The notes under the pieces: generated by a model
What the model was told of the DNA's origin: nothing
The model's input: only the letters and a program-made list of their open reading frames with translations
Databases searched by the model: none
Virus record (IMG/VR): IMGVR_UViG_3300025288_000012
Span: 96,001-160,000 of that record
Source: a virus
DNA: 64,000 bases
Reading direction: 5' to 3' (one strand)
Shown here: piece by piece, positions 1-64,000 of the stretch
Position numbering within the stretch: the first letter of the stretch is position 1
Layout: the number at the start of each line of letters is the position of its first letter
Made by a program: the position numbers and the translations under genes

Positions 1-2
1 CT

Positions 3-731
3 CACCCAACTCTGGCGAGGCTGAAAAAAGCCTCTAACATTAAGAAGGTAATGAGTAGCGTTTCTGCCTCACTTGCAGAACTTGAAGTAACGCTCTCCAA
101 GACACGAAAGTCGCTTGCCTCAGCTTCAATGAAGCTCGACAACTACACTAATACTCAACGTGCACTCGCACTACACGTAGAAGACCTAGAGTCAACGAAC
201 GCCTCTATACAGAAGCTAAGCCATTCAGTTTACTCCAAGCGCCTTCTGGAGCTGCTACTAAAAGCGTATGGCGCAAAAGGTCTTCGCACCATAGTCGCAA
301 ACGAAATATGCGGACTTATCGAAGCAGGCATGAACCACTACCGAGGCTTGGTTTTCGCTGAGCCTTTTGTGTTCAGCGTTCGTGCCTCAGAGCAAGGGCT
401 TTCCATAATAGTGGATCGAGGTAACGGTAAAGTTTCAGACGTTAGGTCATTAAGTGGTGCCGAATCGAACTTCTTCCGCATGTTGTTTGTACTGTCAGTG
501 TTACCACTTCTGCCTTCGGATAGGCGCACTAATTTCCTAATCCTAGATGAACCGACTTCCCATGCCGACGAAGTGTCGCGGGAGATATTCAAGGAACGTT
601 TCCTACCAGCAATACAGCAGATAGTACCACATACTTTTGTCATTAGCCCTCATGAAGCCGATTACATAGAAGGCAGCAGAGAATGGTTAGTGAAGAAGCA
701 TAATGGTATTTCTGAACTTATTGTTGTCTGA
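3..731 (+). CDS. SbcC/Rad50/T4 gp46-like ABC ATPase (recombination exonuclease subunit), C-terminal part; truncated by the window start
   Basis: The frame is open back to the window edge. A coiled coil is followed by the ABC signature LSGAE, Walker B/D-loop FLILDEPTSHAD and the His switch ISPH. Confidence 0.85.
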   Translation, partial: HPTLARLKKASNIKKVMSSVSASLAELEVTLSKTRKSLASASMKLDNYTNTQRALALHVEDLESTNASIQKLSHSVYSKRLLELLLKAYGAKGLRTIVANEICGLIEAGMNHYRGLVFAEPFVFSVRASEQGLSIIVDRGNGKVSDVRSLSGAESNFFRMLFVLSVLPLLPSDRRTNFLILDEPTSHADEVSREIFKERFLPAIQQIVPHTFVISPHEADYIEGSREWLVKKHNGISELIVV

Positions 732-773
732 CTTTAAATGTAAAAGATAGTATCAAACAAGTTGGAGTTTCAA

Positions 774-1616
774 ATGCGGTGCTTTGGTGTTTCTAATCAC
801 TCCCCGGAAACTGTTCTGGACTTCCTAGTGTCTAAAGGCTCAATAGACGCAGCTTCAGCAGTTTCCGTAGTCCCAGTTGGGAAACGCTTGTTGGAGAAGC
901 CTCCGAAGCGTAAAGTTCTCTTCATAGTGCAAATAGCAGACCTATTCAGGAATCTTGCGGTCCTTAACGGTGCTAACTACACTAACGCTGAAGTTTTCGT
1001 GTTTGCCTCACCACTCCGCATAAATGAACTTACTGGGTGTACACCTCTAGATACTACACCGAGCGCAGCATCCAAAGGTGTAGGCTTCAATTTGTTGCAC
1101 TCGCTCCAACTGGCTAAGTATAGAGCTGCCCAGAAGAAGCCACCGTGCCCAACTGCGAGAGCCACTACTAAATACTTGATCATCCTTACAGATAACGTCA
1201 AGCATGGTTCACTTTTGACCCCCCTAATGACGTTCATCTACACCTTGCCAAAGTCTACGCACCAGACACCAGTTAAGGAGGCAGTTGCTAGATACTTCTA
1301 CGGTAGTAGCCTTACGTCCGTGGAATCATTTCTGGCAACACTTCTGTCTGAAAACAACTTGACTAAGATCAGAGATATTCTGACTTCAGAAATAGCTGAG
1401 TCATACCGTGCTGCCATGAAGTCCATTAAGACCGGCGAATGCACACTTCCCTCAGCCTGCACCAAATTCAGTGTAAGTGACTACGAAATAAAGTATTTGC
1501 AGTCCATAGTAATATCAATGAAAGGACGAAAGCACTTACGGGGCAAGTCACTTCTAACAATCCAGAAATCGGGGTTGCGTCCAAGTTCCGCCTTAACGAA
1601 AAAAGCAGGAGCCTAG
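774..1616 (+). CDS. hypothetical protein
   Basis: Long ORF. GGAG RBS favours ATG 774 over TTG 762. No motif recognised. Confidence 0.7.
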   Translation: MRCFGVSNHSPETVLDFLVSKGSIDAASAVSVVPVGKRLLEKPPKRKVLFIVQIADLFRNLAVLNGANYTNAEVFVFASPLRINELTGCTPLDTTPSAASKGVGFNLLHSLQLAKYRAAQKKPPCPTARATTKYLIILTDNVKHGSLLTPLMTFIYTLPKSTHQTPVKEAVARYFYGSSLTSVESFLATLLSENNLTKIRDILTSEIAESYRAAMKSIKTGECTLPSACTKFSVSDYEIKYLQSIVISMKGRKHLRGKSLLTIQKSGLRPSSALTKKAGA

Positions 1617-1617
1617 A

Positions 1618-1959
1618 ATGAGTTCTATAAAACTATACCTAGACAAAACTGCGGCCGTTAGTGCACGTTCTAAAGTTGAAAACGTAGCTGACGACCTTAA
1701 GCTACATTCGTTGAATACTTTTCTTGATGCTCTAAAGGAAGGTCTTGATGACTCAGAGTCAGCGTGTCCTGCAGCAACTGCACAATTCGATTCTATGATT
1801 AACTCTATGTTCTCCGCCATAGCCCGCAAGATCAGGGAGTCTGACTCTAGTGGAAGGCTGTTCTCAATCGACATATCTTCCACTACTGACCCCAGCTCTA
1901 ACAAGCTGACCTGGACATTCGATTTCCACGCTGACCTTCGCAAAGTTCCAAACCCGTAA
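1618..1959 (+). CDS. hypothetical protein
   Basis: 113-aa ORF abutting the upstream stop and preceded by AGGAG. Confidence 0.7.
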   Translation: MSSIKLYLDKTAAVSARSKVENVADDLKLHSLNTFLDALKEGLDDSESACPAATAQFDSMINSMFSAIARKIRESDSSGRLFSIDISSTTDPSSNKLTWTFDFHADLRKVPNP

Positions 1960-2033
1960 AAAATAAATTTTACAAACACCTCGGTTTTGTGTACAATGAC
2001 ATTGAGGGATTGTATATCTCTAGTTACGGGTTG
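1960..2033 (+). promoter_or_regulatory. sigma70-like early promoter with UP element and conserved 32-nt leader (copy 1)
   Basis: AAAATAAATT, then TTTACA (1969-1974), 17 bp, TACAAT (1992-1997). Leader 2002-2033 is 30/32 identical to 4810-4841. Confidence 0.75.
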
Positions 2034-2074
2034 ACAATTTATCCATCCTCAATTTTATCGAAGGAAGAAATACC

Positions 2075-2518
2075 ATGATGACCATCGCCGCAGCCGCTGC
2101 TGAGTACGAGTACAACATTTGCAAAATCTTCGTAGTGACCGGGCTTGCACACCCAGTCTTTTTCGAGACTATCGAACCTAGGGTAACCGCACTGGTCAAC
2201 CTTATTTCTGACCCTGCAGTTGATTACCGTACCGTTTCTTATGAGGAACGGGCGTCGATGGGTTACGACAGCGACGAGTCGTGGGCATTGGAAGTGTTGC
2301 ACACTGGTGACCATTTCTCTGCTCCTCTGTACTATATGTGCTGTATGGATAGGGCAGTATTAGAGAAGCTGGCCTTGGAAATTTCAAGGATGCTGCCTTC
2401 GTATTCACTGCGACTGTGCCGTTGGGCTAGGTTCCGCTGGATTATGGTTAACCAGAAGATCACACGGGACTTCCCTCTAGTACCGTATTCAGACAAGCCT
2501 GAGGCTGAGTGGGTTTAA
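2075..2518 (+). CDS. hypothetical early protein
   Basis: 147-aa ORF with AAGGAAG RBS, between a promoter and a terminator. Confidence 0.7.
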   Translation: MMTIAAAAAEYEYNICKIFVVTGLAHPVFFETIEPRVTALVNLISDPAVDYRTVSYEERASMGYDSDESWALEVLHTGDHFSAPLYYMCCMDRAVLEKLALEISRMLPSYSLRLCRWARFRWIMVNQKITRDFPLVPYSDKPEAEWV

Positions 2519-2527
2519 GTCTTGTCT

Positions 2528-2558
2528 GGGTCTAGCTGTAAGAGCTAGACCCTTTATT
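2528..2558 (+). terminator. intrinsic terminator
   Basis: GGGTCTAGCT-gtaag-AGCTAGACCC followed by TTTATT. Confidence 0.7.
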
Positions 2559-2585
2559 CTTCCTTCACTTGTTAAGGAGCTCCAA

Positions 2586-4145
2586 ATGGCATTCGTCAAA
2601 ATCCCCCGATCGTACTTCGCTAAAGCAAAACTTGAATACTCCGACTGGCGCTTCGCCTGGTTTCGTGAGGTTGTTCAGAACTCAGTTGACGCAGGCTGCT
2701 CGACCATCAGGTTTACAACTAGGGTGTTTCCTGAAGGCAACCTTTGTGTGTCTGCTACCGACGATGGCACTGGAATGTCCGAGGACATCATAGTAAACGT
2801 GTTGCTGGCCTTGGGTGAGTCTGCCAAATCTGGTGAGGACCCAGTTGGTGGGTTCGGCATGGCAAAGAACTTGATTTTACTCGCCCATGAAAGCTGGAGT
2901 GTAATTTCGGGCAGTACCAAAGTGTCCGGTGTGGGTGGAAACTATGAGGTTGACAGCCTTCCCAACTACCAACTTGGTACCCGGATAACCGTTACACTGG
3001 ACGCGGCTGATAGCTCTCCCGTAGAGTTTGAAAATGCGTTACTGCGTCTGGTTAGAAACTCCAACTGTCCTACCGTGGCTATTTACCTGAACGATGTTCT
3101 TCTGGAACGCAACCAGGTTGAATTCGACTACGAAAAATCTTTCCCGCAAGGCTTGCTCTCTTTCTCCGATTCCACTTCTGACGTTCACTCCTTATGGGTT
3201 CGCGTTAATGGAATCCCTATGTTCGAGTACAGGCTGTGGAGCAAGTCCTCAAAGGCGTTCAGAGCAGTGCTTGAGCTTAAGGACAGCCGTTCCGTACTTA
3301 ACGTAAACCGCGATGGTCTTAAGTCTGATGCACAGCGTGACCTTAACGAGCTGATTCACAGCCTGTCTGAAGACTTGTCTACGCTTAAGCGTGCAACGCT
3401 GCAGTTCAAGTTCGTCGTAAACCCGAACCCGAACCCGCAGTTCAAGACAATCTACTCTGACCGTAAGTCACTGGCAGTTGACGATGCCTTTTCAGATGAA
3501 GCAGAACGTACTGCCTCAACACTAGACAAGCTCAATGAGAAGCTCGGTAAGACTATGGCCGATGCTGCGTATCCACTAGATTTTCAGGTTCAAGTTCACA
3601 GTATCTCACTTCGTAAGTCTCGAAAGGACACTGAAAGCATTTCACTTAGGACCATCAAGTCCATAATGGTCAATTCCATGACCAAGAAGCTCGCCCATAC
3701 GTGGATGGTCGCCTGCAAATCGCTTTTGTCGCTACCCAGATTCACCGACTCCGAGCTGGTTGTGTTCGAGAGTAACGCACAACCCGTATGTGTTTCTAGT
3801 CTCGGTTTCGACCCTACGACTGAATTTCACCACAAGGACAAGCTGATAAAGTTTGGTTTCATCTTTGACGCTAACACACAGGCCTGCTGCGTAGAGTACC
3901 CAAACAGCATTCACTTCTTGCTCAACCCCACTATCTTCAACGATGACTTGCCTTGGAAAGGCCGTATGGTTGTTGCAAACCTTATGGATGTTGCCTTTCA
4001 TGAAGTTTCTCATGTGTACGAGCCTAGCCATGGACCGGACTTCTGTTTGGAGGAAATGAAGCTTCGTAGGCAGTACAGGGCAAAGTTCTACGATGGTCAG
4101 ATCTACAATGTTGCCCATAGACTTTTCGTATCCGTAAAGGATTGA
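2586..4145 (+). CDS. GHKL (Hsp90/MutL-like) ATPase with C-terminal HExxH zincin-like motif
   Basis: Bergerat motifs FREVVQNSVDAG, DDGTGM, GGFGMAK and GTRITV. C-terminal AFHEVSHVYEPSHGPDF. Confidence 0.8.
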   Translation: MAFVKIPRSYFAKAKLEYSDWRFAWFREVVQNSVDAGCSTIRFTTRVFPEGNLCVSATDDGTGMSEDIIVNVLLALGESAKSGEDPVGGFGMAKNLILLAHESWSVISGSTKVSGVGGNYEVDSLPNYQLGTRITVTLDAADSSPVEFENALLRLVRNSNCPTVAIYLNDVLLERNQVEFDYEKSFPQGLLSFSDSTSDVHSLWVRVNGIPMFEYRLWSKSSKAFRAVLELKDSRSVLNVNRDGLKSDAQRDLNELIHSLSEDLSTLKRATLQFKFVVNPNPNPQFKTIYSDRKSLAVDDAFSDEAERTASTLDKLNEKLGKTMADAAYPLDFQVQVHSISLRKSRKDTESISLRTIKSIMVNSMTKKLAHTWMVACKSLLSLPRFTDSELVVFESNAQPVCVSSLGFDPTTEFHHKDKLIKFGFIFDANTQACCVEYPNSIHFLLNPTIFNDDLPWKGRMVVANLMDVAFHEVSHVYEPSHGPDFCLEEMKLRRQYRAKFYDGQIYNVAHRLFVSVKD

Positions 4146-4744
4146 CCATGACCCATAAGTTCATAGAACCTGTAACCGCTGGCGTGTACTACGACAACGG
4201 CTGGTCCAAACCAATGGAAGTAGAAAACCTCGTACTTGACGGTATCGTTCTGCAACCTATCGAAAATCGGCACCTGTTCGGTGCTGACGGTACCTGCAAG
4301 GACCCTGAGGTGTTTGTGAAGTGCAGCATAAGGAGACCTTTGAATCGCTTCACCGGAGACAAGCTCACTGACAGTCTCTTGTTCTCCTACAATCCTGATG
4401 CCACTTTGGTCAACACGTTGTCTTACAGTTTGGCTCGTATGCGTTCCACAGTTTGGGCTTATCACTTGGACAAAGTGGAGTCCTTCAATGTGTCACAAGG
4501 TGATCGGAAGTTTGCCCTCCGATTGTTCCATCCCTTCTCAACCAAAATGTTCAACTGGTACGTCGAAAAACTTCTGGATATTCGACACTTGAATTTCTCG
4601 GCACAAAGCTCTGGTCTAGAGTACCTTACGGAGTTGCCTCAATCCATCGACTTGTGGTGGGATGTGGAGAACGACGTGATTCTCACCTTCGATAAGAATT
4701 ATGCTCTGCATCTGACTGATATGCTGAAACGATCAAACCTGTAA
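4142..4744 (+). CDS. hypothetical protein
   Basis: 200-aa ORF overlapping the upstream stop (TTGA). ATG at 4148 is an alternative start. Confidence 0.7.
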   Translation: MTMTHKFIEPVTAGVYYDNGWSKPMEVENLVLDGIVLQPIENRHLFGADGTCKDPEVFVKCSIRRPLNRFTGDKLTDSLLFSYNPDATLVNTLSYSLARMRSTVWAYHLDKVESFNVSQGDRKFALRLFHPFSTKMFNWYVEKLLDIRHLNFSAQSSGLEYLTELPQSIDLWWDVENDVILTFDKNYALHLTDMLKRSNL

Positions 4745-4767
4745 TGAAAATACTCTGCTCTCAAGGC

Positions 4768-4841
4768 AAAATAAATTTGCATGGTCGAAAAAAATCGTGT
4801 ACAATGGAGTTGAGGGATTGTATCTCTCGAGTTACGGGTTG
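4768..4841 (+). promoter_or_regulatory. sigma70-like early promoter with UP element and conserved 32-nt leader (copy 2)
   Basis: AAAATAAAT, then TTGCAT (4777-4782), 17 bp, TACAAT (4800-4805). Leader 4810-4841 matches 2002-2033. Confidence 0.75.
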
Positions 4842-4883
4842 CAAAAGTCCATCGTAGTTCAATTTACCCCAAGGAGTTTCACC

Positions 4884-5372
4884 ATGAAAACCAAGTTCGC
4901 CCTTACCTTCAAAACCAAGTTCACCGCTACCTTCACCGTTACCTCCGACGCCGCTCTGACCGCAGCCGACAAGCGCGCATTCAAACAGTCTCTGACTGAG
5001 AAGTTGGACAAAGTCAAAGTTCGCGGCTTCGATGTACTTCCGGGTGTGGTTCGCCTGGTCGTTCCTGAAGAAGCGGCTCCGGCACGCGCAACCCGCACTC
5101 CTCGTGCTGCACGAGTTCTGGAAGAAGCAGCTCCAGCTCGAAAGGTTCGAGGTGCGAAGGCCGCAGCTGCAGTCGCCCCGACACGTAAGGCCCGCGTAGC
5201 GAAGGAAGAAGTCGCAGCTCACACCCGCAAGGTTCGCGGTGCGAAGGCTGAAGTCGAAGTCGCCCCGGCACGTAAGCCCAAGCTGAAAGCCAAAGCTGTT
5301 GCGGCCAAGCCGAAAGCTCGCAGCGTACGCCCCGCCGTTGAAGACGACGATACCGATTTTGACGACGAGTAA
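4884..5372 (+). CDS. histone H1-like Ala/Lys/Arg-rich protein with short acidic tail
   Basis: AAGGAG RBS before ATG 4884. Repeats such as PARKVRGAKA. Ends EDDDTDFDDE. Confidence 0.7.
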   Translation: MKTKFALTFKTKFTATFTVTSDAALTAADKRAFKQSLTEKLDKVKVRGFDVLPGVVRLVVPEEAAPARATRTPRAARVLEEAAPARKVRGAKAAAAVAPTRKARVAKEEVAAHTRKVRGAKAEVEVAPARKPKLKAKAVAAKPKARSVRPAVEDDDTDFDDE

Positions 5373-5379
5373 CCCAAAC

Positions 5380-5410
5380 GGGTTTGGGAGCTTCGGCTCC
5401 CGCCCTTTTT
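5380..5410 (+). terminator. intrinsic terminator (UUCG loop)
   Basis: GGGAGC-TTCG-GCTCCC stem extended by GGG/CCC and followed by TTTTT. Confidence 0.8.
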
Positions 5411-5434
5411 GACCGAACCTTCACGAGGTTTAGT

Positions 5435-5683
5435 ATGGTAAAGAAAACCACCCCGCCTGAACCCGAAGCTATTCCCGAATTCGTAGTTAAGCTCTCAGGT
5501 TCTAGTCAAATCCGTGTCGCTTTAACTGAATTCAAAGGAGTAGAGTACGTAGACATCCGCAAGTACTACGAAGCAAATGGTGAATGGAAACCAACCCCTA
5601 AAGGCGTTTCTATCCCACTTACAGATTTCAACAAGGTGTATTCCAAACTTCGTCGCATGAAAGCACTTATTGCCGAAGGTTGA
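5435..5683 (+). CDS. PC4/Sub1-family ssDNA-binding protein
   Basis: Signature EFKGVEYVDIRKYYEANGEWKPTPKGVSIP. ATG 5435 is preferred because the longer ORF start lies inside the terminator. Confidence 0.85.
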   Translation: MVKKTTPPEPEAIPEFVVKLSGSSQIRVALTEFKGVEYVDIRKYYEANGEWKPTPKGVSIPLTDFNKVYSKLRRMKALIAEG

Positions 5684-5746
5684 TTTACTGTAAATGTTAT
5701 ACGAGGTTTGACAAACCTACATTCTTTATTAACACTAAGGAGTTTT

Positions 5747-6769
5747 ATGATGGCCGCAGAAGACAATGATACTGGCGTAGTAGGAATCAAGGACGCCCAG
5801 AAGCAACAGCAAGATGCCCTTACAAGCAATGACCGAAACGACACGCCACAACCTATCAAGGTGGCACCCGTCGAGAAGAAACTCCAAGTCGACAACCTGT
5901 TTGACAACACCTTCAGCACCTGCGGTGTGAACGTTATCTTCACTCTCGGTCTAGCCTCCCCGCAGTTCCGTGACGGCTCGACCAAGTCCCTGTCCAAGTG
6001 GACGGTTGGAAGTACCGAGTACAACCTGTACAACCCGTTCCGTAAAGGCAAGCAGACTGAACAGGATGTGCCGTCCGGCATCCTGCGCCATGCTCTTTCG
6101 ACCTGTCTGAAGGCAGTTAGCCTTATCAACAACAGCTCGATCCTTTTCCTGGGCAAACCCAAGGACGTGTACTCGGCACTCAACACTGCGGTGAGTCGTG
6201 TTGCTGAGGTTTGCACCTCCAGTTTGGGCATCAGTCCGAACTTGGTTCTGGGAGCCTTCGCAGAAGAGGACGGTTCAGTTGATGAAAGCACTCAACTTCA
6301 GTTCTCTGACGTTGTTCGAGTAACCTCGTGGTTGTCTATGGACTGGCGTGACGAAATGGCAGGCGAAACACCCGTCATGACTCACGAGGCCATGGTCAAC
6401 TTCTACGTCAACGTAGGTGCACTGTACGACAGTCAGGACAAGCTGAAGATGCTCCGCCAGTTCGAAGCCACCCTGCGGCTCTCCGCTGAAAAACAGTGTG
6501 GACCGAACACGTCCATCTTGTTCGCTGTCAACCTCAGCACAGATGATCTTATCGACGCTGAGATTCGTGACTTGCTGGGTGTTCTCCTCGAGGAAGAAGG
6601 CGAAGGCTTTGAGCTCTTCACCAAACAGAACATGCTTGACAATTTCAGTCAGTTTGACTTCATGCCAAAATCGAAGAAAGGAGTTACCGAAGACCTTTTG
6701 AATCCACGTGCCCCCGCGGGTGACATTCTGTTGGTGAAAGTGCTGAATCCCATCCCGGTTACGGCATAA
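5747..6769 (+). CDS. hypothetical protein
   Basis: AAGGAG RBS before ATG 5747. C-ending codon bias resembles the capsid genes. No motif recognised. Confidence 0.75.
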   Translation: MMAAEDNDTGVVGIKDAQKQQQDALTSNDRNDTPQPIKVAPVEKKLQVDNLFDNTFSTCGVNVIFTLGLASPQFRDGSTKSLSKWTVGSTEYNLYNPFRKGKQTEQDVPSGILRHALSTCLKAVSLINNSSILFLGKPKDVYSALNTAVSRVAEVCTSSLGISPNLVLGAFAEEDGSVDESTQLQFSDVVRVTSWLSMDWRDEMAGETPVMTHEAMVNFYVNVGALYDSQDKLKMLRQFEATLRLSAEKQCGPNTSILFAVNLSTDDLIDAEIRDLLGVLLEEEGEGFELFTKQNMLDNFSQFDFMPKSKKGVTEDLLNPRAPAGDILLVKVLNPIPVTA

Positions 6770-6833
6770 CGCTGTAACTGTAAATACCCATCGTACATCA
6801 AAGTACACAAATCCCCAAACAAGGAGTATCAAA

Positions 6834-7940
6834 ATGGCTCGTGAAACTGCAACTCGTAATCGTCGTCCCTCCGCTGCTGCCTCCGCCAAGCCCGCCCGCC
6901 AAGCCCGTGGTGCAAGGGCCGAAGTCGCCAAGCCCGCCCGCCAGGCACGTGGTGCAAGGGCCGAAGTCGCCAAGCCCGCCCGCCAGGCACGTGGTGCAAA
7001 GGCCGTTCCGGAACGTCAATCTCGTCGGGCTGCTGCTGCCAAACCTGCTCGCGCCGCACGTGGTGCAAAGGCCGAAGTCGCCAAACCTGCTCGCGCCGCA
7101 CGTGGTGCAAAGGCCGTTCCGGAACGTCAATCTCGTCGGGCTGCTGCTGCCAAACCTGCTCGCCAGGCACGTGGTGCAAAGGCCGAAGTTGCCAAACCTG
7201 CTCGCGCCGCACGTGGTGCAAAGAAACAAGTTTCGATGCCTACGTGTAACGTGTTCGCAATGACCACGGTGCAACTCAAAGGTGTTCTGGTCGAGCTCAA
7301 CGAAAGAAACCTCGTGTTGCAGCACAAAGCTCACGAACGTGGATCCAAGATGGTCGTCAGTACCTTTTCCCTGAAGGACGTCCTCAGCATGCGCGGCGGT
7401 CAAGGTGAAACCGTTACGGCGACCGTTCGTCGTATGACCAGTATCGAGTCCGTCACTGGTACCATGGACGAAATGGAATCAGTCGGAGTTGACCTGCTCC
7501 GCTTCACCACAGAAAGCGGTGAAGAGGTGTACGTGAACCAGAACTTCTCGGATAGTGCCAACGTGGACATCCAGATCTTCTCCGAAGACGCTGCCCCGGT
7601 AAAGGGCGGTAAGGCCAAACCTGCCGTCGAGGACGAGGACTCTGACGAAGAGGAAGAGGAAGAGGACGACGAAGAGGAAGAGGAAGAGGAAGAGGAAGAG
7701 GAAGAGGAAGAGGAAGAGGAAGAGGAAGAGGAAGAGGAAGAGGAAGAGGACGACGAGGACTCTGACGAAGAGGAAGAAGAGGACGACGAGGACTCTGACG
7801 ACGAGGAAGAAGAGGACGAGGACGACGAGGAAGAAGAGGACGAGGACTCTGAAGAGTACTCTGACGACGAGGAAGAAGAGGACGAGGAAGAGGAAGAGGA
7901 AGACGACGACGACGACTTCGACGAAGAAGACGAAGACTAA
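6834..7940 (+). CDS. bipolar protein: histone H1-like basic repeats, globular core, ~100-aa Asp/Glu tail
   Basis: Seven AKPARxARGA repeats, a central non-repetitive region and a poly-E/D C-terminus. AAGGAG RBS. Confidence 0.8.
   Translation: MARETATRNRRPSAAASAKPARQARGARAEVAKPARQARGARAEVAKPARQARGAKAVPERQSRRAAAAKPARAARGAKAEVAKPARAARGAKAVPERQSRRAAAAKPARQARGAKAEVAKPARAARGAKKQVSMPTCNVFAMTTVQLKGVLVELNERNLVLQHKAHERGSKMVVSTFSLKDVLSMRGGQGETVTATVRRMTSIESVTGTMDEMESVGVDLLRFTTESGEEVYVNQNFSDSANVDIQIFSEDAAPVKGGKAKPAVEDEDSDEEEEEEDDEEEEEEEEEEEEEEEEEEEEEEEEEEDDEDSDEEEEEDDEDSDDEEEEDEDDEEEEDEDSEEYSDDEEEEDEEEEEEDDDDDFDEEDED
6885..7223 (+). repeat. coding tandem repeats (AKPARxARGA units)
   Basis: Near-identical GCCAA(G/A)CC(C/T)GC..CACGTGGTGCAA units occur seven times. 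Confidence 0.9.
7671..7748 (+). repeat. (GAAGAG)13 pure-purine microsatellite encoding poly-Glu
   Basis: 78 nt of strictly alternating GAA/GAG codons. Confidence 0.9.
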
Positions 7941-7958
7941 CTCGTAGCTTCAACCTAA

Positions 7959-7991
7959 AAAAATGGGTGGGTTTAATGCCCACCCATTTTT
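7959..7991. terminator. intrinsic terminator, possibly bidirectional
   Basis: AAAAATGGGTGGG-tttaatg-CCCACCCATTTTT. Confidence 0.8.
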
Positions 7992-8010
7992 CATTCAAAA
8001 GGAATGTCTC

Positions 8011-8334
8011 ATGGCGAACAAACAAGTAGTAGCTTTGAAGAAACTGGTTCGGAAATTCGAGTCCTTAATCAAAGCAATGGACCTTCATCACCAAAAGGCT
8101 ATCACGACTCTTGAGTCGGCCTTCGATGAAGCCGAAGCAGCTATCAAGGCAGCTGATGAATCGGCAGCCAAACCCGCAGCGGCGAAGCCGCCAGCGCGTG
8201 GTGCAAAGCCAGCGCGTGGTGCCAAGAAGGCAGCAAAGGCTGATGCGAAGCCGGCACGCGGTGACAAGAAGGCAGCGCGTGGTGCAAAGTCAGCGCGTAG
8301 CGACAAGAAATCGGTTCCTGTCAAGGAAGACTAA
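8011..8334 (+). CDS. small protein with helical N-terminus and H1-like KPARGAK tail
   Basis: AAGGA RBS before ATG 8011. Repeats KPARGAK and AARGAK. Confidence 0.75.
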   Translation: MANKQVVALKKLVRKFESLIKAMDLHHQKAITTLESAFDEAEAAIKAADESAAKPAAAKPPARGAKPARGAKKAAKADAKPARGDKKAARGAKSARSDKKSVPVKED

Positions 8335-8346
8335 GCAGTAGGGATC

Positions 8347-8383
8347 AAAAAAGGGAGACAGCTTACGTTGTACTCCCTTTTTT
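8347..8383 (+). terminator. intrinsic terminator
   Basis: AAAAAAGGGAG ... CTCCCTTTTTT inverted repeat. Confidence 0.7.
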
Positions 8384-8400
8384 CGTTTGGGTTTCTAGTT

Positions 8401-8628
8401 ATGCTCTCCTCCGAAGACCTAGTTGCACGTATTGAATGCCGGCTAACATGGTTACGTAGTGCGCACGAATCTAATGTTTCTACTAACCCTAGACATGCCT
8501 CAGAGCTAGAAGTAGGCATACTTCAACTTGAGTCTTTACTTGCGAAGTATAGTAACGAGGCTTCTAGCGCCCAAACCAAAAACGTCGTCTCAGACCTAGC
8601 CAGGCTAGGTATCTCAATCTTATCGTAA
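8401..8628 (+). CDS. hypothetical protein
   Basis: Fills the gap before the topoisomerase gene. RBS is weak. Confidence 0.4.
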   Translation: MLSSEDLVARIECRLTWLRSAHESNVSTNPRHASELEVGILQLESLLAKYSNEASSAQTKNVVSDLARLGISILS

Positions 8629-8638
8629 CCCAACTACT

Positions 8639-11209
8639 ATGGCAACCAGATCATCTTACAACGAAGATTCAATTCAGCATCACAAGGGTCTTGAAGGCTG
8701 CCGTAAAAGGCCTGGGATGTATCTCGGTGAACGTGGTGACCACATGGTGTTCACCTTAGTCAAAGAGCTAGTTGATAACTCCTTCGATGAATTCCTTGCC
8801 AAACGCAACTCGGCAATTGAAGTCTGGGCAGACTCTGCAAGCAACACCTATATCGTGGCTGACTCCGCCGAAGGTATCCCTGTAGGTTTGCACAAGAAGG
8901 CTGGCATCAGCACGCTGACGCTGATCTTCACTGAGCTTCATGCTGGTGGTAAGTTCAACAACTCAGCATACACAGCTTCGAGTGGATGTTTCACTGGTGA
9001 CACCCGTGTATTTACCTTAGATGGAATGCACCCCAGCTTTGAGAAGCTATGGGAAAAATGGAAGCATGATCCAACTCCCTTTTATGTTTTGAGCCGTGAT
9101 GATGAAGGGAGATTGGTACCGCGAAAATGCTACCACGTACAAAAATCTAAGATCGTAAATGAGATTGCCCGGGTTCATTTGTCCTCTGGTGCTGTTATCT
9201 CGTGTACCTTAGATCACCCCTTCTATCTAAGTGACGGCTCAGTTGTTCAGGCTAAAAACTTAAGTAAGCATGAGAGTCTGGACTCTCTTCACTGGGAGTA
9301 CGACTCTGATGGGTACATAGTATCAAATAGGTTCAGACAGAATTTTGGTGTAAGAAATTTGCACCGGGTTGTAGCTAAGACTATTCTGGGTGCACAAGTC
9401 GAAGGTCTTCATGTTCATCATAAAGACGAAGTTGTGGATAACAATGTTCCTTCAAACCTGAAGCCACTATCACCACACGACCACTACAAGGAGCACCCCG
9501 AAAAACTTGGTCTAGGATGCAGCACTTCTGCTGCTACTAAGAACGCAGTTGCATTTAATGATACGGTAGACAAAGTTGTTATAGAAAGAGTGGACCCTAC
9601 ACCCGTGTACGGAATTTCAGTTGAGGATTTCCACAACTACGTATTGTTTGAGGGCCCTGTTGTAGGGAACACTCACGGTGTAGGATCGTCAGCAGTCAAT
9701 GCTGTGTGCTCGAAGTTTGAAGTGTGGACTTATCGGGATAAGGCGTGGCATCATCAGGCATTCAGTGAGGGCAAGCCACTGTTTGCAGTGAAGAAAAGTC
9801 CTCCTCCTTCATCTGTAACCTCAAAGCTCCGAACCTGCGGAAAGCTGGGCACGATCATTCGTATCCAGCCTGACCAGTCTATTGTATCCGTAAACAAAGG
9901 CAAGACAAAGGCGGTACTACCACTTAGTGCTACCGCATTGCGCTTGAAGAACTTGGCCTTCTTGAATCGCAACCTGAAGATCACCTTCACTGCAGGAAAG
10001 AAGACTGCAACCTACCTCAACAACGAAGGCATCGTAAAGGTTGTCAAGTCGCGGGTCGCTAAGCAGGAACTTGAGCCACTGGGCAAGCCTTTGGTATTTG
10101 AGAGCGACCAATTGCAGTTCGCCCTTCAATGGACATCGTACACTGAAGACGACGGAATGCAATCCTTCGTTTCGTGTAGCCCGACTCGTGACGGTGGTTC
10201 ACATCAGGATGAATTCTTTGAGGCACTAATAAAGACTCTTGCGGTGTACAAGACGTCTAGGGACAAGTACACGCCTAGGGATGTGCGTAACGGATTGATA
10301 GGGTGCCTGAACTGGAACATGAGCGGTCCTGAATTCTCCTCCCAGGTAAAGGATCGCCTTACGTCAAACCTGAACAAGGGGCTGTTCACTATTGCCTTCA
10401 AAGAGCTAACTGCCTTGTTCGCAGCTAACAAGACACTAGCAAAGCGCATCATCAAACGTGCATCTGAGGCCAAGAAGGCTAAAGAAGAGTTCAAGAAGGT
10501 CATGGACGGCATCAGTAAGGTCAATGCAGCTAAGCGCGGGATCATTCTCCCTAACATCTTGGCAACAGCACGTCGATGCAAACCTTCGGAGCGGGAACTT
10601 TTTCTGGTAGAAGGGGAAAGCGCCAGCGGCACCGCCAAACGGGCACGTAACATCAACTTCCAGGAAGTGCTCCGACTCAATGGTAAGCCTATGAACGCCA
10701 TGCGTAAGCCATTGGCTGCGTTGCTGAAGTCGAAGGCAATTGTAAATATATTGGCGGCCATCGGTTACGATCACAGGCAAGCTGAGCCGCACAAGCACCT
10801 TCGGGTTGAGCGCTTGTACTGCCTAGCCGACGCGGACCCAGATGGTGAGCACATCAACGCTCTTATCCTCACCGTCATTCACAGGTTGTTGCCTCAGCTG
10901 TTTGTCGAGGGACGCGTATTCATCTGTAACGCACCGTTGTTCAGCGCCTATTATAAGGGCCAGCGATATTTCGGTAAGACCCACCAAGAATGCCACCTCC
11001 AGATGCCAAAGGGTACTCCTAAGGATATTGTCACCCGTAGTAAAGGCTGGGGAGAATTGCCGCCGGAAGTGCTGGAGATAATTGCTTTTCACCCAGAGAC
11101 ACGAAACGTCATTAAGCTCAGTCCTCCCAAGGACAAAAAAGAGCAAGCGTTTTACGACCTCATTATGGGTTCGGACACGTCGGGGCGTAAAGCCTTGTTG
11201 GGACTTTGA
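8639..11209 (+). CDS. gyrB: type IIA DNA topoisomerase subunit B (GyrB/ParE-like) containing one intein
   Basis: RKRPGMY, ELVDNSFDE, LHAGGKF, SSG|HGVGSSAVNA, Toprim LFLVEGESA and DADPDGEHI, and KGWGE. About 628 aa after splicing. Confidence 0.92.
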   Translation: MATRSSYNEDSIQHHKGLEGCRKRPGMYLGERGDHMVFTLVKELVDNSFDEFLAKRNSAIEVWADSASNTYIVADSAEGIPVGLHKKAGISTLTLIFTELHAGGKFNNSAYTASSGCFTGDTRVFTLDGMHPSFEKLWEKWKHDPTPFYVLSRDDEGRLVPRKCYHVQKSKIVNEIARVHLSSGAVISCTLDHPFYLSDGSVVQAKNLSKHESLDSLHWEYDSDGYIVSNRFRQNFGVRNLHRVVAKTILGAQVEGLHVHHKDEVVDNNVPSNLKPLSPHDHYKEHPEKLGLGCSTSAATKNAVAFNDTVDKVVIERVDPTPVYGISVEDFHNYVLFEGPVVGNTHGVGSSAVNAVCSKFEVWTYRDKAWHHQAFSEGKPLFAVKKSPPPSSVTSKLRTCGKLGTIIRIQPDQSIVSVNKGKTKAVLPLSATALRLKNLAFLNRNLKITFTAGKKTATYLNNEGIVKVVKSRVAKQELEPLGKPLVFESDQLQFALQWTSYTEDDGMQSFVSCSPTRDGGSHQDEFFEALIKTLAVYKTSRDKYTPRDVRNGLIGCLNWNMSGPEFSSQVKDRLTSNLNKGLFTIAFKELTALFAANKTLAKRIIKRASEAKKAKEEFKKVMDGISKVNAAKRGIILPNILATARRCKPSERELFLVEGESASGTAKRARNINFQEVLRLNGKPMNAMRKPLAALLKSKAIVNILAAIGYDHRQAEPHKHLRVERLYCLADADPDGEHINALILTVIHRLLPQLFVEGRVFICNAPLFSAYYKGQRYFGKTHQECHLQMPKGTPKDIVTRSKGWGELPPEVLEIIAFHPETRNVIKLSPPKDKKEQAFYDLIMGSDTSGRKALLGL
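8987..9670 (+). mobile_element. intein with HNH homing endonuclease (228 aa) in GyrB
   Basis: Starts CFTGDT, has block B CTLDHPF and HNH region HRVVA...VHHKDEVVDNNVPSNL, and ends HNYVLFEGPVVGN followed by +1 Thr. Confidence 0.88.
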
Positions 11210-11232
11210 ACTTCTAACTTTTGGAAACGAAC

Positions 11233-12774
11233 ATGGCAACAAGAACTAAGAAGGTTGCAGGTGTAACAGTTGCGAAGTCTGATGCCTTAGGCATTACACT
11301 TCATCAGACAACTGCTCACTACACGTCAGCCGCAATGAAAAGCTACGGTACAGAAGTAGTCGAGCAACGTGCTATCCCAGATTTTAGGGACGGTTGTAAG
11401 CCCGTACAGCGCATGCTACTGTGGGCCATGTACAAGCTTGGTATACACCACACCTCCGGCTACAAGAAGGCAGCTCGTACAGTCGGTGAGGTCATAGGCA
11501 AGTACCATCCCCACGGAGATGCCAGTGCGTTTCAAGCAATGGTAGGATTAACAGGAACAAAATTCCAAGGTCAAAAGGCTGGATGGGCTACTCGCAATTG
11601 CTCTACCCCTTTGATAGAGGGCCAGGGTAACTGGGGTGACTTCATTGATGCAGCGGCCGCCATGCGCTATGTGGAATGCCGTCTATCAAAGTTCAGTTAC
11701 CTGTATTTATTGGATCCAGACTACTTGGCCGTCATGGACTACGTACCTAACTACGACGACTCCGAAAAAATCCCAGTAGTCTTGCCCGCCAAGATACCCG
11801 TGGTGCTGTTAAATGGCTTCAGCTCTATCGCAGTTGGTGTGGCCGCAGGTTCACCGCCTTTGGCCTTCGAAGGGGTTCTGAAGCTTACAAAAAAGGCGCT
11901 CACTGGCGAGCCTGTCACGTTGAAAGACTGCGTACGCAATCTGAAGTTTGACTATCCTTACGGTGGTGTTTGCCTTACTGAACCCCGTGACCTCGTTCCT
12001 GTGTTCAAAGGCAAGGGCAGTGCATCGTTCATGCCAGCTTACGATCTCGACGAAGCGAAGAAGACATTGACCTTCGTGGACGTGTGTCCAGGTTTAATGA
12101 GCTCCGGTTCAGTCAGCAATTGGCTTGAGAAGATGGTAAGTCTTAAGACAGTATCTACTGTAGATGACGATACTGGAAAGCTAGGTGCTCGTTACACTGT
12201 AGTGTTCAATCGCTCCTTGTCTGGATCAGCTCTAGATGCTGCCATTGACGAATGCCTTGATCTCTCGGTTCGATCGGACTCCTACGACATTGGTGTGACC
12301 ATAAGGGACACCGTGGGCAGAGCCTCATTCCGTCGTGCGTCCATACCCGACGTGTTCAATATGTGGGCAGAGTGGCGCATTCAGGTTGAAGTGAAAGTCC
12401 TGGACAGGCTGATTTCTATCCAGGATCAGCTGAAGGCGCGACAAGAGCTATTGTTGCTGGCTGTTGAGAACCTGGACACGATCATCAAAGCCTTGAGGGT
12501 CAAGCAAGACAAAGTAGTTCTCCTGATAGGTGGTGTTGAGAAAGAGGTTGATGCAAGTGCACACTTCCTTATGAAGGCACTTAAGATCACACTGGAGCAG
12601 GCCAACTCGATCTTGGACATGAAGGTTCGTCAGTTGAGAAGCATGGAGAAGAGCCGCATACTGGCAAAGATAAAAGAGCACAATCTCAGCATCAAGTCTT
12701 TGAAGGCCTATCTAAGGGCACCCCACACCCGTGTCATTGAAGACCTCGACAACCTTCAGAAAATTGAGTTCTAA
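11233..12774 (+). CDS. gyrA: type IIA DNA topoisomerase subunit A (GyrA/ParC-like), without a C-terminal pinwheel domain
   Basis: RAIPDFRDGCKPVQR, GKYHPHGD, GQGNWG, catalytic AAAMRY and P..LLNG. About 513 aa. Confidence 0.92.
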   Translation: MATRTKKVAGVTVAKSDALGITLHQTTAHYTSAAMKSYGTEVVEQRAIPDFRDGCKPVQRMLLWAMYKLGIHHTSGYKKAARTVGEVIGKYHPHGDASAFQAMVGLTGTKFQGQKAGWATRNCSTPLIEGQGNWGDFIDAAAAMRYVECRLSKFSYLYLLDPDYLAVMDYVPNYDDSEKIPVVLPAKIPVVLLNGFSSIAVGVAAGSPPLAFEGVLKLTKKALTGEPVTLKDCVRNLKFDYPYGGVCLTEPRDLVPVFKGKGSASFMPAYDLDEAKKTLTFVDVCPGLMSSGSVSNWLEKMVSLKTVSTVDDDTGKLGARYTVVFNRSLSGSALDAAIDECLDLSVRSDSYDIGVTIRDTVGRASFRRASIPDVFNMWAEWRIQVEVKVLDRLISIQDQLKARQELLLLAVENLDTIIKALRVKQDKVVLLIGGVEKEVDASAHFLMKALKITLEQANSILDMKVRQLRSMEKSRILAKIKEHNLSIKSLKAYLRAPHTRVIEDLDNLQKIEF

Positions 12775-12785
12775 GGAGAGACGAA

Positions 12786-13175
12786 GTGAATGGAACTGCG
12801 CTAGACAGAGCTTTTGAGAACCTCGAACATGCTCTGAGGGAATTGGGTAAGGCGACATGCTCTGAGGACTTGGGTTTCGTGCATGTGGAAGACTGGTTGG
12901 ACCAGTTCAATCCTGCCAAGCAGCCGAGTGATGAGGAGGCCTACGCCAGATTCGTCCTGGAGCTCCTCCGCTTTCCTTCCTGGAAACAGATCTTGTACAA
13001 GTCCATTATTAAGTCGTTTCCTTTGTTCTGCACCTATGACGGTACCTTGTACCGCGTAACTGGTGCTTCAAGGATGGGTGATGTGTGGTTGAACTACCCT
13101 GATAAGGTGGATTCCTACGTACTTCGTGTGCCTGTTACAGGGTGTTCATCCTGGCGCAAGATTTCAAACCCGTAA
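12786..13175 (+). CDS. hypothetical protein
   Basis: AAGGAG RBS before GTG 12786. Confidence 0.65.
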   Translation: MNGTALDRAFENLEHALRELGKATCSEDLGFVHVEDWLDQFNPAKQPSDEEAYARFVLELLRFPSWKQILYKSIIKSFPLFCTYDGTLYRVTGASRMGDVWLNYPDKVDSYVLRVPVTGCSSWRKISNP

Positions 13176-13205
13176 ATAGGCGTCGCATATTGTTGATTTT
13201 GTTGA

Positions 13206-13234
13206 TTGTATGAACCTCCGTTTTATGATACAAT
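13206..13234 (+). promoter_or_regulatory. sigma70-like promoter
   Basis: TTGTAT, 17 bp, TACAAT. The spacer (ACCTCCGTTTT) resembles that of the 1969 promoter (ACCTCGGTTTT). Confidence 0.65.
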
Positions 13235-13379
13235 TGTATCAGCGAACGAAATGCCCCATCCTTAAATGATAATTTTAAGAGTCAGTTATCCCCCTGACTC
13301 TTACCCAAATGGAACTTCGGTTCCATCAAACCAGCACTTACTTGCCAGGTAGGTGTTCAAACATGCCGAGGAGTTCACA

Positions 13380-14741
13380 ATGAGCAAAACAGTAGTTGAC
13401 CGTATGGCCGAGTTGATACGGTCAACTGGAACTACCCTTGAGACTTGTTCTACCACGAAGAGCGCAAAACTCATACTGGAGTCACTATCAGGCGCACAAG
13501 TGGTACTTGCAAGCTCCTTGCAGCAGATACCCCCTAGATCCCGATCTTTCACCCCGGTAAAAAAGGCTCTCATTGCACTGTCGAACGCAGTTGAGGGCCT
13601 TCACACGGGTATGGAAAATCGGGATTTGTCTTTGTCCGAGTTCAGGAATTTAATCAGGCTGGTGCAGGATAGATTTCTTGCTGACGCCTCTGATGCGCTT
13701 AGCCGCATAGTCCTTACCGACGAGCCTAAAACTCCCGATACCTCTAGAAAGCTCGTAATACGAGCGTCTGACTTTAAGACTGCACTAAAGACAGTCAAGA
13801 GTGAACTTAATGCCTTCTTCAAAGGCAAAGAGGAAGAAGAAAATCCGGTGTTGACCGAAATGCACCGGAGCGAAACTGCTTATAGGACGCGAGAAGAAAA
13901 AGAAGATGCGAACCTTAAAGCCCGGCTGGAGCATGTGGCATCACTGAAGACGAGGCTCCCGCTGAAACTTACCGGCGCGTATCAGCTGCTACGATTACCT
14001 ATCGTTCCAATCTTCAACTCAAGCATCCTGTCCGGAAAGAAACCAACGGGTCGTTCATCGCTGGTACGGAATTTCTCAAATCCCAAGCTCTTGGAGAGCT
14101 TAGGCATAAAGCACATACTAGTGCAGGACTATCTCATTCTTGAAGAACAGTTTGTCCTTGCAATCAAAATGAAGGACGTTGCTGAGTTTCAGAAAGACGT
14201 TGCGGAGCAAGAGGCAGCCAATATAAAACTTGAACTGCAAAAGTTCAAGCAATACGAAAAGCAGCGTGAGCAAACAGCCTTGCGTCTGCAAGACAGTAGA
14301 GATGCTGCTGCTGCGTTGAAAGCTAAGGAAGCAAAGGTTGAGGCCGAACGTAGGAAACAGTTCTTAGCTTTCAAGAGAGCAAATCCTGAAGCACCCATAC
14401 CCAAGAACTTGCAACCTAAGCCAAACAAGCCTGAAGATCTTAACAAGCAGATCTTCAGAGCATTGGTCGACTCCAGGAAAGTTGGTGAGACCAATGTGGT
14501 GAATGCCCCGAAAAAGCCAAATAATATCCATTCGGTGGTTCGTCCTGTGGACTTTGCAAAGTCCATTCTGGAGGTCGTCAACGAGAAAGCACCTTCCAAG
14601 TACGCTCTGGTCACAGATCAAGTACTAGTAAATCCCCGTAATGCCGATATATTGTTCTTCTGGATCATTCCTCGAAAGACCTTGTCAGCCCTTATCTCTA
14701 AGGGTTGGTCTAAGGTTGTGCAGTGGGGATTCCCCTGGTAA
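13380..14741 (+). CDS. hypothetical protein with central charged coiled coil
   Basis: GAGGAG RBS before ATG 13380. Long ORF. Confidence 0.75.
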   Translation: MSKTVVDRMAELIRSTGTTLETCSTTKSAKLILESLSGAQVVLASSLQQIPPRSRSFTPVKKALIALSNAVEGLHTGMENRDLSLSEFRNLIRLVQDRFLADASDALSRIVLTDEPKTPDTSRKLVIRASDFKTALKTVKSELNAFFKGKEEEENPVLTEMHRSETAYRTREEKEDANLKARLEHVASLKTRLPLKLTGAYQLLRLPIVPIFNSSILSGKKPTGRSSLVRNFSNPKLLESLGIKHILVQDYLILEEQFVLAIKMKDVAEFQKDVAEQEAANIKLELQKFKQYEKQREQTALRLQDSRDAAAALKAKEAKVEAERRKQFLAFKRANPEAPIPKNLQPKPNKPEDLNKQIFRALVDSRKVGETNVVNAPKKPNNIHSVVRPVDFAKSILEVVNEKAPSKYALVTDQVLVNPRNADILFFWIIPRKTLSALISKGWSKVVQWGFPW

Positions 14742-14747
14742 CATAGC

Positions 14748-15248
14748 ATGGCTCATCACTGCGCTATATGCGAGGCTAGATCCAGCGTTATTAACTGGCA
14801 CCACACTGTTCCTCAAAGTCGAGGCGGTGAGAACAGCAAGCAGATACCATTGTGTGCTACGTGTCACTCACAGCTTCATGCTAATGCGGTAGCTTTAGTT
14901 GCACGAATAAAAGGTTCAAAGAAACATCTAGTAGAATTTTGGTCCACTGTTGAGTCACGCAAAAGAGCTCAACCCTGGTTAGAGATTCTAGTTAGCTCCT
15001 TGTTAGTCCCACCTTCTGACAACGAAAGGAAACATCTATTATCATGTAAGCTCAGCACAGAGGTTTTTGAAGAGTTTAAGTTGTTACAGTTTGACCAAGG
15101 TTTGTCGTCCCAGGAAAAAACGGTGGAGTTTTGTATCAACTCCACAATACATGCTAAAGGACTAAGAGATGCCAGAATCAAAAAAGAACATGATGGGTCT
15201 TCTCCAATGTGGATCGTGCACGTTCAGAGAACGCGAAAAGATATTTGA
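14748..15248 (+). CDS. HNH endonuclease-domain protein with possible C-terminal ribbon-helix-helix
   Basis: CAIC...WHHTVPQSRGGENS...LCATCH matches the HNH pattern with a CxxC pair. Confidence 0.75.
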   Translation: MAHHCAICEARSSVINWHHTVPQSRGGENSKQIPLCATCHSQLHANAVALVARIKGSKKHLVEFWSTVESRKRAQPWLEILVSSLLVPPSDNERKHLLSCKLSTEVFEEFKLLQFDQGLSSQEKTVEFCINSTIHAKGLRDARIKKEHDGSSPMWIVHVQRTRKDI

Positions 15249-15903
15249 GAAGCGTTGTGCGGATTTAGGAAAGTTGCCCTCAGCACGAGCTTGCAGCTCA
15301 CACACCTCCGATGCTTTCTCCCTTATTAACTCCACTCATGATCGGAGTGCTCTTGAGAACTTGATGGGGATAATTAGCAACTACGGTGTTAACGAGCTTA
15401 ACGCACTAGCCTCTCTGTTGCTAAAGGAGAAGCAGACTAGGAAGTTCGGCTACCACTTCTACCAGAAGGTTTATGTACGGCTACAAGGACAGGTTAAGAA
15501 CAACTACTTCAGCAACTTCGTCGTAGGTCATATCCTTGACGCAACTAAAGAGAACGTCCGGATCGTTGGCTTCAATGGTAAGAACGTCGTTTGTGTGTAC
15601 GCAATAAATGAGCAAGCCAGCAGTACATACTACACGCTTGACCGTTTCATGCCTATTCGTGATGCAATGGTTGACGCTAAACACTACCTGGATCCAGAAT
15701 TTGGAACACCTACAACTCGTGGTCGCCTAGTCAGTCTAGCTGCTCCTGAGGTATCACTCCTTATTGACCATTCCCCTCATGCCAAACGCAGGCTGAAGAG
15801 GGCTCCCAAAGATGATTTGGTTTCGTTAGTAAGTCGTATGGCAAAAGGAGTAGTACGCGCCAAGCGTGCTTTCGATGACGACCGCGAAATAAAAATCATC
15901 TGA
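15169..15903 (+). CDS. hypothetical protein with N-terminal Cys cluster
   Basis: CGSC...C...AC near the N-terminus. Start may be ATG 15190. Confidence 0.65.
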   Translation: MPESKKNMMGLLQCGSCTFREREKIFEKRCADLGKLPSARACSSHTSDAFSLINSTHDRSALENLMGIISNYGVNELNALASLLLKEKQTRKFGYHFYQKVYVRLQGQVKNNYFSNFVVGHILDATKENVRIVGFNGKNVVCVYAINEQASSTYYTLDRFMPIRDAMVDAKHYLDPEFGTPTTRGRLVSLAAPEVSLLIDHSPHAKRRLKRAPKDDLVSLVSRMAKGVVRAKRAFDDDREIKII

Positions 15904-15910
15904 GGGCCAC

Positions 15911-17029
15911 ATGAATCTTACAACCTTAATATGCGAAAAGTTTGACACTACTCGTAGAACAAACTTGTACAGGACCATTTTCAGCTACTCCATCTCTTAT
16001 TTGTCAGGAGGTTATTCAGCCTTTGAATTTCAGGCTTTGATAAAGCCATTCTGCATAAGCGACTCGGCCAAGGTATTCAGGCTGACACTGTTGAAGCATA
16101 AGCGCATACACTTTGGTCTGAAGTTGGTGCTGCTTAGACTGAGTCTGTTGAGAGTACCAACTAAGTATGAGCTCAGGACAATAACGTCAGAGGTTGACGT
16201 GGACAAGATCGATGCGGCTCAGGCGTATGAGGTTTGGAACTCCCAGCCAGCCTTCCGACGACGGCTGTACAAGGAAGCCAGGCGTATGAACAGGGTTCGC
16301 CCTTTATCTGAGGAGGTTGCTGTTGAGGTATTCAATCGAGTGTACCCTCAGATTCTGTCGTACATAAAGTTCATATCCTACAGTAAGCTGAGGTTTGTTG
16401 CGAAGTCAAGCAACTGTGAACTTGGAGACCTGCACAGTGAGCTAACGCTGAAGGTTGCACAGGCATTCTATAAGCTTCTTCCAAGTGACAAGACTGAGTC
16501 CTATATAACCAACTACTTGAAACGAGTTGTCCACAACCATGCGATGAACATCATCCAGTCTAACACTACGAAACGTTCAGGCAGACTTGTCAACCTGGGT
16601 GTTGATTGCAACGATACTCCTATATTCTCACTTGTAGTTGCATCCGAGAACCAACTGAATGTGTCCTCCGTTGGTGATGAACAGGTTTCGTATGAGCATC
16701 TTGGCTCAGACAATCAGATGGAGAAGTTTGAACTCAGCTTCTCCGTTGTGCAGCTGTTGGACAAGTACAAGTCGCGGGAGCGTAAGTACAGGTTCCTTAT
16801 GATCTTGACGGGCATGCGGGATGAACCCTTCACGGAGTGGTTGATCCTTACGAAGAAATGCAGGCCAACGTCAACCAATGTTGAGGTGCAAATGGATACG
16901 AGTTCGGATCAATTCCTTGAGTGGTTATGTTCCTACATGCACATAGGACAATCAAAGGCCAACGTGTTTCTACTGAAAGTGAAAAAGGAGCTTGGTTTTG
17001 ACCACTCCAACAATCGAAAGTGTGCATAA
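15911..17029 (+). CDS. probable phage RNA polymerase sigma factor
   Basis: ELGDLHSELTLKVAQAFYK ... YITNYLKRVVHNHAMNIIQ resembles sigma70/ECF region 2. Assignment is by eye. Confidence 0.55.
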   Translation: MNLTTLICEKFDTTRRTNLYRTIFSYSISYLSGGYSAFEFQALIKPFCISDSAKVFRLTLLKHKRIHFGLKLVLLRLSLLRVPTKYELRTITSEVDVDKIDAAQAYEVWNSQPAFRRRLYKEARRMNRVRPLSEEVAVEVFNRVYPQILSYIKFISYSKLRFVAKSSNCELGDLHSELTLKVAQAFYKLLPSDKTESYITNYLKRVVHNHAMNIIQSNTTKRSGRLVNLGVDCNDTPIFSLVVASENQLNVSSVGDEQVSYEHLGSDNQMEKFELSFSVVQLLDKYKSRERKYRFLMILTGMRDEPFTEWLILTKKCRPTSTNVEVQMDTSSDQFLEWLCSYMHIGQSKANVFLLKVKKELGFDHSNNRKCA

Positions 17030-17405
17030 GACAGCACTAGTAAATACGCTGCTGTCTCCTACCTCTACACTGTACAACCAGCTGCTGCTCTTCCTTGTCT
17101 ACTCGACCATAAAGGCAAATGGACGGTTGACGTTGAATCAGCTAAGACACCTTCTATTTGGGGAGCTTCTTCTTAGCCCAATGCTTATTGATGGTGCAGT
17201 AAGTGTGTTGGCCTCAAAATCGTTGTTCAACTGTGTCAGCATGTATCAGATAGTTTCTAATCGTCCTGATGCACTACCGAACTTCCATCTTGACTTGAAA
17301 AAAAATCCGGAGTTCGACAGGTGGGTTGAGGACTTGCTGCTAGAGAACCCTGCGTTCGGTTCTTTCACACCGCCTCTGTACACCAGACGAACCAAGACTT
17401 CCTAA
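16992..17405 (+). CDS. hypothetical protein
   Basis: Fills the gap between the sigma-like gene and dnaB. Start may be GTG 17022. Confidence 0.6.
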   Translation: MVLTTPTIESVHKTALVNTLLSPTSTLYNQLLLFLVYSTIKANGRLTLNQLRHLLFGELLLSPMLIDGAVSVLASKSLFNCVSMYQIVSNRPDALPNFHLDLKKNPEFDRWVEDLLLENPAFGSFTPPLYTRRTKTS

Positions 17406-17416
17406 GAGGCACCAAA

Positions 17417-20185
17417 ATTAAGCTATATTCCCAAGTACTAGAGCTGAGAGCTCTAAGTAGCATAGCACGAAAAGGTGTTGGCATAAGTGGAGAAGACTTA
17501 TCCGCAACTGCTACCTCGAACACTAGTGCGTATCTACTAGCAAACTTAGACGAGTCTTTTTTCCACTACGAACCCTGCAAGGCTGCCTTCCGTCGTGTGA
17601 TGACGATGGCGAAGAAACGATCCACGATCCTGTCGTATGACGACCTCATTGAAGATCCTGCTCTCGATGAAGAGTTCAGGGACATACTTCGTGAAGGCAG
17701 ACGTAAGCCAGTTCGTGATCTAGAGTCTGCTCGTTCACTGTTCTCTACACTTGACAAATACAAGAAGTCAAGAGCGTTGTACCAGATGGCTAAGACTGTT
17801 ATCGAGACTTTGAAAGAGCCGAAGATCGACATTGATGCCTTGACTAAAGGTGTAACTAACACTCTAACCCAGATAATCTCCCGCGAGAACACTGCAGATC
17901 AGATTCGTGTCATAGGTAAGGATGCCAATGCGCTGGAACTTGTTGACGAGGCCCTTGATACTGAGGACGAGGCCCTTTACAAGACTGGCTACAAAGAGTT
18001 CGACGATAAGAGCGGTGGGCTTCCTGCTGAAGGCGTATTCCTTATGGCTGCTACTACCTCAGGTGGTAAGTCAGCGCTACGGATGAACCTGATGAAGAAC
18101 ATTTACAAGCTCAACGCCATTGACGTTGCGACAGTGTCCTTCGAGATGAATGCCCCGAAGGAAACAAGGCGTCTACTGTCGTGCCTTACGGGTATTGAGT
18201 ATTGGAAGTTTGTACGAAAGTCATTGTCCGAGGAAGAGCGGGCTAAGGCTAAGTTGGAATGGCGTCGCCTTCATAGATTCGGTGTGAAGAACGACTGCAA
18301 GTATTCAGTATTGTGCCCAACACGAGGTCTCAACATACGTCAGCTGCTGACTTTGATGAAGCCTTACAAGTACAAGGCTATTGCCATTGACTACATATCG
18401 TTGCTGGACGATGGTGGGCAAAAAGACCAGTGGAAACTTCTGTCCGACATAACCAGAGAGTGCAAGGTATTCTCGGCAGAGACGAAGTGCCTGGTCATAC
18501 TTTTAGCACAGCTTGACTCCGAAGACGATCGGGTTCGTTATTCAAAGGGTATCCTTGAGAATGCTGACAACTGCATAACTGGGGATGCTCTCATAAGTAC
18601 ACCCAATGGGTTGCGACGCCTTGATACCCTGGCTGGGTCCCAACCTATCGGTGCCCGGGTAGCTGACAAAAAGATTAGGATAGTATCAAATGGCAAAGTT
18701 CGTAGTGCCACGGCTTGGGTAGACAGAGGCATTAAGCCAGTTAGGAAACTCACCTCCCACAAAGGATTTTCTTTGAAAGGTACGGAGGAACACCCAGTCC
18801 TAGTTCTTGAACCTAATCTGGAGATGCAGTGGAAGGCTCTGTCAGATATACAAGCAGGGGACTACATTGCACTAGATACTAGGCACAACTGGTCGACGAA
18901 GGATGCCTATATTCCACTACCCGTAGGTGTCTATTCCTCATTTAATTTGTCGAAGGGAAGGTTGTACACGTCCTGGACACCCCCTTCTTTACCCAAGCGA
19001 ATTACACCAGCTGTAGCTCGTGTAATGGGGCATCTTATAGCAGAAGGAACTGTCCATAAACGTTGTATAGAATTTGTAACTGCTCATACCGAAGTTATTG
19101 AGGACTACTGGAAGTCTATTGAAGAGGCTTTTGGACTGTCTCTACATAGACCCTTGCAGGAAGACACACACTACCGGTGCAGAATTGACCGAAAATGGAT
19201 TGTTAACTTCTTTAACCAGATACCAGGATTTACGGGCGGCGCGAGCAATAAGTACATACCTGATTGTGTGATGACTTCATCAAAACCCGTAGTTACAGCT
19301 TTCTTGCGCGGTTTGTTTGAGGGTGACGATGGTAAGGGATCTACCCGCGTCTATTATTACACTACTTCAGCTGAACTTGCTACTCAAGTTCAGCTACTGC
19401 TTCTCCGTTACGGGATTGTAGCTAGACTTACTGTGGGTAAAAAACGAACAAACCCTTTCAATGGGGCTTCCGCGAAGGACATGCATACTGTTGAGATACT
19501 TGGTTACGATAATTTGGTATCATTTTATGAGCAGATCGGTTTTATCTCGGCCCGTAAAGATCTAAAACCCAAAGAGGTGAAATTCCAGAAACCACGTTTG
19601 TATATTCCGTATGTTGCCGGAATTCTTCGAGAACGCCACGAGGGCAGCCGAAATGGACTTTTGTCTAGCGGCAGAATGTTCGGGCAGTCAGATAGCTCAC
19701 ACTGCTTGGGAGTAGACCGTCTAAATGACGTAGCATTCATGCAGAAACTAAAGCTTCTTGACCCCATAATTCACCAACGCCTGAGTTTAGTTTCAAAATC
19801 CGGTCTTGCCTGGGATAGGGTAGTGTCAAACCGTAAGGCTGGAAACGAGAGAGTTTATGACATAACCGTACCTAGCACTGAAAGCTTTATTGCTAATGGT
19901 ATAGTAGTGCACAATTGCTGGGTCTGGAACTACTCCAAGCAGGAGCAGCGTGACCTGCATGTACTACCTATCAAACAGCTTAAGGCTCGCGATCAGGAGG
20001 TGTACCCATTCGACCTACGTGAGAACTTCGGTCACATGCAGGTGCTAAACCTTGAAGAGGACTGCGCGGACGAATCAGTTGAGGATGGTGACTATAGACG
20101 TTCAAATGAGCGCCGAGCTGCCCGCAAGCGTGAAGCAGTTGAAGTTGACGATCCTTTATCCGACCCATCAGTATCTGTAGAATGA
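17417..20185 (+). CDS. dnaB: DnaB-family replicative helicase with one intein; proposed ATT start
   Basis: Walker A ATTSGGKS, SFEM, Walker B IAIDYISLL, and LLAQL...RYSKGILENAD. The frame is open upstream of GTG 17597 and encodes a DnaB N-domain-like segment. AGAGG SD lies 7 nt before ATT 17417. Confidence 0.88.
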   Translation: MKLYSQVLELRALSSIARKGVGISGEDLSATATSNTSAYLLANLDESFFHYEPCKAAFRRVMTMAKKRSTILSYDDLIEDPALDEEFRDILREGRRKPVRDLESARSLFSTLDKYKKSRALYQMAKTVIETLKEPKIDIDALTKGVTNTLTQIISRENTADQIRVIGKDANALELVDEALDTEDEALYKTGYKEFDDKSGGLPAEGVFLMAATTSGGKSALRMNLMKNIYKLNAIDVATVSFEMNAPKETRRLLSCLTGIEYWKFVRKSLSEEERAKAKLEWRRLHRFGVKNDCKYSVLCPTRGLNIRQLLTLMKPYKYKAIAIDYISLLDDGGQKDQWKLLSDITRECKVFSAETKCLVILLAQLDSEDDRVRYSKGILENADNCITGDALISTPNGLRRLDTLAGSQPIGARVADKKIRIVSNGKVRSATAWVDRGIKPVRKLTSHKGFSLKGTEEHPVLVLEPNLEMQWKALSDIQAGDYIALDTRHNWSTKDAYIPLPVGVYSSFNLSKGRLYTSWTPPSLPKRITPAVARVMGHLIAEGTVHKRCIEFVTAHTEVIEDYWKSIEEAFGLSLHRPLQEDTHYRCRIDRKWIVNFFNQIPGFTGGASNKYIPDCVMTSSKPVVTAFLRGLFEGDDGKGSTRVYYYTTSAELATQVQLLLLRYGIVARLTVGKKRTNPFNGASAKDMHTVEILGYDNLVSFYEQIGFISARKDLKPKEVKFQKPRLYIPYVAGILRERHEGSRNGLLSSGRMFGQSDSSHCLGVDRLNDVAFMQKLKLLDPIIHQRLSLVSKSGLAWDRVVSNRKAGNERVYDITVPSTESFIANGIVVHNCWVWNYSKQEQRDLHVLPIKQLKARDQEVYPFDLRENFGHMQVLNLEEDCADESVEDGDYRRSNERRAARKREAVEVDDPLSDPSVSVE
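18572..19915 (+). mobile_element. intein with LAGLIDADG homing endonuclease (448 aa) in DnaB
   Basis: Starts CITGDA, has block B GTEEHPV and LAGLIDADG-like GHLIAEG and FLRGLFEGD, and ends ANGIVVHN followed by +1 Cys. Confidence 0.92.
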
Positions 20186-20655
20186 CCCGTACTGAAACAA
20201 CCTCAATTCTTCGTGATGCTACAATCTCGTATTGGGCACACAAGAACTATTCCTGCTACAGTGAGATAGCAGTTAACAGCTGGGGTAAGCTACGTGCTGA
20301 CGTCCTTTCACTCAACATGAAAGGGCTGATCGTTCTTTCGGAAATAAAAAGCTCTCGGTCTGATTACTTGACTGATTGCAAGTGGAAGTCATACTTACCG
20401 TTCTGTGATCGAATGTTTTTCGTTATGACGCCCAAAACATTTGCCAGCATAAAGATGCAGCTGGTATTAGACATTAAAGGTACCGGCGTTGGGGTAATGG
20501 TACTTGATCCAACCACTGGGTATTTGAAAAGTGTTATCTCTAGTAAAGCACAGCAGCTTGAAGATGAGATACGTCAAAAACTTATCATTCGCATGGCGTG
20601 GCGAAATGGTCAATCTCGTAGAACGCATCGTCGTAGAGTTAGACATTTCCTTTAA
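20182..20655 (+). CDS. MmcB-like PD-(D/E)xK nuclease
   Basis: RADVLSL...EIKSSRSDYLTDCKWKSYLPFCDRMFFV matches the MmcB-family pattern. Confidence 0.8.
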   Translation: MTRTETTSILRDATISYWAHKNYSCYSEIAVNSWGKLRADVLSLNMKGLIVLSEIKSSRSDYLTDCKWKSYLPFCDRMFFVMTPKTFASIKMQLVLDIKGTGVGVMVLDPTTGYLKSVISSKAQQLEDEIRQKLIIRMAWRNGQSRRTHRRRVRHFL

Positions 20656-20670
20656 GGCACAATAACACCC

Positions 20671-21447
20671 ATGATAAAGAAAAAAGTACTACCAGTAGAT
20701 AGGCATGAAGGTGTATATGGTATAACTGCAGTTCGTAAGACTAAAAAAGTCAGTACTGCCAAACGAAAAGTGCCCGTTGCTAAAGCAAAGGCAGTGGAAA
20801 AAAGTACCACTAAGCGCCCGCCTTCTATAAAGAAGAAGCTAGTCAAGCGCAAAGCCGTGCTACTTCCTCCAGATCAGGTTTCCTACATTCCTGACCTAAA
20901 TATCCTTTACGATAGGCTGGAGCTTCCTACTGGAGCTGAAGGCCTACATCTAGAGAACGCAGTCTCCTTAAGCGAAGAACTACTGCAGTTCGTAAAGACC
21001 AAAACTGAGGCACGAACCCGTGACCTATCGAATCTGATTCTTCGCAGTTCAATACCAAGTATGCTGGCTTGCGACGCAAGCATAGCGTACACTAAGACTT
21101 TCCTTGAAAGTGGATTCGGCTTCTCTACGACACCCGACGAGACCATACCCGCAAGTCTGGCAGACCTAGTACGGTTTGAGGTCATTGCGTACTTCATCCG
21201 TGTTTCACGTCTGCCCAAGGTTGTGAAGACGAAGCTACTAGATACCTTAACCGACAAGTTTTCTGAACAGATCATAACTACAATGAGAGACTCTCTTCAG
21301 AAGAAAAAGCTAGACGATAAGGTAAAGGATATGGAGGCTTTCGTTATGCGGACACGATCAAACAACAAAGTAACTTCCTCGAAGCGTGAGGCCCAAGCTG
21401 AGCCCTCTGGAAGTGGCCGAGGCTCTATGAAACGTAGAGTTCCGTAA
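20671..21447 (+). CDS. basic protein; candidate terminase small subunit by position only
   Basis: Its stop overlaps the TerL start (TAATG). Lys-rich N-terminus. No diagnostic motif. Confidence 0.45.
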   Translation: MIKKKVLPVDRHEGVYGITAVRKTKKVSTAKRKVPVAKAKAVEKSTTKRPPSIKKKLVKRKAVLLPPDQVSYIPDLNILYDRLELPTGAEGLHLENAVSLSEELLQFVKTKTEARTRDLSNLILRSSIPSMLACDASIAYTKTFLESGFGFSTTPDETIPASLADLVRFEVIAYFIRVSRLPKVVKTKLLDTLTDKFSEQIITTMRDSLQKKKLDDKVKDMEAFVMRTRSNNKVTSSKREAQAEPSGSGRGSMKRRVP

Positions 21448-24400
21448 TGCTTACAGTAACGGGTAGAGAATCACCAGGATGTTTTTCGTGCACTAGTTAT
21501 TTGAGGTGCAAAGACGAACGTAAGTCATTCCTGTACAGCTGCAGTAGGTTCAGTCAGAACGAACAGTCCGCAAAGCAGTCTAGTAAACTCTTTGCTGACT
21601 TGCTGAAGGTTGAGACGGAGTTCGAGCCAGAGCACTACTCTCCTGCCGAAATCTACACTGGTGGTCCGTCAAAGTCGGAAAACTTTGACATCTATTCGGT
21701 CATAGAGGACGTAATATCGGAGAATGCACTTGCTCCACCCGACCTAAAGATCAATGATCGGGAATGGCCTGAGGCAAAGAACTTCTTTGAGTTCTGCATA
21801 AACGATAAGTTCCTGAAGGTCAAGCCCTACATAATGCAGGTAGCAATTGCAGTCATAACTCTGGCTGAGTATTGCCCCTGTTGCTCCAACACTGACTATT
21901 TGTTCAACAAGATACGTGCCACTGACAGCTACGGGAAGTTCAGAAAGTACGTAGTTCTGCTAGAGCACGGTGTGTGCCCAGTATGCCGTAAAGATAGACG
22001 TAGGCTAGTTCGCAAACACGGCCTCAAGTTCTACGATGAACTTGCAGCAAGTGCAGGTCAACGGGCTGGTAAGTCTGCACTAGTTGCAATGATTAGTGCT
22101 TACATTCTGCACCGCATGTTGAAACTGCAGAATCCAAATGAAGTGTACGGGCTTATGAGCTCCAACGTACTTCATGGAACGTTCGTTGCCTTAACGTTCG
22201 GTCAAGCAAAGGAAAACCTCTGGGATCCCTTCTACGGTAACATACTTGAGAGTCCATGGTTCTGCTTGAGTGAGGGAACGCCAGTTAGTCTACCTGACGG
22301 TAGCACTAAGCCTATTGAGCTTGTAGCAGTTGGTGAAGAAGTTGCAACTTTTGAAGGTACCGGAGTAGTTTCAGAGACATTCGCTAACGGAACTAAAGAG
22401 TGTCTTACCGTGACGCTTGAGTCAGGTCAACATCTAACTGCAACCCCTGAACACCAAGTACAATGCCTTAGCTCTTGTGGTAACTACTTAGTGTGGAAAA
22501 GGGTTGGGGATTTATCCATTGATGATTTAGTCGTAGCTGACGGCAAGATCGTACACCTGTCTAAGGTGTCCTCTATACACGACGCAGGTACCCGGAAAGT
22601 TTTTGACCTTACTGTTACCTCTACCCACAATTATTTTGCGGGTGGAATCTCAGTCCACAATTGTGGCTACAACGCCAATCTCCTAGACTTCTCCCGTAAA
22701 CGTGGTGACGAGCTTGTCAAGCTGAAAGACAACTTCATCAACTACAAACATCGCCGTCTGTTGATATACCCCGCTTCTCCTGACAAACGGATCCTGCGCG
22801 GCCGTTGCCTCCCAGGTAACTCCTTGATAAATACGTCAAATGGACTAATCAGAGTGGAGGAGGAAAGCAAACTTTTAGGTTCTATTACGCGGAAAGGCTT
22901 ATCTAGACGGGTCATAACAGACCACGTAGTTCAGCCAAGCAGAAAAAAAGTGTTACGCGCACTTTTGAGCAACGGATTAGAACTTGATGCTACTCCCGAC
23001 CATAGGGTACTGGTGTTAAACGATAGTCTAAACCCAGAATGGGTAGAGCAAAAAGACTTACTTGGCAAGTACGTGTTCTGTCAACTTGGTGGTGATTTCC
23101 CTAAGTCCTATCATTTCAACCATGACATTGCCTTGCACAAACCTATTTATGTGCAAATAGCTGAATACATAAGTAGCGGTAACGACTTCACCATTGATGA
23201 GCTTGCAGAATACTTTGACGTACACAAAAATAGTGTACTTTCTTATCACCTAGGTCCACTTCTGAAAGAAGGGGTGTTAGATAGACACCCTGTTCGTAAC
23301 CATGTTGGCCACCCTCTCCCTAGCATTTACTCAATAAACAAAAACTTTATACTTGAGGACTGGACTCTCTTAAGGAGGACTGGTAAGTTTACCAGCTACA
23401 ACTCTAATAAGGCAAAAGTCAAAATCCCTTCGTCCCTTACCACTGAGCTATCACGCCTGATTGGGTACTTAATCTCTGATGGTGATTTATCGTTCTCTGG
23501 TAATTCAATAGCTTTTTGCACGACCAGTCGAGCTAAAGCAAAAGATTTTTTTCGCTTATTCGTTTCTGTATTTGGGTGTAAACCCAGGTTAGTGCGCGAG
23601 GCAGGAGGTAATAGACGTAGTGGCTATGGCCCAACAGGTGAAGGTAGCTTATACACAATAGCGTTTTCGTACAAATCTATACTTAGCTTTTTTGAATTTA
23701 TTGGATTACACCATGTTTGTGCCACTACGAAAACACTTCCGACCTGTATACTTGAGGCCCCAAGAGAGTGTCTAGTAGAGTGCCTAAGTGCCATGGTAAG
23801 TTGTGACGGTGGTATTGTATCCAGATCAGATTTTGTAGGTGTTTACTACGCTACTAAAAGTTATGAGCTGTCAAAAATGGTTCAACTGTTGTTTATGCGC
23901 CTAGGCTATCCGTGCAGGAGGTACCCACATTTAGTAAGACTAACTCGTGATGCTTCTGTTAAATTCCTACAGGAATACACTGGTCTAAACAAACGTTCCT
24001 ACAAAAATGACATTTCGCTAACCCTGGCAACAGGGCGTAAATCAGTTCTTGCCTACAAAATCCCATATTCTAATAGTTACGTAGATTTCGATACTGAACT
24101 CGACCCTAAGTGCGCTAGATACCAGGACAAAGACTTAATTTTTGCTAGGGTGGAATCTTTAGAAAGTCTAGGCAAAAAAGTTGTTTACGACATTACAGTA
24201 GACAATCCTGACTCAGCTTTTCCTGCTAATGGAGTCTTGGTTCATAACACACGTTTCCTAGGAGCAATCGACGAAATTGGCTGGATGGACAATGACGCCT
24301 CTTCCAAGAAGATAAAAGCCAACGCCACCGAAACGTACGCTTCACTCGGTAACTCACTTCGCACTATTCGTTCTAAGGCTGAACGGTTGATGCGGCAAGG

Positions 24401-27080
24401 CTTCTTCAACGTACCAACTGGATATTTTCTTAACATCAGTTCGCCAAGTTCTGCCCGTGATAAGATCATGGACCTGGTCAAGAAGGCACAGGGCAGCAAA
24501 AAGACTTATGGAGTGCACAGGCCTACCTGGGAGTTAAACCCTGATGTTACCCGTGAAAGTCTAGCTGAAGATTTCAGGCGTGATCCTGTAGGCGCAATGC
24601 GAGACTTTGGTGCACAACCACCGCTAAGTTCTAGCCCGTTCATTGGAAACCCGCAGACTGTACTTAGCTGCCTGAGTGACAAGAAGAACTTCATCGAAAT
24701 CTCCTACGCTAGGAAGCGTAGCCCTGATGGTTCAATGAAACGCTTCGCCAAGCTTAATCGCGTCAAGGCTTCAGGCATGCCTTCTATCATGGCAATTGAT
24801 GCTGGGTACTGCCTTCCTGGCGATACCCTAGTACCAACCCAACTAGGCCTTAAATCTATAGGTGACTTAGTAGAGTTTCCTCCTAGATGTAAAGTTGGAT
24901 ATTCTATACCTCTAGGTATAAAGGTAGGTACGCAGGGCAACCCCGAAGTTGCATCTCATGTGATTTATTCGGGTATAAAGCCTCTACTGCAAATCTCCAC
25001 TAAGAGCGGCCACTTCCTGAAGCTTACTAGAAAACATCCTGTTCTCGTCCAGCAAGGAATGCAGTTGAATTGGGTTGAGGCTAAAGACTTGAAGATTGGG
25101 GATACACTATGCGTCAACCCAGTTCAGATTACCCGTAAGAAACGTCTTCCCTTAAATTTGAGTGACGCTTTACCTGTTGTTATATTTAGCAACTCCTCTG
25201 GAGTTCCCGGTGTTTACGGTAGAAAACGAGATAATAAATGGACTGTTATGCTGCCTATAGACAAGGTCCAGACACACTTTGGAATCTTCGATTCGTTTGA
25301 AGAGGCCGCAAGTGTGCGAAACAAATTTGTTAAGCAGTATGGTCTTCACAAACATCCATCTTCAACTAAGAAAGTTGTTAAGCCTCGGTTCATGACTCCT
25401 GAGTTAGCTTTCATTATAGGAGCACTTATTAGTGAAGGTCATTTCAATGAGTATCATCTTAGTATGGCTAATACTAACCTTGATTATCTGGATAAGCTAG
25501 ATTCCTGCTTTGAAAAAGTTTTTGGTAGAGTTCCAAAGCGATTTGGAGGAAAGAAGAAACCGGGCAGAGAGTTTACTATAAATGGTCGTGAAACTCGACA
25601 AAATTTTAGATGTTACGCGCTAGCGTTAAGCTCTAAACCTGTGTGTTCGTGGTTGAAAGAGTTGGGTGTTTTATCTTCCGAGCAGTATGGTCAAAAATCG
25701 TCCTATCATAAGAACATTCCAGCCTGCATTCTTCAAGCTGACACAGAGAGTCAGAAGGCTTTCATGGCCGCTTATATAGAAGGTGATGGAAGCATTGCAG
25801 GAAATCGTCAGACTATAAGTGTCTGGTCAAAGAGTTCGGAATTCTTGTATCAGTTCCAACTGCTACTAAACACTCATGGAGTATTATCTAACATAAGAAA
25901 AGGGTGTCTTACTACTGCAACAGCTAATATGGCTAATTCCCTGTACTGGCTAGTAGAAAAGTATCTTACCCACAAACATAAGTCTATCTACTTAAAGGAG
26001 GACCTGCATGTAGGGAATACCTCAGGGGTGCCTTCTTCTTCAATACAAGAGCTGCTTGATAATAGGTTATTGACTCAGCATCGTTCGAGATATGGTGTGG
26101 TTCACTCAGCTTACCTGGACGACAGCGGTGAGGAAGTGACTTTGGATAAACTACTTAGGTTGCCCAAGCTATTCCTATACGATATGTATAAAGTAGGAGA
26201 GTATAAAGAGCTATTAGCTCAGTTAAGACTGATCTCAAGACAAGCTGTAGAGAACCTGGAACACCTTTTGAAACTTAGGTATCAGCTTACGCCTATAGTT
26301 AGCATTTCCAGTGCAGGTAAAGCTAAGGTATATGACCTTTCTGTAAGCCCTTCAAATCCTAGCTTTATCGCAAATGGTTTAGTCGTTCACAACTCCAACA
26401 ACAGTTTCGCGCTTAGCATTGGTCATAAGCGTAACGGGGTACCTCAGATCGACTTGTTAGTTGAAGTTCAGCCCTTACCTGGTATGCCTCTGTCCTATAG
26501 ATATATCTACGATCACTTGATGAAGCCTCTTATAGAGCAGCGCAACGTTCAGGTTGTGGCAGCGGATAGGTGGAATAGCTTGAAACTTCTGTCGGACATT
26601 GAGGAAGACTTTGACATAGTCACAGTACAGCACTCTCTAAGGTATGCAGAAATGCAGTTGTTTAAGGAGTATGTTGAAGATAAGGAGCTTTTATTCCCCT
26701 GCCTTCCTAAAGGTGAGTCCATAGATACAGTACTGGCGTACAACGCAGATGACTATCCTAATTGTTTTGCTCATAATCCAGTTGGTCACTTTATATTGCA
26801 GTTGGTTACTGTGCAAGACACTGGAAGCGCAGTTATAAAGGGTGAACAACTAACTGATGACCTAGCCCGAGCTTCGATGCTGGCAGTTAGTCTGCTTTTG
26901 GACGAAGAGTATAAAATGTTTTGGGAAAAACCCATTGCCGAGACCGCGAACGTCATCGACGTTACGCAAATGGCCATATCTAGGGGAGTTACAGGTGGTG
27001 TATTCGGTGGAACTGGCGGAAACTCAGGTGGCTCTTCTTCAATCGCCATCGGAAGAGTTATCTCTAGATCGGATTCGTAA
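21447..27080 (+). CDS. terL: terminase large subunit with three inteins (~735 aa after splicing)
   Basis: Walker A AGQRAGKS, Walker B GAIDE, coupling motif NISSP, RNase H-like motif AIDAGY|SNNSFAL and C-terminal TDDLARA. Lies upstream of portal and head genes. Confidence 0.88.
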   Translation: MLTVTGRESPGCFSCTSYLRCKDERKSFLYSCSRFSQNEQSAKQSSKLFADLLKVETEFEPEHYSPAEIYTGGPSKSENFDIYSVIEDVISENALAPPDLKINDREWPEAKNFFEFCINDKFLKVKPYIMQVAIAVITLAEYCPCCSNTDYLFNKIRATDSYGKFRKYVVLLEHGVCPVCRKDRRRLVRKHGLKFYDELAASAGQRAGKSALVAMISAYILHRMLKLQNPNEVYGLMSSNVLHGTFVALTFGQAKENLWDPFYGNILESPWFCLSEGTPVSLPDGSTKPIELVAVGEEVATFEGTGVVSETFANGTKECLTVTLESGQHLTATPEHQVQCLSSCGNYLVWKRVGDLSIDDLVVADGKIVHLSKVSSIHDAGTRKVFDLTVTSTHNYFAGGISVHNCGYNANLLDFSRKRGDELVKLKDNFINYKHRRLLIYPASPDKRILRGRCLPGNSLINTSNGLIRVEEESKLLGSITRKGLSRRVITDHVVQPSRKKVLRALLSNGLELDATPDHRVLVLNDSLNPEWVEQKDLLGKYVFCQLGGDFPKSYHFNHDIALHKPIYVQIAEYISSGNDFTIDELAEYFDVHKNSVLSYHLGPLLKEGVLDRHPVRNHVGHPLPSIYSINKNFILEDWTLLRRTGKFTSYNSNKAKVKIPSSLTTELSRLIGYLISDGDLSFSGNSIAFCTTSRAKAKDFFRLFVSVFGCKPRLVREAGGNRRSGYGPTGEGSLYTIAFSYKSILSFFEFIGLHHVCATTKTLPTCILEAPRECLVECLSAMVSCDGGIVSRSDFVGVYYATKSYELSKMVQLLFMRLGYPCRRYPHLVRLTRDASVKFLQEYTGLNKRSYKNDISLTLATGRKSVLAYKIPYSNSYVDFDTELDPKCARYQDKDLIFARVESLESLGKKVVYDITVDNPDSAFPANGVLVHNTRFLGAIDEIGWMDNDASSKKIKANATETYASLGNSLRTIRSKAERLMRQGFFNVPTGYFLNISSPSSARDKIMDLVKKAQGSKKTYGVHRPTWELNPDVTRESLAEDFRRDPVGAMRDFGAQPPLSSSPFIGNPQTVLSCLSDKKNFIEISYARKRSPDGSMKRFAKLNRVKASGMPSIMAIDAGYCLPGDTLVPTQLGLKSIGDLVEFPPRCKVGYSIPLGIKVGTQGNPEVASHVIYSGIKPLLQISTKSGHFLKLTRKHPVLVQQGMQLNWVEAKDLKIGDTLCVNPVQITRKKRLPLNLSDALPVVIFSNSSGVPGVYGRKRDNKWTVMLPIDKVQTHFGIFDSFEEAASVRNKFVKQYGLHKHPSSTKKVVKPRFMTPELAFIIGALISEGHFNEYHLSMANTNLDYLDKLDSCFEKVFGRVPKRFGGKKKPGREFTINGRETRQNFRCYALALSSKPVCSWLKELGVLSSEQYGQKSSYHKNIPACILQADTESQKAFMAAYIEGDGSIAGNRQTISVWSKSSEFLYQFQLLLNTHGVLSNIRKGCLTTATANMANSLYWLVEKYLTHKHKSIYLKEDLHVGNTSGVPSSSIQELLDNRLLTQHRSRYGVVHSAYLDDSGEEVTLDKLLRLPKLFLYDMYKVGEYKELLAQLRLISRQAVENLEHLLKLRYQLTPIVSISSAGKAKVYDLSVSPSNPSFIANGLVVHNSNNSFALSIGHKRNGVPQIDLLVEVQPLPGMPLSYRYIYDHLMKPLIEQRNVQVVAADRWNSLKLLSDIEEDFDIVTVQHSLRYAEMQLFKEYVEDKELLFPCLPKGESIDTVLAYNADDYPNCFAHNPVGHFILQLVTVQDTGSAVIKGEQLTDDLARASMLAVSLLLDEEYKMFWEKPIAETANVIDVTQMAISRGVTGGVFGGTGGNSGGSSSIAIGRVISRSDS
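22263..22661 (+). mobile_element. mini-intein (133 aa, no endonuclease), TerL intein 1
   Basis: CLSEGT ... TATPEHQV ... HNYFAGGISVHN followed by +1 Cys. Confidence 0.9.
22806..24248 (+). mobile_element. LAGLIDADG intein (481 aa), TerL intein 2
   Basis: CLPGNS ... DATPDHRV ... GYLISDG ... SAMVSCDG ... ANGVLVHN followed by +1 Thr. Sits just before Walker B. Confidence 0.92.
24810..26393 (+). mobile_element. LAGLIDADG intein (528 aa) with AP2-like insert, TerL intein 3
   Basis: CLPGDT ... KLTRKHPV ... GALISEG ... AAYIEGDG ... ANGLVVHN followed by +1 Ser. Sits within the nuclease motif IDAGY|S. Confidence 0.92.
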
Positions 27081-27106
27081 TTTTTGTTATCTTCAGGAGA
27101 AACTAA

Positions 27107-27388
27107 ATGCCTACTAAACTTAAGGTATCATTGCAGCAAGTTCGAGGCGAGACCAAGTCCGCTGGGATGTTGGACGAAGCTGCCATTGCTGCTACAAAAG
27201 TGTTCAATCCCTTAGAGGAACTTGCGAAAACTGGGGCATTTAAGTCTGAGTCTGCAGTTCACAACGCTATGGTCGGTGTGTGTCCCAAATGTTCAGCACC
27301 CATGACTCAAGCAAAGATCGCTAACGGCGATGATGTTTTCTGGTGCGCAACTTGCTGTGTAACCTCTCCGAAGCCGAACAATGTTTAG
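27107..27388 (+). CDS. small Zn-ribbon protein
   Basis: CPKC ... CATC. AGGAG RBS. Confidence 0.7.
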   Translation: MPTKLKVSLQQVRGETKSAGMLDEAAIAATKVFNPLEELAKTGAFKSESAVHNAMVGVCPKCSAPMTQAKIANGDDVFWCATCCVTSPKPNNV

Positions 27389-29228
27389 CATAAACCGAAA
27401 GCCTCAAATTCGATCTGCTCCTCAGCCAGGTAAAAAGTCGACACTTGGCTCTACCTCCAGGCAGAAGTCTGAGTCAGGTAGAATGGAGTCGTTGAGCACA
27501 ATGAGCCCCACAGGCATGCAGAACACGACAGTGTCTTCAAACCCACTGTCTGTTGACTTGTCTCCTATGCTTACAGGCTTTGCCCCGCAGAAAGAAAGTC
27601 AGATGTTCTACCAGTTGTATCGTGACATGTACTACAACGATGCAATTTGTGGGTCAACAGTTGACCTAATGTCCTCAATGCCGTTCAGTGAGTACAGCCT
27701 TGGTGGCGTAAAGGATCTTGGGATCCTTAGGGCGTACACTGAGACGCTTGAGAGACTTAGCCTGCGGTCAATGTTCCCCGAGATTTCTGTTGACTACTTG
27801 GTATTGGGTGTGCACTGCTCTTCGCTTCTGTACTCCAAGGAGCGCAAGGTCTTCATCGACACTATGCCCCATGCTGTGGAAAACATGACTGTGCAGACGC
27901 TGCCCTTCTACAGCCAGGACCCTCTCATAACGGTTAAGTTTCCAAGAGAAGTCCAAAACCTGTTCGCTCCGAAGTCCGGTGAATCCAATAGCCGGATAGA
28001 GCGGTTGCGTTCGCTAGTTGGTAATACTGTCATAGAGAAGATAGCCTCAGGTTCGTTGGAGCTCGACCCACTGAGTACGTTGTATCTTCCGCGTAAGTCA
28101 TTCACTAACACCGACTTTGGAACCTCGTATTTCCGTCGAGTGCTGCCTATATACCTTATAGAAAAGAACCTGTACCGTGGTACGCTAATTGAGTCTGCTA
28201 GGCGTCAACGTGGCATTCTCCACCTTACACTGGGTGACGGTGACACGTGGGAACCTACTATCGCCGATATGGAGTACATGACTGAACTGTTCATGAACGC
28301 TGACAGTGACCCTCTAGGTGCGATAATTGCCACCCGTATGGGTGTTGAGGTTGGTGAACTACGTTCAGGTGGTGAGTTCTGGAAAGTTACTGACTTCGCT
28401 GACTCAGTAGTGTCATACAAGCTCAGAGCACTAGGTGTAAGCGAATCCTTCCTTTCTGGTGATGCCTCGTACAACACTGCCGACAATGGCCTATCTGTGT
28501 TCATCGACCAGATACGGTCTTATCGGGAGATGATGACCCGTAAGCTGTTCTATGATAAGCTGTTCCCACTTGTTGCACTTATCAATGGGTACACACTGAA
28601 CTCTAAAGGTAAGATATCAATCAAGGAGAATTTGCTTGATACGTTGTCTCCTGAAGAGGCTTTGTTCACACTGAACGATGGCTCTAGACTTTTGATACCT
28701 CAAGTGTCTTGGGCTAAAAACCTGAAACCTGAAGGTGACTCGCAGTACATGGAAGTTCTAACCACTCTGGCCGACAAGGGTATTCCTGTACCATTGCGTG
28801 TTCTTGCTGCTGCAGGTGGCCTGAACTTGGAAGAACTAATTCGCCAGAAGGAAGATGACCTTCAGAATCGCAAGTTGCTGTCGGAGTATTCAAAGCTCAT
28901 TGCAGATCTTAGCCCAAAGCCTGCTGAAGGAGGGGACGAAGAAATGGAAGCCTCTGCCACTGCATTGGCTTCAGCGCTTGCTTCCGTAGCACCTGGTCGT
29001 AGGACGAAGTCGGCACTGCTAGCTAGCGGAGGAAGAGTCCCACTGTTGTCTAGAGAGTTTGGTGAGACCGGCGAAATCAAGGACAAGTCAAAGACTGGTA
29101 AGTCCAAGTTCGTTCGGGATCAAAAATCTGCCAACGACCGCATCAACCGTAACATCGCAAAAGCTTTGAGAAACGCAAACTCCAATGGTAAATTTGGAGT
29201 ACAGACTGTACAAAGGAAATCACCGTGA
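27381..29228 (+). CDS. probable portal protein
   Basis: About 600-aa ORF directly downstream of terL and upstream of head genes. Assignment rests mainly on position and size. Confidence 0.6.
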   Translation: MFSINRKPQIRSAPQPGKKSTLGSTSRQKSESGRMESLSTMSPTGMQNTTVSSNPLSVDLSPMLTGFAPQKESQMFYQLYRDMYYNDAICGSTVDLMSSMPFSEYSLGGVKDLGILRAYTETLERLSLRSMFPEISVDYLVLGVHCSSLLYSKERKVFIDTMPHAVENMTVQTLPFYSQDPLITVKFPREVQNLFAPKSGESNSRIERLRSLVGNTVIEKIASGSLELDPLSTLYLPRKSFTNTDFGTSYFRRVLPIYLIEKNLYRGTLIESARRQRGILHLTLGDGDTWEPTIADMEYMTELFMNADSDPLGAIIATRMGVEVGELRSGGEFWKVTDFADSVVSYKLRALGVSESFLSGDASYNTADNGLSVFIDQIRSYREMMTRKLFYDKLFPLVALINGYTLNSKGKISIKENLLDTLSPEEALFTLNDGSRLLIPQVSWAKNLKPEGDSQYMEVLTTLADKGIPVPLRVLAAAGGLNLEELIRQKEDDLQNRKLLSEYSKLIADLSPKPAEGGDEEMEASATALASALASVAPGRRTKSALLASGGRVPLLSREFGETGEIKDKSKTGKSKFVRDQKSANDRINRNIAKALRNANSNGKFGVQTVQRKSP

Positions 29229-29398
29229 AACTAAAGCTTGTCATTTCAATCTCCGCCGAAGACAAGGCGCGTATGGAAAAAATTGATCCTACCTCTACCG
29301 AGCAAGTTGAAGCACCTTCACTTGAAGTTGTTGCATCTTCAAGAAAAGTCCTTCGTAGGAATAGAGGGTACAAACCAAGCTTCAAGCGTGCCCCATGA
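29225..29398 (+). CDS. 57-aa ORF missed by the ORF track (MKLKLVISISAEDK...), carrying the shared N-terminal motif
   Basis: AAAGGA RBS. GTG overlaps the portal stop (GTGA) and its stop overlaps the next ATG (ATGA). Confidence 0.7.
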   Translation: MKLKLVISISAEDKARMEKIDPTSTEQVEAPSLEVVASSRKVLRRNRGYKPSFKRAP

Positions 29399-30237
29399 TT
29401 ATCCAGGAGAAGGTCCTTCGCATGTACGCGGCTGCACGAGGGATGCGAATCAAGAATGCAGCTAGTTCAATAACGCTGCGTACTGGCGATAAGTTCTTTC
29501 TTGTTAGGTCAGCTACTGCTACTTACGTCTCGCTTGACGAAGAGCTGAAACCAAAGTTCAAGCTGGGTGAGTATGCGCTTCAGAAGCTTGAGACAAATTC
29601 AAAGAAGGTAGCAGTAAGATCAAAGGATCCAAAGCTACCTGATGCAGAAGTAGAGATAACTAAGCTGAAACTTGCTCCCAGGTCTAAAAAGCCTGGGATT
29701 CCCTTATCTGTGCTAAAAGAGCGTATTGACAAGGCTATTACTGCACCACCTTATGAGATAGTTTTAGCTCCTCCGGCTCCTTTCTTTACGCCTCGACAGT
29801 TGAAGAAGTTTTGGTCCACTAACAAGGCGAAGTTGCAAATGGGGTTCCGTAAGTCGTTACTTCGTGTCCTAGAAGGTAGGCCAGACGATAGCGCGAGTAA
29901 GATTGAAGTTAAGTTGACAGAGTCGTCTGTCAACGTACAGGCTACTATCTCACTTCCTGGTGATCGTTATGCCATGCTGCGGTATAATGCTACAGCAAAC
30001 GGTAAGTTCCTAGTTATCTTCGCGTCAGTGTCAGTAGAGTCCATTACGAAGAAGCCAGAGCTGGTCTTTAGAACACCTGCTGTTAAAGCCTTCTTCTCTG
30101 AATACTTAAAGATGAAGCCTAAGCTGACTAAGTCCTTCGGTCTCCCAGACGGTGCCACTACTGGTCCTTTCATGATGACCAGCAACGTACTTACACCCTA
30201 CCCTGCAAGGACACGATACTTCGTGACCCGCGTATGA
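29395..30237 (+). CDS. basic hypothetical protein
   Basis: 280-aa Lys-rich ORF coupled to neighbours at both ends. Confidence 0.75.
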   Translation: MIIQEKVLRMYAAARGMRIKNAASSITLRTGDKFFLVRSATATYVSLDEELKPKFKLGEYALQKLETNSKKVAVRSKDPKLPDAEVEITKLKLAPRSKKPGIPLSVLKERIDKAITAPPYEIVLAPPAPFFTPRQLKKFWSTNKAKLQMGFRKSLLRVLEGRPDDSASKIEVKLTESSVNVQATISLPGDRYAMLRYNATANGKFLVIFASVSVESITKKPELVFRTPAVKAFFSEYLKMKPKLTKSFGLPDGATTGPFMMTSNVLTPYPARTRYFVTRV

Positions 30238-30389
30238 TCTACTGTCTGTGCGTACCTCAATACGTACCAGCACCCGAGATACGGTATGTGCCAGTTTCGG
30301 GACCAGTTCCATATTTTGTACCAACACCAGTCGAGGAAATTCCCGGTGTTAAGGTTCCCACAATGTACATCGAAAGTCGCTCCATATGA
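30234..30389 (+). CDS. 51-aa Pro/Val/Tyr-rich ORF missed by the ORF track (MIYCLCVPQYVPAPEIRYVPVSGPVPY...)
   Basis: ATGA overlaps with both the upstream stop and the ligase start, filling the gap exactly. Confidence 0.55.
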   Translation: MIYCLCVPQYVPAPEIRYVPVSGPVPYFVPTPVEEIPGVKVPTMYIESRSI

Positions 30390-32365
30390 AACTCATGATA
30401 GCTTTGGACCAGGTTAGTCAGTCTGCCGCTGTTAAGCTTGACAAACGTGACGTAGCTCGTATCGAGAAGGACCCTGCTGGTCTTGCAGCACAGCTGTATC
30501 TTACTGACCTAGTAGGCATACTCAAGCAGTGCTCTGATCGTTACTACAATGACGGTACTAGCCTGTTGTCAGACAGGGCGTTTGACGCACTAAAGGACGA
30601 GCTGCAGGTAAGAAATCCTGCGCATCCCTTCCTGAATCAAATTGGCGCCCCAGTTGCCAAAGGAAGTCGGAAGGTACCACTACCTTATGCGCTGTTTAGT
30701 CTGGACAAGGTGAAAGCTGATACCGTAGCAAAGTGGACTACCCCTAAGAAGGGTCCTTACGTAGTTTCGGACAAGGAAGACGGGAACTCCTTAGAAATAG
30801 TGTACAAGTCTGGAGGTGTGAGCATCTACACCCGAGGTGATGGAGTTAAAGGGCAGGACGTTACCTTCCTTGCTCCTCATTTGGACATTCCTCAGGCTAT
30901 ACCATCAGGAAAAGTTCTTGCAGTTCGTGCAGAGGCCATAATTCCCAATGCCGCGTTCAAGAAATACTTCACAGGTGCATACCGCAACCCTCGCAATCTT
31001 GTTGCGGGTGCTATGAACAAACGTTCCGTACACGAGTCCCTACCGCACATACACGTCATTGCCTACGAGATCATAGAGCCTCGTATGAAGCCTTCGGCAG
31101 CATTAGCGAAGCTGAAACAATATGGATTCAACGTGGTACCTTACAAGGTGTACAACACACTAAGTGTTGCCATGCTAAGTAAGCTCCTGGCCACTCGCAA
31201 GGCACGTTCTAAGTACGACATTGACGGACTTGTTATTGAACAAGACCAGCTGAACCGTAGGCCTAGTGCAGGCAACAATCCAGGCTACGCAGTCGCGTTC
31301 AAAGAAGCCGATGAAAACCAGATGCACGACACCAAGGTAATTGAAGTGCAGTGGGAAGCCTCAAAGCTTGGAGCACTAAAGCCCGTCCTACGCATCCAAC
31401 CTGTAGAGCTTCCGGGCAACACAATAAACTACGTTACTGGTCACAACGCCTTCTTCATTGAGCATGGATACCGCAGCAAAGACAAGCTGAAGGGAATGCC
31501 CGTTAAACCGATCGGTCCAGGTGCGGTAGTAAAGATCATTCGTAGTGGTGACGTTATACCCCACGTGGTAGAGGTAGTAAAGGGTTGTACCAAGCCTCAG
31601 ATGCCCGACGAGCCATACAAGTATGGTCGCACTGGCATAGACATATACCAGACAGTGACCTCTGATCTAACCAAAGAGAAGCTCATAACTTCGTTCTTCG
31701 TTACAGTAGGTGTGGAGTACATGAAGCTCAACACTGTGCAGAAGCTAGTTCAGAACGGTTTCAATAGCATACCGAAGATCCTTCGTGCTAAAGCAGCCGA
31801 CTTCCTAGTCATACCTGGTTTCAAAGCCACGTTAGCGAACAAGCTTTACGCTGCCATTCAAGCAAAGACACGCGAAGTAGAACTCCACACCTTGATGGAT
31901 GCCTCAGGTGTGTTCGGTGCAGGTCTAGGAGAGAAGCGGCTAAAGCCTCTTATAGAGACCTTCCCCAATATTCTGACCTGGGTTAATCTAAAGCCTTCCT
32001 ATATAGAAGAGCGAGTTAAGACCGTTCGAGGTTTTAACCAGACTGCAGCACAGTTCGCCGTTGGATTCCCGAAGTTTCTGAAATGGCTTGCCACTACTCG
32101 TATCAAGCCTATACTGCCCGCAAAGATCAAAAAGACAGGCACTATCCTGCAAGGTCACACCGTAGTATTCACGGGAATCCGTGTTCCTGACCTGGAAACA
32201 ACCATAATTTCTAATGGTGGAAAGATAGGGTCTGGCGTCAATTCTACGACGACTATTCTGATAGCCAAAGATCCTAATGAGAACAGTGCCAAGCTTAGAA
32301 AAGCAGCTGACCTAGGGATATCCATCATGACCGTGGATAAGTTCAAATCGAAGTTTAAGGTGTAA
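30386..32365 (+). CDS. ligA: NAD+-dependent DNA ligase (Ia, adenylation, OB, HhH and BRCT domains; no Zn finger)
   Basis: Domain Ia YYNDGTSLLSDRAFDAL, motif I KEDG, YTRGDG, RNPRNLVAG, DIDGLVI, IIRSGDVIP and BRCT TVVFTG. No CPxC after the OB fold. Confidence 0.93.
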   Translation: MKLMIALDQVSQSAAVKLDKRDVARIEKDPAGLAAQLYLTDLVGILKQCSDRYYNDGTSLLSDRAFDALKDELQVRNPAHPFLNQIGAPVAKGSRKVPLPYALFSLDKVKADTVAKWTTPKKGPYVVSDKEDGNSLEIVYKSGGVSIYTRGDGVKGQDVTFLAPHLDIPQAIPSGKVLAVRAEAIIPNAAFKKYFTGAYRNPRNLVAGAMNKRSVHESLPHIHVIAYEIIEPRMKPSAALAKLKQYGFNVVPYKVYNTLSVAMLSKLLATRKARSKYDIDGLVIEQDQLNRRPSAGNNPGYAVAFKEADENQMHDTKVIEVQWEASKLGALKPVLRIQPVELPGNTINYVTGHNAFFIEHGYRSKDKLKGMPVKPIGPGAVVKIIRSGDVIPHVVEVVKGCTKPQMPDEPYKYGRTGIDIYQTVTSDLTKEKLITSFFVTVGVEYMKLNTVQKLVQNGFNSIPKILRAKAADFLVIPGFKATLANKLYAAIQAKTREVELHTLMDASGVFGAGLGEKRLKPLIETFPNILTWVNLKPSYIEERVKTVRGFNQTAAQFAVGFPKFLKWLATTRIKPILPAKIKKTGTILQGHTVVFTGIRVPDLETTIISNGGKIGSGVNSTTTILIAKDPNENSAKLRKAADLGISIMTVDKFKSKFKV

Positions 32366-32367
32366 CC

Positions 32368-32931
32368 ATGAAAATCAAAGTGTTCATGTCAACTTCTGAG
32401 GAAATGACACTAGCTAGTGCATACCGCAAGTTTTTAGCGGCTAGTAAGCTTGCTGCTGGTGCTCTTAAAAGCCCTACATTGGCAGACCAGTACCATGTAG
32501 CGATAGTGAGAGACCTATACCATTTCTTGACTGACAACGACTTTACCTGTGATGTTCTGCTGGGAATGGGGTTCAAGAAACCTCTGGTAAATGCAGCCAA
32601 GAGCATAACGGAAGACCTTGAGGATCATGGCTACTCTGTAGTTGCGGACCACTTGGAACACGCTGTGGTGAAGGTCAATCAGCTCATTATTGACCCTTCG
32701 TATTCCCGACTGGGTACGTCGTATGAGACGCGGGATAACTACCCTGTACGTGACTTCTATAACTATTGGGAGTTAGTAAAGCCTATCAAGCACTTGCTTG
32801 ACTTGACCCCGCTGGCACTCGCAGACCGAATCAAAAACATGCAAGAACCAGCTCATGCCTCTACGCTTCTGAAGAGCAAAAAGAAGAAAGCTAAGCGTAC
32901 ACTAGTCATCAACATTCAGAAGTCAAACTAA
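32368..32931 (+). CDS. hypothetical protein with shared N-terminal motif (MKIKVFMSTS)
   Basis: 187-aa ORF 2 nt after the ligase stop. Confidence 0.75.
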   Translation: MKIKVFMSTSEEMTLASAYRKFLAASKLAAGALKSPTLADQYHVAIVRDLYHFLTDNDFTCDVLLGMGFKKPLVNAAKSITEDLEDHGYSVVADHLEHAVVKVNQLIIDPSYSRLGTSYETRDNYPVRDFYNYWELVKPIKHLLDLTPLALADRIKNMQEPAHASTLLKSKKKKAKRTLVINIQKSN

Positions 32932-32949
32932 TCATCATCCGAGGCTCGC

Positions 32950-34578
32950 ATGAAACTTTTCTTCAACAGTCTATCAGCGTCAGACGAAAGCGTAGATGCT
33001 TTCCTGTATGTACTTATAGTCATCATACTTGCGGTAAACAAGAACGACGTACAGGAGTTCACTAAAGGTCTTACGGCTAAAATGCACAAGGCAAATGACC
33101 TTCTGCGTCAGCACGGTGCTCACAAGTCTACCGTAAAGTACTTCAACAAGTTCCTTCTTACCAAGAGTCTTTCTGATGCCGAGGCTGCGGAACTGGGTAA
33201 GACACTGAAGACCTTCAAGGTGTCATTCACCCGTGACGTTTCTATTGACTTGTCCCACTTAGACTTGTTGAATGCTTGTATCCAGAACCTATCAACTGAT
33301 TCTGAAGCTGCATGGCGTAAGATAGAGCGAGATGTCAAGATCCTCAACAACGCTGACCTTACTTCGGTCTTCACAACTGAGTCAACCATTGAAGTACAGG
33401 GTATCACCTATATTACGGCAGCATCCCGGATAAAGCCGCTAGTAAAGAAACTCAGTGGTAAGCTGGACACAGTGTTCCTTACTATTGCAGAGGCTCAGGC
33501 AGCCCGAGCTGCTCAACCTGAAGTGTACGCGGAGTACACTAAGCTCCTTAAGGTTATAAACCAGACCGTCAAGCACGAGATCTTTACGTTTGTTCGCAAA
33601 AAGAAGCAATCACTTGTGGACGTAGACGTAGTACGGTCGCATCTCGAATCGCTGAAGATGCCAAACAACTTACCCCGGGGTTTCGTGGGTGGTCAAGTAG
33701 ACGAATCAGGCAAGTTCTACACGGCCGAAGGACGCATGCTGGACAAAGTCCCAAGTGGTATGGTTGTTATGAATCCAAAGTATGATCCTGCTACGGATAA
33801 CACTTATGCCTTCACCACCAGTGAAGGCATACGCTACCGTACTCAGACGTTCTTGTCTAACAACAAGAAGGCTCGGCACAGCGTAGTGCGCGAGTTCATG
33901 CAGAATGAAGAAGAGCATCGTACCAGGTGGCGCCTAGACCTGACGAAAAAAGGTTCCGAAGAACAGGTACTTGCAGCCATGGTTGAGCTACTCTACACAA
34001 CTTCTGCTCGTATTGGTGGAAAGGACAACGCTACTGCAGGTGAACCCACCTATGGTCTGAGTACCTTGCAAGTTGCATGGGTAAAGATGACCCCAACAAA
34101 GATAATCTTGGACTACACGGGAAAGAAACTGGCAAACCAGTACGTCGAGTACAAGGTTAACACACCGACTGCGAAGAAGGTGCAGGAGATCATCAGAGCT
34201 CAATTGGATCGTAAGACTCCCGAGTCCATGCTGTTTACGTTCAATCATCGCCATTTGAGCAGACAACGGGTCGCTGCCTACCTAAAGACATTGGGCATAC
34301 AGCTTACTCCTCACTCCTTCCGCCGCATTACAGGAACGAAACTAGCCGAGTCAATATTGGCCAAGGCTCCTTTCAAAGCTTCTGCTTATCCAAAGCAGGC
34401 TGAAGTTGAGAAGTGGTTCAAAGATGCCGCACTAAAGATCGGTGAAGCATTGCATCACCGTAGTGGGGAGAAGGTTACATCCGCTACTGCCATCAAGTCT
34501 TATATTGACCCACAAGTCATCGAAGACTATTTCGTCGGCCTAGGACTTCGTCGTCCCAAATGGCTACCCACCAAGTAA
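32950..34578 (+). CDS. type IB DNA topoisomerase-like protein (tyrosine-recombinase fold) with long N-terminal extension
   Basis: Catalytic pentad in order: SARIGG (Arg codon 34009), YGLSTL, YTGKK, LF..., VAAYLK, HSFRR, ALHH and KSYIDP (Tyr codon 34501). Spacing matches poxviral/bacterial Topo IB. Confidence 0.8.
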   Translation: MKLFFNSLSASDESVDAFLYVLIVIILAVNKNDVQEFTKGLTAKMHKANDLLRQHGAHKSTVKYFNKFLLTKSLSDAEAAELGKTLKTFKVSFTRDVSIDLSHLDLLNACIQNLSTDSEAAWRKIERDVKILNNADLTSVFTTESTIEVQGITYITAASRIKPLVKKLSGKLDTVFLTIAEAQAARAAQPEVYAEYTKLLKVINQTVKHEIFTFVRKKKQSLVDVDVVRSHLESLKMPNNLPRGFVGGQVDESGKFYTAEGRMLDKVPSGMVVMNPKYDPATDNTYAFTTSEGIRYRTQTFLSNNKKARHSVVREFMQNEEEHRTRWRLDLTKKGSEEQVLAAMVELLYTTSARIGGKDNATAGEPTYGLSTLQVAWVKMTPTKIILDYTGKKLANQYVEYKVNTPTAKKVQEIIRAQLDRKTPESMLFTFNHRHLSRQRVAAYLKTLGIQLTPHSFRRITGTKLAESILAKAPFKASAYPKQAEVEKWFKDAALKIGEALHHRSGEKVTSATAIKSYIDPQVIEDYFVGLGLRRPKWLPTK

Positions 34579-35042
34579 ATCTAAAGGAAATACCATGAAA
34601 GTCCTAGTTAGTTTGTCTACCTTTGTTTTTGCTATGAACGATCCTGATATAGAGGTAATGAAAAACCCAAAAGCAACCACAGCAGCGCTTATGAAGGGCA
34701 TTCAAAGCAAAAATCCCATGGTGAGAAGGGCAGTCATGCGAAACCCCAATGCAACTGCCGAAATCATATCCAAGGGCCTGACTGACCAGTACGCAGTAGT
34801 TCGTGCAGCTGCCTTTAAGAGTCCCAAGGTCACAGTTGCACAACTGCTCAAAGGCATTAAGGACAAGGACAAGGCCGTTCGTCTAGCCGTTGTTAGTAAC
34901 CCTAAAGCCACTACCGAGATTCTGGAGCAAGGTTCCACTGACAAGGGCGCACGAGTCAAAAAGGAGTCTTTGCAAAAGTTGAAAAGCACTAAAAAGTAAT
35001 CTTTGCCTACCCATCAAGTAAATCTAAAGGAAATACCATGAA
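34564..35042 (+). repeat. 36-bp direct repeats (34564-34599 and 35007-35042) flanking the LRV-repeat gene
   Basis: CTACCCA(C/T)CAAGTAAATCTAAAGGAAATACCATGAA, one mismatch. Confidence 0.9.
34595..34999 (+). CDS. LRV/HEAT-like repeat protein with shared N-terminal motif (MKVLVSLST)
   Basis: About four 24-aa repeats of the type NPxAT.ei...g..D....VR.A. Confidence 0.75.
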   Translation: MKVLVSLSTFVFAMNDPDIEVMKNPKATTAALMKGIQSKNPMVRRAVMRNPNATAEIISKGLTDQYAVVRAAAFKSPKVTVAQLLKGIKDKDKAVRLAVVSNPKATTEILEQGSTDKGARVKKESLQKLKSTKK

Positions 35043-35118
35043 GTCTGGACGCGGTGACTGGAAACGCCAGAAGAGCAAGCTCCTCTGATTGCAGCCACTC
35101 TTAACCTAAGGAACCCTC

Positions 35119-35340
35119 ATGAAAGCCATCATTCATACCAGTCTGTCCCGCAAGCGTTCGCACAAGTCTCCCCGGTCTAGCTTCATGTCTATGTTGATGA
35201 CCAAGCTGGGTGGAGACCCGGGTAACGCAATTGCCGACGCCTTCGTTAAACCTGATCCCGAGAAGTTCAAAGAACTGATGGAGGAAGTCGTGAACTCCAT
35301 GGCCAAGTCCATCGGTCGTACGCCGCCTAAGGTTGAATAA
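35119..35340 (+). CDS. small protein with shared N-terminal motif (MKAIIHTSLS)
   Basis: TAAGGA RBS, 73 aa. Confidence 0.7.
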   Translation: MKAIIHTSLSRKRSHKSPRSSFMSMLMTKLGGDPGNAIADAFVKPDPEKFKELMEEVVNSMAKSIGRTPPKVE

Positions 35341-35393
35341 GATGAAGAAGCACAATGATTTCAGTTAACCTTATATAACTTTTGGCCTGGGAC

Positions 35394-35675
35394 ATGAAAC
35401 TTTGGATTTCAACCTCTAGTGTGCAACTAATACCGAGCTCACCCTCGGTATTAACCTTGTTCCACGTACCCAAGTCCTTGCCGTTTCAAGGCTTGCCCTT
35501 CGTTGAAGGAGTAGCTGTATTTGTTCCCCACCAGGTGAACAAGAAGGTACCGGATCACGTCAAGAAGTTGCTCTTCAGCATAAAACCTATTGGCTGGGAC
35601 TACGCACCAGAGGGTTTGACACACCATCAGCTTCCTTACAATGCACGTCTGGGCGTTGTCGAGTTACCACCGTGA
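35394..35675 (+). CDS. hypothetical protein with shared N-terminal motif (MKLWISTSS)
   Basis: GGGA before ATG 35394. The motif match supports this start. Confidence 0.6.
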   Translation: MKLWISTSSVQLIPSSPSVLTLFHVPKSLPFQGLPFVEGVAVFVPHQVNKKVPDHVKKLLFSIKPIGWDYAPEGLTHHQLPYNARLGVVELPP

Positions 35676-36084
35676 AGAAGAAGCAGTAAGTCTTCTGGAA
35701 AAGAACGGGTTCAAGATCAATAAGGTCGAATTGACTGGTCCTCAGTTTCTTGAGCTTAACAAGCCACCAGTGTTTGACAAAGTACCTATTCAACCTGGTC
35801 AAGTAGTGCTGAATCCTAGACTACTGTACCCACGTGCTAGGTTCTTGTGGAGCGCTCACAACAAGAAATTCACTGAGTGGGAACGAACATTCGTTTACAA
35901 CATAGGTGGTCTTCTGAAGGCAGGTAGATCGTTGTCACCTAAGCAGCTCGAACATCTGAATAAGTTGTTCGACAAGTACAAGGTTGCATTAGATGCTGTT
36001 GCCTCAGATGCTCTTGACGCTAGTCTTAAGAAACTGGATCTCTCAAGAGAAGATCTTGCCAAACACCTGCACAAAAGGGTATAG
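35641..36084 (+). CDS. hypothetical protein
   Basis: 147-aa ORF overlapping the upstream ORF by 35 nt. Confidence 0.6.
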   Translation: MHVWALSSYHREEEAVSLLEKNGFKINKVELTGPQFLELNKPPVFDKVPIQPGQVVLNPRLLYPRARFLWSAHNKKFTEWERTFVYNIGGLLKAGRSLSPKQLEHLNKLFDKYKVALDAVASDALDASLKKLDLSREDLAKHLHKRV

Positions 36085-36174
36085 AAATCAAACTTCTACG
36101 TACTTCAAAGTTGTTTGACAAAGGCGTAGCAGCAAATAACATAATTTTTGACAATCGAAAACGTGGGAGTAACC

Positions 36175-36570
36175 ATGAAACTAAAGGTAGCACTGGCAAG
36201 CGTTGGCTTGCCCTCTCCAGAGGTTATGCGTATGTATAACCACATTGTGCCTAAAGGGTTTGAATTTCAACTCATTAACTTCGAGGATACAGTTGAAACT
36301 GGAGAGAACATTCGTGGTTACTTCTACATTAACAGCACTCCAACAGCAGAAGTACTTGGACTGGTGCAGAAAGTTATCATTGCCGCAAAGGCACTTGGCT
36401 TCACTACAGTTTCACGTAAGGTAGGCCTGAATCAGATACTGTACACCTGGTACAAGTCAGATATGGGTAAGTCGTATAGACTGGAACTGTGGCAAAATCT
36501 TAGACAGGATGGGTTGAGTGAACTAGCTCTGTCTCTCGAAGAGTACGTAACCAAACCAAAAGGTATCTAG
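36175..36570 (+). CDS. hypothetical protein with shared N-terminal motif (MKLKVALAS)
   Basis: GGGAG RBS before ATG 36175, downstream of TAATTTT. Confidence 0.7.
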   Translation: MKLKVALASVGLPSPEVMRMYNHIVPKGFEFQLINFEDTVETGENIRGYFYINSTPTAEVLGLVQKVIIAAKALGFTTVSRKVGLNQILYTWYKSDMGKSYRLELWQNLRQDGLSELALSLEEYVTKPKGI

Positions 36571-36572
36571 TC

Positions 36573-37316
36573 ATGGACTTTTCTTCTCAATCCTTTGAAA
36601 TTCGTGGTGGTCCCGTTGTAGAGCTGAACAAGAACAAGTTCGAGGACGTAGTTACGAAGCTCTCCGGTGATTCTGCCCACAGCATTGAGGCCAATACATG
36701 GCTTCCGTTCGCTGCGAAGGAATACAACCTCAGTCCTGATATTCGCGATTACGTACTGGTTCCTGTTCCGGTAATCATCACCGAAATGCCCAACACCAAT
36801 GGAGACTCTGTCACTATCAAGGAGCTGCTGAAGTTCAACCCCGAAATGGGTATGCAGGCATTCAAGACAGCTCGTGGTAAACCGTGTCACCACGAACACG
36901 ACAATCGTGACTACACCAAGGCCAAAGGCGTTATCCTTGATGCCTTCATTCGTCCCATCCGTAGATTCGGTAACAACCGCTACTACAAAGTCATTGAACT
37001 GATGGGTTACGATCGGTCGAAGGATCCGATGCTCGTGAACTCCATTCTAAGTGGTGAGAACAACGCCTACTCTGTTGGATTCTATTACAAGTCCTACACC
37101 TGCTCCGTGTGCGGAAAGACCGTTGGGCAGACCAAGTTCGGTTCTTCTCAGGCGTGCGACCACACTTTCCTGCGTCGCAAACCCTACGCGATGAACGATG
37201 GACGCCTAGCCTATCGTCAATGCCACGACATCCTATTCTTTGAGACGTCAGTTGTAGCTGACCCCGCCTACAAATGTGCAATAGGGCCCCATGTAATGAA
37301 TCCTTCAATTTTGTAA
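36573..37316 (+). CDS. probable prohead (capsid maturation) protease, HK97/assemblin-like fold with Zn insert
   Basis: PNTNGD, GKPCHHEHD (candidate His), AYSVGF (candidate Ser), CSVC..C..C and terminal FETSVVADPA. Upstream of scaffold and capsid genes. Confidence 0.65.
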   Translation: MDFSSQSFEIRGGPVVELNKNKFEDVVTKLSGDSAHSIEANTWLPFAAKEYNLSPDIRDYVLVPVPVIITEMPNTNGDSVTIKELLKFNPEMGMQAFKTARGKPCHHEHDNRDYTKAKGVILDAFIRPIRRFGNNRYYKVIELMGYDRSKDPMLVNSILSGENNAYSVGFYYKSYTCSVCGKTVGQTKFGSSQACDHTFLRRKPYAMNDGRLAYRQCHDILFFETSVVADPAYKCAIGPHVMNPSIL

Positions 37317-38677
37317 AAGGAAAGACCATGAAAACAATTATCAGTATGTATCAGTCCACAAGTGCTGTAGTTCAATCTTAGGAAATCCCCATGAAAATCT
37401 TTATCGCCCTAGCGGCAACAGCCCACTTAAAGGGGGATAGAGTCGTCGTAAAGTTCGGTAATAACCAGTGGTACACTGGGTCTGTCGCCTCTATTGGGAA
37501 GAAAATCACAGTTCTTTTTGACGATGGTGAGAAACACGCTTATGAACTAGGTGACACTTCTGTCAAAGGAATTACCTCGAAGCGTAAGTCTAAGGCAGCA
37601 ATCACTAACGCTGACGCGAAGCTGCTGTACTCTGCACCCGTAGCCACACCAAAGGCACGTACTCCAAGAGCTGCTACCCCGGCCAAAACTGCTGAGCCTA
37701 AGGTACGCACACCTAAGGCAGCTGCCAAGCCTGTTGCCTCAACGCCAGAGGCACCTAAGGCAAACTCTTTCGTTGGATCAGTTGTCAAAAGTACGTTCGG
37801 TCCCATTGTCGTACTCTCCAAGAAGTATGGCCGTAAGTACGCTGAGTTCAAGTGGTCAAAACTTGATAACTCTGGAACGGGATGGCTGAAGTTCCCAGTG
37901 GATGAACGTGACGCTTCGCATTTTGTACGCTTCCCCTTCATTCGTGATGCAACACCTAAGGAAATGTCTGGTGGTCGTCAGAAACTTAGCGAGCGCTATA
38001 CCAGGATAAGCAATGCTCTGCAAGAATCTCGGGACAAGATAAAAAGCCAGAAGATCCAACCAGGTGACGTAGTAAAGGTTACGTACTCTAGCAGTGTAGC
38101 CAATGAGGCCGTTCTAGAAGTTAACTACAGAACGGGTAAGGTTGCTATAGTTCGTAGCTCCGAAGGTGCAGCTTCGTACTACAGCAAGAAGCGCTACCTT
38201 CCTATTCGTCTCTGTGAGAAGATCGCTGACGGTGGTGGAAAGTTCGACCCCAACAATCCCATTTACGCCAAGTACAATATCTACATACCGCAATTCTACA
38301 AGTCAGGAAACACAGTCGCACCCAATCGTAATAAAGCCCGGCACAAGTTGTTTGGACTTAGCTCGAACTTCAACTTTAGCACCTACATGCCACCCGACGT
38401 AGTTGTTGCACTTGAAAAGTCAATAAAAGCAGCAAACGAAGTAGGTAATGCCTCAGCACGAACGTATGCTAACGCTATGGCACAATCTGCCGAAGAATAC
38501 GGAAAGAATGGGTTGTCTCTACAGATATCCTATATGCTGCTTAACTTAGGTTCGTGGAAGGGTGAAGAAGCTCGTGCCGCGAAGAAGATACTTAACAAGT
38601 GGGCAAAGGCCAATTAGGCTACTACGTTCAAAGGAAAGACCATGAAAACAGTTATCAGTATGTATCAGCCCACAAGT
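37316..38677 (+). repeat. 48-bp direct repeats (37316-37363 and 38630-38677) flanking the 408-aa gene
   Basis: AAAGGAAAGACCATGAAAACA(A/G)TTATCAGTATGTATCAG(T/C)CCACAAGT, two mismatches. Confidence 0.9.
37391..38617 (+). CDS. multi-domain basic protein with Tudor/SH3-like barrel(s) and shared N-terminal motif (MKIFIALAA)
   Basis: GDRVVVKFGNNQWYTGSVASIGKKITVLFDDGE, a Pro/Ala/Lys linker, and KOW-like IQPGDVVKV. Confidence 0.7.
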   Translation: MKIFIALAATAHLKGDRVVVKFGNNQWYTGSVASIGKKITVLFDDGEKHAYELGDTSVKGITSKRKSKAAITNADAKLLYSAPVATPKARTPRAATPAKTAEPKVRTPKAAAKPVASTPEAPKANSFVGSVVKSTFGPIVVLSKKYGRKYAEFKWSKLDNSGTGWLKFPVDERDASHFVRFPFIRDATPKEMSGGRQKLSERYTRISNALQESRDKIKSQKIQPGDVVKVTYSSSVANEAVLEVNYRTGKVAIVRSSEGAASYYSKKRYLPIRLCEKIADGGGKFDPNNPIYAKYNIYIPQFYKSGNTVAPNRNKARHKLFGLSSNFNFSTYMPPDVVVALEKSIKAANEVGNASARTYANAMAQSAEEYGKNGLSLQISYMLLNLGSWKGEEARAAKKILNKWAKAN

Positions 38678-38719
38678 TCTGTTACGTGCCCGCAGATTCA
38701 CTACGTAAGTGGAATCCCA

Positions 38720-39157
38720 ATGAAAGTTTTAATCAGTCTCAGTGCTAGTAGTCAAGAGTGGTTTGATGGGTTGCCCAAAAGAGCACAGAAGGAATACCTC
38801 ATCAACAACCCCCGCAGTAAGTTTGGTACCGTACTTGCGGCAGCTCCCAAAAAGCTTGCGGCAGCTCCCAAAAAGCTTGCTCTGCTACCGGTACCAAAAC
38901 TTCGAGACCTATGGAGACCAAGCGGTGAATTTTCGGATGCTGCTAATGAACGGGCTCGTAAAAGTGCACTCGACGAGATCTCTAAGATTAAGGCGGAGAA
39001 CGAAAAACGTAAAGCAACAAATACTAGTACCAGAGCAGTACGTTCCCAATTTCGTACCGAAAATGCCTTAAATGATAAGACTATAGCCACGTTGTCCAAA
39101 AAGCTATATGCCACACTCGGTCCCTCTGTAAGAGACACTCATGGGAAGGCCCTTTGA
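38720..39157 (+). CDS. basic protein with shared N-terminal motif (MKVLISLSA) and WFxxLxxxxQxEYLxxNPxSK segment
   Basis: In-frame upstream ATG 38642 derives from the repeat module. Contains a 21-bp tandem duplication (LAAAPKK x2). Confidence 0.7.
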   Translation: MKVLISLSASSQEWFDGLPKRAQKEYLINNPRSKFGTVLAAAPKKLAAAPKKLALLPVPKLRDLWRPSGEFSDAANERARKSALDEISKIKAENEKRKATNTSTRAVRSQFRTENALNDKTIATLSKKLYATLGPSVRDTHGKAL

Positions 39158-39611
39158 ACTTAAAAAAGGGTGCGAAGGCAGTACCACTGGCTGAGCGGGC
39201 CGCAAAGTCTCCTCTGCTGACTAAAAATCTTCTTGTTCACACGTCCGAGTTGGCTTACGCTAACAAGTCGATTCCACTGGATGAAAGAAAACAAATCCGT
39301 GCACAAATCCGCAACCTTACAGAGTACGGCACAAGAGAACAGCAGACTCAATTCTTGAGCAAGTTTTTGGCTGCCCACCAACGTGTAACACCCTCCGCGT
39401 CTAAGACACGCCCATCAAGGCGGAGGGTGTAGCCACTGAGGCACTGGAAGAAAAGGAGGCCAAAGCCCTGAAGCCTGCTAAGTCTGTTGCCGCACGGGAT
39501 GCCCGGGAGATGTATGTTAGCCTCGCATGCTTTGCCCACTATAAGTTGCGCCTGAAGTACGAAACTGGCCCTGTGGTGCTTAAAAAGCTCAAGGTCACTA
39601 TAGAAAATTGA
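39154..39611 (+). pseudogene. possible frameshifted gene: 92-aa ORF (39154-39432) plus a start-less -1 frame continuing to 39611
   Basis: TTG start with GGAAGG RBS. The -1 frame is open 39405-39611 and encodes similarly basic helical sequence. Confidence 0.35.
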
Positions 39612-39638
39612 GCAAAGACATCGGTCGGTAATCCTATG

Positions 39639-39664
39639 AGGACTCAGAGTACAGAGTCCTTTTG
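39639..39664 (+). terminator. intrinsic terminator
   Basis: AGGACTC-agagtaca-GAGTCCT followed by TTTT. Confidence 0.65.
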
Positions 39665-39968
39665 AAGAGTTTAGTAACTAAGGAAACACCATGAAAACCA
39701 TAGTTAGCAAGTCCCTAAAAGCTATGTCTGCGGGTAAGAAATCACCCACGTGACGCTACTCGTCTTGAAGACATACGGGGTGAGATGGGTGAACTTCTAA
39801 GTGAGGCACGCCCGATAGCCAAAAAGGTGGGTGGCCACACGTATGCCGCGGCCTCCTCTTATTGGATATAGCACACATCGAATCTGCCTTGGGTGCAATG
39901 AGACTTCGAGTCGTCCATCTGCTACTACAATGCAGGACACCCTCAACGAACTACTAGAAGGCCTCAAA

Positions 39969-40448
39969 ATGAAAATCTCTGTTTCTCTATCTGCAGGTGT
40001 GACACTAGACTTCGAGGATCACGACAAGTCGGCAGCACCTATCTTCCACTACGGTGTTCGAGATGGTGTTCGCGTATTCTTCAACAACAACTTCCTGCTC
40101 CGTGCAGAAGGTCCGGTGTCAAAGACTTTCTCTATCCATCATAGAGCAGACTTGATGAAGAACAGGTCATTTGAGCCCTTAGGCACGCTAGACCTAGCGC
40201 AAAACCGGGTGTACAAGATTGAGTTGTTGCCGATCTGGGCGGGCATGGGAATAGCAGAGGAACTTGTAGTCAGTCTTCTGAAGACGTTTAACGAACCCCT
40301 AGCCTTATCACGCCATAGTTGCCTGCAATCAGTACGCAACAACCTAGGCGTGGATGAGTACTTATGGTTAGACAACCTGTCTGAACTGGAAATCCGGGCA
40401 GTTAGCTGTAGGACGAAAGAACGTGTATCTAATTCGTGGTCCGTGTAG
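39969..40448 (+). CDS. hypothetical protein with shared N-terminal motif (MKISVSLSA); possible GNAT-like fold
   Basis: ATG 39969 gives a perfect motif match. LLPIWAGMGIAEELV resembles GNAT motif A. Confidence 0.6.
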   Translation: MKISVSLSAGVTLDFEDHDKSAAPIFHYGVRDGVRVFFNNNFLLRAEGPVSKTFSIHHRADLMKNRSFEPLGTLDLAQNRVYKIELLPIWAGMGIAEELVVSLLKTFNEPLALSRHSCLQSVRNNLGVDEYLWLDNLSELEIRAVSCRTKERVSNSWSV

Positions 40449-40645
40449 CATAACCTGAAATCCTTTCAACAAGTATACAAGTATAAGTCTAGAATTTAGT
40501 TACACCGCCCTGGTTGGGCAAAATGGTGCACCTATTAGTGGTTATATAGGCTTTTTACGCTATTTACCGCTAAATATGTGCACCATAATTTTTTTGCGTG
40601 AACACCTTTCACATATTTTGTACCATCCCAACCAGGAGCCGCCAC

Positions 40646-42763
40646 ATGTCTGATAGTAAATCAGTCCCCTTCCACGGCATTCTTGCAGTTGGAAACTCCA
40701 AAGACGAGGCCGTCAATCGCTACAAGATGGCGGCTGTCGGTAAAGGAGTTTCTGCCTACACGGATAAAGCCCATTCACTGTCCTTCGTTACCAACGCTAG
40801 CAGTTTATCTGAAATGTTCAATCCTCAGACCGGTGACCTGGACCTGGAAGAAACCCCCGATGTTCTGCAAAGTCTGGAATTCGCGTCCCAGTCTAACTCT
40901 GACAACCGCGAAGTTAACTACTTCGAGTGCCGTAGCGGATGTGGTGCTCACATCGTCTACGATTCTTCCGAGCTAGTGAAACATTGCCCGGTCTGTACCT
41001 CGGCAGTTATCGACGATGAATCCGAAGGCGATTCCGAAGGTGAGCCCGACGGTGACGAAGAATCCGATGACGACATGGAGTCCGATGACGACATGGAGTC
41101 CGATGAAGATGCAATCGATCTCGAATCCGATTCCGAAGACGAATCCGACGGTGAGTCCGACGGTGACGACATGGAGTCCGATGACGACATGGAGTCTGAT
41201 GAAGACGACCTGGACTCAGGTGACGACGAGGAATCTACTTCTTCTGACGACGAATCTGAAGGTGACGACTCCGAAGGGGATGATGCCGAAGACGACTCCG
41301 AAGGGGATGATGCCGAAGAAGAGACCGACGAGAACGAGCCCGTAGTTATTGCTGCTTCGAGCAAAGCCGAAGCCGTGGAACTGTACCGCAAGGAACGCGC
41401 TGGTGTTATCCACGCAAGTGCGGTTGAAGTCAACTACATGGTGTGTTCGTCTGCTACTTGCGGAGCTCACGTTATTTTCGAGTCCAGCGACGTAACCGAA
41501 TGCCCCATTTGCGCCTCCGCTCTGCAGGAAGCTGACGAGTCCAAAGACGAAGCCGATCTTGAAGTCGACACTGGCTCCGATGCTGAAGACGGTGATGAAG
41601 ACGACATGGCCTCCGATGCTGAAGACGGTGATGAAGACGACATGGCCTCCGATGCTGAAGACGGTGATGAAGACGACATGGCCTCCGATGCTGAAGACGG
41701 TGATGAAGACGACTCTAACGAGCCATTGGCCGTAGCTGCCTCAACCCGTGCTGAAGCTGAAGCCCTTTACCAGCAGGCTCGTGCCGGTGTTATCCACGCA
41801 AGTGCAGTTGAAGTCAACTACATGGTGTGTTCGTCCTCCGATTGCGGTGCCCACGTCATCTATGAATCCGCTGAAGCTATTGCCTGCCCGGTATGTGCTT
41901 CCGCTCTTGTAGAGCCCGAAGGTGAAACTGAAGCTGCTGCTCCGGTCGGTACGAAGACTGTAGTAGTTGACGAGCTTGCCAACATCGACGATAGTGCCGA
42001 TGCTTCGCACGAAAAGCTTGATGTGTCGTACTCCTCCAGCGTTGCCGGTTCTCCCATATGGACTGCGTACTATGCGGGCAAGCCTGTTGCCGTTGCTCGT
42101 AAGAGCGAGTCTGGCCACCAGGACATCTTCGACGAAGCTACCTTCGGTAATGCAGTTCTCGCCTCTGCTCGTCACGCTGGTGTTGTCAATACCCTGCGCG
42201 AAATGGGCTTCAAGGCTATTGCAAATGACGTAAACCTCGAGCGTTACGTCGAGCAGCAGATCGAAGAGCAAGTTGCTGAGGAACGTGCCGCAATGGCATC
42301 CACCCAGAAACAGTTCCAGGATCGTTTCAAGGCGGCTCTTGCAACTGCGTCCATCGGTATGACCCGTGGCTTCTTCGTCGGTCAAACCAATCCCCTGAAA
42401 GACAACCTGTTTAACGCCCTTAGCTCTGCGGGTGTTCGCAACCCTGATGTACTGTTGTTCAATGCGTTCAAGTCTGCTGCTGACGCATATCACAACGCTC
42501 TCTTCTCCAAGGCCAGTGAGATTATGGACAAGCCGGTTGAAGTTCAAGAAGGCCTAGCAAAGGCTGTACTTGAAATGAATCACACGTCTATGAGCGCAAC
42601 GAACCCTGTGGAAGATCGTTTAGTCTCCATGGGAGTTCCTGCAACTGCTGCTGCGGTTTCTCATGTCCCGGATGATAACCTTGAGTCCGTAAGCTCAAGT
42701 GATGGTGGGTTTGGCGCAAAAGCTGCGGCTGTTGTGTCCGGTCTCGGCCGTCGCATTCGTTAA
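40646..42763 (+). CDS. acidic scaffold-like head protein with three Zn-ribbon repeats
   Basis: AGGAG RBS before ATG 40646. Three NYxxC...CGAH....CPxC modules separated by D/E/S-rich tracts. Directly upstream of the capsid genes. Confidence 0.65.
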   Translation: MSDSKSVPFHGILAVGNSKDEAVNRYKMAAVGKGVSAYTDKAHSLSFVTNASSLSEMFNPQTGDLDLEETPDVLQSLEFASQSNSDNREVNYFECRSGCGAHIVYDSSELVKHCPVCTSAVIDDESEGDSEGEPDGDEESDDDMESDDDMESDEDAIDLESDSEDESDGESDGDDMESDDDMESDEDDLDSGDDEESTSSDDESEGDDSEGDDAEDDSEGDDAEEETDENEPVVIAASSKAEAVELYRKERAGVIHASAVEVNYMVCSSATCGAHVIFESSDVTECPICASALQEADESKDEADLEVDTGSDAEDGDEDDMASDAEDGDEDDMASDAEDGDEDDMASDAEDGDEDDSNEPLAVAASTRAEAEALYQQARAGVIHASAVEVNYMVCSSSDCGAHVIYESAEAIACPVCASALVEPEGETEAAAPVGTKTVVVDELANIDDSADASHEKLDVSYSSSVAGSPIWTAYYAGKPVAVARKSESGHQDIFDEATFGNAVLASARHAGVVNTLREMGFKAIANDVNLERYVEQQIEEQVAEERAAMASTQKQFQDRFKAALATASIGMTRGFFVGQTNPLKDNLFNALSSAGVRNPDVLLFNAFKSAADAYHNALFSKASEIMDKPVEVQEGLAKAVLEMNHTSMSATNPVEDRLVSMGVPATAAAVSHVPDDNLESVSSSDGGFGAKAAAVVSGLGRRIR
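41575..41713 (+). repeat. 36-bp coding tandem repeat, ~3.9 copies (SDAEDGDEDDMA)
   Basis: Exact units of CTCCGATGCTGAAGACGGTGATGAAGACGACATGGC. Confidence 0.9.
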
Positions 42764-42799
42764 TTAGTTTTCGTTTTTACTTATTAAGGAGTTACACAA

Positions 42800-43480
42800 A
42801 TGTTGCAATTGCGTGAAACCCGAGTAGTTTACACTGGTCACGAAGCTGTTGCCACCGGCGTTGTTATCAACGAAGAAGGCATTGCCCTGGCCTACGTCAA
42901 GGAAAACGGCGCTACCAAAGTTCAGCCCTGTACCGGCGTTGCTGGTGAAATCTTTGCGGGCGTTAGCTTGTCCCGTAATGCTCCCCCGGCTGCTCTTCCC
43001 ATGGTCAATGAAGGCATCATCGCTGCTGACGGCACTTTCGAGATGGGCCGTGTACCCAATGCAGGTCAACTGCTGGTCAAGGTCGGCGGTACTGCGTTCA
43101 CCATCGTTACCACTGCTCCTTCCGTAGAAGAAGTGAAGGTTACTGGTTCGACTCTGCAATTCCAAGTTGCTGAAGCAGGCAATCAGGTCTTCGCTCAGAT
43201 GGTCTACACACCCACGGTCATCGAAGCCCGCACCATCGTTGGTAACATCCCGGCCGCAGGTATCCCCCAGACCGACACCATCGGTACTCTGAAGGATGCG
43301 ACGTTCGGTACCAACTACTTCGACGCTGCTGTTGACTGGTCTGATGCACTGTACGTCAAGCTTGGCCCGAATGGCACACTGACCAAAGGTACCGCTGCCG
43401 ATGGCATCCCCAATGCTATCGTCAAAAACTCGCCCAGCCCGGCCAGCCCGTTCCTGGTTGTCAGCATCCGAGTTGCCTGA
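42800..43480 (+). CDS. probable head decoration/stabilising protein
   Basis: TAAGGAG RBS, high-expression codon bias, beta-rich sequence, immediately before the MCP gene. Confidence 0.6.
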   Translation: MLQLRETRVVYTGHEAVATGVVINEEGIALAYVKENGATKVQPCTGVAGEIFAGVSLSRNAPPAALPMVNEGIIAADGTFEMGRVPNAGQLLVKVGGTAFTIVTTAPSVEEVKVTGSTLQFQVAEAGNQVFAQMVYTPTVIEARTIVGNIPAAGIPQTDTIGTLKDATFGTNYFDAAVDWSDALYVKLGPNGTLTKGTAADGIPNAIVKNSPSPASPFLVVSIRVA

Positions 43481-43517
43481 TCCCAGTAAACCTCACTCAA
43501 TTTAGGAGTTCAATACC

Positions 43518-44633
43518 ATGCGTAAACAAAATCCGTTTGCTGGCGCTCAGCTGGTCCTCAAAAATGGCGACCCCATTTCTGAACTGAAATTCGGCCGTTC
43601 AAGTCAGCGTGCTCTGTCAGCCAATGGCGAGTTCAATGCCAGTGACAAGCAAGACCTGGTTCGTGCTATCACTGCTCTGATGACCTCGGTCAGCTCCGGC
43701 GAGGTTGTGCCTGAGTACAAGTCCGCCGTTGCCTCTTCGGGCGAATACGCTCAGATGGTTCAGGAACGTCGTGAAGTTCTGGCTGCTGCTTATGCTGACT
43801 CCACCGGCGAGAAATGGGCCGCCCTGGGTGCTTCCATCGCTCTGCAACTGCAAGAGCAACGTAACCGCGAAGGCTTTCTGCGTCGCGTCGCCGTTGGCCA
43901 GACCCTGAAGCAAGGTGAGATCCCGCGTATCACCATGCCGTCGTGGGATGCAGTGTCCATCGTTGCAACCAGCTCTGCAAGCGTTGGTTACCAACTGGTT
44001 CGTTCCAAAGTGTTCACCCCTGGTGAATTCGAGATCCTGGCCAACCTCCGTGTTGAAAACCTGGACATCGAACAAGTCTCCGGCGACCTCCTGGACGAAG
44101 CCTACAACCAAGGCCTGGACGCCATCATGGTCGGTGAAGACCGCCTGTGGAAGAAAGCCGCCGACCTGTCGGTTGGTGTTGTCAATCCCCTGAACTACAT
44201 CAGTGGCACCCTGACGACCCAAATGCTGGCAACCATTCGCCAGCAAGTCACCGACTGGAACCTGCCCGCCACCAATGCCATCATCAGTAACGACTTCTGG
44301 TCTGACGTGATCGGCAGCAACGACTTCGCAACCTTCCTTGACCCGGTCAGCAAGTATGACCTGGTCCTGAACGGTTACCTGGGTACGTTGGTTGGTATGA
44401 ACCTGGTTACTGATGCGTTCCGTCAGCCCAACCAGAAGGTTCTGAACCGTGGTGAAATCTACGTCGTGGCCTCCTCGGAGAACCATTCGGCGTACACCGA
44501 TCGTGGTGGTGTTCGTTCCACCCCGACCAGCGGCGCCGACCAAGGCAATACCACGAAGGGCTGGCTCATGTCTGAACTGCTCAGCTTCGTCCTGGCCAAT
44601 CCCCGCTCGGTTTCCAAAGGAAAACGTGTGTAA
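43518..44633 (+). CDS. major capsid protein (HK97 fold expected)
   Basis: 371 aa with the strongest C-ending codon bias in the window and an AGGAG RBS. Follows protease and scaffold genes and precedes a strong terminator. GYLGTLVGMNLVTD resembles the HK97 A-domain G.l.G motif. Confidence 0.8.
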   Translation: MRKQNPFAGAQLVLKNGDPISELKFGRSSQRALSANGEFNASDKQDLVRAITALMTSVSSGEVVPEYKSAVASSGEYAQMVQERREVLAAAYADSTGEKWAALGASIALQLQEQRNREGFLRRVAVGQTLKQGEIPRITMPSWDAVSIVATSSASVGYQLVRSKVFTPGEFEILANLRVENLDIEQVSGDLLDEAYNQGLDAIMVGEDRLWKKAADLSVGVVNPLNYISGTLTTQMLATIRQQVTDWNLPATNAIISNDFWSDVIGSNDFATFLDPVSKYDLVLNGYLGTLVGMNLVTDAFRQPNQKVLNRGEIYVVASSENHSAYTDRGGVRSTPTSGADQGNTTKGWLMSELLSFVLANPRSVSKGKRV

Positions 44634-44667
44634 CATGTGTAAAGGCAGGATGGCATGTAAGTAACAA

Positions 44668-44699
44668 AAATGGGACACTTCGGTGTCCCATTTGCTTTT
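44668..44699 (+). terminator. intrinsic terminator (UUCG loop)
   Basis: AAATGGGACAC-TTCG-GTGTCCCATTT followed by GCTTTT. Confidence 0.85.
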
Positions 44700-44754
44700 G
44701 GTGCCTTCATTGTAATTTTATCGTTACACAAAACGCCTTAACTAGGAGCCTTTC

Positions 44755-45162
44755 ATGAACAACGTATCCCGTGATCTTTTTCTTCTTTCTGCACTCGCTT
44801 TTCAGCAAGGTGATTACTCCAAGGCGGGTGAGCTGTTCTCCTCAAGCCTAAGTTCCGATGATGCCGCCGACTTCTTGGCGCAAGTTGATTCGATGGGTGA
44901 GGAAGACACTATGATGGAAGCAAACTCCTCCGATAAGAACAAGCTAAGCGACATAGCGAAGGCTATCAGTCGGGCAATTGGCTCTCATGCTAGTACTTCA
45001 GCCGATGAAGCCGTTGACGACGCGGAAGAATCTGGTGACGAAGAAGACCTGGACGAGGACTCTGATATTGAATCCGACGACGTGGACAGTGATGCTGCAG
45101 GTGAGCGCATTATCCCTAGCGCGCTGAGTTCAGTCAGCAGTGCAATCAAGGTAAAAGCGTAA
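44755..45162 (+). CDS. acidic structural/assembly protein
   Basis: AGGAG RBS, D/E-rich, contains several SLS/STS/ALS tracts. Confidence 0.7.
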   Translation: MNNVSRDLFLLSALAFQQGDYSKAGELFSSSLSSDDAADFLAQVDSMGEEDTMMEANSSDKNKLSDIAKAISRAIGSHASTSADEAVDDAEESGDEEDLDEDSDIESDDVDSDAAGERIIPSALSSVSSAIKVKA

Positions 45163-45163
45163 A

Positions 45164-45829
45164 ATGTCTAAGCCTGCAACTATTCTTGACGAACTTAACG
45201 AAAGTAGTTTGTTCTTGGCTAGCCTGTATGGTGTAAGGACATTGTTCGAGCGAGAGCTAGGCATAAAGAACATGCTTATTGCCACGGACGAAATGATAAA
45301 GGCACGTATCGCCCAAAGGGTTAAGCAGAATCAGTTACCTGAATACCCTTATGCCTATCTAATACTCAACGAAGTACAGTCTGTCAAAGAGATGCAACCC
45401 AACAAGGTAGTCCGACGTTTAGGATACCGCATGGGAACAGAAGGTGCCACTAGAGCTACCTCAACCAAGGGTTACATCTTTCCGGTAAAAGCAGGTGTCG
45501 AACTGAAGTACACTGATGCCGATCCTTATAAGGTGATCAGAGTTGCCGAGGCAATGATGATTCTGGGTCAAGTAGATGGATTGAACTTTGACCTTCGGGT
45601 AGGTGACGACGACGCCATGAGGTTGTCAATTAGACTGGAAATACCTGAGAGCGTTGCTATACCAATGGCTGATACTAATCTACCAAGCGCCCCAGCTGCC
45701 TTAGAAGTATCCTTGTCATTTGTTATGTATGGCTACGCAGGGTTCTTCCGTGAGGTGTCAGCCGTTAGCTCGAATTCTCCATTAGTTGCTACTACCTTTA
45801 TAAACCAAGGTCTAACCGATGACAACTAA
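45164..45829 (+). CDS. hypothetical virion protein (neck/tail completion by position)
   Basis: 221-aa ORF between capsid and sheath genes. Confidence 0.6.
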   Translation: MSKPATILDELNESSLFLASLYGVRTLFERELGIKNMLIATDEMIKARIAQRVKQNQLPEYPYAYLILNEVQSVKEMQPNKVVRRLGYRMGTEGATRATSTKGYIFPVKAGVELKYTDADPYKVIRVAEAMMILGQVDGLNFDLRVGDDDAMRLSIRLEIPESVAIPMADTNLPSAPAALEVSLSFVMYGYAGFFREVSAVSSNSPLVATTFINQGLTDDN

Positions 45830-46175
45830 AGCCCTACCGCTGGATAAGACGCTAGTTACTGAGTTCAAATCTGAGATAGCCGACATTCATCTTCGTCAGC
45901 GCCAACTGAAGAACTCGATAGCTGCAAAGATACCACAGTCTTCGAACTTCAGGACCGGTGACTTCAGCCTAATAACGTCACAGCAGCTTGAACTCAACAC
46001 TGTCACAACTGCTATTCAAATTCATGGTTATGAACCATTCATGGTAGACCTAGTGAACGGGTTGACCTACACATCTTTTGTGTGCAATGGATTGTTCATA
46101 GCATTTGCTGCCTTCGACAGGGTCGTCGTTAGGAAGCATTTGCTAGATACAAGAATAACTTACCTTTGCGCTTAA
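45819..46175 (+). CDS. hypothetical protein
   Basis: 118-aa ORF overlapping the upstream stop. Confidence 0.65.
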   Translation: MTTKALPLDKTLVTEFKSEIADIHLRQRQLKNSIAAKIPQSSNFRTGDFSLITSQQLELNTVTTAIQIHGYEPFMVDLVNGLTYTSFVCNGLFIAFAAFDRVVVRKHLLDTRITYLCA

Positions 46176-46205
46176 GCATTTAACGATTTCCTAAAGGAGC
46201 TCATA

Positions 46206-47765
46206 ATGGGAATGCCTTCACCATCAGCTGGTGTGTACGTCAACGAGATAGACTTATCCCAAGTAGTATCTGGTGCCTCTTCCTCTATTGGTGCCATCGT
46301 GGGAGAGTCGAAACGTGGTCCAGTAGACGTAGCCTACCTGGTTACAAGCACGAAACAGTTCCTCGAGTTGTTCGGCAAGCCAGACGCCCGAGTTAGCTAT
46401 ATGCACTATTGTGCCTTGGCATTCCTGGAACATGGCTCACGTCTGTACGTGACTCGTGTGGCTCCAGAAGCTATGTACGGTGGTTGCACGATCTTCCTCA
46501 ATGCCAATCTGAACGCAGCTGAGCCTTGGGCTGCTGGTGAGTCTGATCCGTTGCTGAAGCCATTTGCTCCTTCAGACCTTATGCACTTCTACGGTGCTGA
46601 CCCGGGTGGCTGGAACAAAAACGTTGAGGTGCGTGTTTACCCCAACACCAACGAGAACGATGGTACGTTCTTTGTGGACGTGTACCTAGCTACTCAGGGC
46701 CAGCCTGTAGAGCGCTTCAAAGTTCACCTTAACTTCCTGCTTGATGGGTACGGTGTCCAGCTGAACGTGCAAGAGCACATCAACAAGAGAAGTGCTCACA
46801 TTCGGGTAGCTCAGAACTACGATCAAGCTGATTACTTTGCTAGCCCCAACAGGCAATTCATCAACACCGTAGCATCTGTTAAGCTTACAGGCGGGCTTGA
46901 TCCCCGTAAGGCTACCACTAGTGAAATCATGCAAGCCTGGGACTTGTACCAAGACCCAGAACAATTGGACATAAACATCCTCATAAACGGTGGCTACACC
47001 ATTCCGGCTATTCAGTTGAAGATGGCAGAATTGTGTGAGTCCCGTATGGACTGCCTCGCAGTTCTCGATGTTCCTTCAATGGAGCAATCACTTCAGGATG
47101 CAGTCAACTATCGGCGTAACACACTGATGCTTGACTCCTCATATGCCGCTCTTTATGCACCTGATTACCTAGTCCTCGATCAGTACAACGACATAAAGTT
47201 GTACGTTCCTCCCAGTGGTCATGTGGCAGGTGCCTACGCCCGCACTGACAGCGAGTACGAGCTGTGGTTTGCTCCTGCTGGTATGAACCGTGGTCGTCTG
47301 AACATCCTTGGATTGCGCCACGTGTACAACCAAGGTGATCGTGATGCTCTGTACGACAACCAGGTTAACGGTACTCGTGTAATTGTCGGTGCAGGCATCA
47401 AGATTTGGGGTGCTGACACACTTCAATCAATGGCAAGTGCTTTGTCCAATGTATCGGTACGTCGCCTAATGATCTTCCTTGAGAAGAGCCTTAGCGAGGC
47501 AGCACTGTACTCTGTGTTTGACCCCAACGACTACATACTGCGTGCCCAGCTTGTGGAGCTCAGCGAACGGTTCCTGCTGCCTATAAAGAACGCACGTGGT
47601 CTGTACGCCTTCGGTGTAGTGTGCGATGAATCGAACAACTTGCCTTCCACCATAGCCGCTGGTGATCTTATCCTGGACGTGTACGTGGATCCTGTTCTTC
47701 CAGCCAAGCGTATCCACTTAACTGCCATCATCAACAAGACTGGCGCTAAGTTTGTTAACCAGTAA
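46206..47765 (+). CDS. tail sheath protein
   Basis: SAGVYVNEID, GESKRGPV...FLELFG, VPPSGHVAGAYARTD, WFAPAG, VSVRRL and FDPND. Confidence 0.92.
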   Translation: MGMPSPSAGVYVNEIDLSQVVSGASSSIGAIVGESKRGPVDVAYLVTSTKQFLELFGKPDARVSYMHYCALAFLEHGSRLYVTRVAPEAMYGGCTIFLNANLNAAEPWAAGESDPLLKPFAPSDLMHFYGADPGGWNKNVEVRVYPNTNENDGTFFVDVYLATQGQPVERFKVHLNFLLDGYGVQLNVQEHINKRSAHIRVAQNYDQADYFASPNRQFINTVASVKLTGGLDPRKATTSEIMQAWDLYQDPEQLDINILINGGYTIPAIQLKMAELCESRMDCLAVLDVPSMEQSLQDAVNYRRNTLMLDSSYAALYAPDYLVLDQYNDIKLYVPPSGHVAGAYARTDSEYELWFAPAGMNRGRLNILGLRHVYNQGDRDALYDNQVNGTRVIVGAGIKIWGADTLQSMASALSNVSVRRLMIFLEKSLSEAALYSVFDPNDYILRAQLVELSERFLLPIKNARGLYAFGVVCDESNNLPSTIAAGDLILDVYVDPVLPAKRIHLTAIINKTGAKFVNQ

Positions 47766-47774
47766 GGACTAGTC

Positions 47775-48185
47775 ATGGAAATATCAATCAGCAAGACACG
47801 CGTGCAGAAGGCCCGAGAAGTTCTAAGGGCTGAAGAACGTCGCAAAGCCTCAGAGGCAAAGGCTTCTGTTCGTGAAAAAGTAAAGCTTCTCAAGGAAAAG
47901 AAGAAGGACTTGCTCAAGTCCATGTCTGAAATAAACAAAGCTCAGTTCAAGCAGCAGTCTGCCCTTTCGGAGAAGTTGGCGAAAGTAACCCAGACTCGTA
48001 TGGAGTTTGAGACTGAGGAGCAGAAGATGCAGGAGCAGCTAGAGAAGCTTGCTACCAAACACGCATCGGACTCAAAGAAGATGAAGCTTAAGGCTCGTCT
48101 TGATGATCTGAACTCAAAGCTGGCAGACCTTGGTGTTACTACCGATGTGCCTAAAGACGATTCAACTACTGAAGATAAGGAGTAA
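47775..48185 (+). CDS. highly charged coiled-coil protein (MEISISK...)
   Basis: K/E-rich helical ORF between the sheath and tube genes, with TAAGGA RBS. Confidence 0.7.
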   Translation: MEISISKTRVQKAREVLRAEERRKASEAKASVREKVKLLKEKKKDLLKSMSEINKAQFKQQSALSEKLAKVTQTRMEFETEEQKMQEQLEKLATKHASDSKKMKLKARLDDLNSKLADLGVTTDVPKDDSTTEDKE

Positions 48186-48188
48186 CAC

Positions 48189-48704
48189 ATGGCCAAGCCT
48201 ACCCTAGGGCAAGTTGCAGCATCAATCCTCGACCCGATGCTGTCTGATAACTTCCAGATGAACTTTGCCAGCGTTCCTACTGGTGCAAACTCCCAACCGT
48301 TGCTCATGCAGTGTCGTACTGCTAGCAAGCCCGGTTGGACCCTGACCGCCTTGCAGGTACAGTTGTTCGGCCATACACTGAACCACTCCGGCAACCTGAC
48401 GTATGGTGGTGACCTCACGTTGGAGTATGTTGAGAACCGTAGTGCACAGATCTCGAAGATCCTTGAAGACTGGGGTAAACTGATTCGTGATCCGCAGACC
48501 CAGACCGGCGCGTACAAGTCTGAGTACCAGCGCGATGGTGAACTGACGATCTTCGACCAGAAGGGCAACACAGTTCGTTCCTACATCATTCATGGATGTT
48601 GGCCTTCTGCGCTGCCTGATCTGTCCTTCGATGGTCAGTCATCTGCAATCATCGCCCTGAGTACGACTTTCAAATACGACTGGTGGGAAGTACGCGGTGG
48701 CTAA
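48189..48704 (+). CDS. tail tube protein (T4 gp19-like)
   Basis: 171 aa after the sheath gene. Contains LTLEYVE, W...I.D, YIIHGCWPSAL.DLSFD and TFKYDWW. Confidence 0.85.
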   Translation: MAKPTLGQVAASILDPMLSDNFQMNFASVPTGANSQPLLMQCRTASKPGWTLTALQVQLFGHTLNHSGNLTYGGDLTLEYVENRSAQISKILEDWGKLIRDPQTQTGAYKSEYQRDGELTIFDQKGNTVRSYIIHGCWPSALPDLSFDGQSSAIIALSTTFKYDWWEVRGG

Positions 48705-49215
48705 TCCCGCACTAACTGATATTGCAAAGCTTCAAGCTCTCCGCGACCCATTACTTTCGTTCAAATGGGTCGCGGAGTCCTTACCCACGATCAGTGGTAT
48801 TCACCTTGAGCCAAGCTTCCTTGAAAGTATAGATCTTCCTTTCAACAATATCTCTATTGCTGATAGCTGGCATGGTGGGTCTGGCTTTACATACTACCCT
48901 GGCACCCATGATATTTCAAGTTTCAGCTGCACGTTCTACGAGGATAACCATGCAACTACCACCAAGTGGCTGATTGCCTGGAAAGCCTTGGTTAAGGACA
49001 TGGACACGGGCTTCTACAACCTGCCCAGTGTGTTCAAGAAGAACATCAATGTAATTATGCTGGACTCGAAGAACAACTCCGTCCTTAAGGCAGAAATGAC
49101 TGGACTGTGGCCTGCTGAAACAGGCAACTTTGCCCTCAACTACAGTGATTCTGGTCGAATAATCATCACCCAGACCTTCAGTTGTGACGGTCAAGTGTTA
49201 ACTCCGTTAATGTAA
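48697..49215 (+). CDS. second tube-like protein (gp54/gp48-like tube initiator)
   Basis: Same fold pattern: FSCTFYED, W..L, GLWPAE and FS.D. Confidence 0.7.
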   Translation: MANPALTDIAKLQALRDPLLSFKWVAESLPTISGIHLEPSFLESIDLPFNNISIADSWHGGSGFTYYPGTHDISSFSCTFYEDNHATTTKWLIAWKALVKDMDTGFYNLPSVFKKNINVIMLDSKNNSVLKAEMTGLWPAETGNFALNYSDSGRIIITQTFSCDGQVLTPLM

Positions 49216-49235
49216 ACGAATTTTTTAATGAGGAG

Positions 49236-50027
49236 TTGCTGATGAACTACGATACCGAAGGAATGGCAAAGATACTTCGTGACCCTGATTGGAGCGACAT
49301 TGGAAATTTGCCTTCCAATTTCTTCCCGTACTCGTTCAAAGAACTGTATATCAGGCCGTTGACTGTGCAAGAACTTCGACTCTTCTCGAAGGCTGCCGCT
49401 CTTAATGACATGTCCCATGTAGTTAAGGCAGTTGACTTATGCCTCTCTACTGAGGCTTCAAAAATCTCAATCGGTGACTTCTACTACGTCCTTATGTGGC
49501 TGAAGATTCACAGCACTCCCAAGACTCCTTACGTTGTTGAATGGCATTGCACTGAGAAAGTGTACCGGAACAAAGAGACCGGTGCACTAATCTTCAACGA
49601 CGCTACTTTCAAGGTTCCTGAGGAACTTGATAAATACGAGCTTGTGGATTGTGGATGCCACAATAGCGAACTCGTGCACTTGACGGACATAGAAATCGTG
49701 CAGCTGCCTGAAGAGAACTGGGAAGGTTTGCCCGAAGGTTTTGACTTCCCACGTGCTTCGATCCTACAGGAAGTGCGAGAAGCCCTTAAGGATCCAGAGC
49801 TTACATACATAGCTGGGCCAGCGCAGTGGATAGCTCACGGTGATACACTTGCCGAGAAGATCAAGTTCCTTGAGACTCAGAAAAATCTCGACATGTTTGA
49901 CACTGCTGGCAGCCTTAACGAGTTGCTGACTCATGGCATCAAGGAGACTACGACTCTCCACTGTCGAAATTGTCGAGTTACGTATCCTTTCGATATTCAA
50001 CTAGAGCCTTACAATTTTTTCCGATAA
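49236..50027 (+). CDS. tail/baseplate hub assembly chaperone (gp26-like)
   Basis: LYIRPLTVQE, D..YVLMWLKIHS and C-terminal CRNC. Directly upstream of the tape-measure-like gene. ATG 49242 is an alternative start. Confidence 0.65.
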   Translation: MLMNYDTEGMAKILRDPDWSDIGNLPSNFFPYSFKELYIRPLTVQELRLFSKAAALNDMSHVVKAVDLCLSTEASKISIGDFYYVLMWLKIHSTPKTPYVVEWHCTEKVYRNKETGALIFNDATFKVPEELDKYELVDCGCHNSELVHLTDIEIVQLPEENWEGLPEGFDFPRASILQEVREALKDPELTYIAGPAQWIAHGDTLAEKIKFLETQKNLDMFDTAGSLNELLTHGIKETTTLHCRNCRVTYPFDIQLEPYNFFR

Positions 50028-50167
50028 TTCCGGAGCAAGAGTTACTTGACATGCAGTATGAACTGGCTAGGCATAGGAACATACCGCCAGACATGAACAT
50101 GCCAAGTAAAAGTCTGCTGTACTTTTACTCGAAGTACAAAAGAGATCGTGAAGAACAATCTCCCTAG
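50015..50167 (+). CDS. -1 frameshift extension of the chaperone (G/GT-type)
   Basis: Slippery T TTT TTC at 50015-50021 lies one codon before the stop. The -1 frame is open to 50167 (PIIPEQELLDMQYELARH...). Confidence 0.6.
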   Translation, partial: FFPIIPEQELLDMQYELARHRNIPPDMNMPSKSLLYFYSKYKRDREEQSP

Positions 50168-50217
50168 TACTTAAAAGTTCGTACCTTAGGTATCCCGGAA
50201 AAACCACTGGAGTTAGT

Positions 50218-52380
50218 ATGAGTCTTCTAGAACGTTTGCAGAAACGAAAAGACGAGCTAAAGTCTCTGAGGGACAACTCTCCAGATCGCTACGCCTCTCG
50301 CATAACCGACGCATTCAAATCAACCTTGGGTGCATTCGGTTCTGCCAAAGCAAGGCCCGAAAGAACTGACAACTCTAGCCAAAAGTTAGTAAACGAGTTG
50401 TCGCAGCAAGGTTCACAGAACGAACAGAACCAGCGAGTGAATCAGTTTCGCTCGCAACAGCAGCTAGCTCAAGGTAAGGCACAACTTGGTGCCACTACCA
50501 ACCTTGACGAGTCTACCCGACTAGGAACGACTAAGATTACTGGTGCCCTCGGTGCCGTAATTATGGAGCTACGTAAGTGTTTCAAAGCCCTAGCTGAAAG
50601 CCAAGGTGGTTCGCCCTTAGATAGGTTTAACCCCTTCGACCGTAATCGGCGCAACAACGGCCCGATAGGTCCAAACCCCCCACGCAACAACGTATTAGGC
50701 AACGTAAAGACAGTTGCAGCTGTTGCTGCGGGTGGATACGCAGCGTATCAGGGCTACAGTAACGCATCCACACTGTTCGACAGCAAAACTCCTACAGCAG
50801 ATAAGGTAACAGCAGGTGCACATCTACTCACCGCAGGAGCAGGTGCTGCCATTGGTGGAGTCCTAGGTGGTCCACAAGGTGTCGCATTTGGAGCTGCTGC
50901 AGGGGAAGCTCTTGCTACCGCTGGAGATGCTGTAGGTAAGTCTATTGCAGGGTCAGTTGTAGGTGACAACCTAGGTCGTGGAATAGCACTGGTAATGAGT
51001 CCCTTCAGTGAGGACGCACGGAGAAGTCTTGTTCTTGATTATCAGAATACTATCCTTCCGGCTATGTCCAATACCTTCGGCCCTGTTATAGGTGCCATTA
51101 CAAGTTTCGGCAACTCTGTTAAGAGTACGCTTAGTGACTTCTGGAAAGGTACGAAAGATACAGCTGATAACTTGACTGAAGCAGGCTCACAGCTAAAAGA
51201 AGGCGTAAGATCCGCAGCCGGTACTGTGTGGGGTGGTGTTAAAGCGGCAGCTTCAAAAGTTGCACAAGGTGATGTTTCAGGTGCAGTCAGCACGTTGAAG
51301 ACTGCTTCGACCAAAGGCTATACTGAGGTACTAGGTGCTGCCAAGGTATCAGCGGGTCTTGCCCGAGGCAGGTACAATGCTGAAGAGACTGCGTCCATAC
51401 AGTCGTTGTCTGACAAAGGTGAAAAATTCAGAGGCGGTAAAGGCCTTACGTCAGACACAAAGAACATGATAACTGAGGTTGCCCGCAACAGCGGAGTTGA
51501 CCCACGTTCAATGTTGACAATGGCTCAGATCGAGTCCGCTGGTAACGCCAACGCTGTGTCTGCAACAGGTGCAGCTGGACTGTATCAGTTCACTGGAGGT
51601 ACCGCACGCCAGTACGGCATAAAGAATAGGTTCGATCCTAAAGAGAACACTGAAGCCGCAGCACGCTTAATGAAGGACAACGCCGATGCCTTGAAGAAAC
51701 GGGGCATCGAAGCCACTACTGAGAACTTGTATCTTGCCCATCAACAAGGTGTAGGTGGAGCAGCTGAGATAATCAATGCTGCTTCAGGCAAGGGTCAGCT
51801 TAGTGCTAAGACTGCCGAGAACATGCGTCTTAACTTCGGCAACATGACACCGCAGCAGTACCTTGACCTTAACAAGAAGAAAGTTGCTTCTGCTGCAAAC
51901 GTAGTTGACACAACCACCTACGCTAGTGCGTACAACGAGCGTACACCTTCCACTGCAACACCTTCCACGTTAGGTGTTTCCAAGAGGGACACAACTACTG
52001 GTAAAGTTACGGTGGCACTTACACCCGATACTGCTAGGGGTGAGCAAAAAGGTAGTGTGATCTCACCTAAAGCTACTACTGCTACCTCAGAGCCTGCATC
52101 TAGTCCTATTGTGTCTACGCGCACTCCAATGGGATCGACAGTCGCTCCGGCTAGAGTTGCAACTGCTTCCGTTGCACCAGTTCAGAAAGTGTCTAAGTCT
52201 ACTCCCGCAGAGCTAACACCTGTGAAGGTAATTAATCAGACTGAGCCTGCACCAGAGAAACGCGCTGGTGCAACAACTGTCGTTAAATCAAGTCAACCAA
52301 CTAGCGTACCTGGGTTGGACGAGATACCACCGTTCTTCCCTGATCTTGCTTTAGCTTCAATAATGATGGGACGTGTGTAA
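50218..52380 (+). CDS. tape-measure-like tail protein with lytic transglycosylase (SLT) domain
   Basis: Ala/Gly-rich helical region, then AQIESAGNANAVSATGAAGLYQF and RFDPKENTEAAARL, then a Thr/Pro/Ser-rich tail. Confidence 0.8.
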   Translation: MSLLERLQKRKDELKSLRDNSPDRYASRITDAFKSTLGAFGSAKARPERTDNSSQKLVNELSQQGSQNEQNQRVNQFRSQQQLAQGKAQLGATTNLDESTRLGTTKITGALGAVIMELRKCFKALAESQGGSPLDRFNPFDRNRRNNGPIGPNPPRNNVLGNVKTVAAVAAGGYAAYQGYSNASTLFDSKTPTADKVTAGAHLLTAGAGAAIGGVLGGPQGVAFGAAAGEALATAGDAVGKSIAGSVVGDNLGRGIALVMSPFSEDARRSLVLDYQNTILPAMSNTFGPVIGAITSFGNSVKSTLSDFWKGTKDTADNLTEAGSQLKEGVRSAAGTVWGGVKAAASKVAQGDVSGAVSTLKTASTKGYTEVLGAAKVSAGLARGRYNAEETASIQSLSDKGEKFRGGKGLTSDTKNMITEVARNSGVDPRSMLTMAQIESAGNANAVSATGAAGLYQFTGGTARQYGIKNRFDPKENTEAAARLMKDNADALKKRGIEATTENLYLAHQQGVGGAAEIINAASGKGQLSAKTAENMRLNFGNMTPQQYLDLNKKKVASAANVVDTTTYASAYNERTPSTATPSTLGVSKRDTTTGKVTVALTPDTARGEQKGSVISPKATTATSEPASSPIVSTRTPMGSTVAPARVATASVAPVQKVSKSTPAELTPVKVINQTEPAPEKRAGATTVVKSSQPTSVPGLDEIPPFFPDLALASIMMGRV

Positions 52381-53096
52381 TGGCTAGTCCACTATTTCTG
52401 AACGTTGGGACAGCTTCGCAGCCTACTCCTTCTAGTAAAACCTTGACTGGTGTAGTTCCACACTACCAGGTGAGCCTGGATGTACGAGGAGACGAGACTG
52501 TAGGTAGCTCTGGAAAGAAGATATTCCCTATTATCGCCAACTTGCCCGAACGTTTCAACATGGAGTTCTCGTCCCAGTGGGATGCACCCATAGCTAGAAC
52601 TAGTGCTGGTGACATAGCCTCGGCAGCTACAGGTGGAGCCGTAAGTGCTGCTACTATAAACGCTGGCCTTAGTGGTTCTGGTGTGGGCAAAGCTACCAGA
52701 GCACAGTCATTCCAGGTGTGGGAATCGTCTAGTTCGATGAAATTCAATATTGAGCTTGTGTTCAGGGCATTAACAAATTCACAGACTGATGTTCGTGAAA
52801 AGCACATAGCACTATTGAAGTTGACTGCACCATCTGAAGGACCGGGAGGGATATTGTTACCTCCTGGACCGAATATCAGAGAGCAAATAATCGACGGCCC
52901 TACATCCAGGATAATCACAATGTACTTGGGCCGCTACCTCAAGTTGGAGAACGTTATTATAGACTCTGTGTCCTCTGATATTGCCTGCCTGTTCGACAAA
53001 GATGGCATACCGCAGTCAATGACCATAAGCATAGGTGTGTCAAGCTTCTACACAAGTTTCACAACGACCGACATTGACCGAATGTTCACGGTGTAA
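52380..53096 (+). CDS. baseplate/tube initiator protein (gp48-like)
   Basis: Position after the TMP. Contains WESSSSMKFNIELVF and VIIDSVSSD. Confidence 0.55.
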   Translation: MASPLFLNVGTASQPTPSSKTLTGVVPHYQVSLDVRGDETVGSSGKKIFPIIANLPERFNMEFSSQWDAPIARTSAGDIASAATGGAVSAATINAGLSGSGVGKATRAQSFQVWESSSSMKFNIELVFRALTNSQTDVREKHIALLKLTAPSEGPGGILLPPGPNIREQIIDGPTSRIITMYLGRYLKLENVIIDSVSSDIACLFDKDGIPQSMTISIGVSSFYTSFTTTDIDRMFTV

Positions 53097-53098
53097 TC

Positions 53099-53446
53099 AT
53101 GACCCCAAACTTCAGCTCAAAATTCTACCGTGTCTTTAGCGTTACACCCGACGAGCATGGAATCGACCCTCTGCTCGACAAAATTGTACCGCACTTGAAG
53201 ACCCTCAGTAAGTACTCAGTTCATCCTGTAACGCAAGATGAACGAGGCGCGCCTGACTTGATCTCACTACGGGAATACGGCACTGACGAACTGTGGTGGA
53301 TGCTCATGGCCTACAATGGTATTGGCCACTACAAGAACATCGTCGAAGGTGTGATGCTCAAGATTCCGGACTACGCGGCACTAGTTGCAGTGAACAGCCA
53401 GAACACTATTCGTCCTGACCGAATCCAACGTGTTATAACCATCTGA
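53099..53446 (+). CDS. baseplate wedge protein (gp53-like, LysM-like)
   Basis: APDLISLREYGTDELWWMLMAYNGI and G..LKIP. Confidence 0.8.
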   Translation: MTPNFSSKFYRVFSVTPDEHGIDPLLDKIVPHLKTLSKYSVHPVTQDERGAPDLISLREYGTDELWWMLMAYNGIGHYKNIVEGVMLKIPDYAALVAVNSQNTIRPDRIQRVITI

Positions 53447-53447
53447 T

Positions 53448-55643
53448 ATGCTTATCGTAGCAGGACGCATCTTCATTGACATTAAGATAGACCAAAAGTC
53501 TATCGACAATGCACCCAACTTGTTCAACACGTTGACCCTAAGTGAGAGTATAGCCTCTCTATTTCCTGCCGCAACTATACTGCTTAACGACTACACAGGC
53601 AAGCTTCAAAAAGAGTTAGCCCTTACAGAGGGTAACGAAGTTCTCGTTACAGTTGGTCGTTCACCCAGCGAGCTAAGTACCGTAAGTCGTCAGTACCGTT
53701 TGTTCGGTGTTAAGCAGGACATGGCCTCATTCGGTCCAGTCATGCACGTCCATTGCATATATGATGCACCTGACTTCATATCAAAAAATTCTAATGAGCA
53801 CTACCTAGGTACTAGCTCCAAAGTTCTGCAGTCAGTAGCGGATAAGTGCAAGCTGTACTATTGTGGACCAGAAAAGTACAACGGTCGTTCCATGAACGAC
53901 AGTCAAAACTGGTGGAACATAAACAGAAGCAGAGCTTCCTTTTCCCAGCAGAACGTAGCCCGTCACGGGTACATGGACAACTATAGCGCCATGTGTGCTG
54001 CAGTTACGTCCTTAGGTGAATTGCGTTACCGCAACCTCATGGACGTAATAGAGTCTCCTCTGGAACGAATCGAATACTTGTTTGTTCATGCCGCTCCTCA
54101 GGCTGAAGAAGACAAAAAACTGTCTGTCTACCTGGTTGACAAGGCTGAAGCTCACTCTGACGCTGGTCTAATGAACAGTTGGCAGAACTACGGCTCTACA
54201 AGAGTGGTTCATTCTCGTCATGGTGATGAATCCTTTGAGGAATCAGTAGACGTAAACACCAGTGGTAAGTACCTTGCGGTAAACGATCAAGTATCAAAGA
54301 CCATAGGTAAGGCTCGTTTTGACCATAGCCTTCTAGACTGCGGCAATGTTAATGAGAAGTACGAACGAGCCTTCTACCAGAACGTAAAGCAGCTAGCACT
54401 GTTTAGCGAACGTGTTAGTGTGCTAGTAAGCTCACCTACTACGGTTCAGTTGCTTGATCCAGTTCTGTACCGTCAGAGTTTCTCAGACCCTAAAGAAACT
54501 GCAAGTGTATCAGACATCTACATAGTGGTTGGTAAGACCATACGAGTCAAGCAAGGCATCTATTATGCTGAACGACTTGAACTTGTACGCATGTCTCTTA
54601 CTGAGAAAGGAGAATCTTCTTTGAAATGCGCCATCACACCCGATAAGGCAGCAGCGTCTGCTATGCCTGAATCCCAGATAGACCCAACTGTTATGACTCA
54701 GCCTGGTAAGCCTGGTACTGTTGCTACTCAGCTGGGTAAAGCTACAGACATACAAGCAGCCGCAAAGGATGTTGACACTAAATCGGCCGCTGCAAAAGTA
54801 AGTTCGTTGAAAGTAGCGAAGGCTTCAGTCAACATTCTGAGGTCAGCATTAGCCGTTGCGAAACTCGTTAAGGGTGGAATCGAAGGCATAGTAGCTAGCC
54901 CAGCTGGAGCAATTCAGACTTTAGGTGGTGCTACAGGGTCTCTTCTGGCTTACAACAAGACAGTGGGTGGATTCGGCAGTGAATACATGCAGTCAGGTGT
55001 AGCTGCAATAGAATACGCCGATGCTCAACTAAACAACAAGTCGTTCAATGAGGCCGTTAGGGTTGCGGCACTTACTAAGCCAGGTGGACTAGCCGAGAAC
55101 CAAGCAGCCATTACTGGTGCAATAGGACTTAACAAGAAGCTGAGCGCAATCTTCAACTCAGGCTCTGAAGTTGTTAATTCCTCAACGTCTATTTATGCAC
55201 TTCGTAACGAACCAGGTGGTACTCAGGCACTCGATGCGTTCAACGGTAGGGTTGAAGAGCTTAACAAGAACTCTACCGACATAAACAAAGGTCTGGCCGA
55301 CATGTGGAACGGAAGCGTTAGCCTGTTGACAGGAAAGAGTGTACCAACCATTGCACCCGCGAAGAAAGCCTCCGAGTCTATCTACAGCTTCGTGGATGGG
55401 TCTTTGGCCCAGCCTAGCACGTATGAGGCAAAGGTGAAAAGTCCTAGTGACGTGAAGTCTGAGTTCCTTAAGGCCATTACAAAGAAGAGCGAAGACCGGT
55501 CGTCACCTTGGGCAGACGAACTTGACATGAACTTTTACAGGGTATCCGCAAAGGCCAATCCTACTGACGTAGAAGAAACGGCTGTTGCCTTGGAAAAGGA
55601 CATTTCCAACTACCAAGCACAGCAAGCACTAAACTATATTTGA
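53448..55643 (+). CDS. baseplate hub protein (gp27-like) with long Ala/Gly-rich C-terminal extension
   Basis: Position between the gp53-like and gp5-like genes. The N-terminal ~390 aa look hub-like. Confidence 0.6.
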   Translation: MLIVAGRIFIDIKIDQKSIDNAPNLFNTLTLSESIASLFPAATILLNDYTGKLQKELALTEGNEVLVTVGRSPSELSTVSRQYRLFGVKQDMASFGPVMHVHCIYDAPDFISKNSNEHYLGTSSKVLQSVADKCKLYYCGPEKYNGRSMNDSQNWWNINRSRASFSQQNVARHGYMDNYSAMCAAVTSLGELRYRNLMDVIESPLERIEYLFVHAAPQAEEDKKLSVYLVDKAEAHSDAGLMNSWQNYGSTRVVHSRHGDESFEESVDVNTSGKYLAVNDQVSKTIGKARFDHSLLDCGNVNEKYERAFYQNVKQLALFSERVSVLVSSPTTVQLLDPVLYRQSFSDPKETASVSDIYIVVGKTIRVKQGIYYAERLELVRMSLTEKGESSLKCAITPDKAAASAMPESQIDPTVMTQPGKPGTVATQLGKATDIQAAAKDVDTKSAAAKVSSLKVAKASVNILRSALAVAKLVKGGIEGIVASPAGAIQTLGGATGSLLAYNKTVGGFGSEYMQSGVAAIEYADAQLNNKSFNEAVRVAALTKPGGLAENQAAITGAIGLNKKLSAIFNSGSEVVNSSTSIYALRNEPGGTQALDAFNGRVEELNKNSTDINKGLADMWNGSVSLLTGKSVPTIAPAKKASESIYSFVDGSLAQPSTYEAKVKSPSDVKSEFLKAITKKSEDRSSPWADELDMNFYRVSAKANPTDVEETAVALEKDISNYQAQQALNYI

Positions 55644-55644
55644 T

Positions 55645-56436
55645 ATGTCTACACTATTCGGTGACCAAAACCCTGGACTGTCAGCTTCTCAGCTGTACCA
55701 AGCTGTAGTTGTGGATAACAACGACCCTGAGAAGTTAGGCAAGATACGTGCGCGGGTATCGCAGATCTTTGACGGCATTGACGACGACAACCTACCATGG
55801 GCAATACCAACCTTCGGTCATGTGGATGGAGCAACCGCCGAATCAGGTATATTGTGCATACCTAAGGTCGGCAGCAAAGTGTTGCTTCATTTTCAAAACG
55901 GCTCTCCTTTCCATCCTATATACCAAGGCTACACTGTAGACACAAAGACAAAGCTCGAAGAGGCTGATACAAACTACCCTAACAGAGCTGTGGTACGTTT
56001 CAAGAACGGACTCGTAGTTGTTATCGACACCTCCACGAACGAAATTTTCCTTCGCAACACTGGGGACCTTCATGCACTCATTGAAGGTAATCTAGACCTT
56101 ACCGTAATGGGGGATTTCACTACCCGTGTTGCTGGTAGCATGGAGCAGATAGTTAACCAGAACAGAGTGAGTAGAACGGGGCAAGCATCAATAGACATAG
56201 TTACGGGTGATCGTCAAGAGTTGACTGGTGGATCTGAACAGAGCTTCATTAGAGGCACCTCAGGGTACTACGTTAGTGGGAATTACACCATGGTTGCCTC
56301 GAACATCTACGAGAATCCCAATTCCGGAGCGCCTGCAGCACCCACAGAACCAACGCAAGAAGCTCCTTATGTGTGGCCAGGAATTAACCGTGGTGGGCTT
56401 CCTAATAACTTGTGGGACATACTGCAATTCTGGTAA
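55645..56436 (+). CDS. baseplate central spike (gp5/VgrG-like OB fold plus beta-helix), no lysozyme domain
   Basis: AVVVDNNDPEKLGKIRARV, W..P, IPKVGSKV...F.NG...PIYQG and 8-residue V.G.....I.G repeats. Confidence 0.85.
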   Translation: MSTLFGDQNPGLSASQLYQAVVVDNNDPEKLGKIRARVSQIFDGIDDDNLPWAIPTFGHVDGATAESGILCIPKVGSKVLLHFQNGSPFHPIYQGYTVDTKTKLEEADTNYPNRAVVRFKNGLVVVIDTSTNEIFLRNTGDLHALIEGNLDLTVMGDFTTRVAGSMEQIVNQNRVSRTGQASIDIVTGDRQELTGGSEQSFIRGTSGYYVSGNYTMVASNIYENPNSGAPAAPTEPTQEAPYVWPGINRGGLPNNLWDILQFW

Positions 56437-56481
56437 CCAGGCACGAACGTAATTTTAGGCATGTAATTTGAGGAGTTTATT

Positions 56482-56775
56482 GTGCCAGCAGCAGTTCGTT
56501 TAGGTGATGTGTGCACCGGTCATGGCTGTTTCCCTTCTCGTCCTAATGACGAGGGCAGCCCTAACGTCTTTGTAAATGACTTGCCGTCCCATCGTCTTAC
56601 TGACCACTGGGTTACTCACTGCTGCCCTCCTCCGTCTCCGTGCCACGATAGCGTAGCTGCTGAAGGCTCACCCAATGTGTTCGTTAACGACTTGCCGAAG
56701 TGCCGAATAGGTGATGCTGTTGCCTGTGGTTCTACTATGGCGACTGGGTCAAACAACGTCTTTGTAAATGACTAA
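56482..56775 (+). CDS. PAAR-repeat spike tip protein
   Basis: PAAVRLGDVCTGHG, GSPNVFVND (twice), RIGDAVACGS and GSNNVFVN. Confidence 0.92.
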   Translation: MPAAVRLGDVCTGHGCFPSRPNDEGSPNVFVNDLPSHRLTDHWVTHCCPPPSPCHDSVAAEGSPNVFVNDLPKCRIGDAVACGSTMATGSNNVFVND

Positions 56776-56778
56776 CTC

Positions 56779-57168
56779 ATGAGCTACACTGAACCGATCC
56801 TGTTTTCAGACGTCAATCCAGACATAGGGCAAAACAGCCCTTATGAATTGGTGAAGAATGAATCTGCAATCCAGAAATCCATACTGACCATACTAGGCAC
56901 TAGAAAAAACACAAGGCCTTTTCGCCGTCACTTCGGTTCCTACCTGCAGGATCTGCTCTTCGACCCTATGGATGACTTCACAGGTGAACGGATAAAGACT
57001 GAGATCATACGGTCGATAGAAGAGTGGGAGCCACGGGTGACGGTTAAAAGTTCCAAGGTCGTACCAGACTTCGACAAGCAGCTTTACTACGTAGAGATAA
57101 GCTTCATAATACCAAAGTTGAACAACAAGTCAGTGTCTCTGGCGTTCAATTTGTCTACTTCAAAATAG
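56779..57168 (+). CDS. baseplate wedge protein (gp25-like)
   Basis: SILTILGTRKNTRPF...FGS.L..LLFDPMD and IEEWEPRV. Confidence 0.9.
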   Translation: MSYTEPILFSDVNPDIGQNSPYELVKNESAIQKSILTILGTRKNTRPFRRHFGSYLQDLLFDPMDDFTGERIKTEIIRSIEEWEPRVTVKSSKVVPDFDKQLYYVEISFIIPKLNNKSVSLAFNLSTSK

Positions 57169-57176
57169 GGTCCTCA

Positions 57177-58604
57177 ATGTCTTCACCTCTTACGTTATCA
57201 CTAGCGAAGCCGGATTTTGAATCTCTAGTCCTGCAGCTTCAGCTGTACCTGGCTGCAAAAGGAACTTGGTCAGACCTGTTGACGTCTTCAACAGGTGAAA
57301 CCCTTATCGAAATGATGGGGGCCGTAGGTGCCTTCAATCAATTTGCGATTGAATCAGCGGCTCGTGAAGACTTCCTAGAGACTGCAGTACGGGACAGTTC
57401 TATTTACGCCATTGCAGACATGCTGGGTGTACGCATTACTCGAAAGTCTCCTGCAAGTACCGGAGTCATACTTACCCGTGAGTCAAACGTAGGCATACTT
57501 ACCATGCCCAGGTTCAGTGTGTTCACAGTAGATGGTGAGCTGTTCTTTAACCGTGAAAGCATTACGTTCAACAGTGGTGCTACTGAGTCTAATCCTTCAG
57601 TCTTGTACGAAGGCACTATGCGGACGCAGTCAATAAGTGCTAGCGCCTCTACCTTTAACAAGATCTATTTGAATGAGCTGGGCTTCGGTGTCTCCGATGC
57701 TGACGTAGATGTTTACTTAGTAAACACCTCAACTGGAGAACGTGAGCTTTGGAATCAGACCACCGATGGTATCTGGATAGCCGGACCATTTGACAAAGTT
57801 TACTACGATAGCACTACTGGTGACGGCGACACAGCCTTAGCCTTTGGTGACGGCAATCACGGTAAGCTTCCGACTATTGGTTACACCTTGGAAATTGACT
57901 ATGCGGTAACCAAAGGAAGCGAAGGTAACAATGGTCAGGCGGGACTAAAGATCGAATATCCAACGGATCCAACCATCAAAGGCTTCACTACAAGCACTGT
58001 AGCTGGTGGTGCAGATCAGAAATCTGCCTCGTACTACTCAGCTCTCGCACCGTACATCTACCGGGCACGTAAGCGTGCGGTGAATCCATCTGACTACAAA
58101 GCCATCGCCACTGATTACCCCAGCGTTGCTTCTGTTACGATCAAGTCTCAACGAGATATTGCACCAGGTGATCTACGCTGGATGAACGTAGTGCGCATCT
58201 GTGTGTTGCCTAAAGAGACGGACGTCTACACCACAGTTGAATGGGACGACTTCCTTTCGTGGTTCAGTGACAAGAAGCATGCGGCCGTACACATCCAAAC
58301 GTATAACCCCACAAAGGTGGTGGTAAACATTCATGTGACACTAGCTCTGTCCCCCAGTGCCGTCTCAGCAGATATAATTCCAACTGTAACTTCTGCAATA
58401 ACAGCGCTATTTGAGAAGTCTACAACCACTTTAGGCAGGCGTTTAGCTATATCAGACATAACTCAAGTCTGTAAAATAGCAGGTGTTGATTACGTTGACA
58501 TGGTCACACCTCTAGCAGACCAGGTTGCTACTGATGACTACACGTACTTCAGCCTGGGTACGCTGCAAGTTAGTACCAATTACACTGAAAGGAATTCTAT
58601 CTGA
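57177..58604 (+). CDS. baseplate wedge protein (gp6/baseplate J-like)
   Basis: KPDFESL, FLETAVRDSSIYAIADMLG, FGDGNHGK.P, GGADQ and RAVNPSDY. Confidence 0.88.
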   Translation: MSSPLTLSLAKPDFESLVLQLQLYLAAKGTWSDLLTSSTGETLIEMMGAVGAFNQFAIESAAREDFLETAVRDSSIYAIADMLGVRITRKSPASTGVILTRESNVGILTMPRFSVFTVDGELFFNRESITFNSGATESNPSVLYEGTMRTQSISASASTFNKIYLNELGFGVSDADVDVYLVNTSTGERELWNQTTDGIWIAGPFDKVYYDSTTGDGDTALAFGDGNHGKLPTIGYTLEIDYAVTKGSEGNNGQAGLKIEYPTDPTIKGFTTSTVAGGADQKSASYYSALAPYIYRARKRAVNPSDYKAIATDYPSVASVTIKSQRDIAPGDLRWMNVVRICVLPKETDVYTTVEWDDFLSWFSDKKHAAVHIQTYNPTKVVVNIHVTLALSPSAVSADIIPTVTSAITALFEKSTTTLGRRLAISDITQVCKIAGVDYVDMVTPLADQVATDDYTYFSLGTLQVSTNYTERNSI

Positions 58605-59278
58605 TGGCCGGAGACAATATTCCTTCTCCCGTTGTAAGCTCAAATGAACTGTTGGTAGAAATACTTGGTAACAACCAATTATGGTCTGACCTAGCTGAGG
58701 CTTTCAACGAGGTAATGAGTCTCAACGTTGACCAGCTGATCTTCGAGTTGGAACGTATAAGATTCATTCGTCAGGATTCAGATCAAGAGTTGCTGAAGTC
58801 AACGGCCCGCATGTTGGGTTTCAATGCGACGCAGGACGTACTCAACCTAAATTCGGATAGCCTGACACGACTGGTATCTCAGCTTCCACTGTATCCGGAT
58901 CAGAATAGTACAGAATACTTCGTGAACTTCATTGACGTGCTGCTAAACTCCTCCGTCAAGGTAGGCTATCTGTACACTAAGGACTACGTCAATTTCACAA
59001 CTACGCTGGGTGGGACCCTTATTACAGACGGCGGCGAGTGGTTTAAGACTACGCACATAGAGCTCACCATAGCTCTGTTGAACTTGTCCTCCTTGCTGCT
59101 GAACCCAGGTGAGACGTTGCTGCAAAGGGCAATCGAACTATTTTACGCGTACTCTCCGATACCACTTGTAATCGAGAAACTCAGATTTGCCGTTGTCATA
59201 GATGATTGGCCTGGTGGTTCTGCCTTCGGTATGGCCGCGAAGATCATCGGTGGACGTACACACACTATTTTGGAATAA
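58604..59278 (+). CDS. baseplate wedge protein (gp7/baseplate I-like)
   Basis: Position after the gp6-like gene. Contains LL...A..LGF. Confidence 0.6.
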   Translation: MAGDNIPSPVVSSNELLVEILGNNQLWSDLAEAFNEVMSLNVDQLIFELERIRFIRQDSDQELLKSTARMLGFNATQDVLNLNSDSLTRLVSQLPLYPDQNSTEYFVNFIDVLLNSSVKVGYLYTKDYVNFTTTLGGTLITDGGEWFKTTHIELTIALLNLSSLLLNPGETLLQRAIELFYAYSPIPLVIEKLRFAVVIDDWPGGSAFGMAAKIIGGRTHTILE

Positions 59279-59291
59279 CAAAGGTGCTAAC

Positions 59292-62200
59292 ATGGCTATA
59301 GTAGTAACTGACCAAGGCTTATCTGCGATACGAAATGCGGACGTGGGCGGGTTTCTAATAAACCTGAACAAGTTCAAAGTCACTCCGGAGGAAAACTTTA
59401 CACCTGAGGTTGCTGACGACTCCTTAGTTGGCGCAGTTTTGTATGAAGGTGACGTCAACGAGATAGAAGCACTCGGCTCAAACAGCGTGAAACTTACGCT
59501 TAGTTTGCCTAAGAGCTTCCCTCTAACGGGCTCAGTGTTCATCGGCGAGCTTGGTCTGTACCTAGAAAGCGGTGAGTTGTTTGCCCATGGTAAGCTGTCT
59601 ACTCGTTTCGAGAAGACTTCAGAATTCGGCTTTGACATCTACGTTATCGTCAGTGCCGCGCGCCTGGGCGACGTTATTCAAGTAACGGACAGTCTCAATT
59701 GCTCAGTTGCTGCAACTCCTCATGTACGGACCTTGCTTCCTCCTACGGACTCTCTGAAGAATGTAGTGAGTGTGCTTGATGAACTTACTGACTACCATGG
59801 AAAGCCTTCCGGGTCATTGGCCGTAAAGTTCGGTAGCGGAAGCCTTAACTGGGCGTTCGTTGGATACACCCGCATGTACACAGGGGTCCCTGAGTCTGTT
59901 AGCAGCACCAGTGATTTCAACTTGGACATTGAAAGCTCCGCCGGCTTCTGGCTTAACGACAATGAGGTTGTTATTGTCCAGATTATATCTGGACCTGGTG
60001 CAGGTGAATCCCGTAAGGTTAAGTACAACAAGACCTCTGCCTTTGAAGTCTTGGAGAAGCCGTTCTCTGCACTTACTGCCCAGAGCAACCTCTCGATCTG
60101 GAGGTCTTACAAGAACCTGCTTCCTACAAGAAGCCCAGAGATTCCTGACTACTTCATGTTGCAGAAGGGACTCAGCAACTGGTGTGAACAGGTAGTGGAG
60201 TCTGCCTCAGGTGCCTTAAACCCTTTCTCCTTTAGCCTAGTTGGTAATGGAACTAACACGGTAACCATTCCTGCATCCATTGTGTCTAGCCTGAGTGTGG
60301 ATACCTCAGCAGGGCTGGCTACCATTCATAAGAATGGCGCATTGGTTGGAATGAACAACTACGCGCTACTATACAACTCAGCTGGTAAGCCAGATCGTAT
60401 TCAGTTCAGCTCCGTCAATACCACCTTAGATAAGATTGACGTATTGATCTTTGGTTATGACTACTCAGATGGGGCCTCTCTGTATTGGTATGAATCAGAG
60501 TACGACGCAGTAGGTACAACCTCGTTCCCTCTACCCGTAATACCTAGCTCTACTTCAGGCATAATTGCGTACCTTGATTCCGTATTGGTGACAAACTTCA
60601 GCATCGTCGGTGCGAACTTGGAGTTCAGCTCTCCCGTACTTGGTAAGTTGGAGGTGTTGTGCGTAGTTAATTACTCCGATACTGGCGTAATGCCCAAGCT
60701 CAAACGGTGGAGATCCACGACAGTTGTCGGTCAGCACAGCGTAGACACACAGGCTACTATAGCTGCGAAAAAGGATACGCTTGTCTATGTAAACTCCGCC
60801 TACGTACCCAAGAGTGAGTACTCAATACAGGACAACAGGTACATTGTGTTCAGCTCTCCTCTGGGAGCCGGAACTGTCGAGACCTTCGTTTACTACTCTG
60901 AAATAGTTGAACCAACCGTAGTGTCAACCACTGGGCGCGACAGTGGACCACGGTGGGCTGACCCTGCAGGTGTAAACGCAGCCTCTAACAGCATAGTTGC
61001 CTACAGCTATCAAGGCGTTACAGACTCAGCATTAACTTCTTTCACCACGGAACGCGTAAACAATGAGTCCTACCTATTCGTATTCGTGAGTGGTTCATAC
61101 CAGTACCCGAATCAGTACATGTTTACTCAGTTTACTGACAGGTCAGTGATACGACTCAACGAAGTTTTGCCGGCAGGTCTGGACGTTGACATAATCGCGT
61201 TCAAAGAAGTCCCAGGTCCAGGTAGTTTAATAAAGGGCATAATTCACAGGTTTGCACTTAGTGCTTCTACTACTTATACACTACCACTAAGTCTTAGTGC
61301 ATTGCCATCCAGCTACATGCTGTTCATTGGAGGCGTGTACCAACATCGCATAAACTATGACCTGAACCACACAACTGGCGTGTTGACTCTGTACAACATG
61401 CCCGCAGGCATGGCAGGGACAGACTGCGAATTCCAGTACTTCACTTCAGTTGAAGAACCAGGTGTACGGACTGACTTTGGTACCTACATATCTAGCCTGA
61501 ACACTACTGTTGGACGTAATAGGCTTTCTTTTCCTGTAGAAGATGCCAACGATACACTAGTATTCGTCGGCTCCGTCTATCAGAACAAAGACCAGTATGT
61601 AACCGAGACTCTTACACAAGGTCAGCCAACTGGATACGCCAACTGGGTACCTGACACCAACGTCTCCGAAAATGGTACTGAGGTCTGCACCGTCAGCATC
61701 CAGAGTGTGATTCCTCCGACCAGGCTTCTTCTACGTAGTGAGTTCGAGGAATGCTGCAATTCAATCTGGGATGTGCTGAACTCTGGAAACTTCGGTGGTG
61801 GTGGCGCCAGTGGTGGCGCGACTACCAGCTACAGCTTTACAGCTGTAGCTGGTCAAACATACTTTATCTTACCTCCAGTAACCATAAGCGATCACATAGC
61901 AGTTCTGGTACGTGGTGTAGAGCTTGCACCAGATGATTACATACGTAGCGGATCTTCGATTGTTCTTCAGGGTATCGCACTTGAAGCTGGAACACCAGTT
62001 GTATTGAGAGACTTTGGTGCAGTTGCTGAAGGTTCTTCAACGTATGAGCTTCCTGTAGCCACACCTACAGTATTAGGCGGGGTTAAGGTCGGTCTTGGAC
62101 TCGCAATAACTCCCGCGGGTGTATTGTCTGCTACAGGTGGGAGCAGTGGTGGCTCCTCTGGAGGTTCTGTGGCTTCCTACATTGCAGGTACGGATACTTT

Positions 62201-62555
62201 TTTGGTCGGAGACCAGGTGGGTGCGATTTCTCTGACTATATACACCGCAAAAGTTTCTTACAGGGTACCCGTAGATGGCGTGATTACAACTCGTACAAGT
62301 GTCAGTTCTGTTCGCGATGGCTACACTGCGTATGTACAAATTTACAAGAATGGTGCTGCAGTTGGTGCTGAACATTCCAGCTCAAGTAGTACTTCGTCTC
62401 CAACCTGGGACGAAAATATAACAGTGGCAGCTGGTGACCTAGTTCAACTGTACACCCGTTCAAGTCCGGTGCCGGAAGGATATCTAGCTCGAATTGCCTT
62501 ATACACTGGTTTGACCACGAACTTCTTGCTACCCAGCCCGAACCAACCACAGTGA
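59292..62555 (+). CDS. tail fibre/baseplate-attachment protein with repeated beta-sandwich modules
   Basis: N-terminal IVVTDQGL...GDV....IGELGLY..GELFA is typical of fibre attachment domains. About seven modules of pattern F.l...V.v.Gv.q...dY......i.f. ATG 59292 has an AAGG RBS. Confidence 0.7.
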   Translation: MAIVVTDQGLSAIRNADVGGFLINLNKFKVTPEENFTPEVADDSLVGAVLYEGDVNEIEALGSNSVKLTLSLPKSFPLTGSVFIGELGLYLESGELFAHGKLSTRFEKTSEFGFDIYVIVSAARLGDVIQVTDSLNCSVAATPHVRTLLPPTDSLKNVVSVLDELTDYHGKPSGSLAVKFGSGSLNWAFVGYTRMYTGVPESVSSTSDFNLDIESSAGFWLNDNEVVIVQIISGPGAGESRKVKYNKTSAFEVLEKPFSALTAQSNLSIWRSYKNLLPTRSPEIPDYFMLQKGLSNWCEQVVESASGALNPFSFSLVGNGTNTVTIPASIVSSLSVDTSAGLATIHKNGALVGMNNYALLYNSAGKPDRIQFSSVNTTLDKIDVLIFGYDYSDGASLYWYESEYDAVGTTSFPLPVIPSSTSGIIAYLDSVLVTNFSIVGANLEFSSPVLGKLEVLCVVNYSDTGVMPKLKRWRSTTVVGQHSVDTQATIAAKKDTLVYVNSAYVPKSEYSIQDNRYIVFSSPLGAGTVETFVYYSEIVEPTVVSTTGRDSGPRWADPAGVNAASNSIVAYSYQGVTDSALTSFTTERVNNESYLFVFVSGSYQYPNQYMFTQFTDRSVIRLNEVLPAGLDVDIIAFKEVPGPGSLIKGIIHRFALSASTTYTLPLSLSALPSSYMLFIGGVYQHRINYDLNHTTGVLTLYNMPAGMAGTDCEFQYFTSVEEPGVRTDFGTYISSLNTTVGRNRLSFPVEDANDTLVFVGSVYQNKDQYVTETLTQGQPTGYANWVPDTNVSENGTEVCTVSIQSVIPPTRLLLRSEFEECCNSIWDVLNSGNFGGGGASGGATTSYSFTAVAGQTYFILPPVTISDHIAVLVRGVELAPDDYIRSGSSIVLQGIALEAGTPVVLRDFGAVAEGSSTYELPVATPTVLGGVKVGLGLAITPAGVLSATGGSSGGSSGGSVASYIAGTDTFLVGDQVGAISLTIYTAKVSYRVPVDGVITTRTSVSSVRDGYTAYVQIYKNGAAVGAEHSSSSSTSSPTWDENITVAAGDLVQLYTRSSPVPEGYLARIALYTGLTTNFLLPSPNQPQ

Positions 62556-62591
62556 AGCCTTCCCAGCGTCTCTTAAGATAAAGGAAAACAA

Positions 62592-63257
62592 ATGTCAAAC
62601 GTAAAAGACCTTGTTCATTTCAAGCTAGCCCTTCTGGACGACGTTGACGTAGCCAGCGTAGCCGTAGGCCAATACATATCGTGGAATGGATCGAAATTTG
62701 TTCCGGTCACTCCACCAACTGGAGGAGGTGGAACTACTTATGGTCCTGCTACTGAAAGCACCTTGGGTCTTGTTAGAGTAGGGACGGGTCTAACTATCGA
62801 CGAAGCTGGAGTCCTAAGCGCACCAGAGAATCCAGCATACTTGCTACCTCAAGCAACTACCGTTAGCCTGGGTGGTGTAAAGGTAGGGACGGGTCTAGCA
62901 ATGGAGCCTTCAACTGGCAGACTGAGTGTGATAGAAGGAGCAGCTGGTGGATGGGTTGATAAACTTTCCCAGAGGTCAGGCTACACGGTGTACCAGAACA
63001 CTTCAGCCAATCCTATAGCAGTCTTTACGGTTGGAGTAAGCACCGGTTCTTCTAATATGCCCCGCCTTGAAGTTGACTCTACCACTAATTTTCCGTATAT
63101 TACTGATACGTCCAGCCGGCTGGCTCTATCAGGATCTTCGTATAACAGTTTCTCTGATACCACCCACAGTCAATCCTTTGCCCTTGTACCTGCCGGATAC
63201 TACTACCGGTTCTATGGGGCTGCTAACATACTTATTGAATGGTTTGAAAGTGCGTGA
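62592..63257 (+). CDS. tail fibre-associated protein
   Basis: Two copies of AT...LG.V.VG.GL.....G.LS, a motif also present at the end of the upstream gene. AAGGA RBS. Confidence 0.65.
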   Translation: MSNVKDLVHFKLALLDDVDVASVAVGQYISWNGSKFVPVTPPTGGGGTTYGPATESTLGLVRVGTGLTIDEAGVLSAPENPAYLLPQATTVSLGGVKVGTGLAMEPSTGRLSVIEGAAGGWVDKLSQRSGYTVYQNTSANPIAVFTVGVSTGSSNMPRLEVDSTTNFPYITDTSSRLALSGSSYNSFSDTTHSQSFALVPAGYYYRFYGAANILIEWFESA

Positions 63258-63291
63258 TCCGCTCTCATTCAAAGTTAACTAAGGAAGAACG

Positions 63292-63813
63292 ATGCTTTAC
63301 CTATTAGATGACCAAGGCAATTACTTCGAGGCGGACAAGAACCTCAACGGTTCTACTGAGCTTCCCGTCCAACGTCCTACCCACGAGTACGACTGGGATG
63401 GTGAAACGTGGGTGTTGAATGAGCCTCGTAAGGCGCAGAATGAACAGGTAGTTTTTGAGCTATTCCGGACAAAGAAACTTGCTGATGTGCTTATATCCTA
63501 TGTAGGAGCCTGCACCCAGGACGTTATCTACACGTCGGTGCTGGAGTTCACAGCAATCTTTCAAGCAAATCAGAACAGCCTAGACAGTCTGAAAGCAGCT
63601 ATTGATGGATGGCGTACAACTGAAGTTGTGCCCGAGGGGTACTACTGGGTTTCGTCGGACAACGTTAGGGTTCCTTTCAGCTATGAAGACCTATATGGTC
63701 TGTTCAATGTGATAGCAACCCAGAGGTGGGAGGCCTATCAACGTCTTCAGGCCGTGAAGATACAAGTACGCAATGCCACTACTATAAAGCAGCTAGACGA
63801 AGTAGTGTGGTAA
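63292..63813 (+). CDS. tail fibre assembly chaperone (DUF4376-like)
   Basis: YDWDGETWV at the N-terminus. C-terminal WVSSDNVRVPF..EDL.GL....A...K..V.NATT...LD.V.W. Confidence 0.75.
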   Translation: MLYLLDDQGNYFEADKNLNGSTELPVQRPTHEYDWDGETWVLNEPRKAQNEQVVFELFRTKKLADVLISYVGACTQDVIYTSVLEFTAIFQANQNSLDSLKAAIDGWRTTEVVPEGYYWVSSDNVRVPFSYEDLYGLFNVIATQRWEAYQRLQAVKIQVRNATTIKQLDEVVW

Positions 63814-63849
63814 TAACTCCGTAATTTTATGTTTTGAAAAGGAATTCAC

Positions 63850-64000
63850 ATGGCAACCAAAGTCCCGTTAGTAATGCTGAAGAGCAAAGTCATAACACAG
63901 ATCGCCGCTAGTGGTCCTGGCCTTCTTGTAGCGTACAGCGATGGTACAACCAGCTCAGTAGGGTCCGTAGGTGGTTCTTCCGGTAGCTCAGGTGCTGCTT
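63850..64000 (+). CDS. Gly/Ser-rich tail fibre-type protein, truncated by the window end
   Basis: AAGGA RBS before ATG 63850. Frame is open to the edge. Confidence 0.6.
   Translation, partial: MATKVPLVMLKSKVITQIAASGPGLLVAYSDGTTSSVGSVGGSSGSSGAA

Follow-up and report, generated by a model that had tools for sequence, protein, structure and literature searches.

Why should a series of otherwise unrelated proteins, encoded between the portal and scaffold genes of a large uncultured phage, begin with nearly the same handful of residues? The question arises from a 64,000-nt window (positions 96,001 to 160,000 of the IMG/VR record IMGVR_UViG_3300025288_000012), for which a sequence-only reading had listed 14 such N-termini and proposed a capsid-targeting signal arrayed around the prohead protease gene. 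The features of the array are given below in window coordinates; 'leader' denotes the shared N-terminal stretch, 'strict match' the regular expression defined afterwards and L-numbers individual phages related to the one studied.

27381..29228, plus strand: portal protein (phrog_16240, E 7e-207), the upstream boundary of the array
29225..29398, plus strand: 57-aa leader ORF (MKLKLVISISA), its GTG start overlapping the portal stop codon
29395..30237, plus strand: 280-aa ORF without leader; no Pfam, PHROG or NCBIfam match
30386..32365, plus strand: predicted NAD-dependent DNA ligase with leader; Pfam adenylation, OB and BRCT domains
32368..32931, plus strand: 187-aa leader protein; homologs in L010, L014 and L018
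32950..34578, plus strand: type IB topoisomerase-like protein (PF01028, E 3e-18); leader variant one residue longer (MKLFFNSLSA)
34595..34999, plus strand: 134-aa HEAT/LRV-repeat protein with leader (PF02985, PF13646); strict match
35119..35340, plus strand: 73-aa leader protein, weaker variant (MKAIIHTSLS); homologs in L009, L011, L014 and L015
35394..35675, plus strand: 93-aa leader ORF, strict match; 35-nt overlap with the following ORF
35641..36084, plus strand: 147-aa ORF without leader
36175..36570, plus strand: 131-aa leader protein, strict match
36573..37316, plus strand: prohead maturation protease (phrog_18299, E 2e-81), leader absent
37316..37381, plus strand: remnant, comprising a ribosome-binding site and a 17-codon leader-like ORF (MKTIISM...)
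37391..38617, plus strand: 408-aa leader protein, strict match
38630..39157, plus strand: 145-aa leader protein starting at 38720, with a copy of the remnant block in frame upstream (start 38642)
39154..39432, plus strand: 92-aa ORF without leader, TTG start
39691..39968, plus strand: remnant of a leader gene, frameshifted here but intact in L009 (start 9966)
39969..40448, plus strand: 159-aa leader protein, strict match

All 14 N-termini lie where they had been placed, but three of them (37328, 38642 and 39691) belong to gene remnants; the other 11 (29225, 30386, 32368, 32950, 34595, 35119, 35394, 36175, 37391, 38720 and 39969) head intact ORFs, so that 11 of the 15 intact ORFs in the portal-to-scaffold interval carry the leader. 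The remnant at 39691 was recognised by three-frame translation against L009_9966, and the remnant block at 37316..37381 recurs at 38630–38682 as a 53-nt repeat (94% identical). The 93-aa leader ORF at 35394..35675 may be separated from the next ORF by a frameshift. The leaderless 280-aa ORF at 29395..30237 has a homolog in L010 that likewise lacks a leader.

How far does this likeness exceed chance? The strict regular expression (start codon, K, [LIVT], x, [LIVF], [SA], [LIMT], [SA]) was applied to every ATG, GTG and TTG in all six frames of the entire 190.9-kb genome, where it found 11 matches, every one of them at an ATG that opens an ORF of 72–633 aa; thirty 3-mer shuffles gave 0.37 on average and never more than 2. 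The matches are confined to two clusters, the portal–scaffold array and a second array beyond the window. When the start-codon requirement is dropped, a core heptad, [LIVM]x[IV]S[LIMT]S[ASTG], is found six times in the called proteins (~60,600 residues), always directly behind a start codon and never internally. It could still be argued that each leader is simply the first β-strand of its own protein, or a coincidence: proteins of bacteria and phages often open with MK and hydrophobic residues, and a glycosyltransferase of phage Lu11 begins MKIAVYAIA, an ordinary Rossmann strand. However, 11 observed against 0.37 expected matches in just two clusters, a Ser-x-Ser pattern kept across unrelated folds, and a leader that is disordered in the model of an Acb1-like protein (discussed below) and lies beyond Pfam and PHROG domain boundaries make this explanation hardly credible. 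As to the genome-wide frequency of the motif, which had been put forward as a check, both clusters are head-linked; its claimed absence from early and baseplate genes is true of the window, but must now be read alongside the second cluster at 43.9–50.5 kb of the genome.

Extending the scan of N-termini to related genomes, as had been suggested, showed that leaders recur in ~10 related metagenomic phages and yielded 41 distinct leaders with the consensus M1 K2 [L/I]3 x4 [I/V]5 S6 [L/T/M]7 S8 [A/S/T]9. Among these 41 there is no conservation past position 9, and Glu is absent from the consensus; in ~10 of 16 leader proteins (counted from the N-termini), the first Glu comes among the initial 20 residues, which is no more than expected by chance. 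The codons behind the consensus are mixed: Ser6 is encoded 13 times by AGY and 11 times by TCN, Leu7 by both CTN and TTR, and Ser8 by both codon classes. Because Ser and Leu codons vary freely, the constraint acts on the peptide.

This bears on the possibility that what the genes share at their 5′ ends matters as nucleic acid, whether for translation initiation or as a boundary for cassette recombination, and that the peptide itself has no role. Many leader genes do combine a strong AAAGGAAA ribosome-binding site with an ATG AAA start, some boundaries are repeated in DNA (39–53 nt, 94–95% identical), and the 30 nt 3′ of the protease recur in L003 and L009, where a second copy of the protease 3′ end and an endonuclease-like insert adjoin them. 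Yet the conserved Ser and Leu codons differ between instances (AGY versus TCN, CTN versus TTR), DNA identity past ATGAAA is absent in most instances, and the peptide pattern is kept in phages whose portal is just 57% identical, all of which renders a purely nucleic-acid origin very unlikely. The leader is thus real, occurs far above chance, is exclusively N-terminal and is constrained as a peptide.

Within the leader, residues alternate, with L3, I5, L7 and A9 facing inward and K2, S6 and S8 outward, a pattern that fits an amphipathic β-strand. A Sec signal peptide has a hydrophobic core of ~10 or more residues, and a lipoprotein signal has a lipobox with Cys; both were ruled out, as the leader offers just ~7 residues, in which hydrophobic side chains alternate with Ser, and no Cys.

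The leader is the sole likeness among otherwise unrelated proteins, of which there are ~17 in the genome. These proteins are unrelated, as had been claimed; the leader lies outside their folds, and the domain families behind it differ. They comprise LigA (659 aa), a type IB topoisomerase (542 aa), a PcfJ-like protein (633 aa), HEAT-repeat, Tudor-like and Acb1-like proteins, and many small proteins without an assigned family. The 30386 protein is, judging by its adenylation, OB and BRCT domains and by K130 within the KxDG motif, an NAD-dependent LigA; its leader sits on an N-terminal extension of ~30 aa (the PHROG profile begins at residue 38), which the ligases of Lu11, PaBG and Y3 lack. The location of the ligase gene in the head module is ancestral, being shared with those three phages, and is by itself no evidence of packaging. 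As no second DNA ligase was detected in the record (78% complete), the enzyme probably also acts outside the capsid or in replication. The topoisomerase has a C-terminal SYIDP tyrosine, which from its position is probably the active-site residue, and its orthologs retain leaders (MKIYFTSLS in L010, MSKVMVSLS in L015). The 408-aa protein at 37391 consists of the leader, a Tudor/chromo-like 'GDRVVV' domain (its L009 ortholog gives a weak chromo-like Pfam match), a basic linker and a C-terminal domain that forms a separate leader-bearing ORF in L010. The linker following the leader of the 39969 protein is far longer in the L010 ortholog. The leader is therefore a portable element placed ahead of folded domains, with linkers that vary and domains that are re-partnered between relatives.

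The second cluster comprises five or six leader genes on the minus strand, at 43.9–50.5 kb of the genome, downstream of a head–tail connector gene on the same strand. The array described by the sequence-only reading, in which leader genes are indeed concentrated around the protease, is thus an incomplete account of the set. One cargo of the second cluster deserves separate mention.

Genome 43386-43895, minus strand: Acb1-like 2H cyclic-nucleotide phosphodiesterase

This protein matches PF23474 with 64.9 bits (cut-off 27), has two H-x-T/S motifs (HITV at residue 54 and HVTL at residue 126), and its predicted structure finds 9q2g and 9q2y (Foldseek E 1e-11) and Acb1 itself (7t26, 4e-8); by family profile, motifs and modelled 2H fold alike, it is an Acb1-like, anti-CBASS-type enzyme. 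Its Pfam match begins at residue 21, past the leader, and in the AF2 model pLDDT is below 50 at residues 1–12 as against 87 overall. In relatives, homologs of the Acb1-like and PcfJ-like proteins adjoin the protease, and most have a leader-like N-terminus.

The genes that follow the main array belong to head assembly:

40646..42763, plus strand: scaffold-like head protein (phrog_20988, E 4e-75), with three zinc-ribbon modules, acidic repeats and a conserved C-terminal domain
42800..43480, plus strand: virion structural protein, homolog of PaBG gp81 (phrog_16710)
43518..44633, plus strand: major capsid protein (phrog_2522), 58–61% identical to those of PaBG and Lu11
44668..44693, plus strand: strong terminator-like hairpin (11-bp stem) 3′ of the capsid gene, closing the head-gene block

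PaBG gp81 is present in virions (PMC7412058). The hairpin is the only strong terminator-like one in the block; others are weak and no commoner than in shuffled sequences. That a maturation protease lies inside the array was confirmed by modelling: the AF2 model (pLDDT 77) matches 5jbl_B, the T4 gp21 fold, with a VIA Z of 9.8 (rmsd 2.6, 134 of 164 residues aligned), followed by herpesvirus assemblins at Z 5.6, and H109 and S167 are invariant. The modelled protease thus has the T4 gp21 (assemblin) fold. The capsid protein of the clade retains Glu residues at the expected end of its propeptide, which suggests a Glu-directed protease.

Alternatively, the leader might be a handle for the gp21-like protease itself, or for an enzyme that modifies Ser-x-Ser, in the manner of a zymogen propeptide or of the leader peptide of a RiPP, with the proteins acting in the cytoplasm. 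The clustering of leader genes around the protease would agree with this, as would the radical-SAM genes elsewhere in the studied genome and the glycosyltransferase encoded in the corresponding array of Lu11, PaBG and Y3. However, a Pfam and NCBIfam survey of the arrays in the studied genome, L009 and L010 found no modifying enzyme among their non-leader genes, many of which belong to no family; consistent co-occurrence with leader genes is limited to the portal, protease, scaffold and capsid proteins; and the tag has no fixed residue for a Glu-directed cut. We consider such a processing role quite unlikely.

The distribution of leaders among relatives points to a variable gene set. Several plus-strand genes around the protease carry them in L009, L010, L011, L014, L019 and L021, while L013, L015, L017 and L023 have single leader genes; the loci differ in gene content between related phages – some contain cargo types missing from the studied genome, such as a 770-aa LRV/HEAT protein – and the studied genome holds remnants. 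No expansion of leaders was found in the more distant relatives Erwinia Y3 and P. putida Pori-4. In PaBG, a version reading IKINLxEA, a variant ending L-x-E-A, occurs on gp83, gp219–221 and the LigT-like gp228, and also on an unannotated ORF picked up independently by the regular expression. PaBG gp83 has been identified by mass spectrometry in purified virions (PMC7412058, Table 1); it is non-homologous to the leader proteins of the studied genome, and the version of the leader that it carries has diverged.

Could the tag instead address another late site or partner, such as a chaperone or unfoldase, a membrane assembly site or a packaging or replication factory, without the proteins being virion-borne? 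A ligase (seemingly the only one) and a topoisomerase would be expected at replicating or packaging DNA, an amphipathic β-strand could dock on many partners, and the tag's receptor in the prohead is hypothetical. On the other hand, the set consists mainly of small proteins that belong to no enzymatic family, a feature shared with T4 ip loci; an enzyme of the anti-CBASS type would, like a PcfJ-like protein, be of most benefit at the moment of DNA entry; gp83 is found in PaBG virions (PMC7412058); and the leader genes lie in head modules rather than replication modules. A destination of this kind appears unlikely.

Because the leader genes sit among head-assembly genes, the tag most likely loads proteins into the capsid, and we favour, with moderate confidence, a prohead-targeting tag resembling the T4 capsid targeting sequence (CTS) and borne by a swappable set of cargo. 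The T4 sequence, MKTYQEFIAE, captures IPI–III and Alt on the prohead core, and T4-type leaders end in hydrophobic-x-Glu, corresponding to the gp21 cleavage motif Leu/Ile-x-Glu. T4 Ip1–3 share just the N-terminal leader, which directs packaging (PMC12373910), and the T4 CTS spans 10–20 residues (PMC5694885). The analogy is the best available model because it accounts for a real N-terminal signal on unrelated proteins next to a gp21-fold protease in a head-gene block; PaBG gp83, a virion component bearing that phage's form of the leader, lends it indirect support. In both systems, the proteins resemble one another in nothing but a short N-terminal leader, their genes lie in variable clusters that are differently composed from one relative to the next, a gp21-fold prohead protease is accompanied by a separate scaffold protein, and the likely cargo includes anti-defence functions. 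The differences are equally plain: the two leaders have only M-K in common – in line with the earlier expectation of a distinct signal – and the studied leader lacks the terminal hydrophobic-x-Glu cut site; the studied phage is of the Lu11/PaBG lineage and not T4-like; and the cargo predicted here from the genes takes in large enzymes as well as small proteins.

Other phages offer partial parallels. In P1, DarB needs no more than its first 30 residues to be packaged (PMC9024508), so that there, as predicted here, an N-terminal stretch serves as capsid address on a large enzyme that is delivered along with the DNA, and the Dar proteins are likewise anti-defence; they have no consensus leader, however, and load in an ordered chain (PMC9024508), whereas the studied phage would use one tag for many proteins. 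phiKZ and SPN3US are also large phages; their heads enclose many proteins, their protease (of the gp175/gp245 type) is related to that of T4, and N-terminal regions probably direct proteins to the inside of the prohead. The propeptides of their head and ejection proteins, however, often exceed 100 residues, share no consensus tag and end in A/S/G-x-Glu (PMC5694885). In form, the leader also resembles encapsulin cargo-loading peptides – short, extended, alternating between small and hydrophobic residues, and bringing diverse enzymes into an HK97-fold shell. Unlike the leader, encapsulin peptides usually lie at the C-terminus, and they dock on the shell protein itself.

On the T4-like reading, the tagged proteins would be made late, alongside the portal, protease, scaffold and capsid proteins; the exposed β-strand tag would be captured on the assembling prohead core; the proteins would remain in the head during scaffold clearance by the gp21-like protease, and would leave with the DNA at infection. 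As the leader has no fixed Glu, a cut, if there is one, would have to come further along the protein, at a position that varies. A bolder version, in which a Glu-less, nine-residue β-strand tag loads whole enzymes into a capsid of the Lu11/PaBG lineage and works without fixed-site cleavage, is a tentative proposal that we regard as rather doubtful. If true, the phage would enter the cell with pre-made LigA and Topo IB for sealing and relaxing DNA, together with an Acb1-like anti-CBASS phosphodiesterase – to our knowledge, the first Acb1 that would be delivered by a virion.

The leader genes described here lie on a viral contig of 190,918 bp (~78% complete according to CheckV), of which the window covers bases 96,001-160,000. 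Its major capsid protein shares 58–61% identity with the PaBG and Lu11 proteins (both Pseudomonas jumbo phages) and ~49% with those of a group of Erwinia jumbo phages. Every gene in the flagged region is on the plus strand, in the order large terminase, portal, array of leader ORFs, scaffold-like protein, virion structural protein, major capsid protein and hairpin terminator, with the following landmarks:

21447-27080, plus strand: large terminase, a 1877-aa ORF
27381-29228, plus strand: portal
40646-42763, plus strand: scaffold-like protein
43518-44633, plus strand: major capsid protein
44668-44693, plus strand: strong hairpin terminator

The terminase ORF, 1877 aa here versus 733 aa in a relative (L004), appears from its sequence to harbour three inteins; it contains three inserts that start with Cys and end in VHN, followed by C, T or S, and LAGLIDADG-like blocks are present in two. 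The scaffold-like protein comprises three repeats (a short strand–helix unit plus a four-Cys zinc ribbon) with long acidic tandem repeats between them and a conserved C-terminal domain at the end; the name ‘ATPase’ that PHROG gives it seems inappropriate.

The sequence-only reading had listed 14 similar N-termini between portal and scaffold, and all 14 are found where it placed them. As members of the array, 11 stand as intact leader ORFs – among 15 intact ORFs in this interval – while those at 37328, 38642 and 39691 do not represent separate genes. The profile scan that the same reading had proposed, run genome-wide on every start codon, put the training set on top, and the position matrix from the 14 N-termini also gave strong non-training matches on the minus strand, at 43.9–50.5 kb of the genome. 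A strict pattern (start codon, K, [LIVT], x, [LIVF], [SA], [LIMT], [SA]), applied to all ATG, GTG and TTG codons in six frames of the whole genome, matched 11 times, compared with a mean of 0.37 in 30 shuffles; all matches start with ATG, open ORFs of 72–633 aa and are confined to the two clusters. Without the start-codon requirement, the core heptad occurs six times in the called proteins (~60,600 residues), in every case right after the start and never internally. In addition, the AF2 model of an Acb1-like leader protein has a mean pLDDT of 87, with residues 1–12 below 50. The strict-pattern count, the low-pLDDT leader and the restriction of the heptad to N-termini exclude the reading that the resemblance reflects chance or ordinary first strands.

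The consensus of 41 distinct leaders is M K [L/I] x [I/V] S [L/T/M] S [A/S/T], with a variant bearing one added residue (MSK...). In a model of the leader as an amphipathic strand, L3, I5 and L7 are predicted to face inward. In 35 instances drawn from this genome and two relatives, Ser6 has an AGY codon 13 times and a TCN codon 11 times, Leu7 uses both CTN and TTR, and both codon classes occur at Ser8; DNA identity between leader genes is slight past ATG AAA. Because the Ser and Leu codons vary and so little DNA is shared, the constraint acts on the amino-acid pattern. A signal at the RNA or DNA level is contradicted by this codon variation at conserved positions, although some array boundaries are indeed repeated as DNA. 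Written as degenerate DNA, the leader holds ~25 bits by a rough estimate, and thousands of chance matches would be expected in whole collections.

Several such repeats and remnants lie within the array. The 37328 element is a stub of 17 codons, and 38642 is a 53-nt copy of it (94% identical), fused in frame ahead of the 38720 gene; 39691 marks the 5′ end of a gene that a frameshift disrupts here and that is intact in a relative. A 39-nt intergenic repeat comprising a ribosome-binding site and ATGAA is present at 34561-34599 and 35004-35042 (plus strand, 95% identical); its second copy is followed by no more than a short ORF (~16 codons) and is probably the eroded start of another cargo gene. 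At 35394-36084 (plus strand), a 93-aa leader ORF and the next, leaderless 147-aa ORF overlap by 35 nt in different frames and may be one frameshift-split gene. Inside the 38720 gene, an exact 21-nt tandem duplication (38834-38875, plus strand) encodes a seven-residue unit, rich in Ala, Pro and Lys, twice. In the related L003/L009 locus (3092-5955), an endonuclease-like gene (617 aa, DUF723 and CapR-like matches) is inserted after the protease gene, and at the far end of the insert the last 24 protease codons and a 30-nt downstream block are duplicated – the footprint of a mobile-element insertion into the cargo array. Given this insertion with its duplicated protease 3′ end and the DNA-level boundary repeats, cassettes move at array junctions.

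The leader itself is a portable add-on. The Pfam match of the Acb1-like protein starts at residue 21 and the profile match of the ligase at residue 38, while the ligases of Lu11, PaBG and the Erwinia phage Y3 begin at the start of the conserved ligase sequence, with no N-terminal extension. In the relative L010, the C-terminal domain of the 37391 protein forms an ORF of its own, with a leader fused straight onto it, and the linkers between leader and domain in the 39969 protein and its L010 orthologue differ greatly in length.

The cargo encoded in this genome is as follows:

Window array: LigA-type ligase, with the KxDG lysine
Window array: type IB topoisomerase, with the C-terminal SYIDP tyrosine
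Window array: HEAT-repeat protein
Window array: Tudor/chromo-like protein
Window array: seven leader proteins without family assignment
G000:C1 (whole contig) 43386-50464 (L001 3386-10464), minus strand, outside the window: second leader cluster
Second cluster: Acb1-like 2H phosphodiesterase (PF23474, both HxT motifs, Foldseek)
Second cluster: PcfJ-like protein, 633 aa
Second cluster: KMPT-N protein
Second cluster: small proteins without assigned family
Second cluster: leader of the MSK variant, MSKEIISLSA

Searches of Pfam, PHROGs and NCBIfam returned no match for the proteins starting at 32368, 36175, 37391, 38720, 39969, 29395, 35641 and 39154, nor did NCBIfam for three second-cluster proteins. 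By Foldseek, the Acb1-like protein matches a phage phosphodiesterase (E 1e-11) and Acb1 (7t26, E 4e-8). Its best structural match, the BCSR5 phosphodiesterase, was discarded as a clue to packaging, its source being an unrelated 70-kb phage. The second cluster lies directly downstream of a head–tail connector gene, on the same strand.

When the protease and the portal were used as queries, two or three viral contigs and 24 metagenomic loci were recovered, whose proteases are 37–96% identical. Around the protease, several plus-strand genes bear leaders in L009 (11), L010 (5), L011 (4), L014 (3), L019 (3) and L021 (2), and a single gene does so in L013, L015, L017 and L023; below ~50% protease identity leaders are rare. 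Ligase and topoisomerase orthologues keep the leader even where the portal is only 57% identical, and the relatives add further cargo types, such as a 770-aa LRV/HEAT protein. Acb1-like homologues adjoin the protease in L019, L020, L022 and L023 and are also present in L014, L016 and L018, most with a leader-like N-terminus ahead of the conserved domain start PYTG..G.Y; a PcfJ-like homologue lies within the L011 head array. Since homologues of second-cluster proteins thus reside in the head arrays of relatives, the two clusters of this genome form one functional class.

Among cultured phages, the leader expansion was not found in Erwinia Y3 or P. putida Pori-4, the latter having a leader-like start solely on a Tudor-like gene after the protease, and Lu11 has only degenerate versions. 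PaBG, the nearest cultured phage in which a leader variant can be recognised, carries its own version, M-x(0-2)-IKINLxEA or similar, on gp83, gp219, gp220, gp221 and the LigT-like gp228. A regular expression derived from these found one more match, an unannotated ORF starting MRIKINLNEA:

L002 15951-16187, plus strand (PaBG record ~55,970-56,206, minus strand): 78-codon ORF between the topoisomerase I gene and gp83

The gp83 protein is among 14 identified by mass spectrometry in purified PaBG virions, a list limited to 14 Coomassie-visible bands (PMC7412058). Two PaBG virion proteins of unassigned role, gp261 and gp263, were considered as informative cases and set aside, being located in the tail module. 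For Lu11, the GenBank record holds no proteomic notes and a literature search on its structural proteome returned nothing relevant. Conserved next to the prohead protease in PaBG (172-184 kb, L034), Lu11 (L005) and Erwinia Y3 (L037) are a NAD-dependent ligase and a glycosyltransferase, and PaBG also has a LigT/Acb1-like gene two genes past the protease.

The protease belongs to the PHROG head maturation protease family (E 2e-81), and sequence searches of PDB and Pfam at E up to 10 gave nothing useful. An AF2 model from 23 homologues (pLDDT 77) has T4 gp21 (5jbl) as its best Foldseek match (probability 0.95); structural re-alignment gave Z 9.8 and an rmsd of 2.6 Å over 134 of 164 residues, and the next-ranked structures, herpesvirus assemblins, reached Z 5.6. 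The modelled protease thus has the gp21 fold, a placement by fold comparison alone. His109 and Ser167 are invariant. The PaBG capsid protein loses ~20% of its mass on maturation (PMC7412058). Capsid proteins of the clade keep Glu residues near positions 80–86, where a propeptide of ~20% should end, and a Glu-directed activity like that of gp21 would fit. No fixed cleavage site follows the leader – no residue past position 9 is conserved – and mild acidity at positions 13–17 and first-Glu distances are no different from chance. Without a fixed Glu in the leader, cleavage, if it occurs, would take place further downstream and at variable sites.

What, then, does the leader do? In T4, proteins are steered into the prohead core by a leader, and Ip1-3 are injected and counter restriction (PMC5694885, PMC12373910); the P1 protein DarB extends the same packaging principle to a 250-kDa enzyme (PMC9024508). 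Read from the genes alone, the present system resembles T4 in that a short N-terminal leader is the only feature common to unrelated proteins, and in its variable loci, gp21-fold protease and separate scaffold. It differs in lineage, in how large the cargo is and of what kind, and in having a leader that is unrelated in sequence, Ser-rich and Glu-less. Because this anatomy matches T4, and given the T4 and P1 DarB precedents, prohead targeting is probably the function of the leader and the one we rate most likely. A predicted complex of the scaffold N-terminal module, scaffold C-terminal domain, protease and a 36-residue leader alignment, run as one mixed job, scored 0.32, 0.02 and 0.03; it pointed to no receptor and weighs neither for nor against binding.

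Alternatively, the leader might address proteins to another late site, a reading that we hold to be unlikely but that may apply to the DNA enzymes. The ligase is the only one detected in the ~78%-complete record and so probably also serves replication; its place in the head module is ancestral, as in Lu11, PaBG and Y3, and hence no argument for packaging by itself. Still less probable is a handle for processing or modification without packaging: no modifying enzyme is seen by Pfam or NCBIfam in the arrays checked, although many neighbours lack a family, which leaves room for one.

The principle of capsid targeting is not new, having been known since T4, and the leader would represent a distinct variant of it. 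If prohead targeting holds, the leader would allow the virion-delivered ‘first-strike’ proteome of an uncultured phage lineage to be read directly off its genomes by a simple sequence rule, and ~17 proteins here, mostly of unassigned function, would be candidates for injection and likely anti-defence or takeover factors. It would also constitute a second, unrelated packaging tag for engineered protein delivery by phages of Pseudomonas-type hosts. Finally, it would suggest that Acb1-type signal-degrading enzymes can be delivered ready-made rather than expressed after entry, which, if true, would change the view of when phages evade CBASS.

Follow-up and report, generated by a model that had tools for sequence, protein, structure and literature searches.

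A leader-bearing type IB topoisomerase encoded in the head-gene cluster of a tailed phage is a candidate virion-delivered DNA relaxase

The 542-aa protein encoded at positions 32950..34578 of the window, by which we mean the whole stretch of 64,000 nucleotides analyzed, is, on the basis of profile matches and predicted fold, a type IB topoisomerase (Topo IB), and we estimate at roughly 0.5 the probability that it is a Topo IB relaxase that is also delivered with the virion. The first-pass annotation, made from the letters alone, had proposed an ATP-independent relaxase of this type, working beside a type IIA enzyme and plausible as virion cargo, a proposal that gains support from the profile, the predicted fold and the shared leader. 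Judged by sequence, the enzyme is the already annotated Topo IB of phiRSL1/Lu11/PaBG-type jumbo phages and is not new. The family is published, but in the literature searched we found no Topo IB clade in which the His II position is occupied by His, no helical Topo IB N-terminal domain of ~230 residues without a solved-structure match, and no phage-specific leader of a jumbo-phage topoisomerase.

The source virus record comprises 190,918 bp and is estimated to be 78% complete. The topoisomerase gene (plus strand, as are all features of the window given below) was preceded by a GAGG ribosome site and encodes a protein of 61 kDa and pI 9.6, with matches to Pfam Topoisom_I (3e-18) and phrog_23460 (6e-102). 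Comparison with an 89% identical relative pointed to purifying selection (dN 0.07, dS ~1.9). The gene lies inside an uninterrupted plus-strand series formed by terminase, the portal protein at the start of the head block (27381..29228; phrog_16240), a NAD-dependent DNA ligase with a leader-like start (30386..32365), the topoisomerase, a prohead protease (36573..37316; phrog_18299), scaffold and the major capsid protein (43518..44633). Ribosome site, selection and neighbors bore out the earlier view of a real ORF in the head-gene cluster. A head gene was found at 10 kb or less from the topoisomerase in 34 of 44 related loci, with none nearby in the other 10. The type IIA topoisomerase that the phage had been said to encode was located at 8639..12774, as a GyrB-like/Toprim subunit with an intein (8639-11209) and a GyrA-like subunit (11221-12774). 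Inteins also occurred in the terminase (three; 21447-27080) and in a DnaB helicase (17597-20185).

In a profile search with the 542-aa protein, Pfam Topoisom_I scored 66.5 bits, well above its cut-off of 23.7, whereas Phage_integrase reached 22.6 bits, below its cut-off of 27.1; a search of NCBIfam gave zero matches. The PDB matches of the family alignment profile at E<0.001 were Topo IBs only, and Foldseek matches of the AlphaFold (AF2) model (pLDDT 90.7) at the same threshold were exclusively Topo IBs. By VIA-align, the closest structures were human Topo I (1a35; Z 24.2, rmsd 3.7, 282 residues aligned, model 220-542 vs. chain 329-754), archaeal Topo IB (6z03; Z 22.2), Deinococcus Topo IB (Z 20.9) and variola Topo IB (3igc; Z 19.3, model 243-534 vs. 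chain 4-289). The best recombinase was XerH (Z 14.8, rmsd 3.5, 181 aligned), followed by Cre (Z ~13), and both alignments began at residue 304. Thus, the model superimposed on the Topo IB catalytic domain with Z values of 19-24, and in the profile and structure comparisons that had been suggested for this protein Topo IB prevailed over the recombinases. The alignment of model residues 220/243-542 with the human and variola cap and core displayed the clamp architecture of a cap beta-domain (aa ~243-303, 33676..33858), the counterpart of the poxviral N-domain and of human core subdomain I, and a catalytic domain (aa 304-542, 33859..34575). Taking the chemistry from the known families, we consider it likely that the protein would relax DNA without ATP. 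Independence from Mg, which had also been put forward, is an unfair criterion for a Topo IB, since the P. aeruginosa enzyme required divalent ions (PMC2666729).

The set of residues typical of type IB enzymes, R-K-R-H/N with a Tyr nucleophile, was present. It consisted of Arg354 (codon start 34009) in the Arg I motif RIGG (34009..34020), Lys392 (34123..34125), Arg458 (codon start 34321) in HSFR (34312..34323), His503 (codon start 34456) and the nucleophile Tyr518 (codon start 34501), the last two spanning 34456..34503 and separated by 15 aa vs. 9 in bacterial-type Topo IB. Arg354, Arg458, His503 and Tyr518 were invariant among 172 homologues, and Lys392 was kept in 169 of them, so that the full R-K-R-H-Y set read earlier from the sequence was recovered residue by residue. 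The substitution of HSFR for the usual KxxR proved equally real and departs from the Topo IB rule: His455 (codon start 34312) occupies the position of vaccinia Lys220 and Cre His289, and the Lys three residues before Arg II, a typical but not strictly conserved Topo IB trait, was absent. The poxviral/bacterial context assigned to these motifs held in part. RIG, YGLSTL, GK, HSFR and SYIDP were all found and YGLSTL is Deinococcus-like, whereas the archaeal and human Topo IBs gave the best overall matches and share the His...SYIDP end.

Orthologues were recovered by tblastn in Lu11, PaBG, NCTB, phiRSL1, Motura, BCSR5 and Xanthomonas and Rhizobium phages, most of them annotated as topoisomerase I/IB, including those of phiRSL1, Lu11, PaBG and Motura, and the family comprised 417 representatives (E up to 1e-30). 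Membership of this phage clade was reflected in near full-length homology, helical N-terminal domain included (TM 0.83 for the PaBG model). The proteins of PHROG 23460, namely phiRSL1 ORF108, Lu11 gp197, PaBG gp84 and those of Motura and NCTB, shared with the present enzyme 27-33% identity over 55-94% of the length and the same architecture; those of RSL1, Lu11 and PaBG likewise have HxxR, and the phiRSL1, Lu11 and PaBG genomes also carry a type IIA enzyme. A phage-specific topoisomerase I has been recorded in subgroup 2.2 jumbo phages, where the account of it by Iyer et al. (2021, PMC7824862) gives, in the part of that source concerned with the enzyme, its existence and no description of the His, the N-terminal domain or the leader. 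No fundamental difference separates the present enzyme from those of subgroup 2.2, and a literature search pairing topoisomerase IB with jumbo phage gave no match. With human (1a35) and archaeal (6z01/6z03) Topo IB, the best structural matches (Z 22-24), the phage enzyme shared the third-site His, the T-x-x-x-[SN]-Y-I-D-P end and the His-Tyr insertion; it differed in having no long linker (15-aa spacing), in the replacement of Lys by His ahead of Arg II and in an N-terminal domain without solved-structure match. With the variola (3igc), vaccinia (1a41) and Deinococcus (2f4q/3m4a) enzymes it had in common the cap and catalytic domain and, for Deinococcus, YGLSTL, in contrast with its ~240 extra N-terminal residues, HxxR, longer His-Tyr spacing and lack of a Top1B_N_bact match.

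The N-terminal extension announced in the first-pass annotation was real but shorter than the ~300 residues given there. Since aa ~243-303 align with the normal Topo IB cap (variola from residue 4, human from ~330), only ~240 residues are extra. They include a family-specific, all-helical domain (aa 11-240, 32980..33669), basic over aa 141-240, which was again all-helical when modelled separately (pLDDT 92). Compared with PDB structures, this domain gave nothing above background (best Z 5.9) and no recombinase was listed; an Atlas shape search returned its own family alone, and an Atlas feature match to Topoisom_I_N at 0.83 serves as a lead only and does not imply novelty of the fold. Almost no residues of the domain were invariant across the 172 homologues, so that it probably serves for binding or as a structural element and not as an enzyme.

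The first ten residues, MKLFFNSLSA (32950..32979), were disordered in the model and constitute a candidate head-loading tag or prohead-protease site. The motif that they share with other proteins, pointed out earlier, was confirmed across genes of the source genome: the pattern M-K-hydrophobic-x-hydrophobic-[SA]-L-[SA] was found at the start of 10 genes and at none of 805 internal Met. In the window, unrelated ORFs with the common leader formed an array (32368..40448) with starts at 32368, 32950, 34595, 35394, 36175, 37391, 38720 and 39969. The start of the ligase carried the leader in close relatives, and in Lu11 the orthologous topoisomerase was surrounded by an MKIQLAVA array of its own. 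Over 44 related loci, a looser pattern matched 182 of 2151 start-proximal Met (8.5%) vs. 44 of 4172 internal Met (1.1%), and the leader was present in 56 of 138 full-length family N-termini vs. 6.9 on average in control windows. The p-values overstate the case, because the patterns were tuned on the source genome and on Lu11 and because the loci are interrelated. The topoisomerase leader was of the locally prevailing type, SLS in the near clade and AVAA/IAAA in the Lu11 clade; such agreement with the dialect of each clade is more in keeping with a signal recognized by some phage factor than with a structural element of the enzyme.

Several observations were compatible with processing in the head. 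Two PaBG virion proteins, gp202 and gp83, begin with leader-like motifs. In the PaBG capsid protein, EAVAAA ends at 20-21% of the mass, matching the reported maturation loss of ~20%. The source capsid protein contained leader-like sites at aa 31-35 and aa 69-74, with SAVASS at the place corresponding to PaBG EAVAAA; the second site (aa 69-74) matched the ~20% loss reported for PaBG. These data are consistent with the leader being a site for the prohead protease, the candidate leader processor, with cleavage deduced from mass only.

The same block contained repeats. Near-identical direct repeats of 39 nt (34561-34599, 35004-35042) flanked a HEAT-repeat gene and others of 53 nt (37316-37368, 38630-38682) flanked a 408-aa gene, in both cases covering stop, ribosome site and leader start, and the gene content of this block varied between close relatives. 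An imperfect inverted repeat of 27 nt (40523-40586), which lies upstream of the scaffold gene and is possibly a terminator or regulatory hairpin, had no match in related loci.

Leader genes of the source genome coded for an Acb1 phosphodiesterase, a PcfJ-like protein and KMPT-N (weak match), and those of Lu11 included an ART-PolyVal domain (weak match). The first, an Acb1-family (anti-CBASS) 2H phosphodiesterase (Pfam 9e-18), lies on the minus strand of the source contig (G000:C1:43386-43895, equivalent to L043:10386-10895); its leader suggests, at the sequence level, a virion-delivered anti-CBASS enzyme. PaBG gp228, a homologue of this protein, also has a leader-like start. The PcfJ-like and KMPT-N (weak) genes formed a second leader-bearing cluster on the minus strand (G000:C1:45974-47875 and 49646-50464), near which a 2753-aa SNF2-type helicase containing an intein was encoded. 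Members of the topoisomerase family were found fused to DarA_C, SprT and ART-PolyVal (weak match) domains, and the family topoisomerase was built into long polyvalent-type proteins or joined to DarA_C or SprT in P0175 (2185 aa), P0020, P0130 and L088:8564-14908. Two relatives encoded, ~5 kb from the family gene, a second Topo IB, of canonical KDFRT type and bearing the same leader (bacterial type with Top1B_N_bact; L048:4529-5491 and L091:14465-15442), which indicates that Topo IB, His-less enzymes included, was recruited to this slot more than once. The N-terminal 35 aa of the L048 enzyme resembled those of the window ORF 38720-39157, and relatives of the second Topo IB were fused to Nudix, Acb1, ART and InPase domains.

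The topoisomerase therefore combines a late/head-cluster gene, a shared tag and cargo-type partners, as expected of virion cargo. In being short, N-terminal and common to several proteins, the tag is reminiscent of the capsid-targeting sequence of T4. P1 DarA and T4 Alt are packaged in the head (PMC5512222), and T4 Alt and other internal proteins, P1 DarA/DarB and polyvalent proteins (Iyer 2017, PMC5512222) share with the present set late-gene context, ART/SprT/DarA-type partners and proteolytic maturation; the candidate set described here differs from them in the sequence of the tag and in consisting mostly of separate single-enzyme genes. Vaccinia Topo IB is encapsidated and serves early transcription, according to the work cited as refs 72-73 in PMC12188299, although the present source, unlike vaccinia, is a tailed phage without evident virion RNA polymerase. 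On these grounds, packaging into the head and cleavage directed by the leader, followed by delivery with the DNA, appears somewhat favored.

The same relaxase might instead act late, in the infected cell or prohead, relieving twist while concatemers are processed, late genes transcribed or DNA packaged, without being delivered to the next host. The position in a late operon near terminase, portal and ligase fits such a use equally, the leader was not recognizable in many family members, and the phiRSL1 gene lies outside the head block, among NAD-salvage genes and ~20 kb from the protease. PaBG gp84 was also missing from 14 virion bands detected at Coomassie level, a low-sensitivity method, and several identified PaBG virion proteins, such as gp191, have no leader. 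However, the leader is common to host-directed Acb1, PcfJ and ART enzymes, which make most sense on entry, DarA_C and ART-PolyVal fusions occur in the family, and a type IIA enzyme is already available for late topology; we thus regard exclusively late use as possible but unlikely. No activity assay was found for any family member.

A delivered relaxase could also be aimed at the host or its defences, relaxing the negatively supercoiled chromosome and so biasing transcription, or protecting or repairing incoming DNA together with the co-tagged NAD ligase. Its company of counter-defence and host-modifying cargo, the ligase leader in close relatives and the extra basic helical domain, which could bind a partner or DNA, would suit this role. 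Nothing points directly to a target, however, the few copies injected would have to contend with host gyrase, and the N-terminal domain has no assignable fold, which makes the idea improbable.

The HxxR motif had led to the suggestion of a hybrid between Topo IB and tyrosine recombinase and of a possible resolvase, with His455 acting as His II in the resolution of genome dimers or Holliday junctions or in recombination at a specific site. The catalytic fold and the order R-K-HxxR-H-Y are indeed shared with Cre, XerC/D/H and lambda Int, integrase matches were obtained below threshold, and at the sequence position of His II the HxxR pattern of tyrosine recombinases was present. According to Gibb et al. 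(2010, PMC2943603), His II and Glu/Asp I are the two residues found in recombinases alone, and the Lys that Topo IB carries at the His II position faces away from the active site. Among the 172 homologues, this position was occupied by His in 153 (89%), Lys in 16, Arg in two and Tyr in one, with KDFR and KVFR members included, in contrast with Lys in 120 of 120 and HxxR in 0 of 120 members of the bacterial-type outgroup, against which the family formed one group with modest support (0.75). The non-His members were scattered over the FastTree tree (14 changes vs. 16-19 with shuffled labels) and several had well-supported His-bearing sisters. Replacement of Cre His289 by Lys or Arg abolishes recombination (PMC2943603), and the repeated passage from His to Lys within the family consequently argues that His455 does not perform the recombinase job. 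Glu/Asp I, three residues after Arg I, was found in only five of the 172 homologues and is Gly357 here. Recombinase alignments started only at residue 304, the domain just before it matched the Topo IB cap, no core-binding domain was among the matches, and Z values for recombinases were much lower.

No lox/dif/tos-like conserved inverted-repeat site was found near the gene in related loci, where a distant or degenerate site could escape, and two hairpins considered as target sites were rejected, one (33805-33831) being broken in the closest relative and the other (35428-35453) having no match in related loci. The contig held no further integrase-like gene, and a pattern-limited scan of 185,579 prokaryote genomes (GTDB) yielded no chromosomal or prophage copy. 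We therefore dropped the hybrid, given the His/Lys lability, the missing Glu/Asp I and the Topo IB-type cap and C-terminus, and hold a resolvase to be quite unlikely. A protelomerase forming hairpin ends, with which superfamily chemistry is shared, seems extremely improbable, as no telomere-resolvase Pfam match appeared at E up to 1, the longest unspaced palindrome in the contig (78% complete) had 11-bp arms with none near the gene, and PaBG is described as circularly permuted. Protelomerases were not among the fold-search matches listed, an absence that does not amount to exclusion. We read the protein as a Topo IB in which His is the residue preferred by the clade at this position. From the homologues, the His looks like a tolerated swap with no new activity; its retention in 89% of members suggests that it is probably selected for something.

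For the preferred reading of a virion-delivered Topo IB relaxase, the following course can be proposed. The topoisomerase would be expressed late, from the head operon; most likely, the leader would guide it to the interior of the prohead and be trimmed off there by the phage protease, and the enzyme would enter the next host together with the ~200+ kb genome. There, cap and catalytic domain would clamp duplex DNA, and Tyr518 would nick one strand via a 3'-phosphotyrosine, allowing the strand to swivel and reseal without ATP, with His455 occupying the non-essential slot of vaccinia Lys220 and conferring no recombinase activity. By analogy, this early role may be the removal of torsional stress during DNA entry and early transcription by host polymerase, before the ATP-dependent type IIA enzyme is made. 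As a broader and tentative proposition, a lineage of tailed phages might package, by means of a phage-specific, protease-cleaved tag, a Topo IB with recombinase-type His II that acts as a swivel at time zero, converging with poxviruses and representing a natural intermediate between the Topo IB and tyrosine-recombinase active sites.

If the enzyme is packaged, a tailed phage would have a counterpart of the topoisomerase that vaccinia carries in its virion, and DNA topology would be shown to be limiting in the opening minutes of infection by jumbo phages; packaging can be tested now, since PaBG and Lu11 are cultured. With His and Lys variants coexisting in one scaffold, the clade also provides a naturally occurring test of the suggestion by Gibb et al. 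(2010, PMC2943603) that recombinases acquired His II as compensation for allosteric control. The leader may provide a route to predicting injected proteins, anti-CBASS Acb1-type enzymes included, across this phage group.
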